Notes under the pieces: generated by a model
Databases searched by the model: none
Told to the model about the DNA's origin: nothing
Seen by the model: only the letters and a program-made list of their open reading frames with translations
NCBI GenBank assembly: GCA_045863855.1
Contig: BTVV01000014.1
Location: 17,690-81,689, forward strand
Direction: 5' to 3'
DNA length: 64,000 nucleotides
From: Planctomycetota bacterium
GTDB lineage: Bacteria; Planctomycetota; SZUA-567; H5-PLA8
In this document: one piece after another, positions 1-64,000 of the stretch
How the letters are laid out: each line of letters opens with the position of its first letter
Position numbering within the stretch: position 1 is the first letter of the stretch
Made by a program: the position numbers and the translations under genes

Positions 1-1
1 C

Positions 2-331
2 GCCCAGCTTATCGTGCAACCCCAGAGGCTTGGTGCAGCGCCATTTAACCCCTGGATGGGTCTTAGCCGCTTCGCTGGCCATGACGGGGATATCCTGAGC
101 CGCATGCCGGCCGGGTGAGAGCATGTACGGATGCACGATCACTTCCGTCGCGCCTTCGCGTACGCAGGCTTCAAAGCCTTGGGCGATGGTCGGTTCCGCC
201 AATTCCATATGCGCGATCTGGACAATCAGGTCCGGGCGTTGCCGGCGCAGGATCGCGGCCACTTCTTCGAGCATCTTGTTCGCGGCTTCGCGCTTGGAGC
301 CGTGGTCGACGATCAGTAACGCGGTGGGCAT
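2..331 (-). CDS. cbiX: CbiX/SirB-family sirohydrochlorin chelatase, 3' end beyond window edge
   Basis: Not in ORF track. Manual translation from ATG at 331: MPTALLIVDHGSKREAANKMLEEVAAIL...AHMELAEPTIAQGFEACVREGATEVIVHPYMLSPGRHAAQDIP...PLGLHDKLG. HGS, ELAEP and GxH motifs of CbiX/SirB; GGAG-rich RBS upstream. Confidence 0.85.
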   Translation of the reverse strand, partial: MPTALLIVDHGSKREAANKMLEEVAAILRRQRPDLIVQIAHMELAEPTIAQGFEACVREGATEVIVHPYMLSPGRHAAQDIPVMASEAAKTHPGVKWRCTKPLGLHDKLG

Positions 332-378
332 GACTCGTGCTCCCTCCTCTTGCGCGTCGGCACCAGACTTCGGGCGCG

Positions 379-1374
379 CTATTTTTCGATCGTCACGTCG
401 TCACGATTGCCGTACTCGCGCCAGCCGCCGTAGTAATTGGAAACTTCGTAGCCCATCAACTGCAAGCTGAAAACCAGATGCGCGCTGCGCACACCCGACT
501 GGCAGTAGGCCCCGAGCGGTTCGGATTTTTGGATGCACGCCGCCCGCAAGAGCGCATGGATTTCCTGCGGCGTCTTCCAGACCCAGTAGCCTTGGTCTTT
601 GCTGTTGGGGTCCTTTTGGCGCGGGCTGACGGCATTGAGCAGCACATCGTAGGGCAAGTTCACCGCGCCGGGCACGTGCCCGCCCAGCTTGGCGCGCGTG
701 TCCTGGCCCATGTATTCGGCGTAACTTCGGGCGTCGAGCAGGGTTGTGATGGTCGGTTGGCCGGGGGCCGTCGGGCGCGGCCGGTAGCGCGCCAAGTCCT
801 CACGCGACAGCAGGCCCCTTGGACGATCCAGGGGTTTCCACGTTCCCGCCGCGGGCTTGTGCAGAGTGCGCGTCACGCGCCCTTCTTCGTCTCGCCACTT
901 AGGATAGCCGCCGTTCAGGATGGAGACCTGGTCATGCCCATAGGCCCAGAAGGTAAACCAGACGCGGGCCGCCTGCCGGCCGCCTTCGGCGTCGTAGACT
1001 ACGATCCGGCTGTTGGCCTGAATGCCGCAGGCTTCCGCCAGCTTGGCGATCGCATCGGGACCGGGCATGAAGTATGGAGGCGAGTCCGGCGCCTGGAGCG
1101 GGTCGGACTCGACGTTCTGAGCGAAGGGCAGATGCGTGAGTTCGAAGGCTTCGGCGGTGCGCGCGTCGATGAGCACTAAATTGGGATGGATCGGGGCCTT
1201 TTCGTCTTTGCCTAGCCAGAGCGCGAGCTGTTCGGTCTCGACCAATAGCTCCGCACGCGGGTATTCTGTGGGAGCGGCCGGTTCGCCGTGCGCCGGACGC
1301 GGGGAATCCTGAGCGCAGAGCCGTCCGGCCAGCAACAGGGCGCACACCCAAAGGCCGATCGTTCGTACCGTCAT
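379..1374 (-). CDS. Tandem-domain rhodanese / sulfurtransferase (SseA/MPST-like) with N-terminal signal peptide
   Basis: LIDAR, HLPFAQNV, VSILNGGYPKW, GHVPGAVN, active-site loop YCQSGVRS and C-terminal YYGGWREY. Likely start MTVRTIGLWVCALLLAG at 1374. Confidence 0.9.
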   Translation of the reverse strand: MTVRTIGLWVCALLLAGRLCAQDSPRPAHGEPAAPTEYPRAELLVETEQLALWLGKDEKAPIHPNLVLIDARTAEAFELTHLPFAQNVESDPLQAPDSPPYFMPGPDAIAKLAEACGIQANSRIVVYDAEGGRQAARVWFTFWAYGHDQVSILNGGYPKWRDEEGRVTRTLHKPAAGTWKPLDRPRGLLSREDLARYRPRPTAPGQPTITTLLDARSYAEYMGQDTRAKLGGHVPGAVNLPYDVLLNAVSPRQKDPNSKDQGYWVWKTPQEIHALLRAACIQKSEPLGAYCQSGVRSAHLVFSLQLMGYEVSNYYGGWREYGNRDDVTIEK

Positions 1375-1418
1375 CCGCGGGCCCCGGCGATTCGCGCTTA
1401 GGTTCATAATGGGTGGAC

Positions 1419-1971
1419 TTAAAACGTCATCACTTCCTTCGATTTCTTCTCGTACGATTTGTCGAGCTGCGCTTCGTAGGTCTTAATGAGTTCCTGGAGG
1501 TCGTCCTTGGCCTTCTGGATTGCGTCTTCGCTCACGCCTGCCTCGCCCTTGTTGCCTTCGATATGCTTCTGCGAATCCTTGCGGACGTTACGCAGCGCGA
1601 TCTTGTGCTGTTCGAGCCTCTCTTTAATCATCTTCACCGTCTGCTCGCGCCGTTCCTGGCTCATCGAAGGAAACGCGAGGCGGATCACTTTGCCGTCGTT
1701 CGAAGGGGTGATGCATGATCGCGCGCTCGATCTCTTTGATGGTCTTGGGATCGAAGGGCTTGATCGCCAGCATTGTCGCTCCTTGCTTGGAGACGACAGC
1801 GACCGACTTGAGCGGCACCAGTCCGCCAAAAGACGGAATATCGGCTTGCACGCCATCCAGGATCTCGACGGAGGCCTCGCCGGTACGCACACCCTTCAGG
1901 AAGTGCTCGTAATCGGCGTTCGTCTTGATCATGCGGTCTTCGGCGTCCAGCAGCACATCATCCAGCGTCAT
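1419..1971 (-). pseudogene. frr: Ribosome recycling factor, split by an apparent frameshifting deletion near 1713 (may be an assembly error)
   Basis: N-half in ORF 1624..1971 (VRTGEAS, IKPFDPKTIKEIERAIM) and C-half in ORF 1419..1892 (ITPSNDGKVIRLAFPSMSQERR...IALRNVRKD...KKSKEVM). Total 553 nt is not a multiple of 3. Confidence 0.9.
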
Positions 1972-2085
1972 GGGTCTATCCTCGGGACAGGTTCATCAAG
2001 CTGGTTTCATCTTATCCTTAGGGGAAGGCGCCCGCAACCGTAGCCGCTCTATGCGCCGAAGGGGCGCGCGCGTAGACTTTCCTCC

Positions 2086-4365
2086 ATGTCCGAACCCCGC
2101 ACGCTCTCCGATCCCGCGCGCGGCCGCGCCGGCCCGCGCGACGAGCGGCTCGCGCGTACCCTCCAGTTTTTCAAAGGCGTCGGGCCGAAGAAGTTCGAAT
2201 TGCTCCAACGGCTTTTGCTCGAGACCGTCGAAGACCTGCTCTTTTTTTTTCCGATTGACCACAAGGACCGCGCCAGCTTGACCCCTATCGACCGGCTTAC
2301 GCCCGGCATGGAGGCCAACGTACGCGCCCAGATTCTCGATCTGCAGGCCAAGACGATCTATCACAAGGGCAAGCATCGCGTCGAAGCCCTGCTGCGCGAT
2401 CCCAGCGGCGAAATTCGAGCCGTCTGGTGGAACCCGTATGTGGCCGACAAACTCAGTCAGAGCGCTTGGGCGTTCTTCACCGGCAAGGTGGTAACGAACA
2501 AGAAAGGCTTCCTGGAACTGGCCGGACCGGATTTCGAGATTCTGTCACGCGAAGAGGAAGACGACGATGCGCCGGCTCCGGTGCTGCCCCTTGCCGCCCA
2601 CGCGCTCACGCCCACCGCGCCGCCGCCGGTGGTGCAAGGACCGGATTTCGGGCGCATCGTGCCGATTTACAATCTGCGCCCCAAGCAGCGCCGCGCAGAC
2701 GGGACCGAAGCGCCCGAAGTGAAGCTCTCGCAGCCGGTGCTGCGCAAGCTCGTCTGGCAGGCGCTCGAGAGCGGCGCGCCGGATGCGCTGAGCGATGTCT
2801 TACCCGAGGCGCTCCAGAAGCGCCGTGGCTTGCCCGCGCTGCCCGAAGCGGTCCGGCAATTTCACTTTCCGCCCAGCTTCGAGCGCCGTGATGCCGCTCG
2901 CAAGCGCGTGGCCTATGATGAGTTGTTCCTTCTCTCGCTGGGCGTCGGCTTGCGCCGCGCGCAGGTCGCCTCGCGCACCGCGTCCAGGAAGCTGCCGGTC
3001 ACCGAGACGATTCGCAAGCGCATCAAGGCGCGGTTGCCGTTTCCGTTTACCGGCGCGCAGGCGCGCGCGTTCGGAGAGATCGCCGCCGACTTGGCTCGAA
3101 CGCAGCCGATGAACCGATTGCTCCAGGGCGATGTGGGTTCGGGCAAGACGGCCGTGGCCGTCGCCGGCATGCTCACCGCGGTTGCGCATGGCGCGCAGGC
3201 CGCGCTCCTGGCCCCGACCGAGATTCTTGCCGAGCAGCACGCGCGGACGCTTCATGCCCTGCTGGAAGGTTCGCGCGTCAACGTTGGCCTTCTGCGCGGC
3301 GGGCGGGCCAAGAAGCAGCGCGAGGTATTTCTCGAACGCCTGAGCACGGGGGACGTCCACATCGCCGTCGGCACCCATGCGCTCCTAAGCGACGAAGTGC
3401 GCTTCAAGGACTTGGCGCTGGTGGTCGTCGACGAACAGCACAAATTTGGCGTCGAACAGCGCATGGCGCTGCGCGCGAAAGGCTCCGCGCCTCACGTGCT
3501 GGTCATGACCGCTACCCCGATTCCGCGTACGTTGAGCCTGACGCTGTACGGCGACCTGGATGTTTCGATAATCGACGAGTTCCCCCCCGGCCGCGGCGAA
3601 GTGCTCACACGCTGGGTGAAAGAGGAAGACCGGCCCAAGGTTTACAAACTCATCATCGACGAATCGCGCAAGGGTCACGCTACCTACGTTGTGCTTCCGC
3701 GCATCGACGGCGACGCCGCGGAAAGCGTAGCGCCCGCGAAAAGCGGAAAGCTTTGGAACGAGATCAAAGGCGTCGAGGACGAAGTGAAGCGCCTGCGCGC
3801 GCATCTGCCCACTCTGCGTTTCGGAATGCTTCACGGGCGGTTGAGCGGAGATGAAAAGGATGCGGTGCTCAAGCAACTTCGCGGCGGCCAGATCGATGTG
3901 CTCGTCAGCACGCTCGTGGTCGAAGTCGGCATCGATTTACCCACCGCTACGGTGATGCTGATCGAAAGCGCGGAACGCTTCGGTTTGGCCAGCTTGCACC
4001 AGCTTCGCGGGCGCATCGGGCGCAGCGAACGCAAGAGCTACTGCATCTTCTTCGCCGAAACCGCGACCGACGACGCGGAGGAACGCCTGAAAGCGTTCGC
4101 GCGCACGCGCGACGGGTTCGAACTCGCCGAAGAGGATTTCAGGTTGCGTGGCCCTGGGCAGTTCTTCGGCACCGCGCAATCCGGTCTGCCCGAATTGAAG
4201 GTGGCCGATCTTTTTCGCGACCGCGAGCTGCTCATGCAGGCGCGCGAAGATGCTTTCGCGCTCCTCGCCCGCGACACGAAGCTCGCGCTGCCCGAACATG
4301 CCGGATTGAAGCAACGCGTGCGAGAACTGTTTGCGCAGCGCCTTGGGTTGGTGGATATGGGGTAG
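2086..4365 (+). CDS. recG: ATP-dependent DNA helicase RecG
   Basis: MNRLLQGDVGSGKT, VVVDEQHKFG, MTATPIPRTL, LHQLRGRIGR, DGFELAEEDFRLRGPG; N-terminal wedge domain. Confidence 0.98.
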   Translation: MSEPRTLSDPARGRAGPRDERLARTLQFFKGVGPKKFELLQRLLLETVEDLLFFFPIDHKDRASLTPIDRLTPGMEANVRAQILDLQAKTIYHKGKHRVEALLRDPSGEIRAVWWNPYVADKLSQSAWAFFTGKVVTNKKGFLELAGPDFEILSREEEDDDAPAPVLPLAAHALTPTAPPPVVQGPDFGRIVPIYNLRPKQRRADGTEAPEVKLSQPVLRKLVWQALESGAPDALSDVLPEALQKRRGLPALPEAVRQFHFPPSFERRDAARKRVAYDELFLLSLGVGLRRAQVASRTASRKLPVTETIRKRIKARLPFPFTGAQARAFGEIAADLARTQPMNRLLQGDVGSGKTAVAVAGMLTAVAHGAQAALLAPTEILAEQHARTLHALLEGSRVNVGLLRGGRAKKQREVFLERLSTGDVHIAVGTHALLSDEVRFKDLALVVVDEQHKFGVEQRMALRAKGSAPHVLVMTATPIPRTLSLTLYGDLDVSIIDEFPPGRGEVLTRWVKEEDRPKVYKLIIDESRKGHATYVVLPRIDGDAAESVAPAKSGKLWNEIKGVEDEVKRLRAHLPTLRFGMLHGRLSGDEKDAVLKQLRGGQIDVLVSTLVVEVGIDLPTATVMLIESAERFGLASLHQLRGRIGRSERKSYCIFFAETATDDAEERLKAFARTRDGFELAEEDFRLRGPGQFFGTAQSGLPELKVADLFRDRELLMQAREDAFALLARDTKLALPEHAGLKQRVRELFAQRLGLVDMG

Positions 4366-4388
4366 GCCGACGGTAAGGGGAACTCGCC

Positions 4389-6116
4389 ATGTCTGATTCG
4401 CGCATCGAACTTCCGATCGATTTCGGCCGCGCCGTCGTCGCCGGCATTCCGGGCATTCTCGAACATCAGCAGCCCGACGGAAGCATCGTTTACGATCCGG
4501 CCGCGCCGGTGGTGTATCCGCAGCAGGCCATTTTCCCGTTAGCGTATTGCTGGGCGGGACTGGCCCCGGATCGTGCGCACGAGAAGGACGAGAAGATTCG
4601 CGCGTGCATCGGCAGGCTGGGTGAGTACCTCGTCCAGCGCTTCAGCGACAAAGGCGAGTTTACGTGGGGCTCTTACGGCAACGTGGTCTGTGGCGTCGAC
4701 CAGCGTCTCACGTATGCGTGGACGGAGGGCCTGCGCCTGCTGCGCGAGGGTGGGGCCGATTTTCCGTACGACGCTTGGGGCAAGAAAATCGCGGCGGCGT
4801 GTGAAACGTTGATCGAGCACCGCCTGCGTAAGCTGGAGGGTGTGCGCCGCTTTGTCGGACGCGTAATGGGCACCAGCGCCAATCACGTCTCGCTGTACCT
4901 GACGACCCTCTACCGCGCCGGACAGGTGCTCGGCCGGCCCGATCTTTCCGAATACGCGCTGGCCATCGCGCGGAACTTCGCCGCAGACGTCCATCCCGAC
5001 GGCTACTGGGAAGAGCATGGCGATCTGCTTCGATCCGGCGGTCCGACGCCGAGCTATAACTATCTGACGCATTGCGCGATGAGCCTGATGTACGAATGGA
5101 CCGGCGAGTCTGTCTTTCGAGCTGCGATGGAACGTTCTTCCGCTTTCCACGGAAACTTCTGTTACCCCGATGCGCAGTTCCTCGAACTGATCGACGAGCG
5201 CGTGCGCCACGGCCATGGCGGGCGCATCTGGGGGCTCTTTGGGTTTTCTCACACGCCGTCCGGCCGAGGAGTCGCGCGGGCGCATTTCGCCAGTTGGCGC
5301 GCCCACTTGGCCGATTCGCGCAACGCCGCGCCCGAAGCGCTCGCACGCCACTGCGAAAACGCGCTTTACTGGCACAACGGCGATTACGCGCCGGCGCCTT
5401 TCGAGCGCACGGATCATCGCGCCACGCTTACCTTGCCCGCGGGCATCTTTCGCCGCGGAGACTGGTGCGTGGGGCTCAACGCCATGTGCGCGACTAACGC
5501 CGAAGATCCGGCTTATCGGGACAATCCGTTCGCGCTCGAAAAGCAGAAGCTCTTTTCCGTATGGCACGCTCGCGCAGGTTTGATCCTCGACGGGTCCCAC
5601 GCCAAAGGCCAGCCCGAAAATTCCACGTTCGCCACGGCGGCCGCTTACGCGCCGGACTACTGGCCATGCGGCGGCAGCGTTGGCGAAGAAGACGGGGCTT
5701 GGGTCGTGTACGCGGCGTACAAAACGTTCTTTGGCACGGCGGTTTTGCGTCCGATGAACGATCAGGCATTGCAAGTCCAGTTGAGCGTCGATCCGGCTGC
5801 CTCGCGCGGGCCTTTTGCCGCGGGCTTTACGTTCATTCCGGCGGAATGGCGCATTACTTCGGCCGCGGGCAAACAAGTCGATTGGGATCTGAACGAACCA
5901 TTCGAAGGCTCCGGCGCCGACTTAGGCGGCCGATTCCGCTGCGGCGCGTTCGAGATCGAGCTTCCGCCCGAGGCTAAGCTGATCTGGCCGTACCGCCCTT
6001 TTAATTCGTACGCCGCCGACCGTGCTTCCGGACCCAAGGCGGCGCTTGCGCGCGTCACGGTGGCTTTAAGTCCCGAGCGCCCTCGTGCAAACTTCGTTAT
6101 TCGCGTCCCGAATTGA
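4389..6116 (+). CDS. Hypothetical protein, possibly a helical barrel plus beta-sandwich carbohydrate-active fold
   Basis: 575 aa ORF with RBS, coding-like composition; NH...DGYWEE...GPTPSYN pattern resembles heparinase II/III-like proteins (weak). Confidence 0.6.
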   Translation: MSDSRIELPIDFGRAVVAGIPGILEHQQPDGSIVYDPAAPVVYPQQAIFPLAYCWAGLAPDRAHEKDEKIRACIGRLGEYLVQRFSDKGEFTWGSYGNVVCGVDQRLTYAWTEGLRLLREGGADFPYDAWGKKIAAACETLIEHRLRKLEGVRRFVGRVMGTSANHVSLYLTTLYRAGQVLGRPDLSEYALAIARNFAADVHPDGYWEEHGDLLRSGGPTPSYNYLTHCAMSLMYEWTGESVFRAAMERSSAFHGNFCYPDAQFLELIDERVRHGHGGRIWGLFGFSHTPSGRGVARAHFASWRAHLADSRNAAPEALARHCENALYWHNGDYAPAPFERTDHRATLTLPAGIFRRGDWCVGLNAMCATNAEDPAYRDNPFALEKQKLFSVWHARAGLILDGSHAKGQPENSTFATAAAYAPDYWPCGGSVGEEDGAWVVYAAYKTFFGTAVLRPMNDQALQVQLSVDPAASRGPFAAGFTFIPAEWRITSAAGKQVDWDLNEPFEGSGADLGGRFRCGAFEIELPPEAKLIWPYRPFNSYAADRASGPKAALARVTVALSPERPRANFVIRVPN

Positions 6117-6258
6117 GCGTATATTCCATCTATCGCGCAGGCTGTTCAAGGCCGAACAGCGTACGGAAAACCGCTACAGTTGGAAATTCGTTCCTGATTG
6201 CTTCCACAGGCCGCTTGGCTACTATGGATTCCGATTCGGACTTTGGGGCCGGCACCGA

Positions 6259-8403
6259 ATGAAATTCTACTTCTGCGAGAAGTGCGGTCAGCGCCTGACC
6301 GAGAACGATATAAAGCGCGGAGAAGCTCGCGATAAAAAGCTGCGTGGCGTGATGTGTTCGGGCTGCGCGGAAGGCGTCATGACGCTCGAAACGATGCCGA
6401 TGGATGAGGAGAATGCGCGGAAGATCCTTCAGCACGATTCTACAAGTGGCGCGGCCGCCGCAACTCCCGCATCACCTACCGCTCCGGTGGTGCGCAGCGT
6501 GCGCCGGACCACCGGTGCACAGCGCGTAATCCCGCCTACCGATCAACCGCGCCCAAGCGACAGCGGTCTGCGAGCAGGTCGCTTCAAGAGTCCCGCCACG
6601 CCCGCTGTCCCTGCTACTAGTTCCAAAGTACCGCTGGCGATCGCCGGGTTGGTCGTCCTGGCCGTGACTGTGTTGGCGGCCGTGCTCTTATCGGGTGGTG
6701 CGCCGCGGGAATCCGCACGCCCGCGCGAAACCTTGGTTGTCGAGACGTTCTCCCCGCTCCCAGCTCCGCATGCCACGATCCCGGCTCCGATCCGAACGCT
6801 TCCCGCGCCTGAAATCCCTGAGCCGGAAGTGGTGCCCGCGCCGGCGCCCGAAGCTCCCGCGCCAGAGCAGCCTGCGGAGGTAAACGAAGCACCGCCAACT
6901 CCGGTCGAATCTTCACCTCCGTCTGGAAATCCGCCCGCGGCAGCGCCGGAAGTTCCCAAGCCCGAAACGCCTGTCGCCGTGCCTGCAGATCCCGCACCTC
7001 TCGCGCCGGACTTGCGCGCCGAGACTTGGCCTTGGCATGAATTGCTGACGGCCTTGCAGGCCGAAAACCACGGTCGCGCACAAGCTTGGCTCGACGCACG
7101 CCCGGCCGCCGCGCCTGGATTGGACGACCTGCGCCTGTATTTCGAAGCTCGTGAAGCACGCCAGGTGGCCATTGTCGCGGCGCTGCAAGGGCGCGTGGGC
7201 CAGCCGATCGATCTGCCAACCGCGACCGGCCGCGTGAAGGGGACGCTCGTCGAGTTCAAAGAAAATACGCTGACCGTGGAACGTCCCATGATCGTGAACG
7301 GCGAGACGCGCGGTCAGTTTCGCACCGCGGTGGCGCTGAATCAGGTATCGTCGGAAGCGCGCGAGGGCTTCGCGGCGCCGACCGCGCTACCTGGCGATGC
7401 CGGTCGTATCTCACGCGTACTGGAGGCCTTCGCCGACAAGGATTTGGATGCGGCCGGCAAGGCCCTGGATGATTTTCCCGCTCATCCGTTGCACGCGGCG
7501 CTGGCCGACCTATTGAAGAAAGCACGAGCCGAGCGGCTGGAAGAAGAAGCGCGGACCGAGTGGGAGCGCTTGCGCGCCGAAGCCGAAAAAGCGCAGACCA
7601 TCGCGGTAGCCGACAAGTTGAGCGCCGAACTCAAGGCTTGGGACGCGCGCTTCGGGTCAACCGTATTCGCCAAGGACTATATGCGCCCCGAGGAGCGCGC
7701 GGCACTGAATGAACGTCTCGCGGGGGCCGGGATCGCCAACGATCCCCGGTTGCTTCAATTGTTCCGGGGGCGAGTGGTGAAGTTCGACCGCCAGACACTC
7801 GAGATCACGCTTCTGTACGACTTTCAGGAGCAGCGACAATGCGAAGACTTTTTGGGCACCTGGCATGACGGAGGCGATCAGACGGGCGCCCACTGGCGTA
7901 GAGGCTCAATCAAGCTGCTGGGCAAGGCCGTTTTCAGCCGCGTGCTGTGCCTGCCCTTCTTGCGCTCCCAAACCTTTTCGCTGGCCATGGACTTTAAGGA
8001 ATTGAAGGCGAGTTGGGGAAATAAGTTCATAGGGATCGGGTGCTTCGGACAAGAGACCGTTGGCAATGGGCCGTTCCACGTATTGGCTTTCGGCAAGGAA
8101 GGCTGGGCCTTGCAGGACTTGAACAACCGGCCTCTACACAAGGGGAGTTCAACACCGCCGCCTGAGAGTGGCCGGTTGGAGGTGGATTGCCGGGGAGGCC
8201 AGTATCGCCTCAAGTGCAACGGGCAGACCATGCTCGACAAAGCCGTTCAACCCAATGACCAAGTGGGCATCACCCTCGTCAGCGGCTGGGACACCTACAT
8301 TACGATTACGGCCCTGCAGGTTTCCGGCCGGCTCGATCCGGCTTGGGTGAAGCAGGCGCTCAACCCGCCAAAGCCAGCCGTACCATCGCCCACATCGAAA
8401 TAG
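6259..8403 (+). CDS. Membrane-anchored hypothetical protein with N-terminal Cys4 zinc-binding motif and Pro-rich linkers
   Basis: Start MKFYFCEKCGQR...CSGC at 6259; TM helix LAIAGLVVLAVTVLAAVLL; long Pro/Ala/Glu linker; helical and beta C-terminal regions. Confidence 0.75.
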   Translation: MKFYFCEKCGQRLTENDIKRGEARDKKLRGVMCSGCAEGVMTLETMPMDEENARKILQHDSTSGAAAATPASPTAPVVRSVRRTTGAQRVIPPTDQPRPSDSGLRAGRFKSPATPAVPATSSKVPLAIAGLVVLAVTVLAAVLLSGGAPRESARPRETLVVETFSPLPAPHATIPAPIRTLPAPEIPEPEVVPAPAPEAPAPEQPAEVNEAPPTPVESSPPSGNPPAAAPEVPKPETPVAVPADPAPLAPDLRAETWPWHELLTALQAENHGRAQAWLDARPAAAPGLDDLRLYFEAREARQVAIVAALQGRVGQPIDLPTATGRVKGTLVEFKENTLTVERPMIVNGETRGQFRTAVALNQVSSEAREGFAAPTALPGDAGRISRVLEAFADKDLDAAGKALDDFPAHPLHAALADLLKKARAERLEEEARTEWERLRAEAEKAQTIAVADKLSAELKAWDARFGSTVFAKDYMRPEERAALNERLAGAGIANDPRLLQLFRGRVVKFDRQTLEITLLYDFQEQRQCEDFLGTWHDGGDQTGAHWRRGSIKLLGKAVFSRVLCLPFLRSQTFSLAMDFKELKASWGNKFIGIGCFGQETVGNGPFHVLAFGKEGWALQDLNNRPLHKGSSTPPPESGRLEVDCRGGQYRLKCNGQTMLDKAVQPNDQVGITLVSGWDTYITITALQVSGRLDPAWVKQALNPPKPAVPSPTSK

Positions 8404-8442
8404 CTCCACAGACTTCCGTTCCATTAGCATTCACGGAGCCGC

Positions 8443-9222
8443 TTAGGTTTCGATTTCCGCCGGCGGAATAATGCCACGATACCCCAGCGCGCGGCTCATC
8501 GTGAGTGCGTGCGTAAGGAGCAGCGGCAGGATACGCGCGCGGCGCTGTGCATCGAAGCGTACGATCGGGCCGCTCAGGCCCAGTGACAGCTCGATCGAAC
8601 CGCCGGGCCCGAAGACCGGCACGCCCAGCGCGCCCATATGCTCGGCCGTCACTTGAACATTCTCGCCGAATCCGCGCGCGCGGACTTCGGCGAAGTGCGC
8701 GAGCAAAGCCGCTGCGCTTTGCGGGCTCTTCGGCGGCATCTGCGCGTAATCGATACTCTCGGCGTATGCTCGCTGAAAGGTTTCGGTCGCATACGCGTAC
8801 AGCAGTACGCCCGATGCCGAACAGTGCGGATAGGGCGAGGTTCGCGAGTGCTCGCGCACCGCCAGCACTTGGGGCGAATCCACCACCGCGAAGCGCACAA
8901 ACCGCCCGTTCACCAGCGCGCACGCGTCTAGCGTTTCGTGAAACTCCCGCACGATCCGCAGCATGTAGGGCCGAGCGAAGCGCTCCAACCGCGGCTGCGA
9001 GTCTGCATGATCGGCCAGCACGATCGCAAAGTGGCCGACACGGTAAGTGCGGGTCTGGTCGTTGAATTCCAGCATGCCGCGCTTGGCGAGGGTCTTGAGC
9101 AAGTTTTGAGCGGTCGGCGCTTTGAGGCCCGTCATGCGGGCCAGTTCGCGCACGCCCAGGCCTTCTTCGTTGCCGGCAACTGCGGTGAGCAGGTCGAGCG
9201 CTCGTTCGACGGATTGAATCAT
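8443..9222 (-). CDS. IclR-family transcriptional regulator
   Basis: MIQSVERALDLL...LGVRELARMTGLKAPTAQNLLKTL wHTH; SASG and RARGF...ALGVPVF...LGLSGP effector domain. Confidence 0.95.
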   Translation of the reverse strand: MIQSVERALDLLTAVAGNEEGLGVRELARMTGLKAPTAQNLLKTLAKRGMLEFNDQTRTYRVGHFAIVLADHADSQPRLERFARPYMLRIVREFHETLDACALVNGRFVRFAVVDSPQVLAVREHSRTSPYPHCSASGVLLYAYATETFQRAYAESIDYAQMPPKSPQSAAALLAHFAEVRARGFGENVQVTAEHMGALGVPVFGPGGSIELSLGLSGPIVRFDAQRRARILPLLLTHALTMSRALGYRGIIPPAEIET

Positions 9223-9334
9223 GTGTTCAACATTATTTATTAATAACAATATTGCAATACGATTCTTGCGAATCGAGCCTCCAATCGTTCAAAATAGAGA
9301 TCATAAGAATTCAATAATGAACAAGGAGAAGCTC
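9223..9334. promoter_or_regulatory. AT-rich divergent promoter region with candidate IclR operators
   Basis: Palindromes TATTGCAATA (9250-9259), CGATTC-TTGC-GAATCG (9260-9275) and TTCA-ATAA-TGAA (9310-9321) between divergent iclR and phyH-like genes. Confidence 0.45.
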
Positions 9335-10102
9335 ATGACCGACTTCCGAGTGTCGCCCGAGCAGGTGGCTTTTTTCCGCGAGAACGGATTCGTAAGAATC
9401 CCGCAAATCATTTCAGGACAAGAAGTTGAGTATTTCCGAGGCCTGTTAGAGCGATACTTGGCCGAGCAGGCGCACACGGGTTTGGGTCAGGAAGCCGTCT
9501 TGACCCAGATCGTCAACCACTGGCGCTTGCAGCCGGCGATGCGGGACTTGACCTTCCACCCGAATGTGATTGCAGCCGCCCAGCAACTCGCCGGTGTGAA
9601 GCTCCGGCTCTGGCACGACCAAAGTCTGATCAAGAAGCCGGGCGGGCAGCCCACCGAGTTCCACCAAGGCCTCCCGCATTGGGCGATCGCCAAGACCGAG
9701 CACCCCACGTCCTGCTGGATCGCGCTCTGCGACGTGCCCGCGCGCAAAGGGTGCATGAGTTTTATTCCCGGCTCGCATCGCCGGAGGAACCTCGCTTCGA
9801 AGATCGACGTGAGCGATCCGGGCTGTCTCTTTCGGCAGTGCCCCGAACTGGAATACGAGAGCTTTGTGAGCGTTCCGCTTCGGGCGGGGGATTGTACGTT
9901 CCATCATGCGGTCACCGCACATGCCGCGCACCCGAACCGCACGAGCGAGCCGCGCTATGCGCACGTCGTCAACAGCGTGGATCTGACCACGGTCTATCGG
10001 GCCATACCGCATAAAGTCACCGATGGACTGAATCTAAGCGAAGGCCAACTTCTCGAAGGCGAGCTGTTTCCGGTGCTCGACGAGGTCCTGGCCGCGCGGT
10101 AG
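9335..10102 (+). CDS. PhyH-family Fe(II)/2-oxoglutarate oxygenase with HxG in place of HxD (halogenase-like)
   Basis: FFRENGFV, LRLWHDQSLIKKPG, TEFHQG, SCWIAL, GCMSFIPGSH, AGDCTFHH...TAH...NRT...R; AAGGAG RBS at 9323. Confidence 0.9.
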   Translation: MTDFRVSPEQVAFFRENGFVRIPQIISGQEVEYFRGLLERYLAEQAHTGLGQEAVLTQIVNHWRLQPAMRDLTFHPNVIAAAQQLAGVKLRLWHDQSLIKKPGGQPTEFHQGLPHWAIAKTEHPTSCWIALCDVPARKGCMSFIPGSHRRRNLASKIDVSDPGCLFRQCPELEYESFVSVPLRAGDCTFHHAVTAHAAHPNRTSEPRYAHVVNSVDLTTVYRAIPHKVTDGLNLSEGQLLEGELFPVLDEVLAAR

Positions 10103-10180
10103 CGATCCGTCCCTCGCACCGGTTCGCTCGATTCGGTAGAGTTTTCGAACTTCGCTTCGTGGATTCTTGCCGAGGATGAG

Positions 10181-11221
10181 ATGCGCACCGTAGAACGATG
10201 CCCTGACTTGCCCGACCGCCTGCGCGTGTGCCACTCGTTGCCCTTTGACCCGCGCTTCGGGTACAGCTTATCGGAATTGCTCGCTATCGAGCCGCCTTCG
10301 GAGGAGCCGCACGATTACGCGCGGTTTTGGCGGCAGAGTTACGAAACGGCTCGCGCGGCGGAGGGCAGTCTGCGCATCGAGCGGCGGGAGATCCAGACAG
10401 CGCTTGATGACGTGACCGTGTTCGAACTCGATTACCTCGGGCACGATGGGTTCAAAGTGGGCGGTTGGCTTTGCGCACCCAAAGGATGCGAGCCGCGCGC
10501 GCTGATGGTTACGAGTCACGGGTACGGCGGCCGGGAAACCTACGATGCCGCTTGGGCGCGCCGAGGCTGTGCGGTTCTGCTGCCGTGCGCTCGCGGCTTT
10601 CATCGTTCCGCGCACGACGGCGTGCCGCACGTGGCGGCTTTCCATGTCGTGCATGGCATCGAATCGAAGGAAAGCTACCTGCTTCGCGCCTGCGTGATGG
10701 ATTTATGGCTAGCGGGGAGTGTTCTGCGGCAGCTCTTTCCGAATCGGGCCGATCGTTTGATCTTCACCGGCGGCAGTTTTGGCGGCGGGCTGGGCGCGCT
10801 GATGTTGCCTTGGGATACGCGCTATCGAGCGGCGTATCTCAGCGTGCCGACCTTTGGGAATCATCCCATTCGGCTGCGGCATCCGTGCACCGGTTCGGGC
10901 GAATCCGTGCGCAGGCTTTGGCTGCGTGAACCGGGCATCGAGCGAACACTGCGATATTACGATGCCGCCTTGGCCGCGCGGCGCATCGCGATTCCGGTTG
11001 CAACTGAGGCCGCTATGTTCGATCCGGCGGTGATCCCGCCGGGACAGTTCTCGGTGGCTAACGCGATCCAATGCCCGGGCTCGGTCACCCTTCCAACCAC
11101 GCACGGGCATTTCGATCTGACCGCGGGTGCGCCCGAAGCCGTGGTACCACCTTGGGTGGGCAGGCGCGTGATGGCATTCCTTACGCGCCAAATCGACCGC
11201 CTGAATCCTGTTAATGCTTAA
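10181..11221 (+). CDS. Acetyl xylan esterase / cephalosporin-C deacetylase (CE7-like) alpha/beta hydrolase
   Basis: EPHDYARFW, HGYGG, nucleophile GGSFGGG, YYDA, DPAVIPPGQFSVAN, C-terminal GH. Confidence 0.9.
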   Translation: MRTVERCPDLPDRLRVCHSLPFDPRFGYSLSELLAIEPPSEEPHDYARFWRQSYETARAAEGSLRIERREIQTALDDVTVFELDYLGHDGFKVGGWLCAPKGCEPRALMVTSHGYGGRETYDAAWARRGCAVLLPCARGFHRSAHDGVPHVAAFHVVHGIESKESYLLRACVMDLWLAGSVLRQLFPNRADRLIFTGGSFGGGLGALMLPWDTRYRAAYLSVPTFGNHPIRLRHPCTGSGESVRRLWLREPGIERTLRYYDAALAARRIAIPVATEAAMFDPAVIPPGQFSVANAIQCPGSVTLPTTHGHFDLTAGAPEAVVPPWVGRRVMAFLTRQIDRLNPVNA

Positions 11222-11422
11222 TGGGTATGGGGTTGTGAATATACGCCCCAGCCCTCTAAGCGTATTCCGGATACTCGAACAGCATGGCTGGGAAATCCCT
11301 CTCCAACCACCTGAAATTCGGTATTGACAAGGTGTTAGAAAAAAGAGATTCTAATGGCTGCTCCAAAAGGTAAGTCGATTTAGACGAGCCCAACCGAACT
11401 TCGGTATGAGGGGAGTCGCTCC

Positions 11423-12079
11423 ATGCGTAAGTTGGCTCTGTGTCTGGCGCTGACCGTTGCGATGTTTTCCGCATCGGTGTTCGCCGAAAGTTCCAGTTCC
11501 AGTTCGAGCATGCCCGGTGTGGGCGGTACGTCGGCGGGCGGCTTGGCCAAGGATGCAGGCGTGCGGGGTTCTTCCTTTAAGGAAGAAGGCACCAACCCCG
11601 GCGCGATGGTCGGCGATTACTTCATCAATCGCTGGTGGGACTTGATGGACATTGTCGATTTCTCGCTCGGCGCCGGTCCGGGCTTCCTGATTCACGTCCG
11701 CGCGACCAAGCTCGCGCAGGCGATCGGCGGCTGGTCGGATTCGTGGCGCGTGGGGTTCCGCGGCCGCAGCGCGGGTATCTGGCGCGAAAAGCGCACGGAG
11801 ATCGGCTTCAGCTTGCTGTACTACCAGAAGGTCGAGCGCGAGCGGATCAGCGGTTGGGTGGAATCCATTCGTTCCGATGACATGGACCTCGATACCGCCG
11901 AAGTGTATGGCGGCGATAAGGACCGCAGCTTTACCGGCATCGGCTTTACGGTTCACGCGGGTATTCTGGTCGACGTGAACATCCGGCCCATGCAGGCGGC
12001 GGATTTTGTAATGGGGCTCTTTACCATCGACGTCCTGGACGACGACACCGGGAAGCTGGTCCGCAATAAAGACCTCTGA
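11423..12079 (+). CDS. Secreted/outer-membrane hypothetical protein
   Basis: Sec signal MRKLALCLALTVAMFSASVFA, Ser/Gly linker, YFINRWWDLMDIV motif, beta-rich body; GAGGGGAG RBS; followed by terminator. Confidence 0.75.
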   Translation: MRKLALCLALTVAMFSASVFAESSSSSSSMPGVGGTSAGGLAKDAGVRGSSFKEEGTNPGAMVGDYFINRWWDLMDIVDFSLGAGPGFLIHVRATKLAQAIGGWSDSWRVGFRGRSAGIWREKRTEIGFSLLYYQKVERERISGWVESIRSDDMDLDTAEVYGGDKDRSFTGIGFTVHAGILVDVNIRPMQAADFVMGLFTIDVLDDDTGKLVRNKDL

Positions 12080-12108
12080 TCCAAATTCAACCATGCACGC
12101 AATTCGAG

Positions 12109-12138
12109 ACGGACGGCTTCGGCCGTCCGTTTTCTTTT
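12109..12138 (+). terminator. Rho-independent terminator
   Basis: ACGGACGGC-TTCG-GCCGTCCGT stem-loop followed by TTTCTTTT. Confidence 0.85.
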
Positions 12139-12159
12139 ACGCCAGTCTTACACGTCGGC

Positions 12160-12189
12160 TTGCCGACGTTTCAAAAAGCAGGATAGAAT
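12160..12189 (+). promoter_or_regulatory. Putative sigma70 promoter of the ABC operon
   Basis: TTGCCG-18 nt-TAGAAT, just downstream of the terminator. Confidence 0.45.
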
Positions 12190-12198
12190 AGGCCCCGA

Positions 12199-13251
12199 GT
12201 GAGCCGAGGGTGCGTCGTGGCCATATCAACGGGGACGGCGGTCATTAACGAGCCGGCTTTGCGCATCGAAGGCTTGAGGATGGTTTACAATCCCGGGCTC
12301 TTCCAGCGCAGCAAGCTGGCGGTGGATGGGTTGGATCTGGAAGTGCCGAAAGGCAGCATCTACGGATTCCTGGGCCAGAACGGCGCGGGCAAGACCACCA
12401 GCATCAAAATTCTCGTCGGTCTCCAGTCGCCCACCGCGGGCCGCGCGTGGATCTTCGGTTCCGATATCCGCGACAGCGCCTGCCGCACACGCGTGGGGTT
12501 CATGCCCGAGAATCCTTACTTTTACGAATACCTGACGGCTTGGGAGACGCTGGAATTTTACGGGCGGCTTTCGGGGATGAGCGGTCCGCAGCGCCGGCGG
12601 CGCGGCGAGTACCTCCTCGAACGCTTCGGGCTGGGCGAGACGCGCAACGTTCCGATGCGCGACTTCAGCAAGGGTATGCGGCAGCGCCTGGGGCTGGCTC
12701 AGGCGATCATGCACGAACCGCCGCTGGTGATCCTCGACGAGCCCATGTCCGGTCTCGATCCGTTGGGTCGCCGCGATATCCGCAACGAGATCCTGGCGCT
12801 GCGCGACGCGGGCTGCACGGTCTTCTTCAGTTCGCACGTCCTGCCGGACGTGGCCGATATATGCGACCGGGTCTGCATCATTCATCAGGGACGCAAGGTG
12901 GCCGAGGGGCGGCTGAACAAGCTCCTGGGGCAGCGCGTGTTGGAGGTGGAACTTTCGGCGTCGGGCGTGCCGCCCGAAGGCCTGCCCGAGGCCGCGAAAC
13001 TGGCCCGCCGCGCTTGGCACGACGGCGAACTGTACCGCATGCTCTTGGATGACGACGAGAAGGCGAGCAAGGCCAAACGACTCATTGAAGCATCCGGCGG
13101 CGAACTGCGCAGCTTGGTGCCGCATTACGAATCGCTGGAGGAGTACTTCGTCCGCGTGACGCGCGACGGCGAGATCGCCAACTTGGGCGGCCGCGCGGTG
13201 CCCATCGGCGAATCCACGCCGCAGCCGGGCGGGAAGGAGGCCAAGGCGTGA
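12199..13251 (+). CDS. ABC transporter ATP-binding protein (PilH/XapD-like)
   Basis: Walker [10 protein letters not shown], signature FSKGMRQR, Walker B ILDEP, FFSSH. Start uncertain. Confidence 0.95.
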
Positions 13252-14033
13252 AGGTCTGGGCCATTGCCGTCAACACGTTCCGGGAAGCGGTGCGGGACAA
13301 GATCCTGTACCTGCTGGTGGTCTTCGGGATTCTCCTGATCGTCGTCTCGCGCGCCATCGGCTGGATCAGCTACGGCGGCGAGCACAAGATCATGACCGAC
13401 TTGGGACTCTTCGCGATCTGGCTCTTCGTGGCCCTGATCTCGATTTTCATCGGCACGCAGATGATCTACAAAGAGATCGATAAGCGTACGCTGTATACGA
13501 TTCTCTCCAAACCCATCGACCGATGGGAATTCGTGCTCGGAAAGTACCTGGGCCTGCTGCTGACGACGGCGATGATCCTGGCGCTGCTGTCTTCGGTTTT
13601 CCTGCCCTACCTATACCTGATGGGCGCGCCGCTCACCGGCGCGATCTTTCAAGCGCTTTTGCTGACGCTGCTGGAAATGGTGGTCGTCACCGCGCTGGCG
13701 ATTTTTTTCAGTTCGGCCAGCACGCCGGTGCTTTCGGCGGTCTTCACGTTCATGCTTTTCGGGATGGGCCAGTTGACCAAGTGGATCGTGGACTTGGGGA
13801 CGCAAGTGCAGGGGCAGGCGCCTTGGGCCAAGCTGTTCCTGAAGCTCTTCTATTACCTGATGCCGAACTTGCATAATTTTAACGTGCGGCAGGAGGCGGT
13901 GCAGGCCGCAGGCCGCGGTGAAGGCTGGGCCGTGGGTGCGGACCAGACCTTCAGCATCGCGGTGTACTCGTTCTCCTACGCGGCCGCGGTATTACTGGCG
14001 GCGGTGCTGGTCTTCCGGCGCCGCAATTTCTGA
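13248..14033 (+). CDS. ABC-2 type permease (PilI/XapB-like)
   Basis: IAVNTFREAVRDKILY, KEIDKRTLYTILSKPIDRWEFVLGKY, six TM helices, ends VFRRRNF; overlaps ATPase stop. Confidence 0.92.
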   Translation: MKVWAIAVNTFREAVRDKILYLLVVFGILLIVVSRAIGWISYGGEHKIMTDLGLFAIWLFVALISIFIGTQMIYKEIDKRTLYTILSKPIDRWEFVLGKYLGLLLTTAMILALLSSVFLPYLYLMGAPLTGAIFQALLLTLLEMVVVTALAIFFSSASTPVLSAVFTFMLFGMGQLTKWIVDLGTQVQGQAPWAKLFLKLFYYLMPNLHNFNVRQEAVQAAGRGEGWAVGADQTFSIAVYSFSYAAAVLLAAVLVFRRRNF

Positions 14034-14055
14034 TCGGCGGGACCGAGGTTTTTGC

Positions 14056-15573
14056 ATGGAAGCTCCGGCCGAACAGGCGGCGGATCTGAAGCAGGTCTAC
14101 GACGCCTATCAGATGCAGGAGATCCGTGAGCGCGCGGCGCAGGTCGAGCGCATGGCCTTCGCCCAGGAACTGGGCGATTGGGGCTACGTGCTCTACTTCG
14201 CGCTCTTTGCCTTGGGCTCGGCGCTGCTGGTGGGCTGGGCCTTCTGGCCCAGGCACCGCAACCTGACGCTGCGGGGCTGGGCCGAATCCAGCGCCCTTCC
14301 CGCCGGCATGCCGGCACTCGAACGTGCTCACGCCGGGTGCGCCGCCGCCATGCTGCTGCTGGTGCTCTGTGCGATAAGCCATCAGCGCGGCATCGACTCC
14401 GAGCGCGGATTTATCGAAGACCGCTGGGTACGCATGGATCGCGATCTACGCGAAGCCGAGCGCCGCGGCCCGCAAGCGGTGGAAGAAGTGGTTAAGTCGC
14501 ACTACCTGTATTTGCCCGAAGGGGACGCGCTGCATTACCTGTTTTTGGGCAACGACAGCCTCGCCGCCGATGCGGTTTGGCTCACCAGCTTGCAGTACGT
14601 ATCCAGCCCGTTCCGCCGCGGGCAGAAATTCGAGATGATGTACCGCTTCTACGAGACGGTGCTGGAACTCGATCCGCGCTGGGTGACGATTCACGCGCGC
14701 GCGGGTAAGTTGCTCAGCGCGATCGATCCCGACCGCTACCGCGCCGAACGCTTCTTCATGCGCTCGATCGCCGCCAATCCCGAAGACTGGGTGCTGCCCA
14801 TGGAAGCCGGCCGTCTTTTCGTGGTTCCACCCGAACGGCCCAGCCTTCTGCGAGATTATTCGACGCGCAGCGCCAACTATTTCGAGACGGCTTTGCGGCG
14901 CGTGTCCCTTCCGGCGGAGATGCGCGTATCGCTCAAGGACATGGTCGCTCGCTTGCGTTCGGAAGGCGAGGACTACGACATCGCCGCGCAGTACCTTTGG
15001 GAGGTCGCGACCAACCGCGAAAATCCCAAGCCTTTGCGCGACAGCGCTTCGCGGGCCTGGCTGCAGGCCGAATCGTTGTTGCGCGTGCAGCGCGTGCGCG
15101 AGCGCCTGGAGGCCTTTCGCAAGTCGGTGGGGCAGTCGCCTCCCAAACTGGGCGCTCTCTTCGACCGCCCGGAGTACGACTTGGCCGACGCGTACGGCTA
15201 TCCCATCGCGCTCGATCCGAAATCCGGCGAGCCGTATTCCGACGGATACCGCTGCCAGCGCGCGTTGCAGGCGAGCACCGTGATTCAGACGTTGATCGCG
15301 ATTTACCGGCGCGAGCGGGGACAAGTGCCTCCGGACTTAAACGAGCTGACCCTGTGGGTGCGCGCATACTTCAAGCCGCCCAATCACGCAACGTTTCCCA
15401 TGCTGGAAGCGCTGGGCGAAGAGTTGGACTGCGCGACCAACCCGATGGGCGGGAACTGGGATTACATACCGGACACGGGGGCGATCGAGCTTCCGCCGCG
15501 CGCGAGCGCCAACCGGCTCTTCGTCAACGTGGATATGGCCCTCGACGGACAACCGCCGCCGTTCTTCAGGTAG
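14056..15573 (+). CDS. Membrane-anchored TPR-like protein (PilG/XapA-like) with two pseudopilin-like C-terminal repeats
   Basis: YLPEGDALHYLFLGNDSLAADAVWLTSLQY, ELDPRW, ANPEDW; repeats LEAFRKSVGQSPPKL..DAYG and IAIYRRERGQVPPDL..NPMGG. Confidence 0.7.
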   Translation: MEAPAEQAADLKQVYDAYQMQEIRERAAQVERMAFAQELGDWGYVLYFALFALGSALLVGWAFWPRHRNLTLRGWAESSALPAGMPALERAHAGCAAAMLLLVLCAISHQRGIDSERGFIEDRWVRMDRDLREAERRGPQAVEEVVKSHYLYLPEGDALHYLFLGNDSLAADAVWLTSLQYVSSPFRRGQKFEMMYRFYETVLELDPRWVTIHARAGKLLSAIDPDRYRAERFFMRSIAANPEDWVLPMEAGRLFVVPPERPSLLRDYSTRSANYFETALRRVSLPAEMRVSLKDMVARLRSEGEDYDIAAQYLWEVATNRENPKPLRDSASRAWLQAESLLRVQRVRERLEAFRKSVGQSPPKLGALFDRPEYDLADAYGYPIALDPKSGEPYSDGYRCQRALQASTVIQTLIAIYRRERGQVPPDLNELTLWVRAYFKPPNHATFPMLEALGEELDCATNPMGGNWDYIPDTGAIELPPRASANRLFVNVDMALDGQPPPFFR

Positions 15574-16363
15574 GCGAACCGTAGCCGTGCGCGTGCAGGA
15601 CGCGGATCGCATCTTCCAGGTGAGCGTTGGTGCGCGGCTCGGCCGCTTCGCGCGGACCCATTTCGACGGCCACGCGCCCCTTGAATCCCGCCGCGGCCAT
15701 GACTTCGCGCACTTCGACGAGCGGCTGGGCTTCGAGCGGTCGCTTGGCTTTTTTGTGGTCCTTCACGTGGTATTGCTTCGTGCGTGGCGCGACCATGCGT
15801 GCGGCGGCCACCGGCTCCTCGCCGCTGTGCAGGACGTTGACGATGTCGAAGTAGACGCCTACGCGCGGATGGTCGGTGCGCTCGATCAAGCGAAACGTTT
15901 GAGCGGCGGTGTTGCGGTACTTGCTCCCCGGAATGTGCTCCACCGCGAGCTGGGTGCCGGTCTTCTGTGCGCGTTCGCCTCCGGCGCGCAAAAATTCGAT
16001 GTAGCGATCGTCGTAGCCGCGTTCGTTCGCTCCTGCCCACATCGGCAGCAGGAGGACGTCGCCGCCGGCGGCCGCGAGCGTTTCCAGGGCGCGGCTCAGG
16101 ATGTCCAGTTCGCGCGGGAACGCGTCGGGTTCGGCCAGGCGCAGCCCCAAGTCGGGGAACCCTCCGTAAATCGCGGAACGGACCGGGCATCCGGTCTTCT
16201 CGCCCAGCGCGCGCAGTTCCGCGCCGAACCCCGCGCCAAGTTTTGGCCACTCTTCTTTATTCCAGGCCGGCTCAATGAAGTCGTAGCCCAGCGCTCGAAG
16301 CGCCTCCATCTTCGCTTCGAGCGATTCGCCCACCACGCCGCCGGCGCAGGCGCCGAGTTCCAT
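15566..16363 (-). CDS. Sugar phosphate isomerase/epimerase (xylose-isomerase-like TIM barrel)
   Basis: True start MELGAC at 16363 (AAGGAG RBS) within ORF 15566..18025; LGYDFIEP, LAVEH, VYFDIVN, YHVKD, VAVEM metal motifs. Confidence 0.9.
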   Translation of the reverse strand: MELGACAGGVVGESLEAKMEALRALGYDFIEPAWNKEEWPKLGAGFGAELRALGEKTGCPVRSAIYGGFPDLGLRLAEPDAFPRELDILSRALETLAAAGGDVLLLPMWAGANERGYDDRYIEFLRAGGERAQKTGTQLAVEHIPGSKYRNTAAQTFRLIERTDHPRVGVYFDIVNVLHSGEEPVAAARMVAPRTKQYHVKDHKKAKRPLEAQPLVEVREVMAAAGFKGRVAVEMGPREAAEPRTNAHLEDAIRVLHAHGYGSPT

Positions 16364-16407
16364 GATCCGTCTCCTTTGGCGCCGATCCGCCGTTGTGTCC
16401 GGTCCGT

Positions 16408-17418
16408 TTACTGTCCTTCGCGGTAAATCTCTTCGCCCACCAGTTCGGCGACGTGAATCACGCGCCCTTCTTCGGCGGCGCGATTGGCGGCCAGCGTGAC
16501 GGCGGCCGTAATCAGCGCATCGCGGAAATCGCTGCGCAACAGTTTCGGCTGGTTGCTCGCCACGGCGCGCACGAACGCCGCGTCGATGCTGGGCTGTTCG
16601 GCCGGCGTCGGCGGCACTTCGTAGACGCCCTCGGGGCTCACCGTCAGCGTATCGCCGTCCAGAACAGCCTTCGCGTCCTTGAGCATGAAGTACATGCCGC
16701 CTTGACCGGCTTTGCCGGCCGCGCATCCCGTATTGACCGTCGCCGCCGCACCGCTCTTGAAGCGCAGCAGCACCGCCTGGCTGTCGGGGACGGTGGTGCT
16801 GTCGTCGTCGCGATGAAGCCGCTTGAAGCTGTAGCTGGCCGCGACGGCCTCGACCTCGCCCATCGCCCAGCGCAGCAGATCGACCTGATGCGTGGTCATC
16901 TCGACGAGCTGGCCGCCGGACTTGTCGTAAACGCGCCACCACGGTGTACCGGGCAGGCCGCCCCAGCGGAAAATATGCGCGGCGCCCACTTCCTTTCCGG
17001 TGAGGAAAGCTTTCAGGCGCATCGGTCCCGGCAGGTAGCGCAGCGTGTAACCCACTTGGGTCAGGATGCCCGCCTTCTTGATGTGCTGCCACGCTTTCTT
17101 GGCCTGATCGAGGTACAGATTGACCGGCTTTTCGACGAAGAGGTGGATGCCCTTGTCGGCGGCCAGGATCTCCACGTCGCCGTGCGCGAAGGGCGGAACG
17201 CAGACGTAGAGGGCGTCGAGTTTCGCTTCGCCGATCATTTTCTTCGCGTCGGTGTAGACGGCCGCGCCGAAGGGAGCGGCGGCCTGTTTCACGCGCGCTT
17301 CGTCGATGTCGCAGAGCGCCGCGATCTCGGCTTCGGGAATTTCCGCCAGGCGCCGCAGGTGCGCTCCGGCGATCCCGCCCGTGCCTACGAATCCGATCCG
17401 AACCGTTTTTCCGGCCAT
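16408..17418 (-). CDS. Gfo/Idh/MocA family oxidoreductase
   Basis: IGFVGTGGIA Rossmann motif, HLFVEKP, SGGQLVEMTTHQVDL. Confidence 0.95.
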   Translation of the reverse strand: MAGKTVRIGFVGTGGIAGAHLRRLAEIPEAEIAALCDIDEARVKQAAAPFGAAVYTDAKKMIGEAKLDALYVCVPPFAHGDVEILAADKGIHLFVEKPVNLYLDQAKKAWQHIKKAGILTQVGYTLRYLPGPMRLKAFLTGKEVGAAHIFRWGGLPGTPWWRVYDKSGGQLVEMTTHQVDLLRWAMGEVEAVAASYSFKRLHRDDDSTTVPDSQAVLLRFKSGAAATVNTGCAAGKAGQGGMYFMLKDAKAVLDGDTLTVSPEGVYEVPPTPAEQPSIDAAFVRAVASNQPKLLRSDFRDALITAAVTLAANRAAEEGRVIHVAELVGEEIYREGQ

Positions 17419-17442
17419 GTGCGTCCCCTTTTTTCGAAAGCG

Positions 17443-18531
17443 TTACGCTTTCAGTTTTGCCACCGACTGCCGCGCGACCAGGGTGGGTTGCAACACCGTT
17501 TCCATGCGCATCGGCGCGGCGATGCGGCTGCGATTCACCAATGCTTCCACCGCAAGGTAGCCCAGCTCGAACGCGGGGATGCTCACCGCCGTCACTGCCG
17601 AGCCTCTGCGCGTGCCGAGGACGAAGTCGCTGAAGGCCAGGAGCGAGAAATCCTGCGGGATTTGCAGTCCCATTTCGGCGGCCACGTCCAGCGCCGCCGC
17701 CGCGAACTCCTCTTCGGTCGCGTACAGCACGGTGGGGCGCGGATTCAGCGTGAGCAGTTTGCGCGCCATCTCGAGCCCTCCGGCGCGGGAAAGCTCCGCG
17801 TGCGCGATGCACTCCGGTGCGAGCTTGACGCCCGCGGCTTTGAGGGTTTCGCGCAGGCCCGTCACGCGTTCTTCGAAGAACTGGTAGCGCTCGGGGCCGG
17901 CCATCACGCCGATGCGCGTATGGCCCTGGTCGATCAGATACTTCGCGGCCAAGTGCGCGCCGCCCCGCTCGTCGGTGCGCACGATCAATTCCGCGCCGTC
18001 GAGCTTGCGATTGAGCGCGATCCACGGCAGCGGAAGCTTAGCGCGCACGAGCATGGCGTCTTCTTCGTGGTTCGAGAAGAGGAAGAGCAGGCCTTTGGCG
18101 CCGCCGCGTTTGAGACGGCCGAGGTGTTCGGCTTCGAGGGAATCGGCGAGCCGTCCGTTGGGGTAGGGGGTGAGCTGAAGCGAGAGCCCGTATTCCTGAA
18201 CCTTGCTCATCACGCCGCTGAAGACGTACGCGAAATAGCCGATGGACCGGTCGTGCAGCGCAGCGGCGTGGGTGTCGGGAACGAAAAGGAGCATCGATCC
18301 GGCGCCGCCGGCGGGCAGCGCGGCCGCGGACGCGCCGGTCCAGGCGGTCGCTTTGGCGCTTTTGGAGCGCTTTCCGCGGCGGGCCTTTTCGGGGCGGTAA
18401 TTCAGCGAAGCCGCGGCCATGCGGACTTTGCGACGCAGGTCGTCGGAAACATCCGCCGAGCCCGAGAGGACCCGCGAGACGGTGGCGGTCGAAACGCCCG
18501 CCGCGCGTGCGACGTCGCGCACCCCTGCCAT
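17443..18531 (-). CDS. LacI-family transcriptional regulator
   Basis: VRDVARAAGVSTATVSRVLSG HTH, LNYRP, YLIDQGHTRIG, IPQDFSL, periplasmic-binding-like domain. Confidence 0.95.
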   Translation of the reverse strand: MAGVRDVARAAGVSTATVSRVLSGSADVSDDLRRKVRMAAASLNYRPEKARRGKRSKSAKATAWTGASAAALPAGGAGSMLLFVPDTHAAALHDRSIGYFAYVFSGVMSKVQEYGLSLQLTPYPNGRLADSLEAEHLGRLKRGGAKGLLFLFSNHEEDAMLVRAKLPLPWIALNRKLDGAELIVRTDERGGAHLAAKYLIDQGHTRIGVMAGPERYQFFEERVTGLRETLKAAGVKLAPECIAHAELSRAGGLEMARKLLTLNPRPTVLYATEEEFAAAALDVAAEMGLQIPQDFSLLAFSDFVLGTRRGSAVTAVSIPAFELGYLAVEALVNRSRIAAPMRMETVLQPTLVARQSVAKLKA

Positions 18532-18608
18532 TCCGCATCTCCGTAGCTGAAACTCTAAGTGCGCTAATTGTTACGGCCCGCGCGGGTTTGGCAAGTGAGG
18601 GCGGGCGT

Positions 18609-20597
18609 TTAACCCACCAACCAATCCGCCACCGACGCATCGGAAGCGAGTTTGCGCTCGAGCTTAAGCTTAGACTGCGCACCGGCCGCTCGGTACGCCG
18701 CCCGCGCCGGTGCCAGATCGAACTTCGCGCCGGCATGATGAAGGAAAAGCGGGGAGGGGGCGCAGAGCGCCGCGGCGGCGGGTAGGCCGCCGACGCGCAT
18801 CAGGTGCGGGATCGAGACGCGCCAGAGGTATTCCTGCGGCGCGGAGGTGTCGAGCGTATCGAGATCGGCCGCGACGCGGGCAAGGCCGTGCGCTTGCGTG
18901 CGCGCCAGAACGCACCACAGCCCGCCCCAGCGCTGACCGGCCAAATGAACGGCGCTCTTGTGTCTTCGCACCCAAGCGGTTGCCGTCAACAGGTCCTGCA
19001 CGCGGTGGCAGACCGAAGCTAGGTTGTAGGTCAGTCCGTGCGAAATCCCCGCGGGGCGCTTGGGCATCCCGCGCGCCGCTTCGAAGGTATCGATGGCCAG
19101 GACATGCGCTCCGCGTTGAAGCAAGGCTGCGGCGAGCGCGCCGGGGGTGCCTGCCACCGGATCGACGCACGCCGAATGTCCGTACGGATGCACCAGCACC
19201 ACCCAAGGGGCTCGAGCTTTGGCCTCGGGCGGCTGTAGCCAAAGCGCTTGCACGAGGTCGCCTGCGCCGCGCCGCGTGAGCGAAACGCGCGTCCATCCGC
19301 TTACGCGCTTACCCTGGAATGAAGCGAAGGGCTCCAGTCGTGCCTGCACGGCTTCGGGTTGTGGCGTAGACGCTTTCAGTAGCAAGTCGAACAGAGGCTG
19401 ATGTTTGTCTTTGAATTTCTGGAGTGCGGCGGGCGATTGGGGCAAGGGACCGCGGCGGATGGCGGATCGTGTCCAGGACTCGGCCAGCGCGGTTTCTTTC
19501 AGTGCGCACGCGGGCAGCTTGTCGTTGGGAAAGACGCGCAGCCGTTTGAGAGGCTCGGCCTGGAAGGGCCGCTCACGGGCATAGGCCGGATCGTCGATGC
19601 CGAACCAGAGCCGCCCCAGCCATCCGTACAGCGCCTCGCGGCTGGCGCGATTATAATTGTGCCCGGCGTGCTGGTGATAGCCTTCGGCCCGCCGCCCCGC
19701 GTCCTTCCCGTATAACTGGTAAACCTTACGGATGGCCGGTAACTCGTAGTTGGGTACGTCGGCAGTCCAGTCTCCGGTACAGCTTACGACCAGCAGGGGG
19801 CGCGGTGCGATCAGGGCAGTGATCTCGATGTTGTTCGTGCCGATACGCAGCAAAGGAGCGTTCTCGCAGAGGCAACCGCCTTGCATGGTTCCGCTGACCA
19901 TCACCACCGGCGCGGCGGCGCGGATGCGTTCGTCGATGGCGGCCAGCAGAAAGGTCTGCGATCCGCCGCCGCTGGCGCCCGTGCAGGTCAAGCGTTTGGG
20001 ATCGACTTCGGGCCGCGCGAGCAGGAAATCTGCCGCGGCGAGGCTGTTGAGCGTTTGCAGGCCTAGGATCGAAAACCCGCTCAAGGCCAGTTCTTCGACT
20101 CGATCGGCTCCGAAGCGGTGCTGGATCTGCAGCGCGTCGTTGTAGCCGAGCATATCGTAGCCGAAGGCAACGCCGCCGCGTAGTGCGACGTTGATGCACA
20201 ACCCCGGCATGGAATCGTCTTCCGGGCCGCGGTTCACCAGCCGGCCTTCCTTCCAATGGCCGTGCGGCACCAGAAGAGCAGGACAGGCGTGACGCTGCGT
20301 AGGCAGCGGGTGCGGGCGGTATACGTTTCCGGTCACCAGCAAGCCGGGGAAACTCTCGAAGTATACGTTCTCAATGGCGTACCCGTCGCACACTGTGGTT
20401 CGGGTTACATGCGAATTCAAGGGTGCTTGGGGCGGTGCGGGCCAAACGCCCAACGCCAATCGAAGCTGCGCGACCAGTTCCGAGCGGCGCCGCTTCCATT
20501 CGGCAAGCGAACGGGGCGGCTCGAAGCGAAACGGGTAATCGAGATGCCGGATTTCCAGCAGGCGGCGGTCGGCAGCAAGTACGGATAGAGCAGCCAT
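18609..20597 (-). CDS. Two-domain alpha/beta hydrolase (acetylxylan esterase-like)
   Basis: Start MAALSV at 20597 (AAGGAG RBS); ENVYFESFPG, PHGHW, TGASGGGSQT, MQGGCLCENAP, HNYNRASRE; degenerate second hydrolase domain. Confidence 0.88.
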   Translation of the reverse strand: MAALSVLAADRRLLEIRHLDYPFRFEPPRSLAEWKRRRSELVAQLRLALGVWPAPPQAPLNSHVTRTTVCDGYAIENVYFESFPGLLVTGNVYRPHPLPTQRHACPALLVPHGHWKEGRLVNRGPEDDSMPGLCINVALRGGVAFGYDMLGYNDALQIQHRFGADRVEELALSGFSILGLQTLNSLAAADFLLARPEVDPKRLTCTGASGGGSQTFLLAAIDERIRAAAPVVMVSGTMQGGCLCENAPLLRIGTNNIEITALIAPRPLLVVSCTGDWTADVPNYELPAIRKVYQLYGKDAGRRAEGYHQHAGHNYNRASREALYGWLGRLWFGIDDPAYARERPFQAEPLKRLRVFPNDKLPACALKETALAESWTRSAIRRGPLPQSPAALQKFKDKHQPLFDLLLKASTPQPEAVQARLEPFASFQGKRVSGWTRVSLTRRGAGDLVQALWLQPPEAKARAPWVVLVHPYGHSACVDPVAGTPGALAAALLQRGAHVLAIDTFEAARGMPKRPAGISHGLTYNLASVCHRVQDLLTATAWVRRHKSAVHLAGQRWGGLWCVLARTQAHGLARVAADLDTLDTSAPQEYLWRVSIPHLMRVGGLPAAAALCAPSPLFLHHAGAKFDLAPARAAYRAAGAQSKLKLERKLASDASVADWLVG

Positions 20598-20711
20598 ACG
20601 TGGACTCCTTGAGGCGTGCTTGAACGGAGCGTGATGCGTTTCGTTTCTACCCGTGCGCGCTTTCGTGGCAAGGTGCTCGCCGGAAAGCGTCGGCGCCGCT
20701 ATAAAGCGGCC

Positions 20712-21881
20712 ATGTCCAATGCATCGGTGAATTACTTCGTAACGTGCGCCAAGGGTCTCGAAGAGGTCGTGGCGGACGAACTGCGCGCGCCGGCGATCGG
20801 CGCGGAGTCGATCGAGCCCGGCAGTTCGGGCGTCTATTTTTCGGGAGACCGCGCGACGGGCTACCGCGCGAACCTCTGGTTGCGCTGCGGCGTGCGCGTG
20901 CTCCAGGAACATGCGCGCGCGACGGTGATCGGATCGGAAGAACTGTACGAATGGGCGCGCGGCATCGACTGGCCGGCGTTGATGAAAGTCGAGCAGACCT
21001 TCAGCGTCGATGCACGGGTTTGGGACAGCGCGATCACGCACAGCAAGTACGCGGCCCTGACTATCAAGGATGCGCTTTGCGATACCTTTCGCGACAAAAA
21101 GGGGTCGCGCCCGGATGTGAATGTGCATCACGCGGATCTGCCGCTTTTCTTGTACCTGCACCGCGACGTGGCGGTGCTGTATCGAGACATGAGCGGCACG
21201 ACGCTGCATAAGCGCGGGTACCGCGACGCGTTGCATAAGTCTTCGCTAAACGAGTGTGTGGCCGCTGGGATGCTCTTGATGAGCGGCTGGGACGGATCGG
21301 CGCCGCTTCTGGATCCGATGTGCGGCAGCGGGACGCTGGTGATCGAGGCCGCTTGGCTGGCGATGCGCCGCGCGCCTGGGCTGTTGCGGGATGTCTTCCC
21401 GCTGATGCGCTGGCCGGATTTCGACAAGAAGGCTTGGAAGGAAGTACGCGCGGCAGCGGAAGCGGTTGCCTTGCAGCAGCCGCCCGCGCTGCTGATGGCC
21501 AACGATATACACGGAGGCGCACTATCGCTGGCTAAGAAGGACGCGCGTTCGGCAGGTGTGGAGCGCTTCATCCGCTTCAGCAATAAGGACGTGGCGCACT
21601 ACACGCCGCCGGAGAAGCCGAAGCTGGTGGTGAGCAACCCGCCTTGGGGCGAACGTTTGCAGCCGGCGGATCTGGAAGCGGATTGGAAAGCGCTCGGCCG
21701 GTTCCTTAAGGGGCATTGCGGCGACGCGGACGCGTGGATTCTCTCGGGTAATGCCGAGATCACGCGGCATCTGGGGCTCAAGTCAGAGCGCAAATACCCC
21801 ATACGAATCGGGCCGGTGGATGCGCGCATAATCCACTACCGCATCCTGCCGCCTCGCAAGGCCGCCGAAGTCAGCTCTTGA
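20712..21881 (+). CDS. rlmL: THUMP-domain RNA m2G methyltransferase (RlmL/YpsC-like)
   Basis: YFVTCAKGLE, YRANLWLR, SGTTLHKRGYR, LDPMCGSGTLVIEAA, NPPWGERL. Confidence 0.88.
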   Translation: MSNASVNYFVTCAKGLEEVVADELRAPAIGAESIEPGSSGVYFSGDRATGYRANLWLRCGVRVLQEHARATVIGSEELYEWARGIDWPALMKVEQTFSVDARVWDSAITHSKYAALTIKDALCDTFRDKKGSRPDVNVHHADLPLFLYLHRDVAVLYRDMSGTTLHKRGYRDALHKSSLNECVAAGMLLMSGWDGSAPLLDPMCGSGTLVIEAAWLAMRRAPGLLRDVFPLMRWPDFDKKAWKEVRAAAEAVALQQPPALLMANDIHGGALSLAKKDARSAGVERFIRFSNKDVAHYTPPEKPKLVVSNPPWGERLQPADLEADWKALGRFLKGHCGDADAWILSGNAEITRHLGLKSERKYPIRIGPVDARIIHYRILPPRKAAEVSS

Positions 21882-23331
21882 GCAGGCGTTTGGCTTCTTC
21901 GGCGGCTTCGGTTCCGGCGTGGTTCTGAATCAGGTCTTCCAAAACCGGGCGCGCTTGGTCTTTCAATCCATTGGCCAGGTAATTCTTCGCAGTCTTCAGC
22001 TTCCGTATGGCATCGCGTTCGCTCGCTTTGGTTTCCAGCGAGGCCATGAGTGTCTTGTCGGCGCGAATCTTGGCGGCGGCTTCGGCGGCGCTCTTCGCAT
22101 GCGCCGTATCCGGATACGCCTGAACCACTTTGTCGTAGACCTCCAGGGCGCGAAGGTAAGCTTTGTCCGCTTCGAACTTGCGGGCCTGGGTTAACGCCGC
22201 TTCGGCCGAGGCTTCGGCTTCCTGCTTCGCAACGCCGGCCTTGATCGCCGGGTCGTTGACGAGGGCGTTCATGCGATCCTGGGCCTGCTGTCCGGTTGGA
22301 AGCCCCTGGAAACGCTTTGAGGCCTCACGGAAAGCCGCGATCGCCGTGGCGTGCTGGCCTTGCTTGGCTTGCGCTTCGGCGCTTTCGAGGGCCGTGCGAG
22401 CTTCGGCCTCGATCTTGGCGCGCAGTTCCAGCGCCTGCTTCACTTCGGGCGCATCGGCAGGGAGGTTCAGCGCGTCTTCCGTCAGCTTGAAGACTTCGGC
22501 GAAGCGTTGCGCATCGGCGGCTTTGGCCGCCGCATCGAGCTTGGGCTTGAATTCCGCCAACCGCGCGCGTTCCACGCGGTGGAGTTGGTCGTACAGCCAT
22601 TCGAAGATGAGCTTCTTGGCTTTCGGGCCGATGCTGTGACCTTGCCCTTCGATTTTATGAAAGACCACGCTGCGGTAGCCCGCCTTCTTGAGATTGGCTT
22701 CGGCTGCGACGCCGTCGGGCCCTAAGTTGGCGAGGTTCCACTCGCCGTCGCCGACTTCGATGAACCAGGGCAGGTCGAGCGGGTAACGCTTGTCGGGAAC
22801 GATCATGCTCCAGCAGTTCGCGCCGGTCAGAAATACGCCGCCGGTAAACGGGCTCTTCGGCGCCTTGCGATCTTGATACAGCCAGAGGTACGTCCATGCG
22901 CACGCGCCACCGGCCGAGAAGCCATTCAGGTACACGTTGGACGTATCGATGCTGTAGGCGGCGAATACCTCGTCCAGAATCGCGTCGATTTTTTTGCCGG
23001 TAGCCTGCTCACTGCGCGTCCAGTTGCCGTGGTTGAAGGTAGGCGCAACGACGATGTACTCGCTGCCGCTTAACTTACGTCCTCCGTCCAGCGCCGTACC
23101 GTCGGGATTCCACATCGTCGCAAAGTGCTGCCCGTTGCCTCCCGAGCCGTGAATCGAGAAGAGCAGCGGGTACTTGCGTTCGGGTTTGTAATCGCCCGGG
23201 ACCTTCATCCAGTACTCTTGCCCTGGATCGTCCTTAAGCGTGAGTTTGAAATGCCCCGTCTGTGCGGCCCATGTGGACGGGATCGCACTCAGGCACAGCA
23301 AGCTCCAAAGCACCAGACGAGTATGCAACAT
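21871..23331 (-). CDS. Secreted esterase-like alpha/beta hydrolase with C-terminal TPR/helical repeats
   Basis: Signal peptide, YPLLFSIHGSGG, YLNGFSAGG nucleophile elbow, EGQGH; helical repeats YPDTAHA / HAGTEAA. Confidence 0.8.
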   Translation of the reverse strand: MLHTRLVLWSLLCLSAIPSTWAAQTGHFKLTLKDDPGQEYWMKVPGDYKPERKYPLLFSIHGSGGNGQHFATMWNPDGTALDGGRKLSGSEYIVVAPTFNHGNWTRSEQATGKKIDAILDEVFAAYSIDTSNVYLNGFSAGGACAWTYLWLYQDRKAPKSPFTGGVFLTGANCWSMIVPDKRYPLDLPWFIEVGDGEWNLANLGPDGVAAEANLKKAGYRSVVFHKIEGQGHSIGPKAKKLIFEWLYDQLHRVERARLAEFKPKLDAAAKAADAQRFAEVFKLTEDALNLPADAPEVKQALELRAKIEAEARTALESAEAQAKQGQHATAIAAFREASKRFQGLPTGQQAQDRMNALVNDPAIKAGVAKQEAEASAEAALTQARKFEADKAYLRALEVYDKVVQAYPDTAHAKSAAEAAAKIRADKTLMASLETKASERDAIRKLKTAKNYLANGLKDQARPVLEDLIQNHAGTEAAEEAKRLLKS

Positions 23332-23488
23332 CGATTAGTCCTCGTGTACTTGATCCGTTCTGGATGGCGCAGCCGAACTTGGACTCAAACATTCAGCTTG
23401 CTTGGATGACGTATTCACCAGGAAGTTTGCCGCACTTAAATGAGTTAACCTTTTTGGGATGATCCTTTTGTATAGGGTTCTAAAGGCG

Positions 23489-23613
23489 TGTCATTTTGAC
23501 TTGATAGGGATGGGGCGGGTTGAATGAAGGGATGTTGGGCTAACAATTAAAGCCATTTTATATAAGGAGTTACATATTAGTACCGCGCTTGGTGCGCTGG
23601 TACGAAGGTTGTT
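23489..23613 (+). promoter_or_regulatory. Possible sigma54-type promoter of clpB with upstream activator site
   Basis: GTCA-TTT-TGAC palindrome (23490-23500), AT-rich segment 23541-23580, TGGTACG-N4-TTGT (23598-23612) versus consensus TGGCACG-N4-TTGC. Confidence 0.35.
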
Positions 23614-23647
23614 AGGTATTCCGTTGCAAGATTAAGGAGGAAATGAG

Positions 23648-26221
<2,574 letters not shown>

Positions 26222-26229
26222 GTAAAGGC

Positions 26230-26255
26230 GATTGCGGAATGCGGATTTCGGATTG
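26230..26255 (+). repeat. Short heptanucleotide tandem repeat
   Basis: GATTGCG GAATGCG GATTTCG GATTG immediately after the clpB stop. Confidence 0.6.
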
Positions 26256-26690
26256 AAAGGCAAGCACAGGGCGATTGGCATCCATGCAGGCGGCGAGAAG
26301 CGCCGTGCCTTGCGGACGCTTATCTTACGCCACCCGCACTAAGCGTAATTATTCGTTAGCTACTCGTGCTTGGTATACCAATCGCTCAACGCATGTTAAA
26401 TCGGGCCTGCCGAACGTTCTTCGATAATCCCAACAGTCTCCAAGAGCTTATAGACGCCTTCGGAGTCTGATGCTCCATCTTGCCGAACATAGATAGGCTC
26501 CGACCTGCGAAGCGCCGCTGAGCGCATCACGACGTCTGACCGACAGAAATGACGCTTCATGGTCCAGTCTGTATACCTGCGTGCCTTCCTCGATTGGCGC
26601 TCAACTTCTCGCGCGGTGTGGTGTATCTCAAGAGCCGTGAATCGTGACTGGGTGCCGTTCGTCCCGCTTTCGGACAGGGAGCTTTCGATC

Positions 26691-29315
26691 ATGCTGCGTG
26701 GAGTCATGCTGGTTCTCGGGCTGTACCTGGCGGTGGCCATGGTAGCCGCGGAGGAGGATCCCTCTGCCGTGGTCCAGGATTTCGAGCAGGCGTTCGAAAT
26801 CAGCAAATGGCCGCCGGAGAAACCGGGCGAGATCGCGTTCTCGAAGGATTGGAAGGCCGACGGTGCACATTCACTGCGCATCGACGCGGGACTGATGGCG
26901 GCGTTGAGCACGCTGAAGCTGAAAGACTGGAACGGGTATTCGGTGCTGCGCATACGCGTCAATAACCCTACCGACAAGACCGTGAGCATCGGCTTCGAAC
27001 TGCAGGACCAGCATGGACACTTTCACGAACGGCACCAGAACGGCTTCGGCGTTCAACCGGGCGAGCATACGATCGAACTGGATTTCAGCGGCGGGCTGTG
27101 GCGCGGCGAAGAGAACAAGCCGTACCGGGGCAAGATCAAGACGCCGATCGACGTGGGCCGCATCACGCGGGTGAGCTTCACCAACGGCGGCGAGGGCGCC
27201 ATTTTCCTCGACCGGATGGAAGTGGTGAAGGTGAAGAAACTCGAGACGCCCGGCGGCTTCGCGTTCGATTTCGGCAAAACGGGCCACCAGGTGATGGGCC
27301 AGTATCTCGGCGTGCACGAGAATACGATGTACGAAGATCAGCGCGGCTACGGGATGCTGGGCGGGCGGCCATCGGTCCTGAACAAAGCCACGTCGTACCC
27401 CACGCCGCTGTTGGGGGACGGGTTGGGCTTCAATGCGGGGGGCTTTCGCGTCAAGCTGACCGGCGGCGATTACCTGGGCTGGGTGGCCTACGAACGCAGC
27501 GGGTTCTGGGAGGAAGAGCATTGCGCGTATACGCGCGCGGCGTTGCAGGTGAACGGCGCGGCGGTGCACGAACACGACTTCGCGCTCAGTGCAGCTCATT
27601 TCCTCCTTCAAGACACGGAGATTACGGACCTCGCGCAGTTATCCGAAAAGCTGATCTGGCCGGCGTCGGGCGTTGCCACCTTTAAGTTCAAAGCCGCGGC
27701 GGGCGAGAATACCTTCACGCTCGATGTGAAAGACTCCCGGCACCTGCCGCTGCGCGTGGCGGGGCTGATCCTCGCACCGGATACGGCGGAAGGCCGCGCG
27801 TTCCTCGATGCGCACGTGGCGCTGCAGAAGAAGACGATCGCAACGATCTACGCTCCGCAAGACCGCGGCCGGCGCAAAGATCGTTCGGCGCCCGCCAAGC
27901 CTCTGGTTGCCGAACCGCTCGAACCCGGAGCGCAGATGTATCCGCGCGACTGGCCGTCGAAGCCCGAAGGCGCGCCGATTCCCGAGTTGACGGCCGTGAC
28001 CGGGCAGAAGGTGACGGTGCAGTTAGGGGTTTACGCCACCCAGGAGTTGGCTCTGACGGCGAGCGGTTCTGCGCTTAAGGGCCCCGGCGAACTTCCCGTA
28101 CCGCAGGTCGCGCACGGGCGCTACATGCCGCAGCGAACGTACGGCGTAGGCGCGGTCTGGCTGGATGTGAATCACTTCCGGCCCGAACCGAGTTTCACGT
28201 GCGGTCCCGAGGTAAGCCGACCCGTGTTGTTCGAGTACGACGTGCCGGCCGATGCGAAGGCCGGCGTTTACACGGGTACGGTGACGTTGGCGGGGGGCGG
28301 CGAGAAGCTGGACCTGCCGGTCAAGTTGAACGTCGTGGCCATGAAGCTCGCCGGGATTCCGCGACCGGTGGGTCTGTTCAAAAACGCGTTGCCTTTCGGT
28401 CCGGAGACGGTGGGCGAAGACACGTGGTGGAGTTTGCAGGAGAGCCTGCTGCAAGAACAAGGCCGCGCAGGTCTGACCTGCACTTCCGGAGGGCCCGGAC
28501 TCGATATTCGCTTGTCGAACGGAAAGATGGAAGGAGCCGCGGCCGTGAAGTATCTCAAGCTGGCGGCGCAATACGGAATGGATAAAGGCTTTACGAATTA
28601 CGGCGGATATACGAACCGATTGCATCAAGGCGCGGGCGACCCGCAGGCACTGGCGGCTGGGATGAAGGCCTTCGAGCAGGAGCACGGCCTGCCCCCGTTT
28701 TTCTGGTACAGCTACGACGAACCCGGAACCGACGCGGAAAAGCAACGCGTGCTGGCCTACCTGGCCCCGTACACGAAGGCCGGGCTGCGCACCATCGGCT
28801 ACACGAGCGTCCATCGCGGCGACAAACTGTGGGAAGAATTGGTTGCGAGCAGCTACGCACCGGCGGTGAATATTCATGACGCGAAGTGGCTGCAGGAGAT
28901 GAGCGCGGCGGGCAAGCATCCGTGGGTCTACAACAACGGGCTGGTCCGGTACGGACAGGGGATTCACCTCTGGCGTAATTTCAAGCTGGGAGCCGAAGGG
29001 CGGATGGACTGGATCGGGATCTTCACGCAGGGTTTCGCATTCCACAACCTGGATAGCCGCGAGCCGTCGTTTCCGTGCTTTCTGGTGCACGAGAAGCTGG
29101 GCGCATTGAAGACGCCGGCTTGGCTGAGCGTGCGCGAGGGCCTGCTGGACGCGCGCATCCGATACACGCTGGAGCAGGCGGCGAAGCCGGACGATCCGGC
29201 GCTGCAGGTGTGGAGCGTAGAGGGCTACCGTGCCGACGAGGCGAAATGGACGAACGAGGCGCTGACGCAGGCTCGCATGGCGATGCTGAAGCGGTTGCAG
29301 GAATTGGCGAAGTAG
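26691..29315 (+). CDS. Large secreted hypothetical protein, probable glycoside-hydrolase-like
   Basis: Signal MLRGVMLVLGLYLAVAMVAA; CBM-like N-domain, AFDFG, AGVYTGTVTL Ig-like domain, YSYDEP, WVYNNG, SVREGLLDAR C-terminal motif. Confidence 0.75.
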   Translation: MLRGVMLVLGLYLAVAMVAAEEDPSAVVQDFEQAFEISKWPPEKPGEIAFSKDWKADGAHSLRIDAGLMAALSTLKLKDWNGYSVLRIRVNNPTDKTVSIGFELQDQHGHFHERHQNGFGVQPGEHTIELDFSGGLWRGEENKPYRGKIKTPIDVGRITRVSFTNGGEGAIFLDRMEVVKVKKLETPGGFAFDFGKTGHQVMGQYLGVHENTMYEDQRGYGMLGGRPSVLNKATSYPTPLLGDGLGFNAGGFRVKLTGGDYLGWVAYERSGFWEEEHCAYTRAALQVNGAAVHEHDFALSAAHFLLQDTEITDLAQLSEKLIWPASGVATFKFKAAAGENTFTLDVKDSRHLPLRVAGLILAPDTAEGRAFLDAHVALQKKTIATIYAPQDRGRRKDRSAPAKPLVAEPLEPGAQMYPRDWPSKPEGAPIPELTAVTGQKVTVQLGVYATQELALTASGSALKGPGELPVPQVAHGRYMPQRTYGVGAVWLDVNHFRPEPSFTCGPEVSRPVLFEYDVPADAKAGVYTGTVTLAGGGEKLDLPVKLNVVAMKLAGIPRPVGLFKNALPFGPETVGEDTWWSLQESLLQEQGRAGLTCTSGGPGLDIRLSNGKMEGAAAVKYLKLAAQYGMDKGFTNYGGYTNRLHQGAGDPQALAAGMKAFEQEHGLPPFFWYSYDEPGTDAEKQRVLAYLAPYTKAGLRTIGYTSVHRGDKLWEELVASSYAPAVNIHDAKWLQEMSAAGKHPWVYNNGLVRYGQGIHLWRNFKLGAEGRMDWIGIFTQGFAFHNLDSREPSFPCFLVHEKLGALKTPAWLSVREGLLDARIRYTLEQAAKPDDPALQVWSVEGYRADEAKWTNEALTQARMAMLKRLQELAK

Positions 29316-29362
29316 GGCGGCGGCGGCCGCCGATTTTCAAGTCTTCGGGGGAGGGAGGGCAT

Positions 29363-29860
29363 TTAGGAGAATTCCCAGTGAAGTTCTTTACTTTGAAGCC
29401 ATGGCCGCGTTCCAAAGGACCACCTGGTTTCGTTAATCCATTTGACGATCATTTCGCGAGCTTCACCGGATGAAGTTCGATCCCAGTGCGGGTAATCCGG
29501 TTCACGCAGGAGCCAATGGTAGAGCTTTTCCCATGCGGTCTCGAGGGCGTTGTGCTTTGCGATTTGCCAATTATTCTCGTGATAAAGCTTATGAATCTGG
29601 AGGCGTAGAAGCGCCATTTCGAATTCTTCCGATTCTACATTCGGACCCATGGGTTCTTGCCTCATGGCATACAAGACAGCTCTTAAATAATAGGAGTTGA
29701 GATCGGCAAGAAGAAATCGATCGGCTCGATGGGCGTCAATCCAGGCATACAATCGGTCCCACCGCACTTGGAAGTAATCGGCTTTTACGCGTGAAGTGCG
29801 CGCCTCGCGCTGGGCGGCTTCAAAGCGCTTTCGAAGTTCGACAAGCCCTGGATTGAGCAT
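29363..29860 (-). CDS. Trp-rich helical hypothetical protein (paralog A)
   Basis: Start MLNPG at 29860 with GGAGG RBS; lower GC than flanks; aligns by eye with the upstream gene. Confidence 0.7.
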   Translation of the reverse strand: MLNPGLVELRKRFEAAQREARTSRVKADYFQVRWDRLYAWIDAHRADRFLLADLNSYYLRAVLYAMRQEPMGPNVESEEFEMALLRLQIHKLYHENNWQIAKHNALETAWEKLYHWLLREPDYPHWDRTSSGEAREMIVKWINETRWSFGTRPWLQSKELHWEFS

Positions 29861-29896
29861 GTGCAGTGTCCTCCGCACGGTTCGCACGATTGGGGA

Positions 29897-30379
29897 CTAA
29901 AATGCAAACTGCGGAAAATCGTCCATATGTCCGAACTTGGCATACCAATCCCAAATCCATCCGCGAACGACGTACAACGCCTCGGTCCCGTTCTTGCGAT
30001 TCCAATGTTCTAGTTGGGCTTCGGTTTGCGCCCAAGCCTGCAGGGTCATCCAGGACGTTTCGTAGCGATCTTGCTGTTCACGCAGGCGCTCGAGCGTCCG
30101 CGACTGGTAGGCAATTCGGCGCAAAGCTAAGTGCTCTTGAAATCGGCCGTGGATAAGATCCGGACCGCTGTCGTCGTAGGTGAGCGCTGCGGCAAAATGG
30201 CGGAGTACCATAGGTCCCGGTATGCCTGCAAACGCATCGGTCGGTTCTTGCGCTAACCACCAGGCCTCCAACCGCAACCAGCGCTGAATCAGTCGATCGG
30301 TCTCACGCCTGAGTCGTTCGCATTCGCTCTCTAACTTTCGAACTTCGGAGTGCCATTGGGGCCGGGCGGATGCGGACAT
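29897..30379 (-). CDS. Trp-rich helical hypothetical protein (paralog B)
   Basis: Start MSASAR at 30379 with GGAGG RBS; shares RWxRLxAW, GP and ETxWxxLxxW motifs with paralog A. Confidence 0.7.
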   Translation of the reverse strand: MSASARPQWHSEVRKLESECERLRRETDRLIQRWLRLEAWWLAQEPTDAFAGIPGPMVLRHFAAALTYDDSGPDLIHGRFQEHLALRRIAYQSRTLERLREQQDRYETSWMTLQAWAQTEAQLEHWNRKNGTEALYVVRGWIWDWYAKFGHMDDFPQFAF

Positions 30380-30448
30380 GTCGCGCCTCCAGGATGAGTG
30401 AAAGAGTTTCCGTTTCGTGTCTTGCACTCGTGCATAGGTAATCCCATA

Positions 30449-30465
30449 GACAGGGTGCCTGTCAA
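30449..30465 (-). promoter_or_regulatory. -35 box overlapped by a palindromic operator
   Basis: TTGACA on minus strand (30465-30460) overlapping GACAGG-GTG-CCTGTC (30449-30463). Confidence 0.5.
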
Positions 30466-30531
30466 CGCTTCGCCCGAATTATCGGACGTTTTTTGCAATT
30501 AATTCCAACTCTAGCAGCGAACGCTGAAAGA

Positions 30532-31590
30532 CTACGAATCTTCCAGGCTGCGGCGCTGCCTTTGAGCTTTGTGAATTTGCTTCCAGCGCCGCTTCACGTT
30601 CAAGGCCAGTTGGGGATCGGCTTGGCGCGTCTGGAACGCGGCTTCTCGCCGCAGCTTTTCGAAGTTGGACCAGCGTCCGGGCTCAAGCTGGCCGCTTTCC
30701 AAGGCGGCTCGGACCGCGCAGCCAGGCTCGGCCTGGTGGCGGCAGTCGCGAAAGCGGCAATGCAGAGCAAGGGCTTCCACGTCCTGGAAGGCCTCGCCGA
30801 TACCGCCGCCCTCCGCGAGTCCCAGTTCGCGCATGCCGGGCGTGTCGATCAGCAGCGCGCCGCCGGGCAGGCGGTGCATCTGGCGGGCGGTGGTGGTGTG
30901 GCGGCCCTTGTCGTCGTTACCGATGGAGCGGACTTCGGCCGCGGCGATGCCGAGCAGGCGGTTGACGAGGGTGCTCTTGCCCACGCCGGACGAGCCCAGC
31001 AGCACCGCGGTGGCGCCCGGGGCGAGCCACGCGGCAAGGGCGCTCATCCCTGAACCGCTTATCGCGCTGAGCGCCACGGCGCAGACGCCGCAGGCGCGTT
31101 CGACTTCCGCCGCCGCGTGGGCAGGATCGGGATGCAGATCGGCCTTGGTCAGGACCACGACCGGATCAGCGCCGCTTTCGGCGGCCAGCGCCAGGTAGCG
31201 TTCGAGCCGGCGCGGGTTGAATTCCTGATTCAGCGAAGTGGCCAGAATCGCCACGTCCACGTTGGCCACGATGGGCTGCACGCCACCCCGTGCGGCGGGA
31301 GCGCGCCGAACGAAAACGCCGCGGCGTTCGAATACGCGCTCGATGCGCGCGTGCCCTCCGCCGGGCACGAGGCTCAATTCCACCCAGTCGCCCACGACCG
31401 GACGCGCGTTTACGTCGTGTTCGGCCGCGGCCTTCAGCCGGCCGGACAGTTCGGCCTTTGCCGCGCTTTCCGCGCCCGCGATTTCGTACAACGTCCGGTG
31501 CTCGGCGACGATCCGGGCCAAGCGGCCCGGCAACGTTCGTTCCCCGGTCGTCTGTGCTTCGAAGAACGGATTCCAGCCCCACGCTTCCAT
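30532..31590 (-). CDS. rsgA: Ribosome small subunit-dependent GTPase A
   Basis: PVVGDWV OB fold, ANVD, RRLERYL, LTKAD, GSSGVGKSTL, GRHTTT, IDTPG, CRFRDCRHQAEPGC Zn finger. Confidence 0.95.
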   Translation of the reverse strand: MEAWGWNPFFEAQTTGERTLPGRLARIVAEHRTLYEIAGAESAAKAELSGRLKAAAEHDVNARPVVGDWVELSLVPGGGHARIERVFERRGVFVRRAPAARGGVQPIVANVDVAILATSLNQEFNPRRLERYLALAAESGADPVVVLTKADLHPDPAHAAAEVERACGVCAVALSAISGSGMSALAAWLAPGATAVLLGSSGVGKSTLVNRLLGIAAAEVRSIGNDDKGRHTTTARQMHRLPGGALLIDTPGMRELGLAEGGGIGEAFQDVEALALHCRFRDCRHQAEPGCAVRAALESGQLEPGRWSNFEKLRREAAFQTRQADPQLALNVKRRWKQIHKAQRQRRSLEDS

Positions 31591-31781
31591 GCTTTCGTTC
31601 ACGCTCGGCGCTCCGCTTAGCGATTGATGAATCGCACGCAAGCATGCCCGCGCCGCAAGCCGACGCTCACGACGGACGTGAGGGCTCGGCGCGGACGCGT
31701 GCAAGCGTGCGTGCAGTCAGATCGGAGAGAAGCGGAACCGCCGGGCGAGCGCGCCCGGCATGCGAAAGCGTAAGCTTGCGC

Positions 31782-31838
31782 TTACGAAGCGTGCCCTGCG
31801 CCGGCGGGTCCGCGTACGGCAGTCGCGTTTTTGTTCAT
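31782..31838 (-). CDS. Putative leader peptide upstream of rsgA (MNKNATAVRGPAGAGHAS)
   Basis: Manual translation; GGAGG RBS upstream; stop codon lies in hairpin 31769-31786. Confidence 0.4.
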   Translation of the reverse strand: MNKNATAVRGPAGAGHAS

Positions 31839-31889
31839 AATTTGGACCCTCCGGAGTTGGCCTTCGCTCATGCGAAGGAAGTGCGGGAA

Positions 31890-32855
31890 CTAAACCACAT
31901 GTTCGTGCGTTGTCAACTCGGCAGGCTCGTGCGCGTACAAGTGTTTTGCGAGTTCCACGAGTTTGGCGTCCCGCCAGCGCTCGAGTTCCTCTACACCGCG
32001 GCCGGCAAGGTGCGCGTCCATCTGTTTGAGCACTTCGTGTTTCGCGGCTTCGGGCACGCGGTCCCAGCGCGCCAGATCGGCCATGTAAACTTCCAGGGCG
32101 GGGCCAAGGTGCTCGAAGAAGTTTCGATATCCGCCGGGGCCGCCGGCGAGATGGTAGGTGAGGTGCTGGCCCATGAACGCCCAGCGCAGGCCCGGACCGG
32201 CGTAGAGGGCTTTGTCGACGTCTTCCAGACTCGCGACGCCGCGCGCGACAAGGTCGATGGCTTCGCGCCAGACGGCCGTCGCCAAGCGATTGGCGAGATG
32301 GCCGGGAACCTCCTGGTTGAGCGTGACGGGGATTTTGCCGAGCGCGGCATAGAATTCGTGCGCTTTGCGCAAGCATTCGGGAGCGGTGCGCGGCCCGCCG
32401 ACCAGTTCGACGAGCGGAATCAGGTGCACGGGATTGAACGGATGCGCAATCAAGAAGCGTTCGGGATGCGTCCAGCTTTCCTGCATGCGGCTGGCGAGCA
32501 AGCCCGAAGTACTGCTGGCGACGAGGGCATCCGCGGGTGCGAAACGTTCGATCGTTTCGTGCGCCTCGCGCTTGACCGCGTAATCCTCGAGCACCGACTC
32601 ATGCACGAAAGCCGCGTTTGCCAAGGCGGTATCCGGATTCGGACAGAGGTGGATGCGTTCGATGGCGGCAGGCGCGTAAACGTCTTCCCAAGAGGTGAGG
32701 ATGCGAATGGCCTTCTTGCAGCCGGAGGCCAGCGCTTCGGCGCTGCGGTCGTAAAGGCGTACGTCCAGGCCTCGGGCGGCGAAGAGCGCGGCCCAACTGG
32801 CGCCGATGGTGCCGGCTCCAAAGACGGTGACCGATCGGATCGGGGCGGAAGACAT
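31890..32855 (-). CDS. 3-hydroxyacyl-CoA dehydrogenase family (L-carnitine dehydrogenase-like)
   Basis: VFGAGTIGASWA, VHESVLE, ASSTSG, AHPFNPVHLIPLVE, GHLANRL, GPGLRWAFMG. Confidence 0.9.
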   Translation of the reverse strand: MSSAPIRSVTVFGAGTIGASWAALFAARGLDVRLYDRSAEALASGCKKAIRILTSWEDVYAPAAIERIHLCPNPDTALANAAFVHESVLEDYAVKREAHETIERFAPADALVASSTSGLLASRMQESWTHPERFLIAHPFNPVHLIPLVELVGGPRTAPECLRKAHEFYAALGKIPVTLNQEVPGHLANRLATAVWREAIDLVARGVASLEDVDKALYAGPGLRWAFMGQHLTYHLAGGPGGYRNFFEHLGPALEVYMADLARWDRVPEAAKHEVLKQMDAHLAGRGVEELERWRDAKLVELAKHLYAHEPAELTTHEHVV

Positions 32856-32866
32856 GGGGCGGCTCC

Positions 32867-33799
32867 TTAGAATGCGACTTGGTTTTTGCCCTTTAACTCG
32901 AGCATGCGGCGCGCGTCATCTGGGCGCGCAATTTCGAGCGAAAGCGAGTTCAGAATGCCGCGTATCTTGCGCACCTGGTCGGCGTTGGAGCGCGCCAGTT
33001 CGCCAGGACCGAGGTAGAGGCTGTCTTCGAGGCCCACGCGCACGTGGCTGCCGCGCAGCGCTCCGGCGGTGGCGAGAGGCATCTGATGCCGCCCCGCGCC
33101 AAGGACCGACCAGTGTAAGGCGTTACCGAACAGGCGCGTGGCGGTCTGCGCCATGAAGTTCAGGCATTCCATTTCAGGCCCGATGCCGCCCAAAATTCCA
33201 AAAATGGTTTGGATGAACAGAGGCGGACGGACGAGTTTTCGATCCAGAAAATGAGCTAAATTATAGAGGTGTCCCGCATCGTAACATTCGAACTCGAATT
33301 TCGTACCGCAGCCTTCACCGAGGTCTTTCAGGATCCGTTCGATGTCGGCAAAGGTGTTCTTGAAGATGAAGTCCTTGCTGCCGGAGAGGTACCCTTGCTC
33401 CCAATCGTGCTTCCACTCCCGAGGCTTTTCGAGCATCGGGTAGAGCCCGAAGTTCATCGAGCCCATATTCAGCGAACACATTTCGGGCTTCGCGCGCAAC
33501 GCCGCTTGCAAGCGGTCGGTGACGGTCATGTTCTGCCCGCCGCCGGTGGTGATGTTGATGACGGCGTCGGTGGCGCGCTTGATCTCGGGAAGGAAGGCCA
33601 AGAAGGCGTCCGGATCGGGGGAGGGGCGGCCATCGAGCGGGTCGCGCGCGTGGAGGTGGAGAATGGAGGCTCCGGCCTCGGCGGCGGCGATGGCTTCGGA
33701 CGCGATCCGCTCGGCGGTGACCGGCAGGTGCGGGGACATGCTGGGTGTATGGACGCTGCCGGTGATGGCGCAGGTGACGATGACGGGGCGGGGGGGCAT
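32867..33799 (-). CDS. Beta-keto acid cleavage enzyme (3-keto-5-aminohexanoate cleavage / DUF849 family)
   Basis: IVTCAITGSVHTPSMSPHLP, LHLHARD, SLNMGSMNF, FEFECYD, HVRVGLED. Confidence 0.95.
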   Translation of the reverse strand: MPPRPVIVTCAITGSVHTPSMSPHLPVTAERIASEAIAAAEAGASILHLHARDPLDGRPSPDPDAFLAFLPEIKRATDAVINITTGGGQNMTVTDRLQAALRAKPEMCSLNMGSMNFGLYPMLEKPREWKHDWEQGYLSGSKDFIFKNTFADIERILKDLGEGCGTKFEFECYDAGHLYNLAHFLDRKLVRPPLFIQTIFGILGGIGPEMECLNFMAQTATRLFGNALHWSVLGAGRHQMPLATAGALRGSHVRVGLEDSLYLGPGELARSNADQVRKIRGILNSLSLEIARPDDARRMLELKGKNQVAF

Positions 33800-33813
33800 G
33801 GCCGGCCTCCTGG

Positions 33814-33858
33814 GTTTCCCTACAAGAAACACTGTATCTTGAAAAGAAACGATGTCAA
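33814..33858 (-). promoter_or_regulatory. Sigma70 promoter with two tandem palindromic operators
   Basis: TTGACA (33858-33853)-16 nt-TACAGT (33836-33831); GTTTC-N7-GAAAC (33814-33830) and GTATC-N7-GAAAC (33834-33850), 20 bp apart. Confidence 0.7.
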
Positions 33859-33898
33859 GGGACCGGCTGCTCGAATCTTTACGCTTCGCCTGCAAGCA

Positions 33899-34489
33899 TC
33901 AGCGTTTTTTGGAACGTTTGGGCTTGGCGCCGGCCGGTTCGTCCTGCACGAAAAAGTCGAGGTAGCGGACGGTCTTCGAACCTAGGGCGCGGGCGGTATG
34001 CGGGAGGCGCGGGTTGAAGTAGAGCGAATCGCCGGGCTCGAGCACCATCGTGTCGGCCTCGATGGTGAATTCCATGCGCCCTTCGAGCATGTAGACGAAT
34101 TCCTCGCCGCCGTGCTGGAAGGTGCCGGGCGGGTCGGTGGGCTTCATGGTGAGCAGAAAGGGTTCCATGGTTTTACCGGGCATGGCGAGGGCCAGCGCTT
34201 CGTAGGCGTATCCGAACTGCGACCCGTCGCGGGTGATCCGTTCACCCTGGCCTTTACGGGTGAGGACGTAGTTCGGCCGGTCGTTCGATTCGCTGAAGAA
34301 TTCGGCCAGCGGCACCTGCAGCGCGTCGCCGATGCGCAGCACCGTGGAAATGGGCGGCGAGATCAGCCCGTTTTCGATCTTCGAAAGCGTACTCTTGGTG
34401 AGGCCCGCGCGTTCGGCGGCCTCGGCGAGGCTGGAGCCTTTTTTCTGGCGCCATTTGCGGATGTTCGCGCCGACGGTTTTCTCGTCCAT
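33899..34489 (-). CDS. XRE-family HTH + cupin transcriptional regulator (PuuR-like)
   Basis: VGANIRKWR...LTKSTLSKIENG HTH; MEPF, HGGEEFVYMLEG, LEPGDSLYF...PH cupin. Confidence 0.95.
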   Translation of the reverse strand: MDEKTVGANIRKWRQKKGSSLAEAAERAGLTKSTLSKIENGLISPPISTVLRIGDALQVPLAEFFSESNDRPNYVLTRKGQGERITRDGSQFGYAYEALALAMPGKTMEPFLLTMKPTDPPGTFQHGGEEFVYMLEGRMEFTIEADTMVLEPGDSLYFNPRLPHTARALGSKTVRYLDFFVQDEPAGAKPKRSKKR

Positions 34490-34540
34490 GCGCCCCAGTA
34501 TACGTCGGACCGCGGCGCTTGCCCGCGCCGGAAACGAAAG

Positions 34541-35197
34541 CTACCGCGCGGCCAGAATTTCCCGCGCCGCGCGTACGACGCGCCGGCGCAGTGCGTAGCC
34601 GCCGATCATCCCCAGCGCGCCGAAAAGCCCGAGCGGCACGCTCCAGTCCAGGAGGCGTCCGCCCACAAATCCGGGCCAGTTACTGCCGAGATGGATGGCC
34701 AAGGCTAAGGCCATGCAGGCCGGCGAGACGGTGGTGATCCAGCCTGCCGCGATCAGCGTGCTGCGGGCGAGCATGCTCGTGCGCCCCAGCAATTCGGCAT
34801 GCACCAATCCGAGTACGGCTCCGTAGAAGATCCAGGCGACGATCAATGGAGCGAGCCAGATCGATACTTCCCAAACGATGCCCACGCCGGGCGTGGCGAC
34901 CATGATCCCAAACGCCGAGCCCAAGGCGATGACGATGACAAGCCACTCGGCGAGCGAACATTGAAGCCGCCGAAACAATAGGTGCCCGAAGTACATGCCC
35001 AAACCGGCGGCGACGGCCACGTTGGCGGCGCTGCCGACGATTTGCAGCCAAGGGGTGAGGATAAACAGGTTGGCGGCGGTGAAGACAAGGGCCAGCGAAA
35101 CGGCCCAGCGGAGCATGCCTATATCGAAGCCCGCGCGTTTTGCGCGGAGCGAGCGGTTCGTGAGCGGGACGGTCAAGGCCGCGGCTTGCTCGCTCAT
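34541..35197 (-). CDS. Integral membrane hypothetical protein
   Basis: Six to seven hydrophobic segments; overlaps the upstream gene stop. Confidence 0.7.
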   Translation of the reverse strand: MSEQAAALTVPLTNRSLRAKRAGFDIGMLRWAVSLALVFTAANLFILTPWLQIVGSAANVAVAAGLGMYFGHLLFRRLQCSLAEWLVIVIALGSAFGIMVATPGVGIVWEVSIWLAPLIVAWIFYGAVLGLVHAELLGRTSMLARSTLIAAGWITTVSPACMALALAIHLGSNWPGFVGGRLLDWSVPLGLFGALGMIGGYALRRRVVRAAREILAAR

Positions 35198-36702
35198 TCG
35201 CGCAGTTCCTGGGCGGGCGGCTGTTCGGGTTGGGCGGGCGGCAGGCGGAAAACGGGGTCGTCGGCCGGGGCAATAGAGCTGTTGAGCGTGGGCTTGCCCG
35301 ACATCTTCAGCTTTTGAATCGCAGCCTCGGGAATGTGCTCGTTGCTCCAGTGGTTGTAGCCGCCGTCGTCGTGTCCGTCGGCTCCCACGCCGTAGATGCG
35401 CAACAAGCCCGGATGGAGCGGGGGCTCTTCTGGCGCATTGGGAAATTGCCGCACGAAGCCCAGCGGGTCGGAACGACAGCGCAGCGGCATTCCGTTGATC
35501 GTATCCGTGGGTACACGCTCGAGATACTGGGGCGCCAGGTCCTCGATCCGTTCGGGATCGCGCCCGTGCTCTATGCGGTATTCGAGCAGCGCCAGCGCCG
35601 TGTCGGCGGCAAGGGCCTGATCGGCGGAACGAATGTAATTGTCGGCAAAGCGTTCGATGACCGGAATCAGCAACCGAGTGAGCGCGGTGGGGCCGTTCGA
35701 TTGTTCGTTAAGGAGTCGGTCCACGGTTCCGGGCTCGATACGCTTGCCGGCTTGGAGCTTCGCAAGCATGAAGCTGTAGATATTCTCCATCGCTTGGCGT
35801 TCGGATCCATACCAGACGGACCAAACCCCTCCGGCGCGGGGTACGGGAATACCCAGGCCCGCGGCCGCAGGACTTATATTCATTGAAAACATGCCGTCGA
35901 ATGTATACATGCCGAACCGGGATTCGCCGTCCAGCAAACGCGCCGCGCGTTCCAGGGGCTGGCGCTTTAAAAAGTTGGCCGCACGGTAGGCGCGCACGTC
36001 TTCGAGTTGACCGGGCGTATGACGATCCACGATCTGCTGCAAGGTTTGGTCGGCGATGCCGTCCATGGCCACGGCCACCAAGCCGTTGATCAGGATCGGA
36101 TCGGTTTCGGCGAAGCGCGCGAGCCGGTAAATGGCTTTCAGCCGTTTCGCCGCGGCTTTGTGGTCACCGGCTCTGGCATGCCAAAGGGCGTCGAGGGCGA
36201 GAATCCGCGCCGCGCGCCGAAGTTGCGCGAGATGCGGAAGCAGGATCCCGAAACCCTTTGAGTAGTCCAAATTCCAGTGGCTGCGTTCCAGCTCGGCCGC
36301 GCTCAGGAGGTCCAGGAGAGACGTTTGAAGAGCCGCGAACTCCGAGGCCACGTTGGGATCGTCCCACATCTCGGGGAGGTAATGTCCGAGTCTGCTTTCG
36401 ATGTTTTCGGTGGCGCCGGCCGCATAAACAGGAAAAGCCGCAAAGGCCTTATTCAAAGTGAGCGCGGCATTGTGTTCATCAGCCAACGGCGGCGGCGCTA
36501 ATTCGTGTAGACGTTTTTTGCTTTCCGCGTAATTCGCCTGCGGATCGCCGGCGTCTACGCGCATGATGACCAGAGCCAGCCCGACCGCCAGGCCCAGCGC
36601 CAGCGGAAGTTGCCACAGTACGCGGTGACCGGGGCAGAGGTACCAGGCCGCCAAGGCCGCGCGGTCGAGTCTGCCGGATGAAGCAGGCGATTCGGTCTGC
36701 AT
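35194..36702 (-). CDS. Membrane-anchored helical hypothetical protein with pseudopilin-like C-terminus
   Basis: TM helix, NAA motif, LLPHLAQLRRAARIL, PILINGLVAVA, LALLEYRIEHGRDPERIEDLAPQYL, IYGVGADGHDDGG. Confidence 0.75.
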   Translation of the reverse strand: MQTESPASSGRLDRAALAAWYLCPGHRVLWQLPLALGLAVGLALVIMRVDAGDPQANYAESKKRLHELAPPPLADEHNAALTLNKAFAAFPVYAAGATENIESRLGHYLPEMWDDPNVASEFAALQTSLLDLLSAAELERSHWNLDYSKGFGILLPHLAQLRRAARILALDALWHARAGDHKAAAKRLKAIYRLARFAETDPILINGLVAVAMDGIADQTLQQIVDRHTPGQLEDVRAYRAANFLKRQPLERAARLLDGESRFGMYTFDGMFSMNISPAAAGLGIPVPRAGGVWSVWYGSERQAMENIYSFMLAKLQAGKRIEPGTVDRLLNEQSNGPTALTRLLIPVIERFADNYIRSADQALAADTALALLEYRIEHGRDPERIEDLAPQYLERVPTDTINGMPLRCRSDPLGFVRQFPNAPEEPPLHPGLLRIYGVGADGHDDGGYNHWSNEHIPEAAIQKLKMSGKPTLNSSIAPADDPVFRLPPAQPEQPPAQELRE

Positions 36703-36841
36703 CTTCCTATCTTACTTCATCGGTGCTTATCCTTACAGGCGCACTCGTGCGCGTTGACGATGGCCGGTCGTTGGCCTAATCTGCTCCCTCTTTATTGGGG
36801 AGGCGGTGCGGATCCCCGCGAATCGGAAGGGAGCGGTTTCG

Positions 36842-38815
36842 ATGGCGTCGGTGCTTGAAGCCCTGGAAGCTCTGGAGGCGGAGGCGCGCAGCGCATTCGC
36901 CGCGGTGAAGTCGGCCGAGGACCTGGAGAAGGTCCGCATCGAGTACTTGGGCAAGAAAGGCAAGTTGAAGGACGCCAAAGCGCAGGTGGGCCAGGCCGCG
37001 GCCGAAGACCGGCCCAAAGTCGGCGCGCGCGCGAAGGAACTCGAGGCCGCCGTGCAAGTCTGCTTCGAAGAGGCGCAAGCGCGGCTGGTTTCCGGCGGCC
37101 CGGCGCTGAGCGGCGTCGAAGCGCTGCGCGACGAGCGGATCCAGAAGCTGAAGAAGTACGAAGCCGTACACGGCGCAGGCAGCGCGTGGGGCGCGCGCTT
37201 CGCCAACGTCTCGGCCATCGAGGATCTGCGCAAGAAGTTTCCAGCGCTGGCCGAGGGCCAGCCACCGGACAGTAACCAGACCCTGGGCACAGGCCGGATC
37301 GCCGCACGCGTGATGCTGCGCCGCGACCAGTCCAAGAAGCTGATCTTCCTGACGGTGGCCGACCAGTCGGGCGAGTTGCAGGTGGCGCTCTGGAACAAGA
37401 AGCTGCCCGAGGCGGCGCTGGACCTCCTGCGCGAATCGCTCGACCTGTGGGACCTCGTCGGTGTGGAAGGCGAGTTGGCTTACACGCAGCGCGGCGAACC
37501 CACGCTGTGGGCGACGGAGATCAAGCTGCTGACGAAGTGCCTCGCGCCGCCGCCCGAGAAGCACCACGGTCTGACGGACAAAGAGACGCGCTACCGGCAT
37601 CGGCATCTGGATCTGATCAGCAATCCGGATTCGCGCAAAGCGTTCATCACGCGCGCGAAGCTTGTCAGCGGCGTACGGCGCTTCCTCGACGATCAGGGCT
37701 TCCTGGAGATGGAGACGCCGGTCTTGCAAACGATCCCCGGCGGCGCGGCGGCGCGCCCGTTCAAGACGCACCTGAACGCGCTGGGCATCGACATGTTCAT
37801 GCGCATCGCGACCGAGATCCCGCTCAAGAAGCTGCTCGTCGGCGGGCTCGATAAGGTCTACGAACTGGGGCGGATTTTCCGCAACGAGGGTGTGGACTAC
37901 AGCCACAATCCCGAATTCACGACAGTCGAATTGTATCAAGCCTACGCCGATCTGCGGGACATGATGGCGCTCGTCGAGAACCTCGCCAGCCACCTCGCGC
38001 GGGAACTGACCGGCGGCACGACGGTCACGTTCCGCGGCAAGCCGGTGAAGCTCGGCGCGCCCTGGCCGCGGCTGGACTATTGCGAACTGCTTGAAAAGCA
38101 CGCGGGCGTGAAGGCGACCGACGAAGCGGGCCTGGACCGCAAGATTCGCGAGGCCGGCGAGAACCCGGAAGGGCTCTCGATGGTGGACAAGATCGATGCG
38201 GTCTTCGGCACGTACGCCGAACCGCACCTGACCGACGCGTGCTTCGTGATCAACCAGCCCGTCGAGATGAGCCCGCTGTGCAAGGCGCATCCGGAGGATG
38301 CGGCGAAGGCGCACCGTTTCGAGGCGTTTGCGGCGAGCATGGAGATCGCGAACGCGTACAGCGAGCTGAACGATCCGTTGGAGCAGCGCAAGCGGCTGGC
38401 GGCGCAGATGCGCGAGACTTGGGCGAAGTTTATGCGCGAAGTGCTGGATGAGCCGGGCGCTTCTATCGGAGCCGATTTGAAGATCGGGATCGAAGGCCTC
38501 GTGCAGCGGGTCGAGCATTCGGCCGACTGGCAACCCACCGGCGACTCCGATGCGAACCGCCTGCTGCGGTCGATCGAGGCTCAGGTCAAGACCTGGAAAC
38601 GGAAGGACTATTTTTTCGAACGCATGCAGCGCCTGGAAGATCCGTCGCTGTTGATCGACGAAGACTTCCTCCACGCGCTCGAGCACGGCATGCCGCCCGC
38701 CGGCGGGATGGGCATCGGGATCGACCGCGTCTGCATGCTCATCACGGGCTGCGATTCGATCCGCGACGTGATTCTGTTCCCGCTGATGCGGCCGGAGAAG
38801 GGGAGTGGGCAGTAA
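36842..38815 (+). CDS. lysS: Class II lysyl-tRNA synthetase with N-terminal PheRS-alpha-like arm and C-terminal insertion
   Basis: OB anticodon domain, PEKHHGLTDKETRYRHRHLDL, ETPVL..GGAAARPF, RIFRNEG..HNPEFT, EIANAYSELND, GMPPAGGMGIGIDR...IRDVILFP. Confidence 0.97.
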   Translation: MASVLEALEALEAEARSAFAAVKSAEDLEKVRIEYLGKKGKLKDAKAQVGQAAAEDRPKVGARAKELEAAVQVCFEEAQARLVSGGPALSGVEALRDERIQKLKKYEAVHGAGSAWGARFANVSAIEDLRKKFPALAEGQPPDSNQTLGTGRIAARVMLRRDQSKKLIFLTVADQSGELQVALWNKKLPEAALDLLRESLDLWDLVGVEGELAYTQRGEPTLWATEIKLLTKCLAPPPEKHHGLTDKETRYRHRHLDLISNPDSRKAFITRAKLVSGVRRFLDDQGFLEMETPVLQTIPGGAAARPFKTHLNALGIDMFMRIATEIPLKKLLVGGLDKVYELGRIFRNEGVDYSHNPEFTTVELYQAYADLRDMMALVENLASHLARELTGGTTVTFRGKPVKLGAPWPRLDYCELLEKHAGVKATDEAGLDRKIREAGENPEGLSMVDKIDAVFGTYAEPHLTDACFVINQPVEMSPLCKAHPEDAAKAHRFEAFAASMEIANAYSELNDPLEQRKRLAAQMRETWAKFMREVLDEPGASIGADLKIGIEGLVQRVEHSADWQPTGDSDANRLLRSIEAQVKTWKRKDYFFERMQRLEDPSLLIDEDFLHALEHGMPPAGGMGIGIDRVCMLITGCDSIRDVILFPLMRPEKGSGQ

Positions 38816-38819
38816 GGCG

Positions 38820-39608
38820 CTACAGCGTCCTTATATGAAACCCGCCGTCCACGTCGAAGACGGCGCCGGTGCTGAAGGGGAAGCTGCCGCGCAGGATGGC
38901 GCCGACGGCCAGCCCGATATCTTCCGGCGTGCCCCAGCGTTTGATCGGGGTCAGGCCGCCTTCGATAAGCTTGTCGTACTTCTCTTTGACGCCGCTGGTC
39001 ATGTCGGTCGCGATCACGCCGGGGCGGATTTCGTAAGCCAGGATGTTCTCTTCGGCCAGGCGCGCGGCGAAGAGCGCCGTGACCATACCGAGGCCCGCCT
39101 TGGCAATGCAGTATTCGCCGCGGTTGACCGAGGCCGTATACACGCTGATCGAAGTGATGTTGACGATGTAGCCGCGGTCGAGCTTGCCTTCCTTGCGGAG
39201 TTGGATCATGCGCCGCGCGGCTTGCTGAGTCAGGAAAAACGGGCCTTTCAGGTTCACGTCGAGGACGCGGTCGAAGCTCTCTTCGCCCATTTCGAGCAAG
39301 TCCGCGCGCTTCTGCGGCGCGACGCCCGCATTGTTGACCAACGCGGTGAGTGTCCCAAAACGTTCGACGGCGAAGTCGAGCATGTATTTGCGCTGCGCGG
39401 TCTGGCTCAGGTCGGCCTGCACGGCGGCGGCTTGCCCGCCGGCCTGTTCGATCAGGCCCACGGCTTCCTTGGCCGCGTCGGCGTTGGAGGCGTAGTTGAT
39501 CACCACTTTCCAGCCTTGGCGGCCGAGTTCCACCGCGATCCCGCGCCCGATGCCGCGGCTGCCGCCTGTCACCAGCGCCACGCCCGTCTGTTTCGCCGTC
39601 TCGTTCAT
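38820..39608 (-). CDS. SDR oxidoreductase (3-ketoacyl-ACP reductase-like)
   Basis: [17 protein letters not shown] catalytic YxxxK, PG, VDGG. Confidence 0.95.
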
Positions 39609-39691
39609 CTCGCAGGTGTCCTCCGGCTGAAAGAGTGATAAGGTAACGCTACCGGACGCCATTCGCGCGCGCCAGCGCGGGCATCCGGCCG

Positions 39692-41236
39692 ATGGCCCGC
39701 GAGTCCCGCATGCGCATCCCGTTCGATCTCCTGATCGCGCTGATCGGCCTGGAAGCGCTCAAGTCCGAATTATACGTCCTCTTCGGACACCTGCCTTCGC
39801 GCGGGGCTTCGATCGCGGTAGGTGCGGAGCACGGCGGGCCGTTGGACGCGCTGGTGGCGCTGCTGGCGCTGTGGCTGATCGCGTGGCTGGTGCATGAAGG
39901 CCTGGCGCGCGGGGCCGAGTGGCGCACACGCTGGGGCTACTTGCCCGCGGGGCTCGATCCGTACGGCGTGCGTCCGCTGAGCCGGCACGCATCCGAAGCG
40001 CATGCGCGCGGCGTCTGGATCGCGCAGGCCTTCTGCATCGCGCTGTATTTCGCCTTCACTTGGTACTACCGCTGGCCCATGCAGGCGATGGGCTGGCCCG
40101 AATGGCTGGGCCTGGATCGGGTCCTGAGCCGCGAAACGTGCGACGGGTTGGGGGAGAGCGCAGTCATCGGTTGCCTCACCGATCTGGGTCCGTTTCTGGT
40201 CATGCTGCTGTTGAGCTGGGTTCCGAAACGGCGCTTGGCCGAACACGTATCGCGGCGGCCGGTGAGCTTGCGCCGGTTCATCTCTTTCGAGGCGCGTCTG
40301 ACGCTGCTGCCGTGCGTGCTGTGGCTGGCGATGTATCTGCTGACCGATCTGCTGCGGCTGTTTAACGCGGCGGAGGCCTTCGACGGCGCGGGACCGGCGC
40401 CGTGGCTGGCGGTGCTGCTGCCGCTGGTGATTCTGGGCGGCTTTGCGGTGCTGATTCTGCCCTGGCTGGTGGTCTGGGTTTGGCAGTGCAAGCCGCTGCC
40501 GGACGGCCCCTTGAAGGAGCGCCTGGAAGCCCTGATGCAAAAGAGCGGTGTCAAAGCGCGGGCGATCTTGTCGTGGGGGCCCAAAGGTACGGGGCTGGCC
40601 AACGCGGCGGTGCTGGGGCCGTGGGCGCCGATGCGCTACATCCTGATCAGTCCGGGACTGGCCGAGACCCTGGATCTGGACGAATGCGAAGCGGTGCTGG
40701 CGCACGAACTGGGTCACGCGAAGCACGGCCACCTGGGCCTCTTGCTGCTGTTCGTGGTCGTCCTGTCGGCGGTCAGCAACTTCGTGCTGCGGCTGGCGGA
40801 CGATTGGCCGGCCTGGGAACAGGCGGCGTTATTCGTAGCGCTCCTGGGGGTCTGGTTGCGCGTATTCTTCGGCGCGATCTCGCGTTCGTGCGAGCGTGAA
40901 GCGGATCTGGCTTCGGCGGAACTGGTGGGCTCGCCGCGCCCGCTGATCTCGGCCTTGGAAAAGATCGGGACGATGGCCGGCGGCATCCGCGACCTGTACA
41001 GTTGGCATCACGGGTCGATTGCGCAGCGCGTGGCGTATCTGGAGCGGGATGCGCATGATCCGGAAGCGAGCGCGCGGTACCATGCCCGTATGCGGCGGCT
41101 GCGTCTGGGCTTTGCCGCGGTCGCGCTGCTCGCTTTGGGGATCGAGATGGCGTTAGCTTGGCGCGAAGCCGAAGCAGCGCCGGCGAAGGCCGAGGGAGCA
41201 ACCTTTCGGACGAACGCGGATCCTCCGGTACGCTGA
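39692..41236 (+). CDS. M48-family (Ste24/HtpX-like) membrane zinc metalloprotease
   Basis: Multiple TM helices, [32 protein letters not shown]. Confidence 0.9.
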
Positions 41237-41255
41237 TCAAGGGAGGTGGGCAAGC

Positions 41256-41600
41256 ATGTCCAAGAGAATCGGGAAACCTCCGGCGCGGTACCTGGAAGTG
41301 CGCAAGCGGCATCCCAAGCTGCTGGCGGCGTACGAGGAATTCGCGCGCGCGTGCGAGCAGGCCGGGCCGCTGAACAAAAGAGAGCAGCGCTTGGTCAAGC
41401 TGGGGCTGTCCTTTGGCGCGCAGATGGAAGGCGCGGCGCATGCGGCGGTGCGCAAAGGATTGGAAGCGGGCTTACAGGAAGCGGATTTGCGCCACGCGGC
41501 GTTTTTGGCCATGAGCACCGTGGGCTTCCCGAACGGCATGAAGTTCATGGCCTGGATCGAGGATGTGCTCGAACCCCGGAAGTCCGCGAAAAAGCGCTGA
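41256..41600 (+). CDS. Carboxymuconolactone decarboxylase / AhpD-like protein
   Basis: AGPLNKREQRLVKLG, EGAAHAAVRK, STVGFP; GGAGG RBS. Confidence 0.88.
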   Translation: MSKRIGKPPARYLEVRKRHPKLLAAYEEFARACEQAGPLNKREQRLVKLGLSFGAQMEGAAHAAVRKGLEAGLQEADLRHAAFLAMSTVGFPNGMKFMAWIEDVLEPRKSAKKR

Positions 41601-41668
41601 AATCGGTAGGCAGAGGCGCGTCCGTAAGGAAGAATAGCAGTGCTTAAACGGCCTACCGAGGGCGAACG

Positions 41669-42079
41669 GTGAGCGACAGGGTGCAACGGTGGTGGCTGGC
41701 AAGCTTGGCGTTGGCCTGCTGGGGCGTCGGAGCCGTGGAAGAGCGGATGCTTGGAACGCTGGAGAAGACCGCCAAGCCCGGTGCGTGCGCGCAGATAACC
41801 GACGCGCTGAGCGAGATTTACTACATCCTCAAGACCCCCGAATCCGAAAAGGCTTGCCGTGAGCTGATGGGCCATAAGGTGGTCTTGGTGGGCGTGGTCG
41901 AAAAGCGCGCCGGCGACGACGATTACTATTTCAGCCTGAAATCGGTGGAGGCCTATCGGCGCGAAAACGAGCGCGAGCCGCCGCCTACGGCGCGGCCGGG
42001 TCAAGGCACCTTGCCGTTGCCTCCCCCGTCCCCAGACCCGGCTCCACCGCCAGTGGAAGCGAAGACCGCGAATCCCTAG
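41669..42079 (+). CDS. Small secreted hypothetical protein with Pro-rich tail
   Basis: Signal-like N-terminus, OB-fold-like GHKVVLVGVV, Pro-rich C-terminus. Confidence 0.65.
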   Translation: MSDRVQRWWLASLALACWGVGAVEERMLGTLEKTAKPGACAQITDALSEIYYILKTPESEKACRELMGHKVVLVGVVEKRAGDDDYYFSLKSVEAYRRENEREPPPTARPGQGTLPLPPPSPDPAPPPVEAKTANP

Positions 42080-42088
42080 GCGCCGCCC

Positions 42089-42187
42089 ATGGACCGATTC
42101 TGGCTTGGGGCTATGGTGGGGGTGGGGCTGGCGTTTTTCGTCCTGCTTTTTCGCCAGTGGCGGCGCATCTGGCGCTCGCGAAAGTAA
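42089..42187 (+). CDS. Putative 32-aa single-TM peptide
   Basis: Manual translation MDRFWLGAMVGVGLAFFVLLFRQWRRIWRSRK; begins 9 nt after the upstream stop. Confidence 0.5.
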   Translation: MDRFWLGAMVGVGLAFFVLLFRQWRRIWRSRK

Positions 42188-42203
42188 TTCGAGCGATTAC
42201 GGA

Positions 42204-42488
42204 CTACGAGTGCCCATTAACCTTTTTGCTTCGGGGCTTCGTGATGCACTGGCGCAGCAGGAAGTCGATCTGTTCGGTGGATAGGCCTAACCCGTCCTGT
42301 AGCTTAACCTTGGAGCGAGGCGTAGCCTTCACCTTGCCGTGCTCAAGGCGAAAGAGCGTGGCCGGGCTGAGGCCCGTCTTCTTGGACATATCCCGTAAGG
42401 TCATGCCCAAGCGGATGCGGTAGGTAATGAGATCGGTCCGCGGATCGGGTTTGGGACGCGATTCGGATGTCTTGTCTCTGTCCGACAC
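42204..42488 (-). CDS. Small XRE/Cro-type HTH protein
   Basis: YRIRLGMTLRDMSKKTGLSPATLFRLEHGKVKA HTH_3 pattern; GAGGA RBS. Confidence 0.85.
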   Translation of the reverse strand: MSDRDKTSESRPKPDPRTDLITYRIRLGMTLRDMSKKTGLSPATLFRLEHGKVKATPRSKVKLQDGLGLSTEQIDFLLRQCITKPRSKKVNGHS

Positions 42489-43169
42489 GGAGAATCCTCA
42501 TGAAGCCCGAGCAAGAACAAGAAGGTAGGTACAAGAACCCCTAATTACGACTTCTCCGCGCAAGGTCAATCGCCAAGCCGAGATTGCGTTTCACTTGTTT
42601 CACTTTTGAGCTGGTGATGAACGAACTGAAATGGACCGGATACGGAAGCGAATCGCGGAAGATTCGCTGTGGCACTCAAATGGGACGACATGTAAGCGGG
42701 AAGCTCCCCCTACTACTGGTTGAATCGTCCCAACGGATCATGGAGCGAGCCCCTATTTCAGGGCTCGTTTCATCCGAAGACGCTCCGCTTGGCTTACGGA
42801 CCGCCACGTGGTGAAGCGCCTCGAATTCCATAGGGTGCATAGCGTATCCAATTTCAAGCCCAGATGCAGCTACAAAGCGTAACGATGTTTCATCCTTAGT
42901 CATTTACGCCTATTTATGCCACCAATGCCAGACATCGGCTCAAGCGTGATGGGCGCCATTAGGAAGTGTAAAGTGTTATTGTGGAAAAGTTTAAATTGAA
43001 GTAGGGGCTTAACCGGGGGTGTGTTGCACGCGTGCGTACGAAGTTGCATTTTATTGGGCTACCGAGGTTCGGATGAAGCAACTTAGTGAGTCCGGGGGCT
43101 AGCGGTATGATGGAGGCAGGGAGTTGAAATGAAAAGAGTTAAGCCCTTGCGCCTGTGAGTTTTTCAGCC

Positions 43170-43198
43170 TTGACATGGTTTCCGCACGGAACTACGAT
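43170..43198 (+). promoter_or_regulatory. Near-consensus sigma70 promoter
   Basis: TTGACA (43170-43175)-17 nt-TACGAT (43193-43198). Confidence 0.75.
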
Positions 43199-43388
43199 TC
43201 GCGCGTCATTCAATGTTTGTAAAGGCTAGCTGCGACCGCTCCTTAGAAGTAACTGGAGCGAGTTGCGGACCTCGCATCGGCTTGGCCGAGCGCGAGCCGC
43301 GTTTCCCGTTCGGGGGGCGCGGGCGCATAGTTTGGGCTATCGCGGGGCGCATGGTGGGCGCGTACCCGGGCGTTCGGAGGAAGCCGTA

Positions 43389-46076
43389 ATGACGGAGCGA
43401 ATGCCGCGGTCTTTCAGGGCCGGTTGGGGCACGCTGGTGCTGGCGGGCGTACTCGCGGCGGTGGTAGCGCCGCAGGTGGCGCACGCGCAGGCCGACCCCG
43501 CGCAGATGGAGGCGCTGTGGCGCGAGGGCGTAGACCTCTACCTGCAAGGGCGCTTCACCGAAGCTCAGCGTAAGCTGCATCAGTTGCTGAGCATGGAGCC
43601 GCGCAAGGAGATGGCCGCTCGGCTGGTAGATGAGGCCGGTCCGCGCATCGTGGCGCAGATGATGGCCAATCCGCGGATGGGCAACGAACCCACCTACGTT
43701 TGGCAGCTTTACCGCAAGTACTACGTCAGCAAGCTGGCCGACCAGGAACGCATGGCCAAGATGGCCGCGCGCGTGGTCGATCCTGCGACGAGTGAAGACG
43801 AGCGCGTGCAGCTTTACCGCGAGTTCGGCGAACTGGGCCACTACGCAATTCCGACGCTCTCCAAGTACCTGAACGATCAGCAGCACGAAGATTTCCGGAC
43901 GCAGGCCCGCATCGTGCTGGCGCGGATGGGTTCGCGCGCGGTGCTGCCGCTGATCGAACTGACTCGCCATCCGGACGTGCTGATGCGCGAAAACGCGGTC
44001 CTGACGCTGACGGATATCCAGCCGCTGGACGAGCGTGCGATTCCGGCCCTGAAGGAACGCCTGGAAGACGCGAAGGAGTCCGAGACCTGCAAGCGCCTCG
44101 CGACGCGCGCGATCGAACAGGTCACTGGCCTGCCGACGGCGCAGCTCAAGAAGGCGAGCACCTACTACTACGAAGCCGCGAATAAGTACTACCTCGAACG
44201 CGCGGGTGCGGCCGACGAAGCCGAGGAAGTTGACGGCTTCATCTGGCATCTGAACGAAGGCGGCGAGTTGATTCCGGTCCTGTATCCGCTGTGGGCCTGG
44301 AACGAACAGATGGCTGAAGATCTTGCGCTGCGCGGGATGAGCCTGGAAGTCGACCAGACGGACTTCTACCCGCTGGCCGCGTGCATCTGGGCGGCGCAGT
44401 ACATGGAAGTCAAGGATCTGGTGGACGTGATCAACGAAGCGCCGCTGCAGCACTACTACAGCGAGGAAGAGAAGCAGCAGGTGTTGGAGTGGAATCAGAA
44501 GCTGATCGACTGCCGCAATCTGGTTTCGGCATGCGGCAAGTACTACGTCAACGCGGGCTTGAACAAGGTTTACCGCGACCTGAAGCGCTACCCTGGGCAC
44601 GGCAAGCTGCCGGGCGTAGGCGTCTTCCTGGCCGAACGGCTGGCGGATCTGGATCCGACGGGCGAATTGCTGCCCCCGCCGCCTCCGCCTCCGGTTGTGG
44701 CGCCGGCGGCTCCGGTGGCCGAGTCGCCGGTCCTGACCAGCATCGCGATTTCGCCGGCTAATGCCCACGTTTCGCCGGGGCAGACGCGCCGGTTCAAGGC
44801 CACGGCGCTGGACCAGTTCGGCAAGAAGATCGACGGCGTGGCGTTCCGCTGGACGTGCGAAGGCGGCACGATCGACGAGTCGGGAGTGTACACCGGCCGC
44901 GATCCGGGCGGTCCGTATCCGGTTTGGGCCGAAGCGTTGAATCCGGACGGCACGATCATGGGCGCGCAAAAGGCCGAAGCGACGGCCTCGGTGGCGCCGC
45001 CGCCGGCGCCGGGCGAAGGTCCGACGCGCCCGGCCGGTTCGGGTTCGGGCCTGCCGGAGCCGATCGAACTGGATGCCGATCCGACTCCGACGAGCGCGGC
45101 CCTGATTAACGGGCTGACCTGCAACGACCAGAACATCGAGTACGCCTGCGCTCTGGCGCTGGCCCGCATCAACCGCTTCCCCGATGCGTGGCAGGGCAGC
45201 GAGCGCGTGGGCAGCCTGCTGGCGCGGGGGGTGAGCGAGAACCAGCCCATCCAGATCCTTGTGGTGGACGAAGACCACAACAGCCGCAACCACATGCGCA
45301 CGGTGCTGGAAGCCGAAGGCTATCTGGTCACCGACGCGGTGGACGGGCGCGACGGGTTGATCAAAGCCCGCAGCTTCCCGCCGAAGGATACGATCCTGAT
45401 CGCGACCGAACTGCGCCGCGACCTGACTCCGGAACAGTTGATGGAAGAACTGCGCGCGGACGTGCGTACGCGCTACACGCCGGTGGGCATCCTGCACCTG
45501 ACGGCCGACCGCGATCCGGTGCGCGCGCGCTACGGCACGGAGATCCCGACGGTCGAGCGCGAAATGAAGGGCCATGACTTGAAGGGTGCGATCGAGAAAA
45601 TCGAGCAGCGCCGCGCGGCGGAATCGATTCCGAAGCGCAAGGCGCACGAGATCTCGGTGGCCTGCGCGCAGGCGCTGAGCAAGCTGGACATCCGGGCAAC
45701 GAATATCGTCCTGGCCGACGGCGTGAAGGCGTGCGCCGAGGCGCTGAAGAACCGCAAGGACGACGTGCGCATTCCGGCGGCCACGGCCATCGGGCAGGCG
45801 CGCGGCGGCGACATGAAGGATGCGGCGGCCGAAGCGCTGCTGGGAGTCTTCCAAGATGGCCAGAACGCGACGGAATTGCGCCTCGCGGCCTTGAAGAGCC
45901 TGGCCGATGTGAAGCCCGAGGCTTACGCCGACGTTTACTTGAAGGCCCAGACCGAACAGGAGCATGTCCTGCAAGAATGGGCGGCGGTCAATTTCGGCAA
46001 GCACGAACGGACCAACAAGTCCCTGTACGAGTTCCTCCGCTCGAAGCGCATCGATAAGGACAAAAAGGAGAAGTAA
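43389..46076 (+). CDS. Exported HEAT-repeat protein with Ig-like domain and degenerate receiver domain
   Basis: Signal peptide ending AHA-Q, HEAT repeats, Pro linkers flanking an Ig-like domain (LTSIAISPANAHVSPGQT), REC-like ILVVDED...GY.V..AVDG, C-terminal HEAT; GGAGG RBS. Confidence 0.85.
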   Translation: MTERMPRSFRAGWGTLVLAGVLAAVVAPQVAHAQADPAQMEALWREGVDLYLQGRFTEAQRKLHQLLSMEPRKEMAARLVDEAGPRIVAQMMANPRMGNEPTYVWQLYRKYYVSKLADQERMAKMAARVVDPATSEDERVQLYREFGELGHYAIPTLSKYLNDQQHEDFRTQARIVLARMGSRAVLPLIELTRHPDVLMRENAVLTLTDIQPLDERAIPALKERLEDAKESETCKRLATRAIEQVTGLPTAQLKKASTYYYEAANKYYLERAGAADEAEEVDGFIWHLNEGGELIPVLYPLWAWNEQMAEDLALRGMSLEVDQTDFYPLAACIWAAQYMEVKDLVDVINEAPLQHYYSEEEKQQVLEWNQKLIDCRNLVSACGKYYVNAGLNKVYRDLKRYPGHGKLPGVGVFLAERLADLDPTGELLPPPPPPPVVAPAAPVAESPVLTSIAISPANAHVSPGQTRRFKATALDQFGKKIDGVAFRWTCEGGTIDESGVYTGRDPGGPYPVWAEALNPDGTIMGAQKAEATASVAPPPAPGEGPTRPAGSGSGLPEPIELDADPTPTSAALINGLTCNDQNIEYACALALARINRFPDAWQGSERVGSLLARGVSENQPIQILVVDEDHNSRNHMRTVLEAEGYLVTDAVDGRDGLIKARSFPPKDTILIATELRRDLTPEQLMEELRADVRTRYTPVGILHLTADRDPVRARYGTEIPTVEREMKGHDLKGAIEKIEQRRAAESIPKRKAHEISVACAQALSKLDIRATNIVLADGVKACAEALKNRKDDVRIPAATAIGQARGGDMKDAAAEALLGVFQDGQNATELRLAALKSLADVKPEAYADVYLKAQTEQEHVLQEWAAVNFGKHERTNKSLYEFLRSKRIDKDKKEK

Positions 46077-46109
46077 GCGGAGCGCGCCGGACGGGAGTTA
46101 GCTACAATC

Positions 46110-46144
46110 AAGGGGCCTCGGAACGAACCGAGGCCCCTTTTTTT
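46110..46144 (+). terminator. Rho-independent terminator
   Basis: AAGGGGCCTCGG-AACGAA-CCGAGGCCCCTT followed by a T-run. Confidence 0.9.
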
Positions 46145-46167
46145 ATCGGCGGTGCAGGGGGTTGTAG

Positions 46168-48018
46168 GTGGAGCAGCGCAAGGGCCTCGTTCGGGTAGTG
46201 GCCGTGGCGGTACTCATCGGCGTACTTGCGCCGTCGCTGGTCGCGCGCTGCTTTACGGCGGGGTATTTGCGCCACTGGGACGACGGCCTGCTGGTGCTGG
46301 GCAATCCGATTGCGGAAAAGGGACTGAACGCCGCGGGTCTGGAGGCGGCTTTCGCCGGTCCCTTTCGCGGCGAATGGACGGTGCCGGGTTATCTACCGCT
46401 CACGTTCGTCTCTTTCGGCATCGAGCATGCGCTTTTCGGCCAGCATCCGGCGCTGAGCCGGCTGATCAATCTGCTGCTGCATTTGGCCACCGCGCTGCTG
46501 CTCTGGCGGATCATCACCAAATTCCTGCCGCGCATCGAGACGAATTACGCCGCGTGGGCGGGCTTGCCGGTGCTGCTCTTCGCTGTGCATCCCACGAACG
46601 TCGAATCGGTGGCGTGGATTACCGAGCGTAACAATGTGCTGGCGGCCTTCTTCGCCATGGCGGCGTTGTGCGTGCTGGCGCGCCGCCATCCGTTTTCGGA
46701 AGCCGAAGCGGCCTTCGAACCGCCGGGCGTGGGGCGCTGGCTGGGGGCTTGGGGGCTCTTCGCGTTGGCCTGCCTGTCTAAAGGCAGCGCAGTCGCTTGG
46801 GCGCCGGCGTTGATCGGATTCGAGGTGCTGATGGTGCGGGGCTCCCTCGTGGGCCGGTTGGGCCGAGCGCTGAGCTTCCTTGTATTGGGCGGCCTGTGCG
46901 CTTGGGTCAACATGAAGACTTACGCTTCGGTCGATGTCGGGCCGGTTCAAGGGGACTTCGGCAGGTACTTCATGACCGCCGTTTCGGTGCTGGGGTATTA
47001 CGCACTCAATTTGTGCTGGCCGTTCAAACTGGCCTACGCGTACGCCGTGCCTCCGGTGCTCACACCTACGGAGACCCCATTCCTGATCGGGCTCGCGGTG
47101 GCGGTCGTGGGCGTCGTGGCGCTTTTCTGGGCCGTCTTGCAGACACGGGCGGCGCTGCTGATCGTGCTCTGGGTCTTGGGCTCGTTGGGATTGTTCCTGA
47201 TGCCGCGCGGACCGGGACTGGCTCCGCTGATGCACGATCGGTTCCTGTATTGGGCGCTTCCGGGGATCGCGATGGGTCTGGCGCTGATGCAGGACGGTCT
47301 GTTCTGCCGCTTCGGTTACGTGATGGCCTTTATGGAGCAGGTCGCGCGCGGTTTCGCGCTGGTCCTGTATATCGCATTGGCCGGACTGTTCGGCTGGCAA
47401 GCCTGCAACCGCAGCGCCGTCTTTAGCGACGAGATCGCGCTCTTCGAAGACAGCATTCGCAAAGAACCGCGCAGCGGGTTGGGGCGGTACTGGCTGGCCG
47501 ATCAGTACGTCGTGACGGTGCTGGAGGGCGGCGAGGGCCTCAGCAAGGAAGCGAAGATCGAATATTTGGAGAGCGCGTTGGAGCATATCCACGCGGCGCG
47601 TCTGGGCGTGAACATCGAACGGCATCCCGCGCCGCTGCTGCTGGAGCACCGGGAAGGCACGATCCTGTTCATGCTGGGTCAGTTGGATAAAGCGGTTCCG
47701 TTCTTCGAAAAGATGCTGGCCGTTCCAGCCGAGAAGCTGCGTGAGAACGAGAAGCCGTCCATATTCGAAGCGCATTACGCGCTGGCCGAGATTGCGCGCA
47801 TGCAGAATCCTTCGGATTGGTCAAAGGCGATGCACCATTTAGATGCGGCCTTGAAGGATCGGCCCACGCATACTCGGACGCTGCAACTGAAAGCTCAGGC
47901 GCTGGAAGCCATGAATCGAATCCCCGAAGCCATAGAGGTTTATCGTATCCTGAAGGAGCAGCCGGAGGCCGCCGAGGCAGCCTCGAAGGCGCTCTTGCGG
48001 TTGGCTCCTGCACCTTGA
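46168..48018 (+). CDS. TMTC-like GT-C membrane glycosyltransferase with C-terminal TPRs
   Basis: WDD..NP, YLPLT, NLLLH, LFAVHPTNVESVAWITER, LSKG, DRFLY, many TM helices, TPR tail. Confidence 0.85.
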   Translation: MEQRKGLVRVVAVAVLIGVLAPSLVARCFTAGYLRHWDDGLLVLGNPIAEKGLNAAGLEAAFAGPFRGEWTVPGYLPLTFVSFGIEHALFGQHPALSRLINLLLHLATALLLWRIITKFLPRIETNYAAWAGLPVLLFAVHPTNVESVAWITERNNVLAAFFAMAALCVLARRHPFSEAEAAFEPPGVGRWLGAWGLFALACLSKGSAVAWAPALIGFEVLMVRGSLVGRLGRALSFLVLGGLCAWVNMKTYASVDVGPVQGDFGRYFMTAVSVLGYYALNLCWPFKLAYAYAVPPVLTPTETPFLIGLAVAVVGVVALFWAVLQTRAALLIVLWVLGSLGLFLMPRGPGLAPLMHDRFLYWALPGIAMGLALMQDGLFCRFGYVMAFMEQVARGFALVLYIALAGLFGWQACNRSAVFSDEIALFEDSIRKEPRSGLGRYWLADQYVVTVLEGGEGLSKEAKIEYLESALEHIHAARLGVNIERHPAPLLLEHREGTILFMLGQLDKAVPFFEKMLAVPAEKLRENEKPSIFEAHYALAEIARMQNPSDWSKAMHHLDAALKDRPTHTRTLQLKAQALEAMNRIPEAIEVYRILKEQPEAAEAASKALLRLAPAP

Positions 48019-48225
48019 TAGGTGGCAGTGTCCGCAAAGGCGCCGTGTGCACTTTATAAAGCACGTGCCGATCATTGGTTATGGAAATGTATTCGCTCTT
48101 GACTGAACTTGTCCAGATTACTAGAAGTGAACAGGAAATTTCCATCTGCGTACTCCGGTAGCGGTCGTGTACAAGGTATTCACCTTGCGCATGACCTGGC
48201 CGCCCGCCCGAATGAGAGGACGCGC

Positions 48226-49857
48226 ATGCTCTGCCGACAACTCTACGAAGTGCAGGAGAAGTACGGGTACGTGCCCGAGAAGGAGATGCGGGAGCTGGCC
48301 CGCCGCAACGGGATCCCGGTTTATGAGGTTTTCGGTGTCGCGACGTTCTACCCGGGCTACCGCACGACGCCGCCGCCGAAGGCGAGCATCAACGTGTGCC
48401 GGGACTTCCCGTGCCATTTGCGCGGCGCTCCGAAGCTGCGCCAGAAGATCGAGGACTTGGTTCGCGAAAGCGGCGTACCGGGCATCGAACTGGGCGGGGT
48501 GAGCTGCCTGGGGCAGTGCGACGGCAGTCCGGCGGTGCAGATCAACGACGCGTCGTACGCGCGAAAAAGCGAAGACGAGATTCTGAAGCTGGTTCAGGAA
48601 GCGATCGCGGGAAAGAAGATCGCGGAGCAGCATTTCGGCCCGATGGCGAAGGGTCCGTTCAAGACCAACCCTTACGCGGAAGGCGAGAAGTACGGCGCGC
48701 TGAAGGCGCTGGCGAAGTCGAAGGACTTCGAGGGCGTGATCGCACAGTTGAAGGCCGCGAACCTGAAGGGGATGGGCGGCGCGGGCTTCCCCACGGGGGT
48801 GAAGTGGGAAGGCGTGCGCAAGTGCCAGAACGACGAGAAGTACGTGGTCTGCAACGCGGACGAAGCGGAAGTCGCGACGTTCAAGGACCGCGAGATCATG
48901 AAGTCGCTGCCGCACCTGGTGGTTGAAGGCATGGCCATCGCGGCGCTGGTGACGGGCGCCTCGCAGGGCTACATCTACATCCGCCACGAATACCACGACC
49001 AGATTCACAGCATGGAAGAGGAGATCAAGCGCGCGCGCGAAGCGGGCATCCTGGGGAAGGATTGCTGCGGGAGCGGGCAGAAGTACGACATGGAAGTCTT
49101 CGTCAGCCCCGGGGGGTACGTGCAGGGCGAAGAGAGCGCGCTGCTGGAGGCGATCGAAGGCAAGCGCGGCCAGCCGCGGGTGAAGCCTCCGTTCCCGGTC
49201 TTCGTGGGCCTGTGGGGCAAACCCACAGTGATCAACAACGTCGAGACGCTGGCGTACGTGCCCGCAATCCTGGTCAAGGGCGTGGACTGGTTCAAAGGCC
49301 AGGGCAAGAACGGAAGCGAAGGGTTGAAGTGGATCGGCGTGAGCGGGCACGTGAAGAATCCCGGCGTCTTCGAAGTGCCGATGGGGACGACGTACCGCGA
49401 AGCGATCTACGAACTGGCCGGCGGAATCCTGGGCGACAAGAAGCTGAAGGGCTTCGCACCGTCGGGTCCGTCGGGCGGCTTCCTGCCGGCCTCGATGGTC
49501 GACCTCTCGATGGACTGGAAGAAAATGGCCGACGCGGGAAGCATGCTGGGTTCGGGCGCGATCGTGGCCATCGCCGAAGGGACAGACCTGGTCGAGTTGG
49601 CGCTGAATGCGACGCAGTTTTACCGCAACGAGTCGTGCGGGAAGTGCGTGCCGTGCCGCGTGGGCAGCCAAAAGCTGGTGGACCTGCTGCACCGGATGGC
49701 CAAGAAGGAAGGGAAGCGCGAGGACTTCGAAACGATCCAGCGCCTGAGCGACACGATGCTGATGACGAGCATCTGCGGGCTGGGCCAGGTGGTCTCCGCG
49801 CCGATCGATTCGGTGCTGAAGCACTTTAAGGGCGAAGTGGACGCCAAGATCAAGTAG
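48226..49857 (+). CDS. Fused NuoE-like [2Fe-2S] + NuoF-like FMN/NADH-binding [4Fe-4S] diaphorase subunit
   Basis: VATFY, CRDFPC...CLGQC; GMGGAGFPTGVKW, CNADE, YVQGEESALLEAIEG..GQPR, NNVET, CGKCVPCR...SICGLG. Start 48226 has a GAGGA RBS. Confidence 0.93.
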   Translation: MLCRQLYEVQEKYGYVPEKEMRELARRNGIPVYEVFGVATFYPGYRTTPPPKASINVCRDFPCHLRGAPKLRQKIEDLVRESGVPGIELGGVSCLGQCDGSPAVQINDASYARKSEDEILKLVQEAIAGKKIAEQHFGPMAKGPFKTNPYAEGEKYGALKALAKSKDFEGVIAQLKAANLKGMGGAGFPTGVKWEGVRKCQNDEKYVVCNADEAEVATFKDREIMKSLPHLVVEGMAIAALVTGASQGYIYIRHEYHDQIHSMEEEIKRAREAGILGKDCCGSGQKYDMEVFVSPGGYVQGEESALLEAIEGKRGQPRVKPPFPVFVGLWGKPTVINNVETLAYVPAILVKGVDWFKGQGKNGSEGLKWIGVSGHVKNPGVFEVPMGTTYREAIYELAGGILGDKKLKGFAPSGPSGGFLPASMVDLSMDWKKMADAGSMLGSGAIVAIAEGTDLVELALNATQFYRNESCGKCVPCRVGSQKLVDLLHRMAKKEGKREDFETIQRLSDTMLMTSICGLGQVVSAPIDSVLKHFKGEVDAKIK

Positions 49858-49917
49858 GCGTTCGGATCCATTCGTACGGCAGGCGCCGCGAACCGTTTCG
49901 ACCGAGGAATCCGACCG

Positions 49918-52161
49918 ATGAATGCCCCATCCGCCACTGTGACGCTGACGATCGACGGGAAAGACGTGACGGTGCCGAAAGGCACCACGATCTGGGAAGC
50001 CGCGCAGGGCAACGGGATCGACGTCCCTGTGCTGTGCCACAAGCCTCCGCTGAATCCCGTGGGCGTCTGCCGTGTCTGCGTCGTGGACGTGGGCGCTCGC
50101 GTCTTCGCGGCGTCGTGCGTGCGCGAAGCCGAGAACGGTATGAAGGTCACGACCAGTCACGAGCGGCTGGAGCGCAACCGCAAAACGCTGGTCGAAATGC
50201 TGCTGGCCGACCATCCGGCGCCCTGCGAGAAGCACAAGCAGACACATACCTGCGAACTCGAGAAGCTGGGCGAACGCTATGGGATCCTGCAGCCGCTGCC
50301 GGCTGGCGCGCCGGCGCCGGAGCCGCGCTTTTGGAGCCCTACGTTCATGTCCCGCGGCGTGGCGCCGGACGACGCTCATTTCGCCGAAGACCAGAGCCCG
50401 CGGCGCTTGCAGAAGGGGACCGACTTCTCGAACCCCTCCATCGCCATCGACCATCGCGCGTGCATTCTGTGCGACCGCTGCGTGCGCGCCTGCACCGAAG
50501 TGAAGCACAACAACGTGATCGGGCGGATGGGCAAGGGCTACAACGCGAGCATCTCGTTCGACGTGAACCTGCCGATGGGCGGTTCGAGCTGCGTGAACTG
50601 CGGCGAGTGCATGATCTCGTGCCCGACCGGCGCGATCACCAGCCGCCAGGAAGCCGGCGTGCAGCTCGAGACAGGCGACAAGCTGACCGTCGACGAGATG
50701 CTGCAGATCCCGATCTTCCAGGGGATCAGTTCGGAATTCCTGAAACGCAACGAAGGCTCGGTGGTGCGCCGTAAGTTCAAGAAGGGCGACGTGATCTGCC
50801 GCGAAGGCGAGTTCGGCAGCACGGCGTTTTACCTGCTTAAGGGCACCGCGGACGTGTTCCTGACTACGCCGATGGCGCACGTGAAGAGCGACAAGAAGCA
50901 GTCGGCCGGGTTTTTCAGCAAGTTCAAGCATCTGCTGGCCGGCAAGAAGGAAGATCCGCGCGAAGAAGGGGAGCGCAAGTTCATCCCCATCGACGCTCCG
51001 GTGGACCTCTCGCTGGACAACCCGATCGCGAAGCTGAACGAGGGCGACCTGTTTGGCGAAATGACCTGTCTGACGTTCCAGCCGCGTTCGGCGACGGTGC
51101 GCGCGGCCGAGGACTGCGAGATGCTGGAGATGCTGCGCAGCGTCTTGCAGGTACTGCAGAAGAACAAGAAGTTCCGCGACCAGCTCGACGCGAACTACCG
51201 CGAGCGCGCGCTGGGGCAACATCTGCGCAGCGTACCGATCTTTTCGGCGATCGACGATCCGAAGTTCATCGACCAGCTCAAGGCGCGCGTGGAACTGCTG
51301 CACTACGATCCGGGCCAGCCGATTATCCGGGAAGGGGAGGAGGGCGACGCCTTCTACCTGATCCGGGTCGGCTGCGTGAAGGTGAGCAAGAGCCTTCCGG
51401 GCGGCGAGATGGTGCTTTCGTACCTCTCGCGCGGCGAATATTTCGGCGAAATGGCGCTGCTGGACCGCAGTCCGCGTATGGCGTCGGTCATCGCTCTGGA
51501 CCATGTGGAAGTGGTGCGCATCCGCAAGACCGACTTCGACTTCATGCTCGGCTGGTTCGAGGACCTGCGGCCGAAGCTGGAGGCCGAGGCGAAGAAGCGC
51601 AAGGAAATGACCGAACGGATGACGCGCATGGCGCCGTCCACGAGCCTGGACGATTTCCTGGCTCAGGGGCTGATGCACGCGCAGAGTCTGCTGCTGCTGG
51701 ACCTGGAGCGCTGTGTGCGCTGCGACGAATGCGTGCGCGCGTGCAGCGATGCCCACGACGGCGTGACGCGGCTGGTGCGCGAAGGCCTGCGCTTCGACAA
51801 GTACCTCGTCGCGACCTCGTGCCGAAGTTGCCTGGACCCGCTGTGCATGGTTGGCTGTCCGGTGGGCTCGATCCGGCGCAAGGAATCGCTGGAAGTCATC
51901 ATCGAAGACTGGTGCATCGGCTGCGGGCTATGCGCGCAGCAGTGCCCCTACGGCAACATCAACATGCACGAGTTCGAGTCGAACAAGGCCGACCCGTCGC
52001 AGCCGGGCGTGAAGAAGGCCACGGTGGACCGCAAAGCGACGCTGTGCGATCTATGCACAGACCTGAAAGAGCCGAGTTGCGTGTACGCCTGCCCGCACGA
52101 CGCGGCGCATCGCGTGAACGCGCGCGAATTCTTCACGGATCTGACGATCAAGCAGGGCTGA
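49918..52161 (+). CDS. NuoG/HydA-type Fe-S N-terminus + two cNMP-binding domains + 4x[4Fe-4S] ferredoxin
   Basis: LCH..CRVC..SC [2Fe-2S]; HPAPCEKH..C; CILCDRCVRAC and CVNCGECMISCP; FGEMTCLTFQPRSATV and FGEMALLDRSPRMASV; four further Cys motifs at the C-terminus. Confidence 0.92.
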   Translation: MNAPSATVTLTIDGKDVTVPKGTTIWEAAQGNGIDVPVLCHKPPLNPVGVCRVCVVDVGARVFAASCVREAENGMKVTTSHERLERNRKTLVEMLLADHPAPCEKHKQTHTCELEKLGERYGILQPLPAGAPAPEPRFWSPTFMSRGVAPDDAHFAEDQSPRRLQKGTDFSNPSIAIDHRACILCDRCVRACTEVKHNNVIGRMGKGYNASISFDVNLPMGGSSCVNCGECMISCPTGAITSRQEAGVQLETGDKLTVDEMLQIPIFQGISSEFLKRNEGSVVRRKFKKGDVICREGEFGSTAFYLLKGTADVFLTTPMAHVKSDKKQSAGFFSKFKHLLAGKKEDPREEGERKFIPIDAPVDLSLDNPIAKLNEGDLFGEMTCLTFQPRSATVRAAEDCEMLEMLRSVLQVLQKNKKFRDQLDANYRERALGQHLRSVPIFSAIDDPKFIDQLKARVELLHYDPGQPIIREGEEGDAFYLIRVGCVKVSKSLPGGEMVLSYLSRGEYFGEMALLDRSPRMASVIALDHVEVVRIRKTDFDFMLGWFEDLRPKLEAEAKKRKEMTERMTRMAPSTSLDDFLAQGLMHAQSLLLLDLERCVRCDECVRACSDAHDGVTRLVREGLRFDKYLVATSCRSCLDPLCMVGCPVGSIRRKESLEVIIEDWCIGCGLCAQQCPYGNINMHEFESNKADPSQPGVKKATVDRKATLCDLCTDLKEPSCVYACPHDAAHRVNAREFFTDLTIKQG

Positions 52162-52239
52162 TTTCCGGCGCGGACCGGTTGGTCTTCCGCGGCCTCGATG
52201 CGAACCATCGAGGCCGTTTCATTTCACGGAGGGTTCGGC

Positions 52240-53019
52240 ATGCCGCATACGGCGCATCGCCATCCGCTCACGCCGCTCGAAGTGCCGGGGCTGCTGGTTT
52301 TCTGGGACTTCCAAGAAGCCGGGGGCGAGGCGCGCGTCTCGCGCGGGGCGCAGCGCTATGCGCTTTGCGAGCAGAATGGCCCGGTCGAGCGTGTCGAATC
52401 GCGCGGCGCGCCGTGGGGGCCGTTTGCGGCGAAGCTGAACGAAGGCCAGTGGTTCAATCTGCCGCGCGCGCAGTGTCCGGCGCTGGATATCCACGGACCC
52501 GAGGGGCATGTGACCGTGATCGCGTGGCTACAGCGCGCGAGATGCGCAACGGTACATTGCGAATTCGTCGCCGGACAGTGGAACGAATCGCACTTGGGCC
52601 GGCAGTACGGGATGTTCTTGAACCTGGGACTTTGGGGCAGCCGCGACCAGCTCTGCGCGCACGTCTCGAATGTGGGCGGGCCGACGCCGGGTTACAAGTA
52701 CTGCATGGATGCGGCCATTGGCGCGACAGCGATTCCTTACGAGACGTGGGTCTGCGTGGCGATGACTTACGACGGGGTATGTGCGCGGGCGTACCTGAAC
52801 GGGGAACTGGACGCGCGCGAGGGGTTGAATCCGTACCCGTACGCGGGCGGGCTGCACGGCGGGAAGTCGGAAGGCTCGGACTTTACCGTGGGCGCAGTGC
52901 ATCGCAGCGGCGAGATGGGCAACTGGTTCGCGGGACTGCTGGGCGGGCTGGCGGTGTACCGCCGGGCGTTGAGTCTGGCGGAGTTGCGCGCGCTGGCCGC
53001 GCCGAACGCAGGGACATAA
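52240..53019 (+). CDS. LamG/concanavalin-A-like domain protein
   Basis: FWDFQE, VTVIAW, WVCVAMTYDG...YLNG, FAGLLGGLAVYRRALS; GGAGG RBS. Confidence 0.85.
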   Translation: MPHTAHRHPLTPLEVPGLLVFWDFQEAGGEARVSRGAQRYALCEQNGPVERVESRGAPWGPFAAKLNEGQWFNLPRAQCPALDIHGPEGHVTVIAWLQRARCATVHCEFVAGQWNESHLGRQYGMFLNLGLWGSRDQLCAHVSNVGGPTPGYKYCMDAAIGATAIPYETWVCVAMTYDGVCARAYLNGELDAREGLNPYPYAGGLHGGKSEGSDFTVGAVHRSGEMGNWFAGLLGGLAVYRRALSLAELRALAAPNAGT

Positions 53020-53043
53020 AAAACGGGCTCTTCGAGCCCGTTT
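53018..53043. terminator. Terminator between convergent genes (U-tract on minus strand)
   Basis: AAACGGGCTC-TTC-GAGCCCGTTT preceded by an A-run. Confidence 0.8.
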
Positions 53044-53067
53044 CAAACGGCGTCGCCGTTGAAGAGC

Positions 53068-54723
53068 TTAGAAGTCCACCTGGAAGCGCATCATGAAGGT
53101 CTGCATCTGGCCGTTGGTGCGGAGGTTATCCGCGGCCGCTCCGTCGAGGACCACGTCGTTGGGATCGCCGTCTTCCACATCGGCAAAGACGTAGTTAAAC
53201 ATGAAGCGCGCGTTGGGATTCAGATACCAGTTGACGCCGAAAGTGAGCGTCTGGAGCAGTCCGCCGCGGATGCGTGAACTGGTGTCCAGGTCACTGGCTT
53301 CGGGCCCGCGGCTGTCGAGGTCCAGCCAACCGTAGCGTAAGGCGACTTCCCAGGCGCCCAGCCCGATCTCGGTATCGCTGGCCCAGAAATTCCGCTTGGG
53401 CTTCACGCGTCCGAAGAGACCGCTGTCTTTGCTGTAGGGGCGGCTTTCCCCGGTGAGGAAGTAACTGCCCATCACGTAATAGCCTTGGAAGAAGGGGTCT
53501 TCGGCGTTATCGATGCCGATGTCAGGAGGCGTGCCGGCGTCGTCGGTGAAGTTACCGATGCCGCGTTGATCCAGGCGCGCCATGTATTCGGCCTGGAACG
53601 ACCAACTGTCGTAGACCAAGGCCATTTCCGCTCCGAAGACATGGCTGTCGTCGGCGGTGAAAGTTCCGGTATCGACGAAGCGTTCGACGGTGGCGACGCC
53701 GGGCCGTGCGCGGTGGCGCAAGGTGCGGGTCGGGTGCATCTGGTAGCTGTAGTTTAGACCCAAGTGAATCAGCTTTTTACCGCTGTCCTCGTACCACGGC
53801 AGGCCGGTGACGCGGCCGCCGAAGCGCCAGTTGGCTTGCCCGTCGCTGGGCCGGTAGTCGTCGGTCCCGTCGCCTTCGATGATGTCGGCGTCGTCGTCGG
53901 TGCTGTTCTCGCCGTCCACGTTGCCAAGGCGGAAGGCGCCGAGCGCCCAGGTGATCCGGTCGTCGAGGTGGCTGTTTTCCAGGCGCAGGCCGGGGTTGCG
54001 ACCGGCCGAAAAGACTTCGTTGACCGGGTCGCGTTCCATAAACGTGATGTATTTGCTGCTGGTTTGAATCTCGAGGCCCCAGGGTTCGAACTGGTTGCCG
54101 AAGGTGGCCGTGCCGATGCCGGGCAGGTTCGTCAGGCCCAGGTAGACGTCCTTAAACTCGGAAGCGCCGTCTCCATCTTCGGCGATATCATACACGGCCT
54201 TGTAGACGAAATTCTTGTAGATGGTTCCGCCAAGCTCGATGCGCGCGCGGCGGAAGTTGGTCATTACTTCCTGTTCGCCGATGCTGTCCGAGATGGTGTC
54301 GTCTTCCCACGGATTGATGTAGTCGAACATGATGCGGCCGCCGACCATGAGCTGAAACTCTTTGTTGGCGGTGGAGAAGCGCAGGCCTTCCTTCCAGAAG
54401 GCTTTGAAGGTGTTGTCGTCCTTGCTGTCGGCCAGCGGGGCGAAGTAGGCGCGCTTTTCGAGTAGTTCCTCGACCGTTTTGTCGCTCTTGGACTGGGTCT
54501 GCTCGAGCGCCCGGATGCGCCGTTCCTGCTCGACGATATGCTGGTCTTTTTCGGCGATCTGCTGCTGATTGGCCTGAAGCTGCTGCTGGGTAAGCTGGAG
54601 CAGTGCTTCGAGCTTCCGTACGCGCTCTTCGAGCGGAACTTCTTCCTCGGCTCGAATCGCGGATCCGAACGAAGCCATCAGGCTCGCGGCGATAAGCAAC
54701 CATCGAATCGGGCTGACGTGCAT
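53068..54723 (-). CDS. Phosphate-selective porin OprO/OprP family with N-terminal coiled coil
   Basis: Signal peptide, GGRIMFD, FRRARI, TSSKYITFMER, FQAEY, SYFLTGE, GAWEVALRY, GVNWYLNP, terminal RFQVDF. Confidence 0.92.
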   Translation of the reverse strand: MHVSPIRWLLIAASLMASFGSAIRAEEEVPLEERVRKLEALLQLTQQQLQANQQQIAEKDQHIVEQERRIRALEQTQSKSDKTVEELLEKRAYFAPLADSKDDNTFKAFWKEGLRFSTANKEFQLMVGGRIMFDYINPWEDDTISDSIGEQEVMTNFRRARIELGGTIYKNFVYKAVYDIAEDGDGASEFKDVYLGLTNLPGIGTATFGNQFEPWGLEIQTSSKYITFMERDPVNEVFSAGRNPGLRLENSHLDDRITWALGAFRLGNVDGENSTDDDADIIEGDGTDDYRPSDGQANWRFGGRVTGLPWYEDSGKKLIHLGLNYSYQMHPTRTLRHRARPGVATVERFVDTGTFTADDSHVFGAEMALVYDSWSFQAEYMARLDQRGIGNFTDDAGTPPDIGIDNAEDPFFQGYYVMGSYFLTGESRPYSKDSGLFGRVKPKRNFWASDTEIGLGAWEVALRYGWLDLDSRGPEASDLDTSSRIRGGLLQTLTFGVNWYLNPNARFMFNYVFADVEDGDPNDVVLDGAAADNLRTNGQMQTFMMRFQVDF

Positions 54724-55053
54724 ACTCAAATCTCCTCCCAAGGGCGTGCGAATGCCCTTGCCGGTCCCTGCTCATGCGCGTAAGTGCAGGGGGCTTTTAT
54801 ATACGAACCGCCCGGTGCGGGGTAGCCCGAAATGCCAATCCTGAGTGAGGAGATTTTAAGAAGGGGTGAAGGCATAAGTTTCTTGGCCTGACCCGGGAAA
54901 TCGGCCATAATGCAGAGGCTGTTTCAAAGGTTACCGAAGAAAGACGCGAGGACGCCCCATGAGTTAGGCGCCCGGCGGGTCATGCGTATCGCCTGGAGCG
55001 CTCATGTTTTCGGTTTTGCAGACGCCAGAATTCAGGAAGAGGCAATCGGCCCC

Positions 55054-57048
55054 ATGTCTGACGCTCGATTGAAGGAAGATCCCGCCGGAGAAGATCTCGC
55101 GCACGAGCGTGTGAATCCCAGCGCGGAGCGCCCGTTGGGGGCGATCTTGGATGCGCGCCTGACACGGCGGGACGTGTTGACGAGCTTGGTGCTTTCGCCG
55201 GTGCTGGCCACGTTTGCCGAACTGGTTCGCGGCGGCTTGGCCCATGCCGAACCGGCGGCTGGCGGCAGCACGCTGGCTTTCGAGGAACTGGAAGGCCGGC
55301 TGGAGAAGTTTCACCGGGTGGCGCGCGGGTACGACGCGAAGGTGTTACTGAGCTGGGGGCAGGGGGTGGTTTCGGGCGCGCCTTCGTTCGACCCATACGC
55401 TCAAACGCCTGACGCTCAAGAGAAACAGTTCGGCTACAACAACGACTTCATCGCTTTCATGCCGTTGCCGCGCGGTTCGGATAATTCCGATCACGGGCTG
55501 CTGTGCGTGAACCACGAATACGCCAGCCCCGAATTGATGTTCCCGCGCGATCCGCCGTCCGAGCCGCAGCCGAGTCCGGAAGAGCGGTTGCTTGAGCGCG
55601 AACGCGACCGCTCGAAGGTCGATGTCATGCTTGCCGCGCACGGGCATTCGGTCGTGGAGATCAAGAAGACCGGAGATGTGTGGCAGACGGTGCCTAACGG
55701 TACGTACAACCGCCGCATTACCACGCGTTCGACGAAGTGCCGGCTCTCCGGTCCCGCCGCCGGGCACGACCGGATGAAGACCTTCGAAGATCCGGACGGC
55801 CTTTGGGTGAAGGGTACGCTGAACAACTGTTCGGGCGGCGTGACGCCCTGGGGTACGGTGGTGATTGCCGAAGAGAATTTCGACTTCTATTTCAGCGGCA
55901 AGCCTTCCGGTTCTGAATTGGCGAACCACCTGCGTTACGGGATCAAAGGCAAGCCGCGCTGGAACTTCGGGGATTTCTTCGAACGATTCGACGTCGAGCG
56001 CGAAACGAGCGAGCCCAACCGCTTCGGCTGGCTGGTGGAATACGATCCGTACGATCCGGAGTCGGTGCCGGTCAAGCGCACGGCCTTGGGGCGCTGGAAT
56101 CACGAAGGCGCCGCGATGGTCCTCAACAAGGACGGCCGGGTGGTCGTCTACAGCGGGGACGACCGCGTTTACGAGTATATTTACAAATTCGTCACCAAGA
56201 ACGCCTTCGACGCCAAGGACCTCGCGAAGAACAAGGATCTGCTGGACGAGGGGACGCTGTATGCCGCGCGCTTCGAAGACGACGGCACGCTGAACTGGCG
56301 CCCGCTGGTTTTCGGGCAGGGGCGGCTGACACCGGCGTTCGGTTTCCATTCGCAGGCGGATGTTGTGATCGAAGCGCGCCGCGCGGCCGACTTGATGGGT
56401 GCAACCCCGTTGGATCGCCCAGAAGACGTGGATATCAATCCCGTCACCGGCCGCGTCTATGCCTCGCTGACGAACAACGAAAGCCGTGACATCGACCGCC
56501 TGGACGCCGTGAATCCGCGCTACGACAACCGCTTCGGGCACATCGTCGAGATGATTCCTCCGGGCGAAGGAAAAGACGCCGATCATGCGGCGGATCGCTT
56601 TAAGTGGGAGATCTTCATCCTGGCCGGCAATCCGCGCGACAAGAAGCACCGCGCCAAGTACCACCCGGATCTCTCGAAGCACGGCTGGTTCGCCTGCCCC
56701 GATAATCTGGCGTTCGATAAGCAAGGCCGTATCTGGATCGCGACCGATCAGGGTAAGCGCCAAAACGAGACGAAGATTGGGGACGGGCTCTGGGTCTGCG
56801 ACACCGTCGGCCCCGGCCGTGCGCTGACGAGGCATTTTTTCTCGGGCCCCGTCGGAGCGGAGATCTGCGGGCCGTGCCTGACGCCCGATAACACGACGAT
56901 CTTCGTGGCCGTGCAGCATCCGGGCGAAGAGAAGGGCTCCAGCTTCGAAGATCCAGCGACGCGCTGGCCGGACTTCAAGAACGGGATGCCGCCGCGCCCG
57001 TCGGTGGTGGCGATCGTCAAGAAGGGCGGGGGCGTGCTGGGCAGCTAA
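55054..57048 (+). CDS. phoX: PhoX-family alkaline phosphatase (DUF839), Tat-exported
   Basis: LTRRDVL Tat motif, QFGYNND, CVNHEY, GTLNNCSGGVTPWGT..EEN, EPNRFGW, GAT.LDRPED, CPDN, AEICG, VQHPGE. Confidence 0.95.
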   Translation: MSDARLKEDPAGEDLAHERVNPSAERPLGAILDARLTRRDVLTSLVLSPVLATFAELVRGGLAHAEPAAGGSTLAFEELEGRLEKFHRVARGYDAKVLLSWGQGVVSGAPSFDPYAQTPDAQEKQFGYNNDFIAFMPLPRGSDNSDHGLLCVNHEYASPELMFPRDPPSEPQPSPEERLLERERDRSKVDVMLAAHGHSVVEIKKTGDVWQTVPNGTYNRRITTRSTKCRLSGPAAGHDRMKTFEDPDGLWVKGTLNNCSGGVTPWGTVVIAEENFDFYFSGKPSGSELANHLRYGIKGKPRWNFGDFFERFDVERETSEPNRFGWLVEYDPYDPESVPVKRTALGRWNHEGAAMVLNKDGRVVVYSGDDRVYEYIYKFVTKNAFDAKDLAKNKDLLDEGTLYAARFEDDGTLNWRPLVFGQGRLTPAFGFHSQADVVIEARRAADLMGATPLDRPEDVDINPVTGRVYASLTNNESRDIDRLDAVNPRYDNRFGHIVEMIPPGEGKDADHAADRFKWEIFILAGNPRDKKHRAKYHPDLSKHGWFACPDNLAFDKQGRIWIATDQGKRQNETKIGDGLWVCDTVGPGRALTRHFFSGPVGAEICGPCLTPDNTTIFVAVQHPGEEKGSSFEDPATRWPDFKNGMPPRPSVVAIVKKGGGVLGS

Positions 57049-57122
57049 GCGCAAGCCGCTCGGTGTCGGGCCGCCGCGTTCGGACCCATTGGATTCGGTG
57101 GCGGCCGCTCGTTTTCGCTATC

Positions 57123-59393
57123 TCAGAACAGCACTCGAATCTGGTCATTGGCCACGATGATGCGCTGCGAGAGCAGCTTGATGATGTAGCGATGGAACTC
57201 CATCGCCGCCTGCGGCTCGGTTTTCTCCAGATCCAGAAGCGTTTTATAACGGAAGCGCTGCACTCGGCAGGGCGAGTCGGCTACGCATTCGGCGCTGCGC
57301 GGCAGGTGCGAATAGAGCGCCATTTCGCCCACCACCGAGCCGGGCCCGAAGGTTCGCAGTCGCACCACACGGTCGTCGAGCTTCAAGCGGACGGTCACTT
57401 CTCCGCGTTCGATGAAGAACATGTCGTCGCCCGGATCGCCCTGCTTGAAGAGGAGTTCGTCCTCCTGAAGCGCCTGTGGTTCCATGCGGGCGAGGATGAT
57501 ATCGAGCGAGGACTCGGTGAAGTGCGGGGCGAGCAGTCCGCGCATCACGTCGTCCATGGACATGAAGGTCATCGTTCCGGCCGCATCGATGACGCCGCGC
57601 GTACTGGTGGGGACCGCGTCGCCTTGGGTGGACGGGTCGGCCAGGATTTTTTCTTCGAAGTACTCAAGCCCGCGGTCCATGTCCGCGAATTGCATGATCC
57701 TGGGGTTAGGCAACAGGCCGCCTTGTTTCAGCAACGCGTCCATATCGGGTTTGACGCCGCACAGCGCCAACTCGGCGCCGTTACGTTCGCAAGCTTTCTC
57801 GAGTTTGCACAGGCTGATCACCGAGGAGACGTCGAGCCCCTGAACGAGGCGGAAGTCGAGCATCAGGTAGCGCAGCTTTTCGGTTTCGATTCGCATGCGC
57901 GCTTCGGCCAGGATGCGGCTGGCCAGCGCGAAGAAAACGTACCCTTGGAGGCTGAAGACGCGCGCCTGGCGGCCGTGCTTCTTAAGTGCTCCGGCGATTT
58001 CGAGGGCGCGTTCCTTATTCGACGCCCGGTCGGCCACCGTGAAATTATAGCGGATGCAGTTCGTCTGGCTGTAGCTGTAGACGAAGTACACCAGCGCTAC
58101 CATCAGCCCGAAGACGACGCCCACCACCAGCCCCTGCACGGCAACCAGGACCAGGATTCCCATCAGCAGCGCGAATTCGAAGTGCGAGAGCTGCCGGTAC
58201 GATTTCCACATCCAGGCATGGAGCATGTCCATGCCGAGGAAGAGCAGCAGTCCTACGAGCACCGGTTTGGGCAGGTATTCGGCGTAGGGCAATAGAAAGA
58301 GCGTGGCGATGAGGATCAGTACCGCGCACCAGACGCCGGCTTTGCGCGTGACCGCGCCGGCTTTGTGATGCAACAGGCTGCGCGTAGTGGAGACGCAACC
58401 GACGATGCCGCCGGCCAGCCCGGCCAGCACGTTGGCCAATCCATTCACCTGCATCTCACGGTCGAAATCGACATCCTGTTCGGTGGCCACGTCCATGCCC
58501 ATCGAGGTGAACATGATCGAGAAGACGACCACCATGGCGAGCGCCAGGAGGTTCTGCCACTGCTTCATCAAAAGGTCGGTGCGCACCCCGTCCAGCGTGG
58601 GCAAGTGAACCCCGGATTCGACGAGGCGCGGGAGCTTAAAGAGCAGTCCCTGCTCGCGGGCGGCATCGGGCGTCATGCCGAACGATTGGAGGCTGACGAA
58701 AAAGACCACGCTGCCCAGGATGAGCCCGATGGGCATGCCCAGCGCCGGGTGGATGAATCGTTTGGCCAACGGCACGCCCAGCAAAACGGCCGCGGCGCTG
58801 AGCAAGGCCGGCCCGGCGACCTCCGGCGGATGGCGGAGCATCTGCAACGTGGGTGGTTCCTTGAGCAAGACTTCCAGGCCGCCGCGAATGAGCAGAAAGC
58901 CGGTGCTGGCCATGAAGCCCGCCACGACCGAATAAGGCACGAAGCTGAGCAACCGTCCGCAGCGCCATGCGCCCAGCAAATAGAGAAAGAGCCCCGTCAA
59001 AATAGCGCTCACCGAGAGCATCATGAGCACCGTGATCAGGATTTGTTCGGGGGGCACTTCGGCGGCGACGAGGTCGCGGCTGAGCGAAGCGGCCATCAGG
59101 GCCACGATGGCGGTGGGCTTGGGCGTCGGACCGGCGATCGAAAACGGGCTGCTGCTGCCCAGCGCCACCACCAGGCACAGAATGCAGCTCGCCAGGAGGA
59201 TCGTATGGAAGCCCGTGGCCAGATGCGGCGCCAAGGCCGGCACACCGAAGATCAATACGCCGTAGCTGACCGTCGAGGCGAAGCCGACGAAGCCCGAGAG
59301 GGTGCCTGCCGCTAGATCGCGTCCCCATAGGGCTGCGGGAGTCGGTGGGCCTGAGCTGGTGAGTGTAGGCGCTTTGGAATCCGTCTGGGACAT
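57123..59393 (-). CDS. SulP-family anion transporter with STAS and cNMP-binding domains
   Basis: Many TM helices, PYSVVAGF, DFDREM..NGLAN, LQGYVFFA..DFRLVQGLDVS (STAS), VGEMALYSHLPRSA (cNMP). Confidence 0.93.
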   Translation of the reverse strand: MSQTDSKAPTLTSSGPPTPAALWGRDLAAGTLSGFVGFASTVSYGVLIFGVPALAPHLATGFHTILLASCILCLVVALGSSSPFSIAGPTPKPTAIVALMAASLSRDLVAAEVPPEQILITVLMMLSVSAILTGLFLYLLGAWRCGRLLSFVPYSVVAGFMASTGFLLIRGGLEVLLKEPPTLQMLRHPPEVAGPALLSAAAVLLGVPLAKRFIHPALGMPIGLILGSVVFFVSLQSFGMTPDAAREQGLLFKLPRLVESGVHLPTLDGVRTDLLMKQWQNLLALAMVVVFSIMFTSMGMDVATEQDVDFDREMQVNGLANVLAGLAGGIVGCVSTTRSLLHHKAGAVTRKAGVWCAVLILIATLFLLPYAEYLPKPVLVGLLLFLGMDMLHAWMWKSYRQLSHFEFALLMGILVLVAVQGLVVGVVFGLMVALVYFVYSYSQTNCIRYNFTVADRASNKERALEIAGALKKHGRQARVFSLQGYVFFALASRILAEARMRIETEKLRYLMLDFRLVQGLDVSSVISLCKLEKACERNGAELALCGVKPDMDALLKQGGLLPNPRIMQFADMDRGLEYFEEKILADPSTQGDAVPTSTRGVIDAAGTMTFMSMDDVMRGLLAPHFTESSLDIILARMEPQALQEDELLFKQGDPGDDMFFIERGEVTVRLKLDDRVVRLRTFGPGSVVGEMALYSHLPRSAECVADSPCRVQRFRYKTLLDLEKTEPQAAMEFHRYIIKLLSQRIIVANDQIRVLF

Positions 59394-59553
59394 GCCGGTG
59401 GAACCTAACCGAGTTTAAAGAAAATGCGAATCCCTTGACGCACAAGCGGTTGCCGGAAGCCTGATGCGTCAGGATCGTCCCAATCGCGCTTTTTCCGTCA
59501 TCTTTTCCTGACGGGAGCGCCCCACCCTAATGAACACTTTGGAGCGAACGACC

Positions 59554-60810
59554 ATGCGGACGAAGCGTTGGTGGTTGTTGGCGATGTGGCTGGTGGGTAT
59601 TAGCTCGCTGGCGGCGGCCGAATCCGATCCGAACCTCAACCCACCCCGACTGGTCGTCCACGAGTGGGGTACCTTCACCACGATGCAGGGCTCCGACGGG
59701 GTGACCCTGGAAGGTTTGCACCACGACGAAGAGCAACTCCCGCGCTTCGTTTATTCGCGCGATCTGCTCAACCCCGAGGAAGTCGCCATGCGGGAATCTG
59801 CCTTCAACAAGATGGAGACGCCGGTCACCTACTTCTATCCGTCCCAGCCTATGCGCGTGCGGGTGCGCGTTCGGTTTCCCGCGGGCATTTTGACTCAGTG
59901 GTACCCTAACGTGCGGCATTTCGTTCCGGAGCTGGCGGAAGACGGCGGGCCGAAGTTAGAGCTGAAAAACGGGGTGCTGGACTGGGGCGAGGTGAACTTA
60001 CTGGCTGGAGGCGTGGAAGCGGAGTCGCTCTTACCTCCCGTGGGCGCCGACGATCCCTGGGTTTACGCGCGCCAGACCGACGCGGCGCTGGTGCAGGTGA
60101 ACGATTGGCAGCCTTCGCGCGGGTATTCGAAGCAAACCGAGAAGTATTTGTTTTACCGCGGCTTGGGTCGCTGCGAGATGCCCCTGCGCGCGATAACGCG
60201 CAAAGGGGGTGCCTTGGAGCTTCGTAACACCAGCTCGAATGCGCTGCGGCATGTATTCGTGCTGCGCGTGGAAGACGGGCTCGGCACGTTTCAGTATGTA
60301 TCCGAACTGGCCGGAGGAGCGCAGCTCGAACGCAGCATCCCCATGCCTGCGGACGCGCCCGATCTGCCGATTCATGCGGCGCGCTTGCGCGAAAAATTGG
60401 AAGAAGCATTGACCGCGTGCGGCTTGTATCCCAAGGAAGCGCGCGCGATGGCGCTGACGTGGAACCGCAGCTACTTCCACACGCCGGGTCTGCGCGTGCT
60501 GTACGTGCTGCCCGATGAGCTTACCCGCGCGATACTGCCGCTCGAAGTCGAGCCGGCGCCGCAGGAGACCGTGCGCGTTATGGTCGCGCGCCTGGAATGC
60601 CTAACGCCCGAACAGGAGGACCGCGTCGCGGATGCGGTCCCGCAGCTCGATGCGCCGGACTTCGAACGACGCGACGCCGCGAACCGGACGCTGCGCGAAC
60701 TGGGGCGCTATGCCGAGCCCAACTTGCGGCGCGTGTTATCCAAGGCCGAAGCTCCCGAACTGCGCGCACGCGTACAGCGTCTGCTGCAGCGTTTCGAACC
60801 GCTCAAATGA
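59554..60810 (+). CDS. Secreted hypothetical protein with C-terminal HEAT-like helices
   Basis: Signal peptide, LVVHEWGTFT, KMETPVTYFY, EKYLFYRG, GLYPKEARAM, RVMVARLE, LDAPDFERRDAA. Confidence 0.8.
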   Translation: MRTKRWWLLAMWLVGISSLAAAESDPNLNPPRLVVHEWGTFTTMQGSDGVTLEGLHHDEEQLPRFVYSRDLLNPEEVAMRESAFNKMETPVTYFYPSQPMRVRVRVRFPAGILTQWYPNVRHFVPELAEDGGPKLELKNGVLDWGEVNLLAGGVEAESLLPPVGADDPWVYARQTDAALVQVNDWQPSRGYSKQTEKYLFYRGLGRCEMPLRAITRKGGALELRNTSSNALRHVFVLRVEDGLGTFQYVSELAGGAQLERSIPMPADAPDLPIHAARLREKLEEALTACGLYPKEARAMALTWNRSYFHTPGLRVLYVLPDELTRAILPLEVEPAPQETVRVMVARLECLTPEQEDRVADAVPQLDAPDFERRDAANRTLRELGRYAEPNLRRVLSKAEAPELRARVQRLLQRFEPLK

Positions 60811-60888
60811 GCCCGTGCGTATGCCGCCGGCCTCACGTCCGCTCCTCGAAGAACGGGCCCGTGGCCGGAGGCACACGCAAGCTGCGGA

Positions 60889-61086
60889 TCAAAGCCTGCG
60901 CCGTGCGCGGCCCAGGGTCACGACTTGCTGGCAGCGCTCACAGGCCCACTTGCCCGTATCCCCAAACGCGCGCAAGACGCCGCTGCAATGCGGACAGTGA
61001 TTCTGGAGCATGCGCGAACCGCGCATGGGCCGGTGCGGCGATGGGAGCCGCCTGGAACTGGGTCTCTCCTGCGATAGCCGGTGCAT
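60889..61086 (-). CDS. Small zinc-ribbon protein (65 aa)
   Basis: Start MHRLSQ at 61086 with AGGAG/GGGA RBS; CPHC-x14-CERC motif; basic termini. Confidence 0.6.
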   Translation of the reverse strand: MHRLSQERPSSRRLPSPHRPMRGSRMLQNHCPHCSGVLRAFGDTGKWACERCQQVVTLGRARRRL

Positions 61087-61136
61087 AGTTCGTTCCCTTC
61101 TCCTGGTTCCTTGCTCCTTGCCGCGCACGAGCCCCG

Positions 61137-61174
61137 AAAACAAGCGGGGCCGGAGGTTTATGGCCTCCGGCCCC
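61137..61174 (-). terminator. Intrinsic terminator in the leader of the zinc-ribbon gene (attenuator)
   Basis: Minus strand GGGGCCGGAGG-CCATAAA-CCTCCGGCCCC then GCTTGTTTT. Confidence 0.7.
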
Positions 61175-61202
61175 TGAATTTCGTGCGTGGCGAATGAGGG
61201 GA

Positions 61203-61328
61203 TCAGGCCGGAGGCGGTCGGTCGAGCCAGGCGCGCATAAACGCCGGCGCACCGATTTCGGTGCGGCCAGCGTCCGGTCGAGCCCAGACTTGCCGTTTTG
61301 CGATCGAGTAGTGGACCTTCGAATGCAT
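61203..61328 (-). CDS. Putative 41-aa leader peptide ending RPPPA
   Basis: Manual translation MHSKVHYSIAKRQVWARPDAGRTEIGAPAFMRAWLDRPPPA; GGAG RBS 8 nt upstream; last codons complementary to the terminator arm. Confidence 0.55.
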   Translation of the reverse strand: MHSKVHYSIAKRQVWARPDAGRTEIGAPAFMRAWLDRPPPA

Positions 61329-61474
61329 CGCATCCGCTCCAAAACCAACATCAACATCGCAACTAACCCCATGAAGCCCCTCCGTGTCAAATCGTCCTTG
61401 TATGGGGCGATTTCCTCTGCTTGGGGGAAATCCTCCGCGATGCCATAATGCGCGCGGCTCCGGGAGATCGTGGT

Positions 61475-62896
61475 GTGTCGAAGAAGCATGGGATTTGGCT
61501 GGCGAGTCTGCTCTGTTTCGCGTTGGCCGCGCAGGAACCCCGGCCCGAGCCCGAGGCGGATCCGGGCGATGAAGCCGCGCCCGATCCGGATGCGCTGATC
61601 CCCGGCGCGGTGCACGAACGCGTGGCCGTGAAGCTCGATGCTAGCCAGACGTACGCGCTTTATCTGCCCAGCTATTTCACGCCCGATCAGACGTGGCCGA
61701 TCTTGTATTGTTTTTCGCCGGGCGCGCAGGGGAGCACGCCGGTCAACCTGTATCGCGCGGCAGCCGAACGCTTCGGCTGGATCGTCGTCGGGAGCAACAA
61801 CGCGCGAAACGGTCCGATGGAGCCCGTGCAAACCGCGATCGATGCGCTTTGGAAGGATACTTGGGCGCGCTTTCCTATCGATCCGAAGCGTCTTTACGCC
61901 ACGGGTTTCAGCGGCGGCGCGCGGATGGCGTGGGCGATGGTGCTGACGCGCGATAAGCCCTTCGCCGGGTGGCTGCCTTGCGGCGCGGGGTATGCCGCGG
62001 AGATGCCGCCGCGCGAGGGCCTGACCTTCGCCGTCTGCGGGCTGGCTGGCCGCCAGGATTTCAACTACGACGAACTGAATCGCGTGGAGCGCCAGCTAGC
62101 CGGCATGGGACTGCGCACGCGGGTTCTGGAGTTCGACGGCGGGCACGATTGGCCGCCTGCTTCGCACGCGACGCAAGCGGTGCGATACATGGATCTGCTG
62201 GCGCGGGTGCGCGCCGGAGAGTCCGGCGGCGCGGCGGCGCAGGACCTGCTTCAAGAAGAGCTGGCCGATGCGAAGGCTATGCTCGAGGACGCGCACGGGA
62301 TGCTGGCGGCGCACACACGGATCGCCGAACTGATTGAGTTGAGCGCAGGCACTCCAATTCAAGCGGAAGCCCGGGCGGCGCTGGCCGCGTTGGATGCGCA
62401 ACCGGGCTTTAAGAAGGAGCAGCTTGCCGCGGCACGTATGGCCGAACTACGTGGAGAACTCGACACGCTTACCGATCCGGCCGCGCGTTTCGAGCGCGCG
62501 CTCGAGCTGTACCGTCTGTTCCTGAAGGATCATCCCGGAACGGCCACGGCGCAGCGCGTGCGGGAGTCACTCGACGGACTGCCCGAGAAAATGGCTTTCG
62601 CCGCGCGGCTCTTGATGCGCCGGAAGGATTACGTGCGGGCCGAAGAGATTCTGCAGCGCGCACTGAGCGTGCTGCAGGATCCCACTTTGGCGTATGCGCT
62701 GGCCTGCGCGCAGGCACGCGTGGGCAAAAAGGAAGCCGCGCTGGCGAGCCTTGACCGCGCGGTGAAACTCGGCTTCGGCGACGGCGCGCACCTCCAGGCC
62801 GACGAAGATCTCGCGGCGCTGCGCGGCGAAGCGGCGTACCAGAAGCTGGTTCGCGAGCTGGCCTCTCGCGCGCCGGTTCCGGCTCCCAAGCCCTGA
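61475..62896 (+). CDS. Secreted esterase-like alpha/beta hydrolase with C-terminal TPR
   Basis: Signal peptide, YALYLPS, YATGFSGGAR, FDGGHDWP, YALACAQAR...AVKLGF...DEDL. Start uncertain (GTG 61475). Confidence 0.82.
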   Translation: MSKKHGIWLASLLCFALAAQEPRPEPEADPGDEAAPDPDALIPGAVHERVAVKLDASQTYALYLPSYFTPDQTWPILYCFSPGAQGSTPVNLYRAAAERFGWIVVGSNNARNGPMEPVQTAIDALWKDTWARFPIDPKRLYATGFSGGARMAWAMVLTRDKPFAGWLPCGAGYAAEMPPREGLTFAVCGLAGRQDFNYDELNRVERQLAGMGLRTRVLEFDGGHDWPPASHATQAVRYMDLLARVRAGESGGAAAQDLLQEELADAKAMLEDAHGMLAAHTRIAELIELSAGTPIQAEARAALAALDAQPGFKKEQLAAARMAELRGELDTLTDPAARFERALELYRLFLKDHPGTATAQRVRESLDGLPEKMAFAARLLMRRKDYVRAEEILQRALSVLQDPTLAYALACAQARVGKKEAALASLDRAVKLGFGDGAHLQADEDLAALRGEAAYQKLVRELASRAPVPAPKP

Positions 62897-62965
62897 GCGT
62901 TTCCGGGTGAATCGAACCGGTGCTTGTGCTAAATTGAGCCAACGAGTGGAGGCTGGAGCGCGATC

Positions 62966-63757
62966 ATGGATATCGCTCGCCTGTTGAAGGATTGGCCACT
63001 GGGCGAAGGGAGCAACGTCCGCCGCATCGTCGGCGAGGACGGCAGCGAGAAGATCCAGATTCGCGTTTGCATCGACAGCTTCAACGGCATCCTTCAGTTC
63101 GAGTGCGACGGACGCCCCGACGGCGAGAAGCCGCAGGGCGAATCCTTCTACTTCGATTACCTCGAAAAGAAGCTTTCGCAGCATCTGCATGGCGGAAATA
63201 TCGCGAAGGATTTTCGCGTCACGCACACGCAGTGCGAACGGTTGTTCGACGAGAGCGGGCAGGTTTACCACCGTTACGTGATTCTCCTGCAGCTCGGCGA
63301 TTTCGAGCGCGTGATGCGCGACACCGACCGCAACATGCGGCTTTTCCGCTTCGTGAATACTTACGCGGTGCGGCAAGCCGACCGCGAGCATCTCGAGTGC
63401 TGGTGGCCGTACATTCTGCGCATTCACTTCACGGCCAAGGCCATGGAAGAGCTGCGCACAGGAAGCATCGAGAAGGCGATGGAGGCTGTGCAGACTTGCT
63501 CCCAGCGGCTGGATGAACTCGCACCGCAGGAGAACGAGACGTTTCAGCACGAGATGAAGCGCAGTCGCGAAGCGCTGGAAGAGTTGGACGGCGAATTGCG
63601 CAAACGCAAGCCGCTGAGCGAAATCGAGAAACTCCAGCGCGCGTTGCAGCGCGCCGTCGAGGACGAGCGTTACGAGGATGCTGCTCGGCTACGCGACAAG
63701 ATCGCCCGGTTCCAGACGAAGAAGTTTCCCGCCGGTGGCGACGACGACGACGCTTAA
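62966..63757 (+). CDS. UvrB/UvrC-motif domain protein
   Basis: DG.EKIQIR, DGRPDG..P, YHRY, RDTDRN; C-terminal LQRAVEDERYEDAARLRDKI UVR motif. Confidence 0.88.
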   Translation: MDIARLLKDWPLGEGSNVRRIVGEDGSEKIQIRVCIDSFNGILQFECDGRPDGEKPQGESFYFDYLEKKLSQHLHGGNIAKDFRVTHTQCERLFDESGQVYHRYVILLQLGDFERVMRDTDRNMRLFRFVNTYAVRQADREHLECWWPYILRIHFTAKAMEELRTGSIEKAMEAVQTCSQRLDELAPQENETFQHEMKRSREALEELDGELRKRKPLSEIEKLQRALQRAVEDERYEDAARLRDKIARFQTKKFPAGGDDDDA

Positions 63758-63957
63758 CCCGCGCGCGACTCGAATTTGGCATCGAAGAGCTTCGGCAATT
63801 GAGCGTCCCCTCAAAGCCTGCCACGCCGCGAAGTGCCCTTGCGGGTGGGGCAAGTCATGCCGTATCCTGACGCCAGATCAGGAATCGTGAAACGTGGCCG
63901 ATCCGGGCCGGTAGCGGCCGGGACGACGAATTGGATTTGATTCTAAAGGAGAGCTTC

Positions 63958-64000
63958 ATGTCGGATGATCGCGAGCAGGGCTTGAATCGGCGTGATTTTC
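63958..64000 (+). CDS. Start of a Tat-exported protein (truncated by window end)
   Basis: AAGGAG RBS then MSDDREQGLNRRDF, a twin-arginine motif. Confidence 0.65.
   Translation, partial: MSDDREQGLNRRDF

Follow-up and report, generated by a model that had tools for sequence, protein, structure and literature searches.

Appended domains that bind tRNA are considered a hallmark of eukaryotic aminoacyl-tRNA synthetases. Among class II synthetases, SerRS carries an N-terminal helical coiled-coil arm that contacts tRNA outside the anticodon. A different arm, α1, forms the N-terminus of the α chain of PheRS. According to PMC8136816, it binds the D-loop region and the T-loop of tRNA(Phe) (G19/U20; C56/G57; G45) and is joined, in M. 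tuberculosis, to the catalytic domain via a 14-residue linker. The same text states that each tRNA touches all four chains of PheRS, and an isolated arm may therefore bind weakly. For eukaryotic LysRS, PMC6213541 describes an N-terminal domain that is highly basic, disordered until tRNA-bound and 'absent in their prokaryotic counterparts', and the N-terminal helix of human LysRS is reported in PMC11643047 to reach the T-loop base and elbow of tRNA(Lys3). The elbow is therefore within reach of an appendage on this end of a class IIb LysRS. Here we describe a class II (IIb) LysRS that is preceded by an in-frame PheS arm and is encoded at 36842-38815 of a 64,000-nucleotide stretch of planctomycete DNA, hereafter the window.

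Domain organization of the lysS fusion gene

The gene and its parts are located in the window as follows.

36842..38815, + strand: lysS fusion open reading frame, 657 aa, PheS-type arm and class II LysRS, stop codon included
36830..36833, + strand: Shine-Dalgarno-like GGAG, 8 nt 5' of the ATG at 36842, read directly from the sequence
36842..37096, + strand: predicted PheS α1-type helical arm, aa 1-85 (PF02912, models, Foldseek, dN/dS)
36911-37087, + strand: PF02912 match within the arm, aa 24-82 (Pfam)
37097..37117, + strand: predicted flexible linker, aa 86-92 (pLDDT below 50 at 86-90)
37118..37171, + strand: LysRS's own N-terminal helix, aa 93-110 (model helix 91-110; TIGR00499 and 3a74_A alignments)
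37295..37531, + strand: OB-fold anticodon-binding domain, aa 152-230 (PF01336, 48.5 bits)
37577..38416, + strand: class II catalytic core, first part, aa 246-525 (PF00152 profile positions 1-256)
38417..38638, + strand: family-specific helical insertion in the catalytic domain, aa 526-599 (3a74_A alignment, model)
38639..38791, + strand: catalytic core, last part with motif 3, aa 600-650 (3a74_A residues 441-491; TIGR00499 positions 440-496)

The translated frame matched the NCBIfam model lysS_bact (TIGR00499) with 505.8 bits, above the cut-off of 427.6, and the Pfam model PF02912 (Phe_tRNA-synt_N) with 50.2 bits (E 2.5e-13, cut-off 22.3). An earlier first-pass annotation of the window had claimed, for 36842-37090 (residues 1-83; the peptide quoted there corresponds to residues 8-67), that a PheS N-terminal arm lies in frame with a complete class II LysRS, and had named a PF02912 search as a check; both the claim and the check held. 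Profile positions 7 onward of TIGR00499 start at aa 97, and aa 99-525 align to residues 12-435 of the PDB sequence 3a74_A. The OB domain and the class IIb core with motif 3 are both present, as judged from PF01336, from PF00152 (the class II D/K/N core, in frame with PF02912 and matched at aa 246-525 and in a second stretch) and from the 3a74_A alignment. Compared with bacterial class II LysRS (TIGR00499; 3a74, 1bbu, 1e1o), aa 97-657 thus correspond to a complete enzyme, but the fusion has approximately 95 extra N-terminal residues and an insertion of 74 residues where 3a74_A has 5 (436-440).

Other assignments of the frame were rejected. With regard to PheS, the domains that come after the arm are PF01336 and PF00152, the PF01409 match was no more than a local one (29.3 bits, aa 339-386, within the LysRS core), and TIGR00468 scored 28.3 bits against a cut-off of 237. 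LysX, the MprF-LysRS fusion (NF002821), is likewise a natural N-terminal fusion to class II LysRS; however, the N-terminal part found here is not a membrane lysyl-phosphatidylglycerol synthase, and the score of 434.7 bits lies far below the cut-off of 742. No sigma-70-like promoter was found by a consensus scan of 36500-39000. The neighbors of lysS are an unannotated 502-aa open reading frame and a short-chain dehydrogenase gene, both on the other strand, and an M48 peptidase gene.

Sequence and predicted fold of the arm

When residues 1-95 were searched against the PDB sequences, all six matches at E≤1 were PheRS α chain N-termini, and no LysRS was among them. An AlphaFold2 model of residues 1-85 had a mean pLDDT of 90.9; in the full-length model the arm reached pLDDT values of 80-94, with helices at residues 4-20, 25-36, 41-51 and 57-84. 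In a Foldseek search with the arm model, the 13 best rows listed were PheRS α chains (TMq 0.72-0.82, rmsd 1.8-2.6 Å). With this short query the E-values of the PheRS rows were only 2.1e-3 to 2.6e-2, none being ≤0.001, and the first non-PheRS row had an E-value of 0.86. The modeling thus indicates that residues 1-85 fold like the α1 arm of solved PheRS. The arm of SerRS belongs to a different family, and 1sry_A appeared at rank 41 of the fold search (E 3.0, TMq 0.35).

The arm resembles PheRS α1 (PF02912; PDB 7ka0, 7k98, 4p71, 3pco, 2iy5) in homologous sequence and predicted fold, and also in its N-terminal place on a class II catalytic chain, its short flexible tether and its motifs, R-x-x-Y/F-L-G-x-x-G-x-L and E-x-K/R-P-x-x-G. 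It is unlike PheRS α1 in being mounted on a LysRS body (OB domain plus class IIb core), presumably a homodimer lacking a β subunit, whereas the PheRS arm works beside β-subunit elements on tRNA(Phe). A longer conserved segment, E-x-K/R-P-x-x-G-x-x-x-N, spans residues 55-65. In M. tuberculosis the residues of the arm that contact tRNA are Thr32, Asp37, Arg45, Arg56, Ala57 and Asn64. The position of M. tuberculosis Asn64, a T-loop contact, is occupied by Asn in seven of nine aligned arms and by Lys in the genus of the window, according to an ungapped reading of the 7daw_A row.

The net charge of the arm is −1 here and averages +0.2 over 16 LysRS arms, close to zero like that of PheS arms, which ruled out a basic patch. 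Residues 1-81 contain 14 Lys/Arg and 15 Asp/Glu, and the helices are confidently folded in the model; the arm is thus also not a lysine-rich, basic, disordered domain of the eukaryotic type and is an analogue of that domain at most.

Confirmation and distribution of the fusion

The fusion is not an assembly artefact, since 12 of the family's 16 genomes encode it complete, with the arm in a frame of 671-779 aa, and since the junction is crossed by contigs from two other studies. One of these (X4 record 12) covers 36650-37704 with 2 differences, and the other (X5 record 20) covers 36650-37404 with 0 differences. Both lead from DNA 5' of the gene across arm and linker to the LysRS body; reads failing to span the junction had been named beforehand as an outcome that would speak against the fusion. 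Two further genomes of the family (G013, G014) have fragments of LysRS-type arms at contig ends, and in the remaining two (G008, G012) no lysS match exceeded the cut-off. RNA-library contigs from related strains, which cannot show transcription, covered 7 of 30 bins (X17) and 16 of 30 bins (X18), and record 8 of X18 covers 36810-37138 with 13 differences.

Among the best 120 database homologues, 53 carry PF02912, PF01336 and PF00152. All 12 fusion homologues scanned matched PF02912 (42.7-74.5 bits), compared to none of 11 arm-less LysRS; this, together with the lack of solved LysRS among the arm's matches, agrees with the earlier statement that typical bacterial LysRS lacks the arm. The fusion was not found in 24 relatives outside the family or in a wider sample of the phylum. 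An arm profile search of 185,579 species genomes, with peptide patterns that fit the main clade only, yielded 71 loci, 61 of them PheS and 10 LysRS-type arms that may overlap family genomes already counted; seven of these 10 had a LysRS body, three lay at contig ends, and all were titled Planctomycetota bacterium. A word-indexed protein search with residues 1-95 returned seven proteins (three fusions and four PheS), while an exhaustive profile search with the arm alignment returned 7075 proteins at E≤0.001, the best 150 of which were mostly metagenomic fragments. Nine proteins of odd length scanned from these 150 were fragments of PheS or of LysRS fusions, or assembly artefacts with tandem repeats, and revealed no new PF02912 architecture. 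Outside the family, second PF02912 matches (G215, G231, G290, G271) were weak (E 1.8e-6 to 8.9e-4), lay in frames of 435-480 aa and represented no LysRS fusion; neither did the two PheS-size frames of G270, also outside the family. No description of the fusion was found in the literature searched, as far as titles and the beginnings of abstracts reveal.

The fusion gene gave the only lysS_bact match above the cut-off in the genome; other TIGR00499 matches, on contigs C16 and C52, reached 20-100 bits, far below it, and no class I LysRS scored above the cut-off. On this sequence evidence the fusion protein is the only LysRS in an assembly that is 93.9% complete, although a further copy may lie in the unassembled part. 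The genome has two PF02912 matches, and LysRS is the sole carrier other than PheS. As to whether pheS keeps its own arm, a point raised in the first-pass annotation, the genome's 349-aa PheS does (PF02912, 65.1 bits, together with PF01409).

Origin of the arm and selection acting on it

In the tree, the LysRS arms form one clade (98/89, starred). This clade sits inside a clade of 31 rows, supported by 88/82, that contains only PheS arms of the family (16) and LysRS arms (15). An HMM of the LysRS arms scored the PheS arms of the family at 78-101 bits, compared to 37-80 bits for the class and 30-77 bits for the phylum, and both kinds of arm in the family begin with M-x-L-L-D-D-L. Since the LysRS arms are one clade nested among the family's own PheS arms, a single duplication probably brought the 5' end of the lineage's own pheS onto lysS. 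The suggestion of domain shuffling between synthetases, already made from the window alone, is supported accordingly by the tree.

The 37 homologues share 56-80% overall identity with the protein of the window. Within the arm, dN/dS was 0.11 between G000 and G002 (8 synonymous and 3 non-synonymous changes) and 0.29 between G000 and G001, values indicating that the arm is under purifying selection. We weighed these data against a neutral or untranslated relic, that is, translation from a downstream start or tolerated junk. The arm is indeed known from DNA, and the RNA-library contig over 36810-37138 cannot prove transcription, let alone translation. However, the dN/dS values and the confident predicted fold (pLDDT 90.9) argue against a relic. 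So do the start codons: the ATG at 36842 aligns with the N-terminal Met of 35 of the 37 homologues, from which conservation begins (the other two have longer predicted N-termini), and no in-frame ATG occurs between codons 1 and 158 of lysS. We therefore regard a relic as scarcely credible.

Proposed role of the arm on tRNA(Lys)

We infer tRNA binding by the arm solely from homology and from geometry taken from the papers. By analogy with PheRS, the arm probably gives LysRS an extra hold on the tRNA elbow. The complete reading that we favor, and consider reasonably likely, is that the arm stems from a single duplication of the pheS 5' end, was kept by selection and still grips the elbow of tRNA(Lys) as it does in PheRS. 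The pheS 5' end, start codon included, would have been copied onto lysS in the ancestor of one planctomycete family. Tethered by a short flexible Ala/Ser/Gly-rich linker to the LysRS's own N-terminal helix, the arm would grip G19/U20 of the D-loop and C56/G57 of the T-loop, while the anticodon of the same tRNA(Lys) would lie on the OB domain and its acceptor end would enter an active site of the dimer, either that of the same subunit or that of the partner. Such a grip might raise affinity or catalytic efficiency. The arm would then be a bacterial, independently evolved counterpart of the eukaryotic LysRS N-terminal tRNA-binding helix: both are N-terminal parts of LysRS, and the role proposed for the arm is the T-loop/elbow contact that PMC11643047 assigns to the human helix, but the two are not homologous, and the planctomycete arm has about zero charge and is predicted to be folded.

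G19, U20, G45, C56 and G57 are present in the two ordinary tRNA(Lys) genes, which are 76 nt long with a variable loop of 5 nt and show no oddity. A degenerate anticodon-binding domain was dismissed, as the PF01336 scores of the fusions (39-52 bits) overlap those of arm-less LysRS, about 46-63 bits (46.3-62.9). With ordinary tRNA(Lys) genes and an OB-domain score in the range of arm-less LysRS, no deficit for the arm to compensate is visible.

Several observations run against an elbow grip. The arm lacks the basic character of the eukaryotic LysRS helix; the position of the T-loop contact Asn64 is Lys in the genus of the window; sister families manage without the arm; and an insertion gained along with the arm might be its real partner.

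The arm might instead bind another RNA or serve a non-canonical role, such as autoregulation through lysS mRNA or charging of divergent tRNAs such as those of a 26-gene tRNA array found elsewhere in the genome. This array includes second, divergent tRNA(Lys) genes, CTT and TTT (G000:C1:27218-27403), and a module that binds the elbow depends little on the sequence of the tRNA. However, the array spans most amino acids, yet the arm was added to LysRS only, as the two PF02912 matches of the genome indicate, and we consider such a role very improbable.

The motifs kept in LysRS arms are those kept in PheS arms generally, which bears on whether the arm is a protein-protein handle. Recruitment of LysRS to PheRS (for example to the β subunit or the coiled-coil extension of that subunit) or to a different partner is conceivable, as is pairing between the arms of a dimer; the result would be a small bacterial multi-synthetase assembly. 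Helical hairpins frequently mediate protein contacts, eukaryotic synthetase appendages often serve complex assembly according to PMC6794377, and in M. tuberculosis PheRS, as described in PMC8136816, G19 also contacts the β-subunit coiled-coil extension beside α1. On the other hand, no partner gene adjoins lysS, the cited papers describe α1 as a tRNA binder, and the conserved motifs are not peculiar to the LysRS arms. A handle is therefore unlikely.

If the arm does hold the elbow, a bacterial family has built the equivalent of a eukaryotic appendage by copying an elbow-binding module from PheRS to LysRS and has kept it in its only LysRS. The locus may serve as a natural experiment on whether the PheRS α1 arm is portable and independent of tRNA sequence, on how appended domains become fixed in essential enzymes, and on whether LysRS kinetics benefit from elbow binding. 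In addition, domain shuffling between synthetases inside a genome can here be studied in a dated case within one family.

The linker and the insertion in the catalytic domain

The helices of the insertion were modeled with pLDDT values of 85-92 in the full-length model, and a PDB sequence search with the insertion returned nothing below an E-value of 0.5. A split TIGR00499 match occurred in the same planctomycete family only. Arm and insertion share one taxonomic range: both are present in every assembled lysS of the family, and both are missing from 21 of 21 whole LysRS of six other families. By this sequence comparison, the insertion was gained in the same family as the arm.

This shared range is what favors docking of the arm on the enzyme body, perhaps on the helical insertion, where it would act as a structural or regulatory lid and not as a tRNA binder. 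Across the 37 homologues, however, the segment equivalent to the linker is of low complexity, 11-59 residues long and 54% Ala/Ser/Gly. The insertion, moreover, is hypervariable, with 51-135 residues and a mean column identity of 31% (0.31, compared to 0.70 for the arm), which would be odd for a fixed interface. We consider a lid quite unlikely.

For human LysRS, additional identity or quality control through the elbow and its modifications (D20) has recently been reported. Arm and insertion together might alter the workings of the family's LysRS, either through a tie to PheRS via the arm's old contacts or through an identity or quality check at the elbow or its modification (D20); we hold this to be decidedly improbable. 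If the tie to PheRS were true, it would be the first bacterial multi-synthetase complex built by domain duplication. Both the insertion gained with the arm and the confinement to one family had gone unmentioned in the first-pass annotation.

A PheS-type arm is fused to LysRS

One long open reading frame on the forward strand of the window starts at 36806 (GTG) or 36842 (ATG) and ends at 38815. The sequence GGAG lies 8 nt 5' of the ATG, which aligns to the N-terminal methionine in 35 of 37 homologues, the predicted N-termini of the other two being longer. Translation from this ATG yields 657 residues with the following layout:

Residues 24–82, forward strand: PF02912 (Phe_tRNA-synt_N), E 2.5e-13, 50.2 bits (cut-off 22.3)
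3' of the arm: linker of 11–59 residues in the 37 fusion proteins, 54% Ala/Ser/Gly; pLDDT < 50 at residues 86–90 in the model
Directly after the linker, forward strand: LysRS's own N-terminal helix (homologue alignment and model)
Residues 152–230, forward strand: OB fold, PF01336 (Pfam)
Residues 246–525 and a second stretch, forward strand: class II D/K/N core, PF00152 (Pfam)

The NCBIfam model TIGR00499 (lysS_bact) matched residues 97–525 with its positions 7–437 (505.8 bits, cut-off 427.6) and, by sequence, the fused protein is a member of lysS_bact. The NCBIfam models for PheS, LysX and EpmA scored far under their cut-offs on the 657-aa protein, and PheS and LysX were rejected as its identity on these scores. 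The first-pass annotation had placed a PheS-like N-terminus in frame with LysRS at 36842–37090 and proposed PF02912 as the profile to search with; the placement and the profile match were both confirmed, the peptide it quoted being residues 8–67. Immediately upstream of lysS, on the opposite strand, lies a 502-aa open reading frame (35194–36702) for which a Pfam search returned no family at E ≤ 0.001.

Searching residues 1–95 against PDB sequences gave six distinct matches at E ≤ 1, all six being PheRS alpha-chain N-termini; the best was 4p71_C (E 3.1e-8, query 6–77 on chain 2–73). A profile of nine LysRS arms (alignment A2) matched ten PheRS alpha sequences in the PDB, M. tuberculosis included (E 8.5e-16 to 1.2e-3), and beyond PheRS alpha only noise at E ~0.2 (SMC5, ApoE). 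In the full-length AlphaFold2 model, pLDDT was 80–94 across residues 1–85; the whole model averaged no more than 68.1, since the shallow alignment (37 rows) gave a poor model of the catalytic core. Modelled alone with AlphaFold2, the arm reached a mean pLDDT of 90.9 and a pTM of 0.73, with predicted helices at residues 4–20, 25–36, 41–51 and 57–84. A Foldseek comparison of this model with the PDB gave no row at E ≤ 0.001, as expected of an 85-residue helical query. Among the rows listed, the top 13 were all PheRS alpha chains, from PheRS-tRNA complexes of M. tuberculosis, from a SYFA-SYFB model and from A. baumannii, with TMq 0.72–0.82, rmsd 1.8–2.6 Å, 77–86 columns and E 2.1e-3 to 2.6e-2, and the first row outside PheRS had E 0.86 and TMq 0.39. 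By sequence and predicted fold alike, this N-terminal domain belongs to PF02912.

The fusion is shared by one family

The genome of the window (6.93 Mb, 287 contigs, 93.9% complete) contains exactly two PF02912 matches, namely the fused lysS and a 377-aa frame on contig C5. The frame on C5 encodes an ordinary PheS of 349 aa, in which PF02912 (65.1 bits) occurs together with the PF01409 core; pheS has thus kept its own arm, a point the first-pass annotation had raised. The fused gene is the only lysS_bact match over the cut-off in this genome, and a search for class I LysRS gave none over the cut-off. At least two PF02912 matches occurred in 14 of the 16 other genomes of the family (f1), the second lying within a 671–779-aa frame with a LysRS body in 12 of these 14; LysRS-type arm fragments run into contig ends in G013 and G014. 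No lysS match over the cut-off was found in two family members, G008 and G012, and lysS is therefore simply unassembled there.

One whole fusion of the family sits on a 2.76-Mb contig. Single Logan contigs of two other studies each contain the DNA 5' of the gene together with arm, linker and LysRS body; record 12 of set X4 covers 36650–37704 with 2 differences and record 20 of set X5 covers 36650–37404 with none. Both contigs span the junction, and the fusion is not an assembly artefact. A contig from a metatranscriptome library (36810–37138, 13 differences) shows that the sequence occurs in an RNA library but is not evidence of transcription. In a collection of 5.8 billion proteins, PF02912, PF01336 and PF00152 occurred together in 53 of the best 120 homologues (52–98% identity). 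Six of the 53 are organism-named at NCBI, all as Planctomycetota or Planctomycetes bacterium, and annotated only as lysine--tRNA ligase, hypothetical protein or OB-fold protein. Next in rank came planctomycete LysRS of ~477 aa that lack the arm. In an arm-less LysRS homologue, P0058 (646 aa, ENA), ~190 residues reaching from the OB domain into the beginning of the core are duplicated internally in tandem; the duplication may be either real or an assembly artefact.

Beyond the family, a single PF02912 match was seen in each of 24 relatives except G034, which had none; these relatives belong to six further families of its order or class, and the frame was always ≤ 451 aa. Their 21 whole LysRS were single continuous TIGR00499 matches of 478–492 residues, and no arm was found in any of the 21; family f2 is represented by the unpublished genome G017 only, and dropping it leaves the result unchanged. 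In 301 genomes sampled evenly across the phylum, per-genome match counts gave a strong second PF02912 match only in f1 (five of six genomes plus that of the window, the sixth being G012). In five other genomes the second match was weak (E 1.8e-6 to 8.9e-4, 435–480-aa frames) or there were two PheS-size frames. Two long frames outside f1, in G080 and G198, sit on other contigs than the lysS of these genomes. Patterns from a closer arm alignment (A3), which fit the main clade only, were scanned against 185,579 species genomes and returned 71 loci: 61 PheS and ten LysRS-type arms, all ten titled Planctomycetota bacterium and possibly overlapping genomes already counted. Within the sets searched the fusion was found only in f1, and it cannot be called absent elsewhere.

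Some minor matches were also recorded. Three loci of family f29 (L017, G290:C201; L018, G231:C6; L019, G215:C69) match PF02912 weakly (E 1.8e-6 to 4.5e-4) at profile positions 18/19–52/55 in 435–436-aa frames, and may represent the helical arm of another synthetase of SerRS size. The metagenomic fragments P0126, P0207 and P0227 carry two PF02912 stretches in short predicted proteins; P0126 is an exact tandem repeat resembling a wrapped-around contig, and P0227 has two diverged copies.

Origin of the arm

An HMM of the LysRS arms matched 16 of 17 f1 PheS arms over their full length with 78–101 bits, compared to 37–80 bits for other families of the class and 30–77 for the rest of the phylum. Both LysRS and PheS arms start with M-x-L-L-D-D-L. 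A maximum-likelihood tree was built from 81 columns of 65 arms, a duplicate fragment being excluded; in it the 15 LysRS arms formed one clade (98/89, starred), nested in a 31-row clade of only these and 16 f1 PheS arms (88/82, not starred). Its sister was a group of seven class-level PheS arms from families f4 and f7 (99/93); deeper forks were weak because of the few columns. These sequences are most simply read as one duplication event in or near the f1 ancestor, by which the lineage copied the 5' end of its own pheS, along with the start codon, onto lysS; this agrees with the domain shuffling between synthetases proposed by the first-pass annotation. Within the window's genome the two arms now share 41% identity across 59 residues. 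The seventeenth PheS, from the same genus (L043, G001:C2:1234589-1236000), has an aberrant arm with only 23.9 bits to PF02912, 15.6 bits to the LysRS-arm HMM, a very long tree branch and odd composition; the catalytic core scores a normal 298.5 bits, and the N-terminus may have been replaced or be fast-evolving.

An insertion in the catalytic domain and selection on the arm

A second family-specific feature had escaped the first-pass annotation, whose account of the arm fusion itself stands. In the catalytic domain, residues 526–599 (38417–38638) form an insertion flanked by ELNDPxEQ and DEDF; it is 74 residues long, compared with five at this place in 3a74_A, the best relative in the PDB. It is predicted as four helices (pLDDT 85–92) and gave no match among PDB sequences. 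The insertion is present in every assembled f1 lysS, where it is hypervariable (51–135 residues), and was not found in LysRS of the six other families. That the arm serves as an intramolecular partner of this co-gained insertion appears improbable. A Dehalogenimonas LysRS (P0116, 588 aa) also carries an insertion at the corresponding spot.

Nei-Gojobori dN/dS against the closest relative (G002) and against G001 was 0.11 (8 synonymous, 3 non-synonymous changes) and 0.29 for the arm, 0.01 and 0.11 for the catalytic core, and 0.025 and 0.215 for the insertion. Among the 37 fusion proteins, the OB fold and the core had mean column identities of 0.85 and 0.84, the arm 0.70 and the insertion 0.31. 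An unused relic is highly improbable: it is contradicted by both arm dN/dS values, by conservation from the shared methionine, and by the confidently predicted fold of the arm alone.

Proposed function of the arm

According to PMC8136816, the PheRS alpha1 arm contacts G19/U20 via Arg45, Arg56 and Asp37, T-loop C56/G57 via Asn64, Ala57 and Arg45, and G45 via Thr32; a 14-residue linker ties it to the catalytic domain, and the tRNA on which it works is held by the other heterodimer. An N-terminal appendage of a class IIb LysRS can reach the elbow, since the helix of human LysRS does so (PMC11643047). All five nucleotides, G19, U20, G45, C56 and G57, are present in both ordinary tRNA(Lys) genes of the window's genome. 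These elbow nucleotides are nearly universal. In a tentative mapping, with the 7daw_A row (query 4–76 on chain 4–76) read without gaps, the position of M. tuberculosis Arg56 is Lys or Arg in all nine A2 arms and that of Asn64 is Asn in seven of nine, being Lys in the window's genus.

By analogy, the most likely reading is that the LysRS arm still binds the tRNA elbow. Attached through its linker, it would strengthen the binding of tRNA(Lys), either that of its own subunit or that of the partner subunit in the dimer. Some observations speak against this reading or at least do not favour it: the arm is not basic, the PheRS arm acts beside beta-subunit elements (PMC8136816), and LysRS of sister families manage without it; neither tRNA(Lys) nor the OB domain looks unusual, so that a deficit is not apparent. 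A protein-interaction handle is unlikely, if the likeliest of the alternatives to elbow binding. Binding of other RNAs by the arm is regarded as slightly less probable than its partnership with the insertion.

The eukaryotic LysRS appendage is not homologous to the planctomycete arm and resembles it only in position and presumed role; in the abstract of PMC6213541, the eukaryotic-type appendage is said to be absent from prokaryotic LysRS. A literature search judged by titles and abstract openings, which took in neither subscription journals nor database pages such as InterPro architectures, turned up no account of PF02912 fused to LysRS. The fusion is a naturally occurring transfer of a module from one synthetase to another, and a bacterial counterpart to a feature regarded as 'eukaryotic'.

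The window's genome has 78 tRNA genes in total. Outside the window, 26 of them lie on one strand within 4.5 kb (G000:C1:23667-28178), covering most amino acids and including divergent second tRNA(Lys) CTT, TTT and tRNA(Phe) copies.

What the first reader, a model, noticed from the sequence alone, without database searches (positions are those of the whole stretch)
48226..52161. Candidate cyclic-nucleotide-regulated NAD(H) electron-transfer complex (NuoEF + FeS-cNMP-cNMP-FeS)
Seen: a NuoE-NuoF fusion is followed 60 nt later by a protein that begins like NuoG/HydA/FdhA ([2Fe-2S], His-type site, 2x[4Fe-4S]; about 49918-50640). Where an H-cluster or Mo/W-bisPGD catalytic domain normally follows, it has two tandem cNMP-binding domains (about 50690-51600), both keeping the FGE...PR(S/M)A phosphate-binding cassette. 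It ends in a DmsB/HybA-like 4x[4Fe-4S] domain. No hydrogenase, formate dehydrogenase or membrane Nuo subunit is adjacent. Established: NuoE/F/G-N modules form the NAD(H) diaphorase of complex I and of HydABC-type enzymes, and CRP-type cNMP domains act allosterically. Inference: two Fe-S wires separated by a ligand-sensing hinge, so electron flow from NADH may be switched by a cyclic nucleotide, or redox state may be read out as a signal. I know of no characterised enzyme with this architecture.
Basis: partly seen in the sequence, partly recalled or inferred. Interest (0 to 1): 0.88.

Follow-up and report, generated by a model that had tools for sequence, protein, structure and literature searches.

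The report
cAMP-sensing NADH input of electron conduit
These two genes encode an NADH-oxidising flavoprotein and an iron-sulfur wire with two intact-looking cyclic-nucleotide sensors in its middle, which together look like the cytoplasmic entry point of an untested route carrying electrons across the cell envelope, possibly switched by cAMP.

Summary
The architecture is a real family, not a chimera. In relatives the pair heads an operon: NuoEF, FeS-cNMP2-FeS, a four-histidine membrane protein (72 of 78 loci) and a decaheme cytochrome (66 of 78). That matches the genomically described, untested PCC4/ptd clusters. New here: the input half is the diaphorase of an NAD-linked formate dehydrogenase of the MeFDH1 type, with the W/Mo domain replaced by the PtdE core. 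In this planctomycete the operon is split: membrane partners lie on contig C7 and a short paralog on C9. Best reading: NADH feeds a trans-envelope conduit and cAMP controls docking of the two Fe-S halves. Conduit input about 0.7, with gating about 0.45. Against gating: 8 distant homologs keep the domains but lost both phosphate-binding arginines. This scan noted the same family before on other DNA. No binding or electron transfer has been shown.

The parts
48226..49857 (+). NuoE-NuoF fusion (P0001): [2Fe-2S], FMN/NAD(H) site, [4Fe-4S]; MeFDH1-beta type, predicted non-bifurcating
   Evidence: Pfam; PDB 7e5z_B aligns over aa 2-535 and shares G-(L/M)-GGAG; T218, K220, Y298 fit the non-bifurcating pattern of PMC7311640
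49918..52161 (+). FeS-cNMP-cNMP-FeS protein (P0002), long form of a PtdE-like adaptor
49933..50160 (+). [2Fe-2S] domain (A4/N1b-like), C40 C51 C54 C67
   Evidence: PF13510; invariant in alignment A1
50212..50253 (+). degenerate His-ligated (N5/A5) site, H-x3-C-x8-C, middle Cys missing
   Evidence: the site is absent altogether in MeFDH1 alpha
50461..50622 (+). 2x[4Fe-4S] ferredoxin domain (A3/A2-like), the exit of the input module
50680..51213 (+). cNMP domain A, with a ~50-residue family-wide insert (about 50872-51021) and cassette FGE...PRSA at 51052-51093
   Evidence: fold matches PKA-R/PKG tandem domains
51214..51597 (+). cNMP domain B, cassette FGE...PRMA at 51442-51483 (Thr instead of Met in 104 of 120 relatives)
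51712..52092 (+). DmsB/HydN-like 4x[4Fe-4S] domain, most conserved part; predicted to dock on the membrane protein
   Evidence: complex prediction weak support
52189..52217 (+). terminator-like hairpin just after ORF2; not above chance as a class
   Evidence: 2 sites found against 4.8 expected in shuffles; RNA-library contigs of two studies end at 52143 and 52162 (weak hint)

Best explanation
P0001 and P0002 form the cytoplasmic NAD(H) input of a PCC4/ptd-type trans-envelope electron conduit. Proposed path: NADH to FMN, B1 [4Fe-4S], A4 [2Fe-2S], A3, A2 (inferred from the solved MeFDH1 relay, run backwards); then the C-terminal 4x[4Fe-4S] domain (inferred); two b-type hemes of the four-histidine membrane protein (inferred from motifs); the membrane-anchored decaheme c; then tetraheme, large 9-10-heme LVIVD protein and a probable beta-barrel. 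About 320 residues of cNMP tandem separate A2 from the next cluster in sequence, so the two Fe-S halves must dock with the tandem looped out. cAMP (or cGMP) binding would re-orient the tandem as in PKA-R/PKG and so switch docking, or docking to the membrane protein. Shown here: domains, motif conservation, gene order, co-occurrence, homology. Inferred: cofactors, direction, all contacts, ligand, gating. In this genome the partners act in trans (contig C7).
For: Order NuoEF, P0002 homolog, membrane protein, decaheme in 64 of 64 loci that hold all four; NuoEF in 76, membrane protein in 72, decaheme in 66 of 78 loci. The membrane protein has two WX3HX13H motifs in 63 of 72 and SGXXG in 69 of 72, as PMC5566968 gives for the PCC4 inner-membrane protein; the copy on G000:C7 has both. 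Among 41 related genomes the membrane protein is found in exactly the 10 that have an intact cNMP2-FeS protein (kin, not independent). The query keeps 104 of 112 positions conserved in the C-terminal domain of operon-linked proteins; its paralog keeps 97. Complex prediction of that domain with the membrane protein: score 0.58, best of 3 controls 0.01, runs agree in at least 86% of contacts, partner pLDDT at least 79. The tool's mark was reached by 116 of 157 solved and 2 of 215 mismatched pairs, but at 0.60 or under by only 18 solved pairs and both mismatches, so this is weak support. The core also occurs fused to a TrxR-type flavoprotein (P0125) or to NuoEF (P0126), one sequence each. Both cassettes are kept in the near clade. 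Class III cyclases lie within 10 kb in 14 of 78 loci at over 100 bits, and the 9 aligned carry the Lys that marks ATP use (motif meaning recalled). The genome has 6 PF00211 hits.
Against: No binding or activity data. Eight distant homologs keep both cNMP folds but lack both cassette arginines, so the architecture does not need canonical cNMP binding. Short forms without any flavoprotein in the fetched neighbourhood are common (L153-L160, L165-L168, L179-L180). In this family the short paralog, not the query's ortholog, sits before the membrane gene in 6 genomes (L108-L112, L119), and none of the 5 long-form loci examined here has it adjacent. The query's NuoF has lineage-specific changes near the flavin (SEPG to AEVA, C300Q; 2-3 of 72 rows). 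The model of P0002 has pLDDT under 50 in the Fe-S parts, so no cluster distance could be measured. The cyclase neighbours are mostly one orthologous group in kin and no background rate was measured.
Confidence: 0.45

Rival explanations
1. Same conduit, but constitutive: the cNMP tandem is a scaffold or dimerisation unit, or tunes assembly or stability rather than electron flow.
For: Both arginines are lost in 8 distant homologs that keep the domains, including pentaheme-type ptd loci L175, L177, L178. Domain A carries a conserved ~50-residue insert that could serve packing.
Against: FGE and R-x-A are invariant in 120 of 120 near homologs while neighbouring residues vary, which points to selection on ligand binding.
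Confidence: 0.2
2. In this lineage the pair has left the conduit and works as a soluble, cNMP-regulated NADH:ferredoxin or NADH:acceptor oxidoreductase, while the short paralog serves the membrane protein.
For: Long and short copies are sister clades inside the family (SH-aLRT 94; 89 and 97; quick tree). The short copy stays beside the membrane gene in 6 genomes. The split is real: about 720 kb apart on one contig in G001 and G002. NuoF loop changes.
Against: The long copy conserves the C-terminal domain better than the short one. G005 (88% complete) has the long copy and the membrane protein and no short copy was found. In G000 neither paralog is adjacent to the membrane gene.
Confidence: 0.12
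3. The conduit runs inward: electrons from an outside donor reach NAD+ (or quinone, as modelled for PCC4), under cNMP control.
For: PMC5566968 models PCC4 as donor-to-quinone uptake (section read). In MeFDH1 the same input module reduces NAD+.
Against: The flavoprotein fits the non-bifurcating pattern and nothing in the module couples energy, so NAD+ reduction would need a very low-potential donor (general knowledge).
Confidence: 0.1
4. A redox-sensing signalling device: the chain reads the NADH or periplasmic redox state, and the cNMP tandem passes it on through altered ligand affinity or partner binding.
For: FHA or FHA-like domains replace the input module in some short forms (L166 E 3e-10; L108 and L119 weak). 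One kinase fusion (P0124). The G000 paralog follows a Ser/Thr kinase gene. Many short-form clusters have no flavoprotein nearby.
Against: No output domain in P0002. Up to seven Fe-S clusters and more than 20 hemes is far more than sensing needs.
Confidence: 0.1

Closest known systems
ptdABCDEFG operon (bioRxiv 10.1101/2023.11.21.568154; passages read, supplements closed) and PCC4 subgroup II (PMC5566968; section 16 and passages read)
   Same: cNMP plus 4Fe-4S protein upstream of a ferric-reductase-like membrane protein with two WX3HX13H motifs, then a decaheme; tetraheme and probable porin in the cluster; function unknown. Profiles built from this family's neighbours hit classical pentaheme-type loci L175, L177, L178.
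   Different: Input is NuoEF plus an Fdh-type Fe-S module fused to the PtdE core, not a separate FAD oxidoreductase (PtdC). A 9-10-heme LVIVD protein stands where ptd has a pentaheme. Cassette arginines are intact here and lost in the pentaheme-type loci examined. The operon is split in this genome. Neither text, as far as read, mentions NuoEF or cNMP gating.
NAD-dependent tungsten formate dehydrogenase MeFDH1 (PDB 7vw6, 7e5z; PMC10869683, passages read)
   Same: Fused NuoE-NuoF beta subunit with G-L-GGAG; A4, A3, A2 clusters; no A5/N5 cluster; best PDB hit for aa 1-246 (E 9e-39). The family's NuoF forms one clade (99, FastTree) with NuoEF proteins that lie 4-6 kb from an FdhF-type alpha gene in L181 and L182.
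   Different: A1 cluster and W/Mo-bisPGD domain are absent and replaced by cNMP2 plus 4x[4Fe-4S]; not a formate dehydrogenase.
Complex I N-module (NuoEFG), HoxEFU, HydABC/Bfu
   Same: Same diaphorase superfamily.
   Different: Below the NCBIfam cut-off for TIGR01959 NuoF (463.5 against 558.65, though above that of PRK13596-type models only nearly: 364.7 against 389), for NuoG and for HoxU; no intact N5 motif; no extra bifurcating clusters. The genome has a separate NuoE/F/G set (C53) and a separate NuoEF-Fdh (C191, C162).
Tandem CNB regulators (PKA-R, PKG)
   Same: Two adjacent CNB domains with FGE...R-x-A; top Foldseek hits 5j3u, 5kbf, 4z07.
   Different: Set between Fe-S domains rather than regulating a kinase; no CRP helix-turn-helix.

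Membership tests
PCC4 subgroup II / ptd | inner-membrane protein with two WX3HX13H motifs and SGXXG | tested here: met
   63 of 72 and 69 of 72 neighbours (most misses are truncated ORFs); G000:C7 copy has both; five long helices in the model, pLDDT 88
PCC4 subgroup II / ptd | cNMP/Fe-S gene directly upstream of the membrane gene | tested here: inconclusive
   met in 72 of 78 related loci; not met in this genome, where folC precedes the membrane gene
PCC4 subgroup II / ptd | decaheme and tetraheme cytochromes c | tested here: met
   10 CxxCH in 57 of 66 and 4 CxxCH in 61 of 61; G000:C7 has 10, and 3 plus one CX3-4CH
PCC4 subgroup II / ptd | pentaheme cytochrome (PtdA) | tested here: not met
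   a 9-10-heme LVIVD protein occurs instead (39 of 78 loci; G000:C7:34584-38981)
PCC4 subgroup II / ptd | FAD/NAD(P) oxidoreductase PtdC | tested here: not met
   a profile from 4 such flavoproteins hit only FHA/Fer2 parts in L001-L078, L107-L119, L150-L169 and G000 (best 55 bits against 651 or more for true members)
PCC4 subgroup II / ptd | outer-membrane porin | tested here: inconclusive
   conserved 600-740 aa protein in 38 of 78 loci and on C7, ending in Phe in L004; Pfam names only its N-terminal CarboxypepD domain
PCC4 subgroup II / ptd | sequence match to the proteins named in the papers | not testable with these tools
   bioRxiv supplements closed; PCC4 supplement search gave only a table title
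MeFDH1-type formate dehydrogenase | fused NuoEF beta subunit; A2-A4 clusters without A5 | tested here: met
MeFDH1-type formate dehydrogenase | A1 cluster and Mo/W-bisPGD domain | tested here: not met
   no molybdopterin domain in P0002 or in the window ORFs scanned
Electron-bifurcating HydABC/Bfu | A/E and M at Tm232/234, F at Tm367, GGPSG, extra Fe-S domains (PMC7311640) | tested here: not met
   T218, K220, Y298, SGPSG, no extra clusters; positions matched by motif, not by a joint alignment
Complex I N-module | His-Cys3 N5 site, NuoG C-terminal domain, nuo operon | tested here: not met
Canonical cNMP-binding domain | phosphate-binding cassette FGE...R-x-A | tested here: met
   both domains
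Canonical cNMP-binding domain | measured cAMP or cGMP binding | not testable with these tools
   needs experiment

The most novel reading that the evidence does not exclude
A ligand-gated electron wire: cAMP binding inside one Fe-S polypeptide opens or closes a quinone-independent path from NADH to periplasmic and outer-membrane multiheme cytochromes. In this planctomycete two paralogous adaptors, one NADH-fed and one without input, compete for a single membrane cytochrome, giving a second layer of control.
Probability: 0.3. Interest if true: 0.88.

Novelty: new variant of a known kind. Interest (0 to 1): 0.63.

Why it matters
Bacterial cAMP is known (general knowledge) to steer respiration through transcription factors and enzyme modification. 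Direct allosteric switching of an electron wire did not turn up in my searches. If it holds, it gives the untested PCC4/ptd clusters an electron donor and a control signal, and suggests that soil Acidobacteriota and some Planctomycetota can discharge NADH across the envelope on a second-messenger cue. The two-gene soluble module here is the simplest piece to test. The swap of an FDH catalytic domain for a sensor-wire core is also a clear case of modular evolution.

Tried and rejected
Misassembly: rejected. Diaphorase for a hydrogenase in trans: no PF00374 or PF02906 match in G000, 93.9% complete; absence is not proven. Diaphorase for Fdh or complex I: both have their own NuoEF. Dead flavoprotein because GRGGAG became G(L/M)GGAG in 72 of 72 rows: rejected, MeFDH1 beta has the same change. 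Cluster distances: not measurable, model pLDDT 59.5 with Fe-S parts under 50. Fold of the membrane protein: no Foldseek match at E 0.001 or better and only generic helical bundles in VIA-align, Z at most 9.4, so cytochrome b identity rests on motifs and a weak Pfam hit (E 0.0067). An amphipathic helix in the domain A insert: not among the 12 top-scoring windows. Promoter scan: nothing on the coding strand. Full-length NuoEF-like hits in short-form genomes were first read as an input in trans; in the two fetched widely they lie near an Fdh alpha gene. Literature searches gave no paper; 30, 34 and 47 only the ptd preprint; 33 and 120 the PCC4 paper and PMC13264449, whose section 18 (read) describes large decaheme plus porin clusters with a 'ferredoxin-NADP reductase' and may overlap this family (not tested). 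Look-ups 75 and 96 of earlier findings were empty. Runs with small word shares were not used. Tree rows left out: L113, L114 (degenerate), L116 (duplicate of L001), L119 (frameshifted) and 51 of the 78 loci; the careful search did not finish.
Full report
Observation. Two ORFs lie at the stated place: 48226-49857 (543 aa, P0001) and, 60 nt later, 49918-52161 (747 aa, P0002). P0001 is NuoE fused to NuoF. P0002 has a [2Fe-2S] domain, a 2x[4Fe-4S] domain, two cNMP domains and a 16-cysteine 4x[4Fe-4S] domain. One correction: the His-type site lacks the middle Cys in the query and in all 119 of 120 family rows that cover it. No hydrogenase, Fdh or membrane Nuo gene was found among the 30 other window ORFs scanned. 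The organism is a planctomycete: the nearest named homolog is 84% identical and labelled Planctomycetota.

Real, not a chimera. The 120 best hits are at least 57% identical and 119 cover at least 98% of P0002. A contig from another study spans 49525-52162 without gaps. Contigs from RNA libraries of two studies, from a strain about 96% identical, run from 48155/48160 to 52143/52162 while DNA runs go on. That is a weak hint of a two-gene unit, not proof of transcription. The module is patchy: 25 of 401 Planctomycetota genomes match at E 1e-100, and 15 of 301 in the phylum of an acidobacterial locus, only 4 of them full length.

The partners. Clustering ORFs of the 78 loci gave NuoEF upstream in 76, a ~305 aa membrane protein downstream in 72, a decaheme cytochrome next in 66, a divergent tetraheme in 61, a 9-10-heme LVIVD protein in 39, a probable beta-barrel in 38, an HbpS-like protein in 34 and a soluble-transhydrogenase-like flavoprotein in 15 (the last name is recalled). 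The four-gene order holds in 64 of 64 loci with all four. The membrane protein has two WX3HX13H motifs in 63 of 72 cases and SGXXG in 69. PMC5566968 gives these motifs for the PCC4 inner-membrane protein and reads them as two b hemes. The ptd preprint names the same set, with PtdE as a cNMP protein with 4Fe-4S clusters, and calls the function completely unknown. Profiles from this family hit classical pentaheme-type loci. Supplements I could not see may list NuoEF-type clusters.

This genome has the partners in trans. Contig C7 carries the membrane protein, decaheme and tetraheme (18877-23495) and the HbpS-like, barrel and large multiheme genes (30075-38981). Contig C9 carries a short paralog, cNMP2-FeS without the input module. 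In G001 and G002 the long gene and the membrane gene are about 720 kb apart on one contig. Among 41 relatives the membrane gene occurs in exactly the 10 genomes with an intact cNMP2-FeS gene. A quick tree makes long and short copies sister clades in this family and needs 5 changes of the long/short label overall. So the cNMP2-FeS core is constant and the input module comes and goes. The query keeps 104 of 112 conserved C-terminal positions, the paralog 97. A complex prediction of that domain with the C7 protein scored 0.58 against a best control of 0.01; runs agreed in at least 86% of contacts, partner pLDDT at least 79. At 0.60 or under only 18 of 157 solved pairs and both of the 2 passing mismatches (of 215) reached the mark, so this is weak support.

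Origin of the input. The best solved match to aa 1-246 is the alpha subunit of MeFDH1, which lacks the His/Cys site, and its beta subunit is a NuoE-NuoF fusion with the same G-L-GGAG change found as G(L/M)GGAG in 72 of 72 family rows. MeFDH1 relays W, A1, A2, A3, A4, B1, FMN without A5 (PMC10869683). The family's NuoF groups (support 99, FastTree) with six NuoEF proteins of another family, two of which were seen beside an FdhF-type alpha gene. The flavoprotein fits the non-bifurcating pattern of PMC7311640 and keeps E303 in 71 of 72 rows, the residue I recall as favouring NADH. The simplest history: an FDH diaphorase lost A1 and the W/Mo domain and was joined to a PtdE core. Classical loci use a TrxR-type flavoprotein instead (5 of 11 loci L170-L180), whose FAD domain was not found in the NuoEF-type loci or in G000.

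The sensors. Both cassettes keep FGE and the Arg in 120 of 120 near homologs and in 100 and 99 of 104 rows of a wider set. The fold matches PKA-R and PKG tandems. Domain A reads R-S-A, CRP-like; domain B mostly R-T-A, PKG-like (comparison recalled), so cAMP against cGMP is open. Class III cyclases lie within 10 kb in 14 of 78 loci, mostly one orthologous group, and G000 has 6 PF00211 hits. Against a universal gate: 8 distant homologs lost both arginines but kept the domains, and many short-form clusters have no flavoprotein nearby, some with FHA domains in its place.

Mechanism and verdict. Most likely NADH feeds the chain outward, and the looped-out tandem controls docking between A2 and the C-terminal clusters, or to the membrane protein. 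Conduit input about 0.7; with cNMP gating about 0.45. Rivals: constitutive wire 0.2, stand-alone oxidoreductase in this lineage 0.12, inward flow 0.1, redox sensor 0.1. It works like PCC4/ptd but fails two of its defining parts (pentaheme, PtdC), so it is a new variant of a described, untested kind. I found no paper on this architecture in searches, which cover open-licence papers and bioRxiv only. Earlier notes of this scan report the same family on other DNA; I used them as leads only. Interest 0.63.

Noticed in passing
L107:10222-11877 (G000:C9): Short paralog (551 aa, cNMP2-4xFeS) lies after a large repeat-rich secreted protein, a Ser/Thr kinase-FGE-sulfatase gene and an ShlB/FhaC-like gene (last name recalled), away from the membrane gene it accompanies in relatives.
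   Followed up: partly
L119:9099-11215 (G001): The short paralog before the membrane gene is split over two frames; pseudogene or assembly error, not resolved.
   Followed up: no
L120:13937-17499 (G000:C7): The decaheme and tetraheme both end in an Ala/Glu/Lys/Pro-rich linker and a CxxC...CxxC zinc-ribbon-like tail, odd for periplasmic proteins.
   Followed up: no
L113:6085-9336, L114:2407-5706: 1084-1100 aa proteins with long EAEARA repeats, a cNMP tandem and a partial Fe-S domain, in two genomes where the membrane gene was not found.
   Followed up: partly
L121:1786-5851 (G000:C7): Two genes that look like cytochrome c maturation system II (CcsA/CcsB-like, by eye) sit between the two halves of the multiheme cluster.
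   Followed up: no
L203:1929-5426 (G000:C84): Tat-type DMSO reductase type II alpha subunit (TIGR03479, 365 bits, below cut-off); resembles periplasmic nitrite oxidoreductase alpha subunits from memory.
   Followed up: partly
window 53071-59393: Phosphate-selective porin, PhoX phosphatase and a SulP-STAS-cNMP transporter follow the pair; also near the ortholog in G001. A third cNMP-domain gene within 5 kb.
   Followed up: no
L015, L061: Records labelled Bordetella carry the acidobacterial cluster; L015 nests in a clade with Bryobacterales rows, probably mislabelled bins.
   Followed up: partly
L161 and L162 (G126): One genome has two long-form copies, one in the cluster with NuoEF and one alone.
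   Followed up: no
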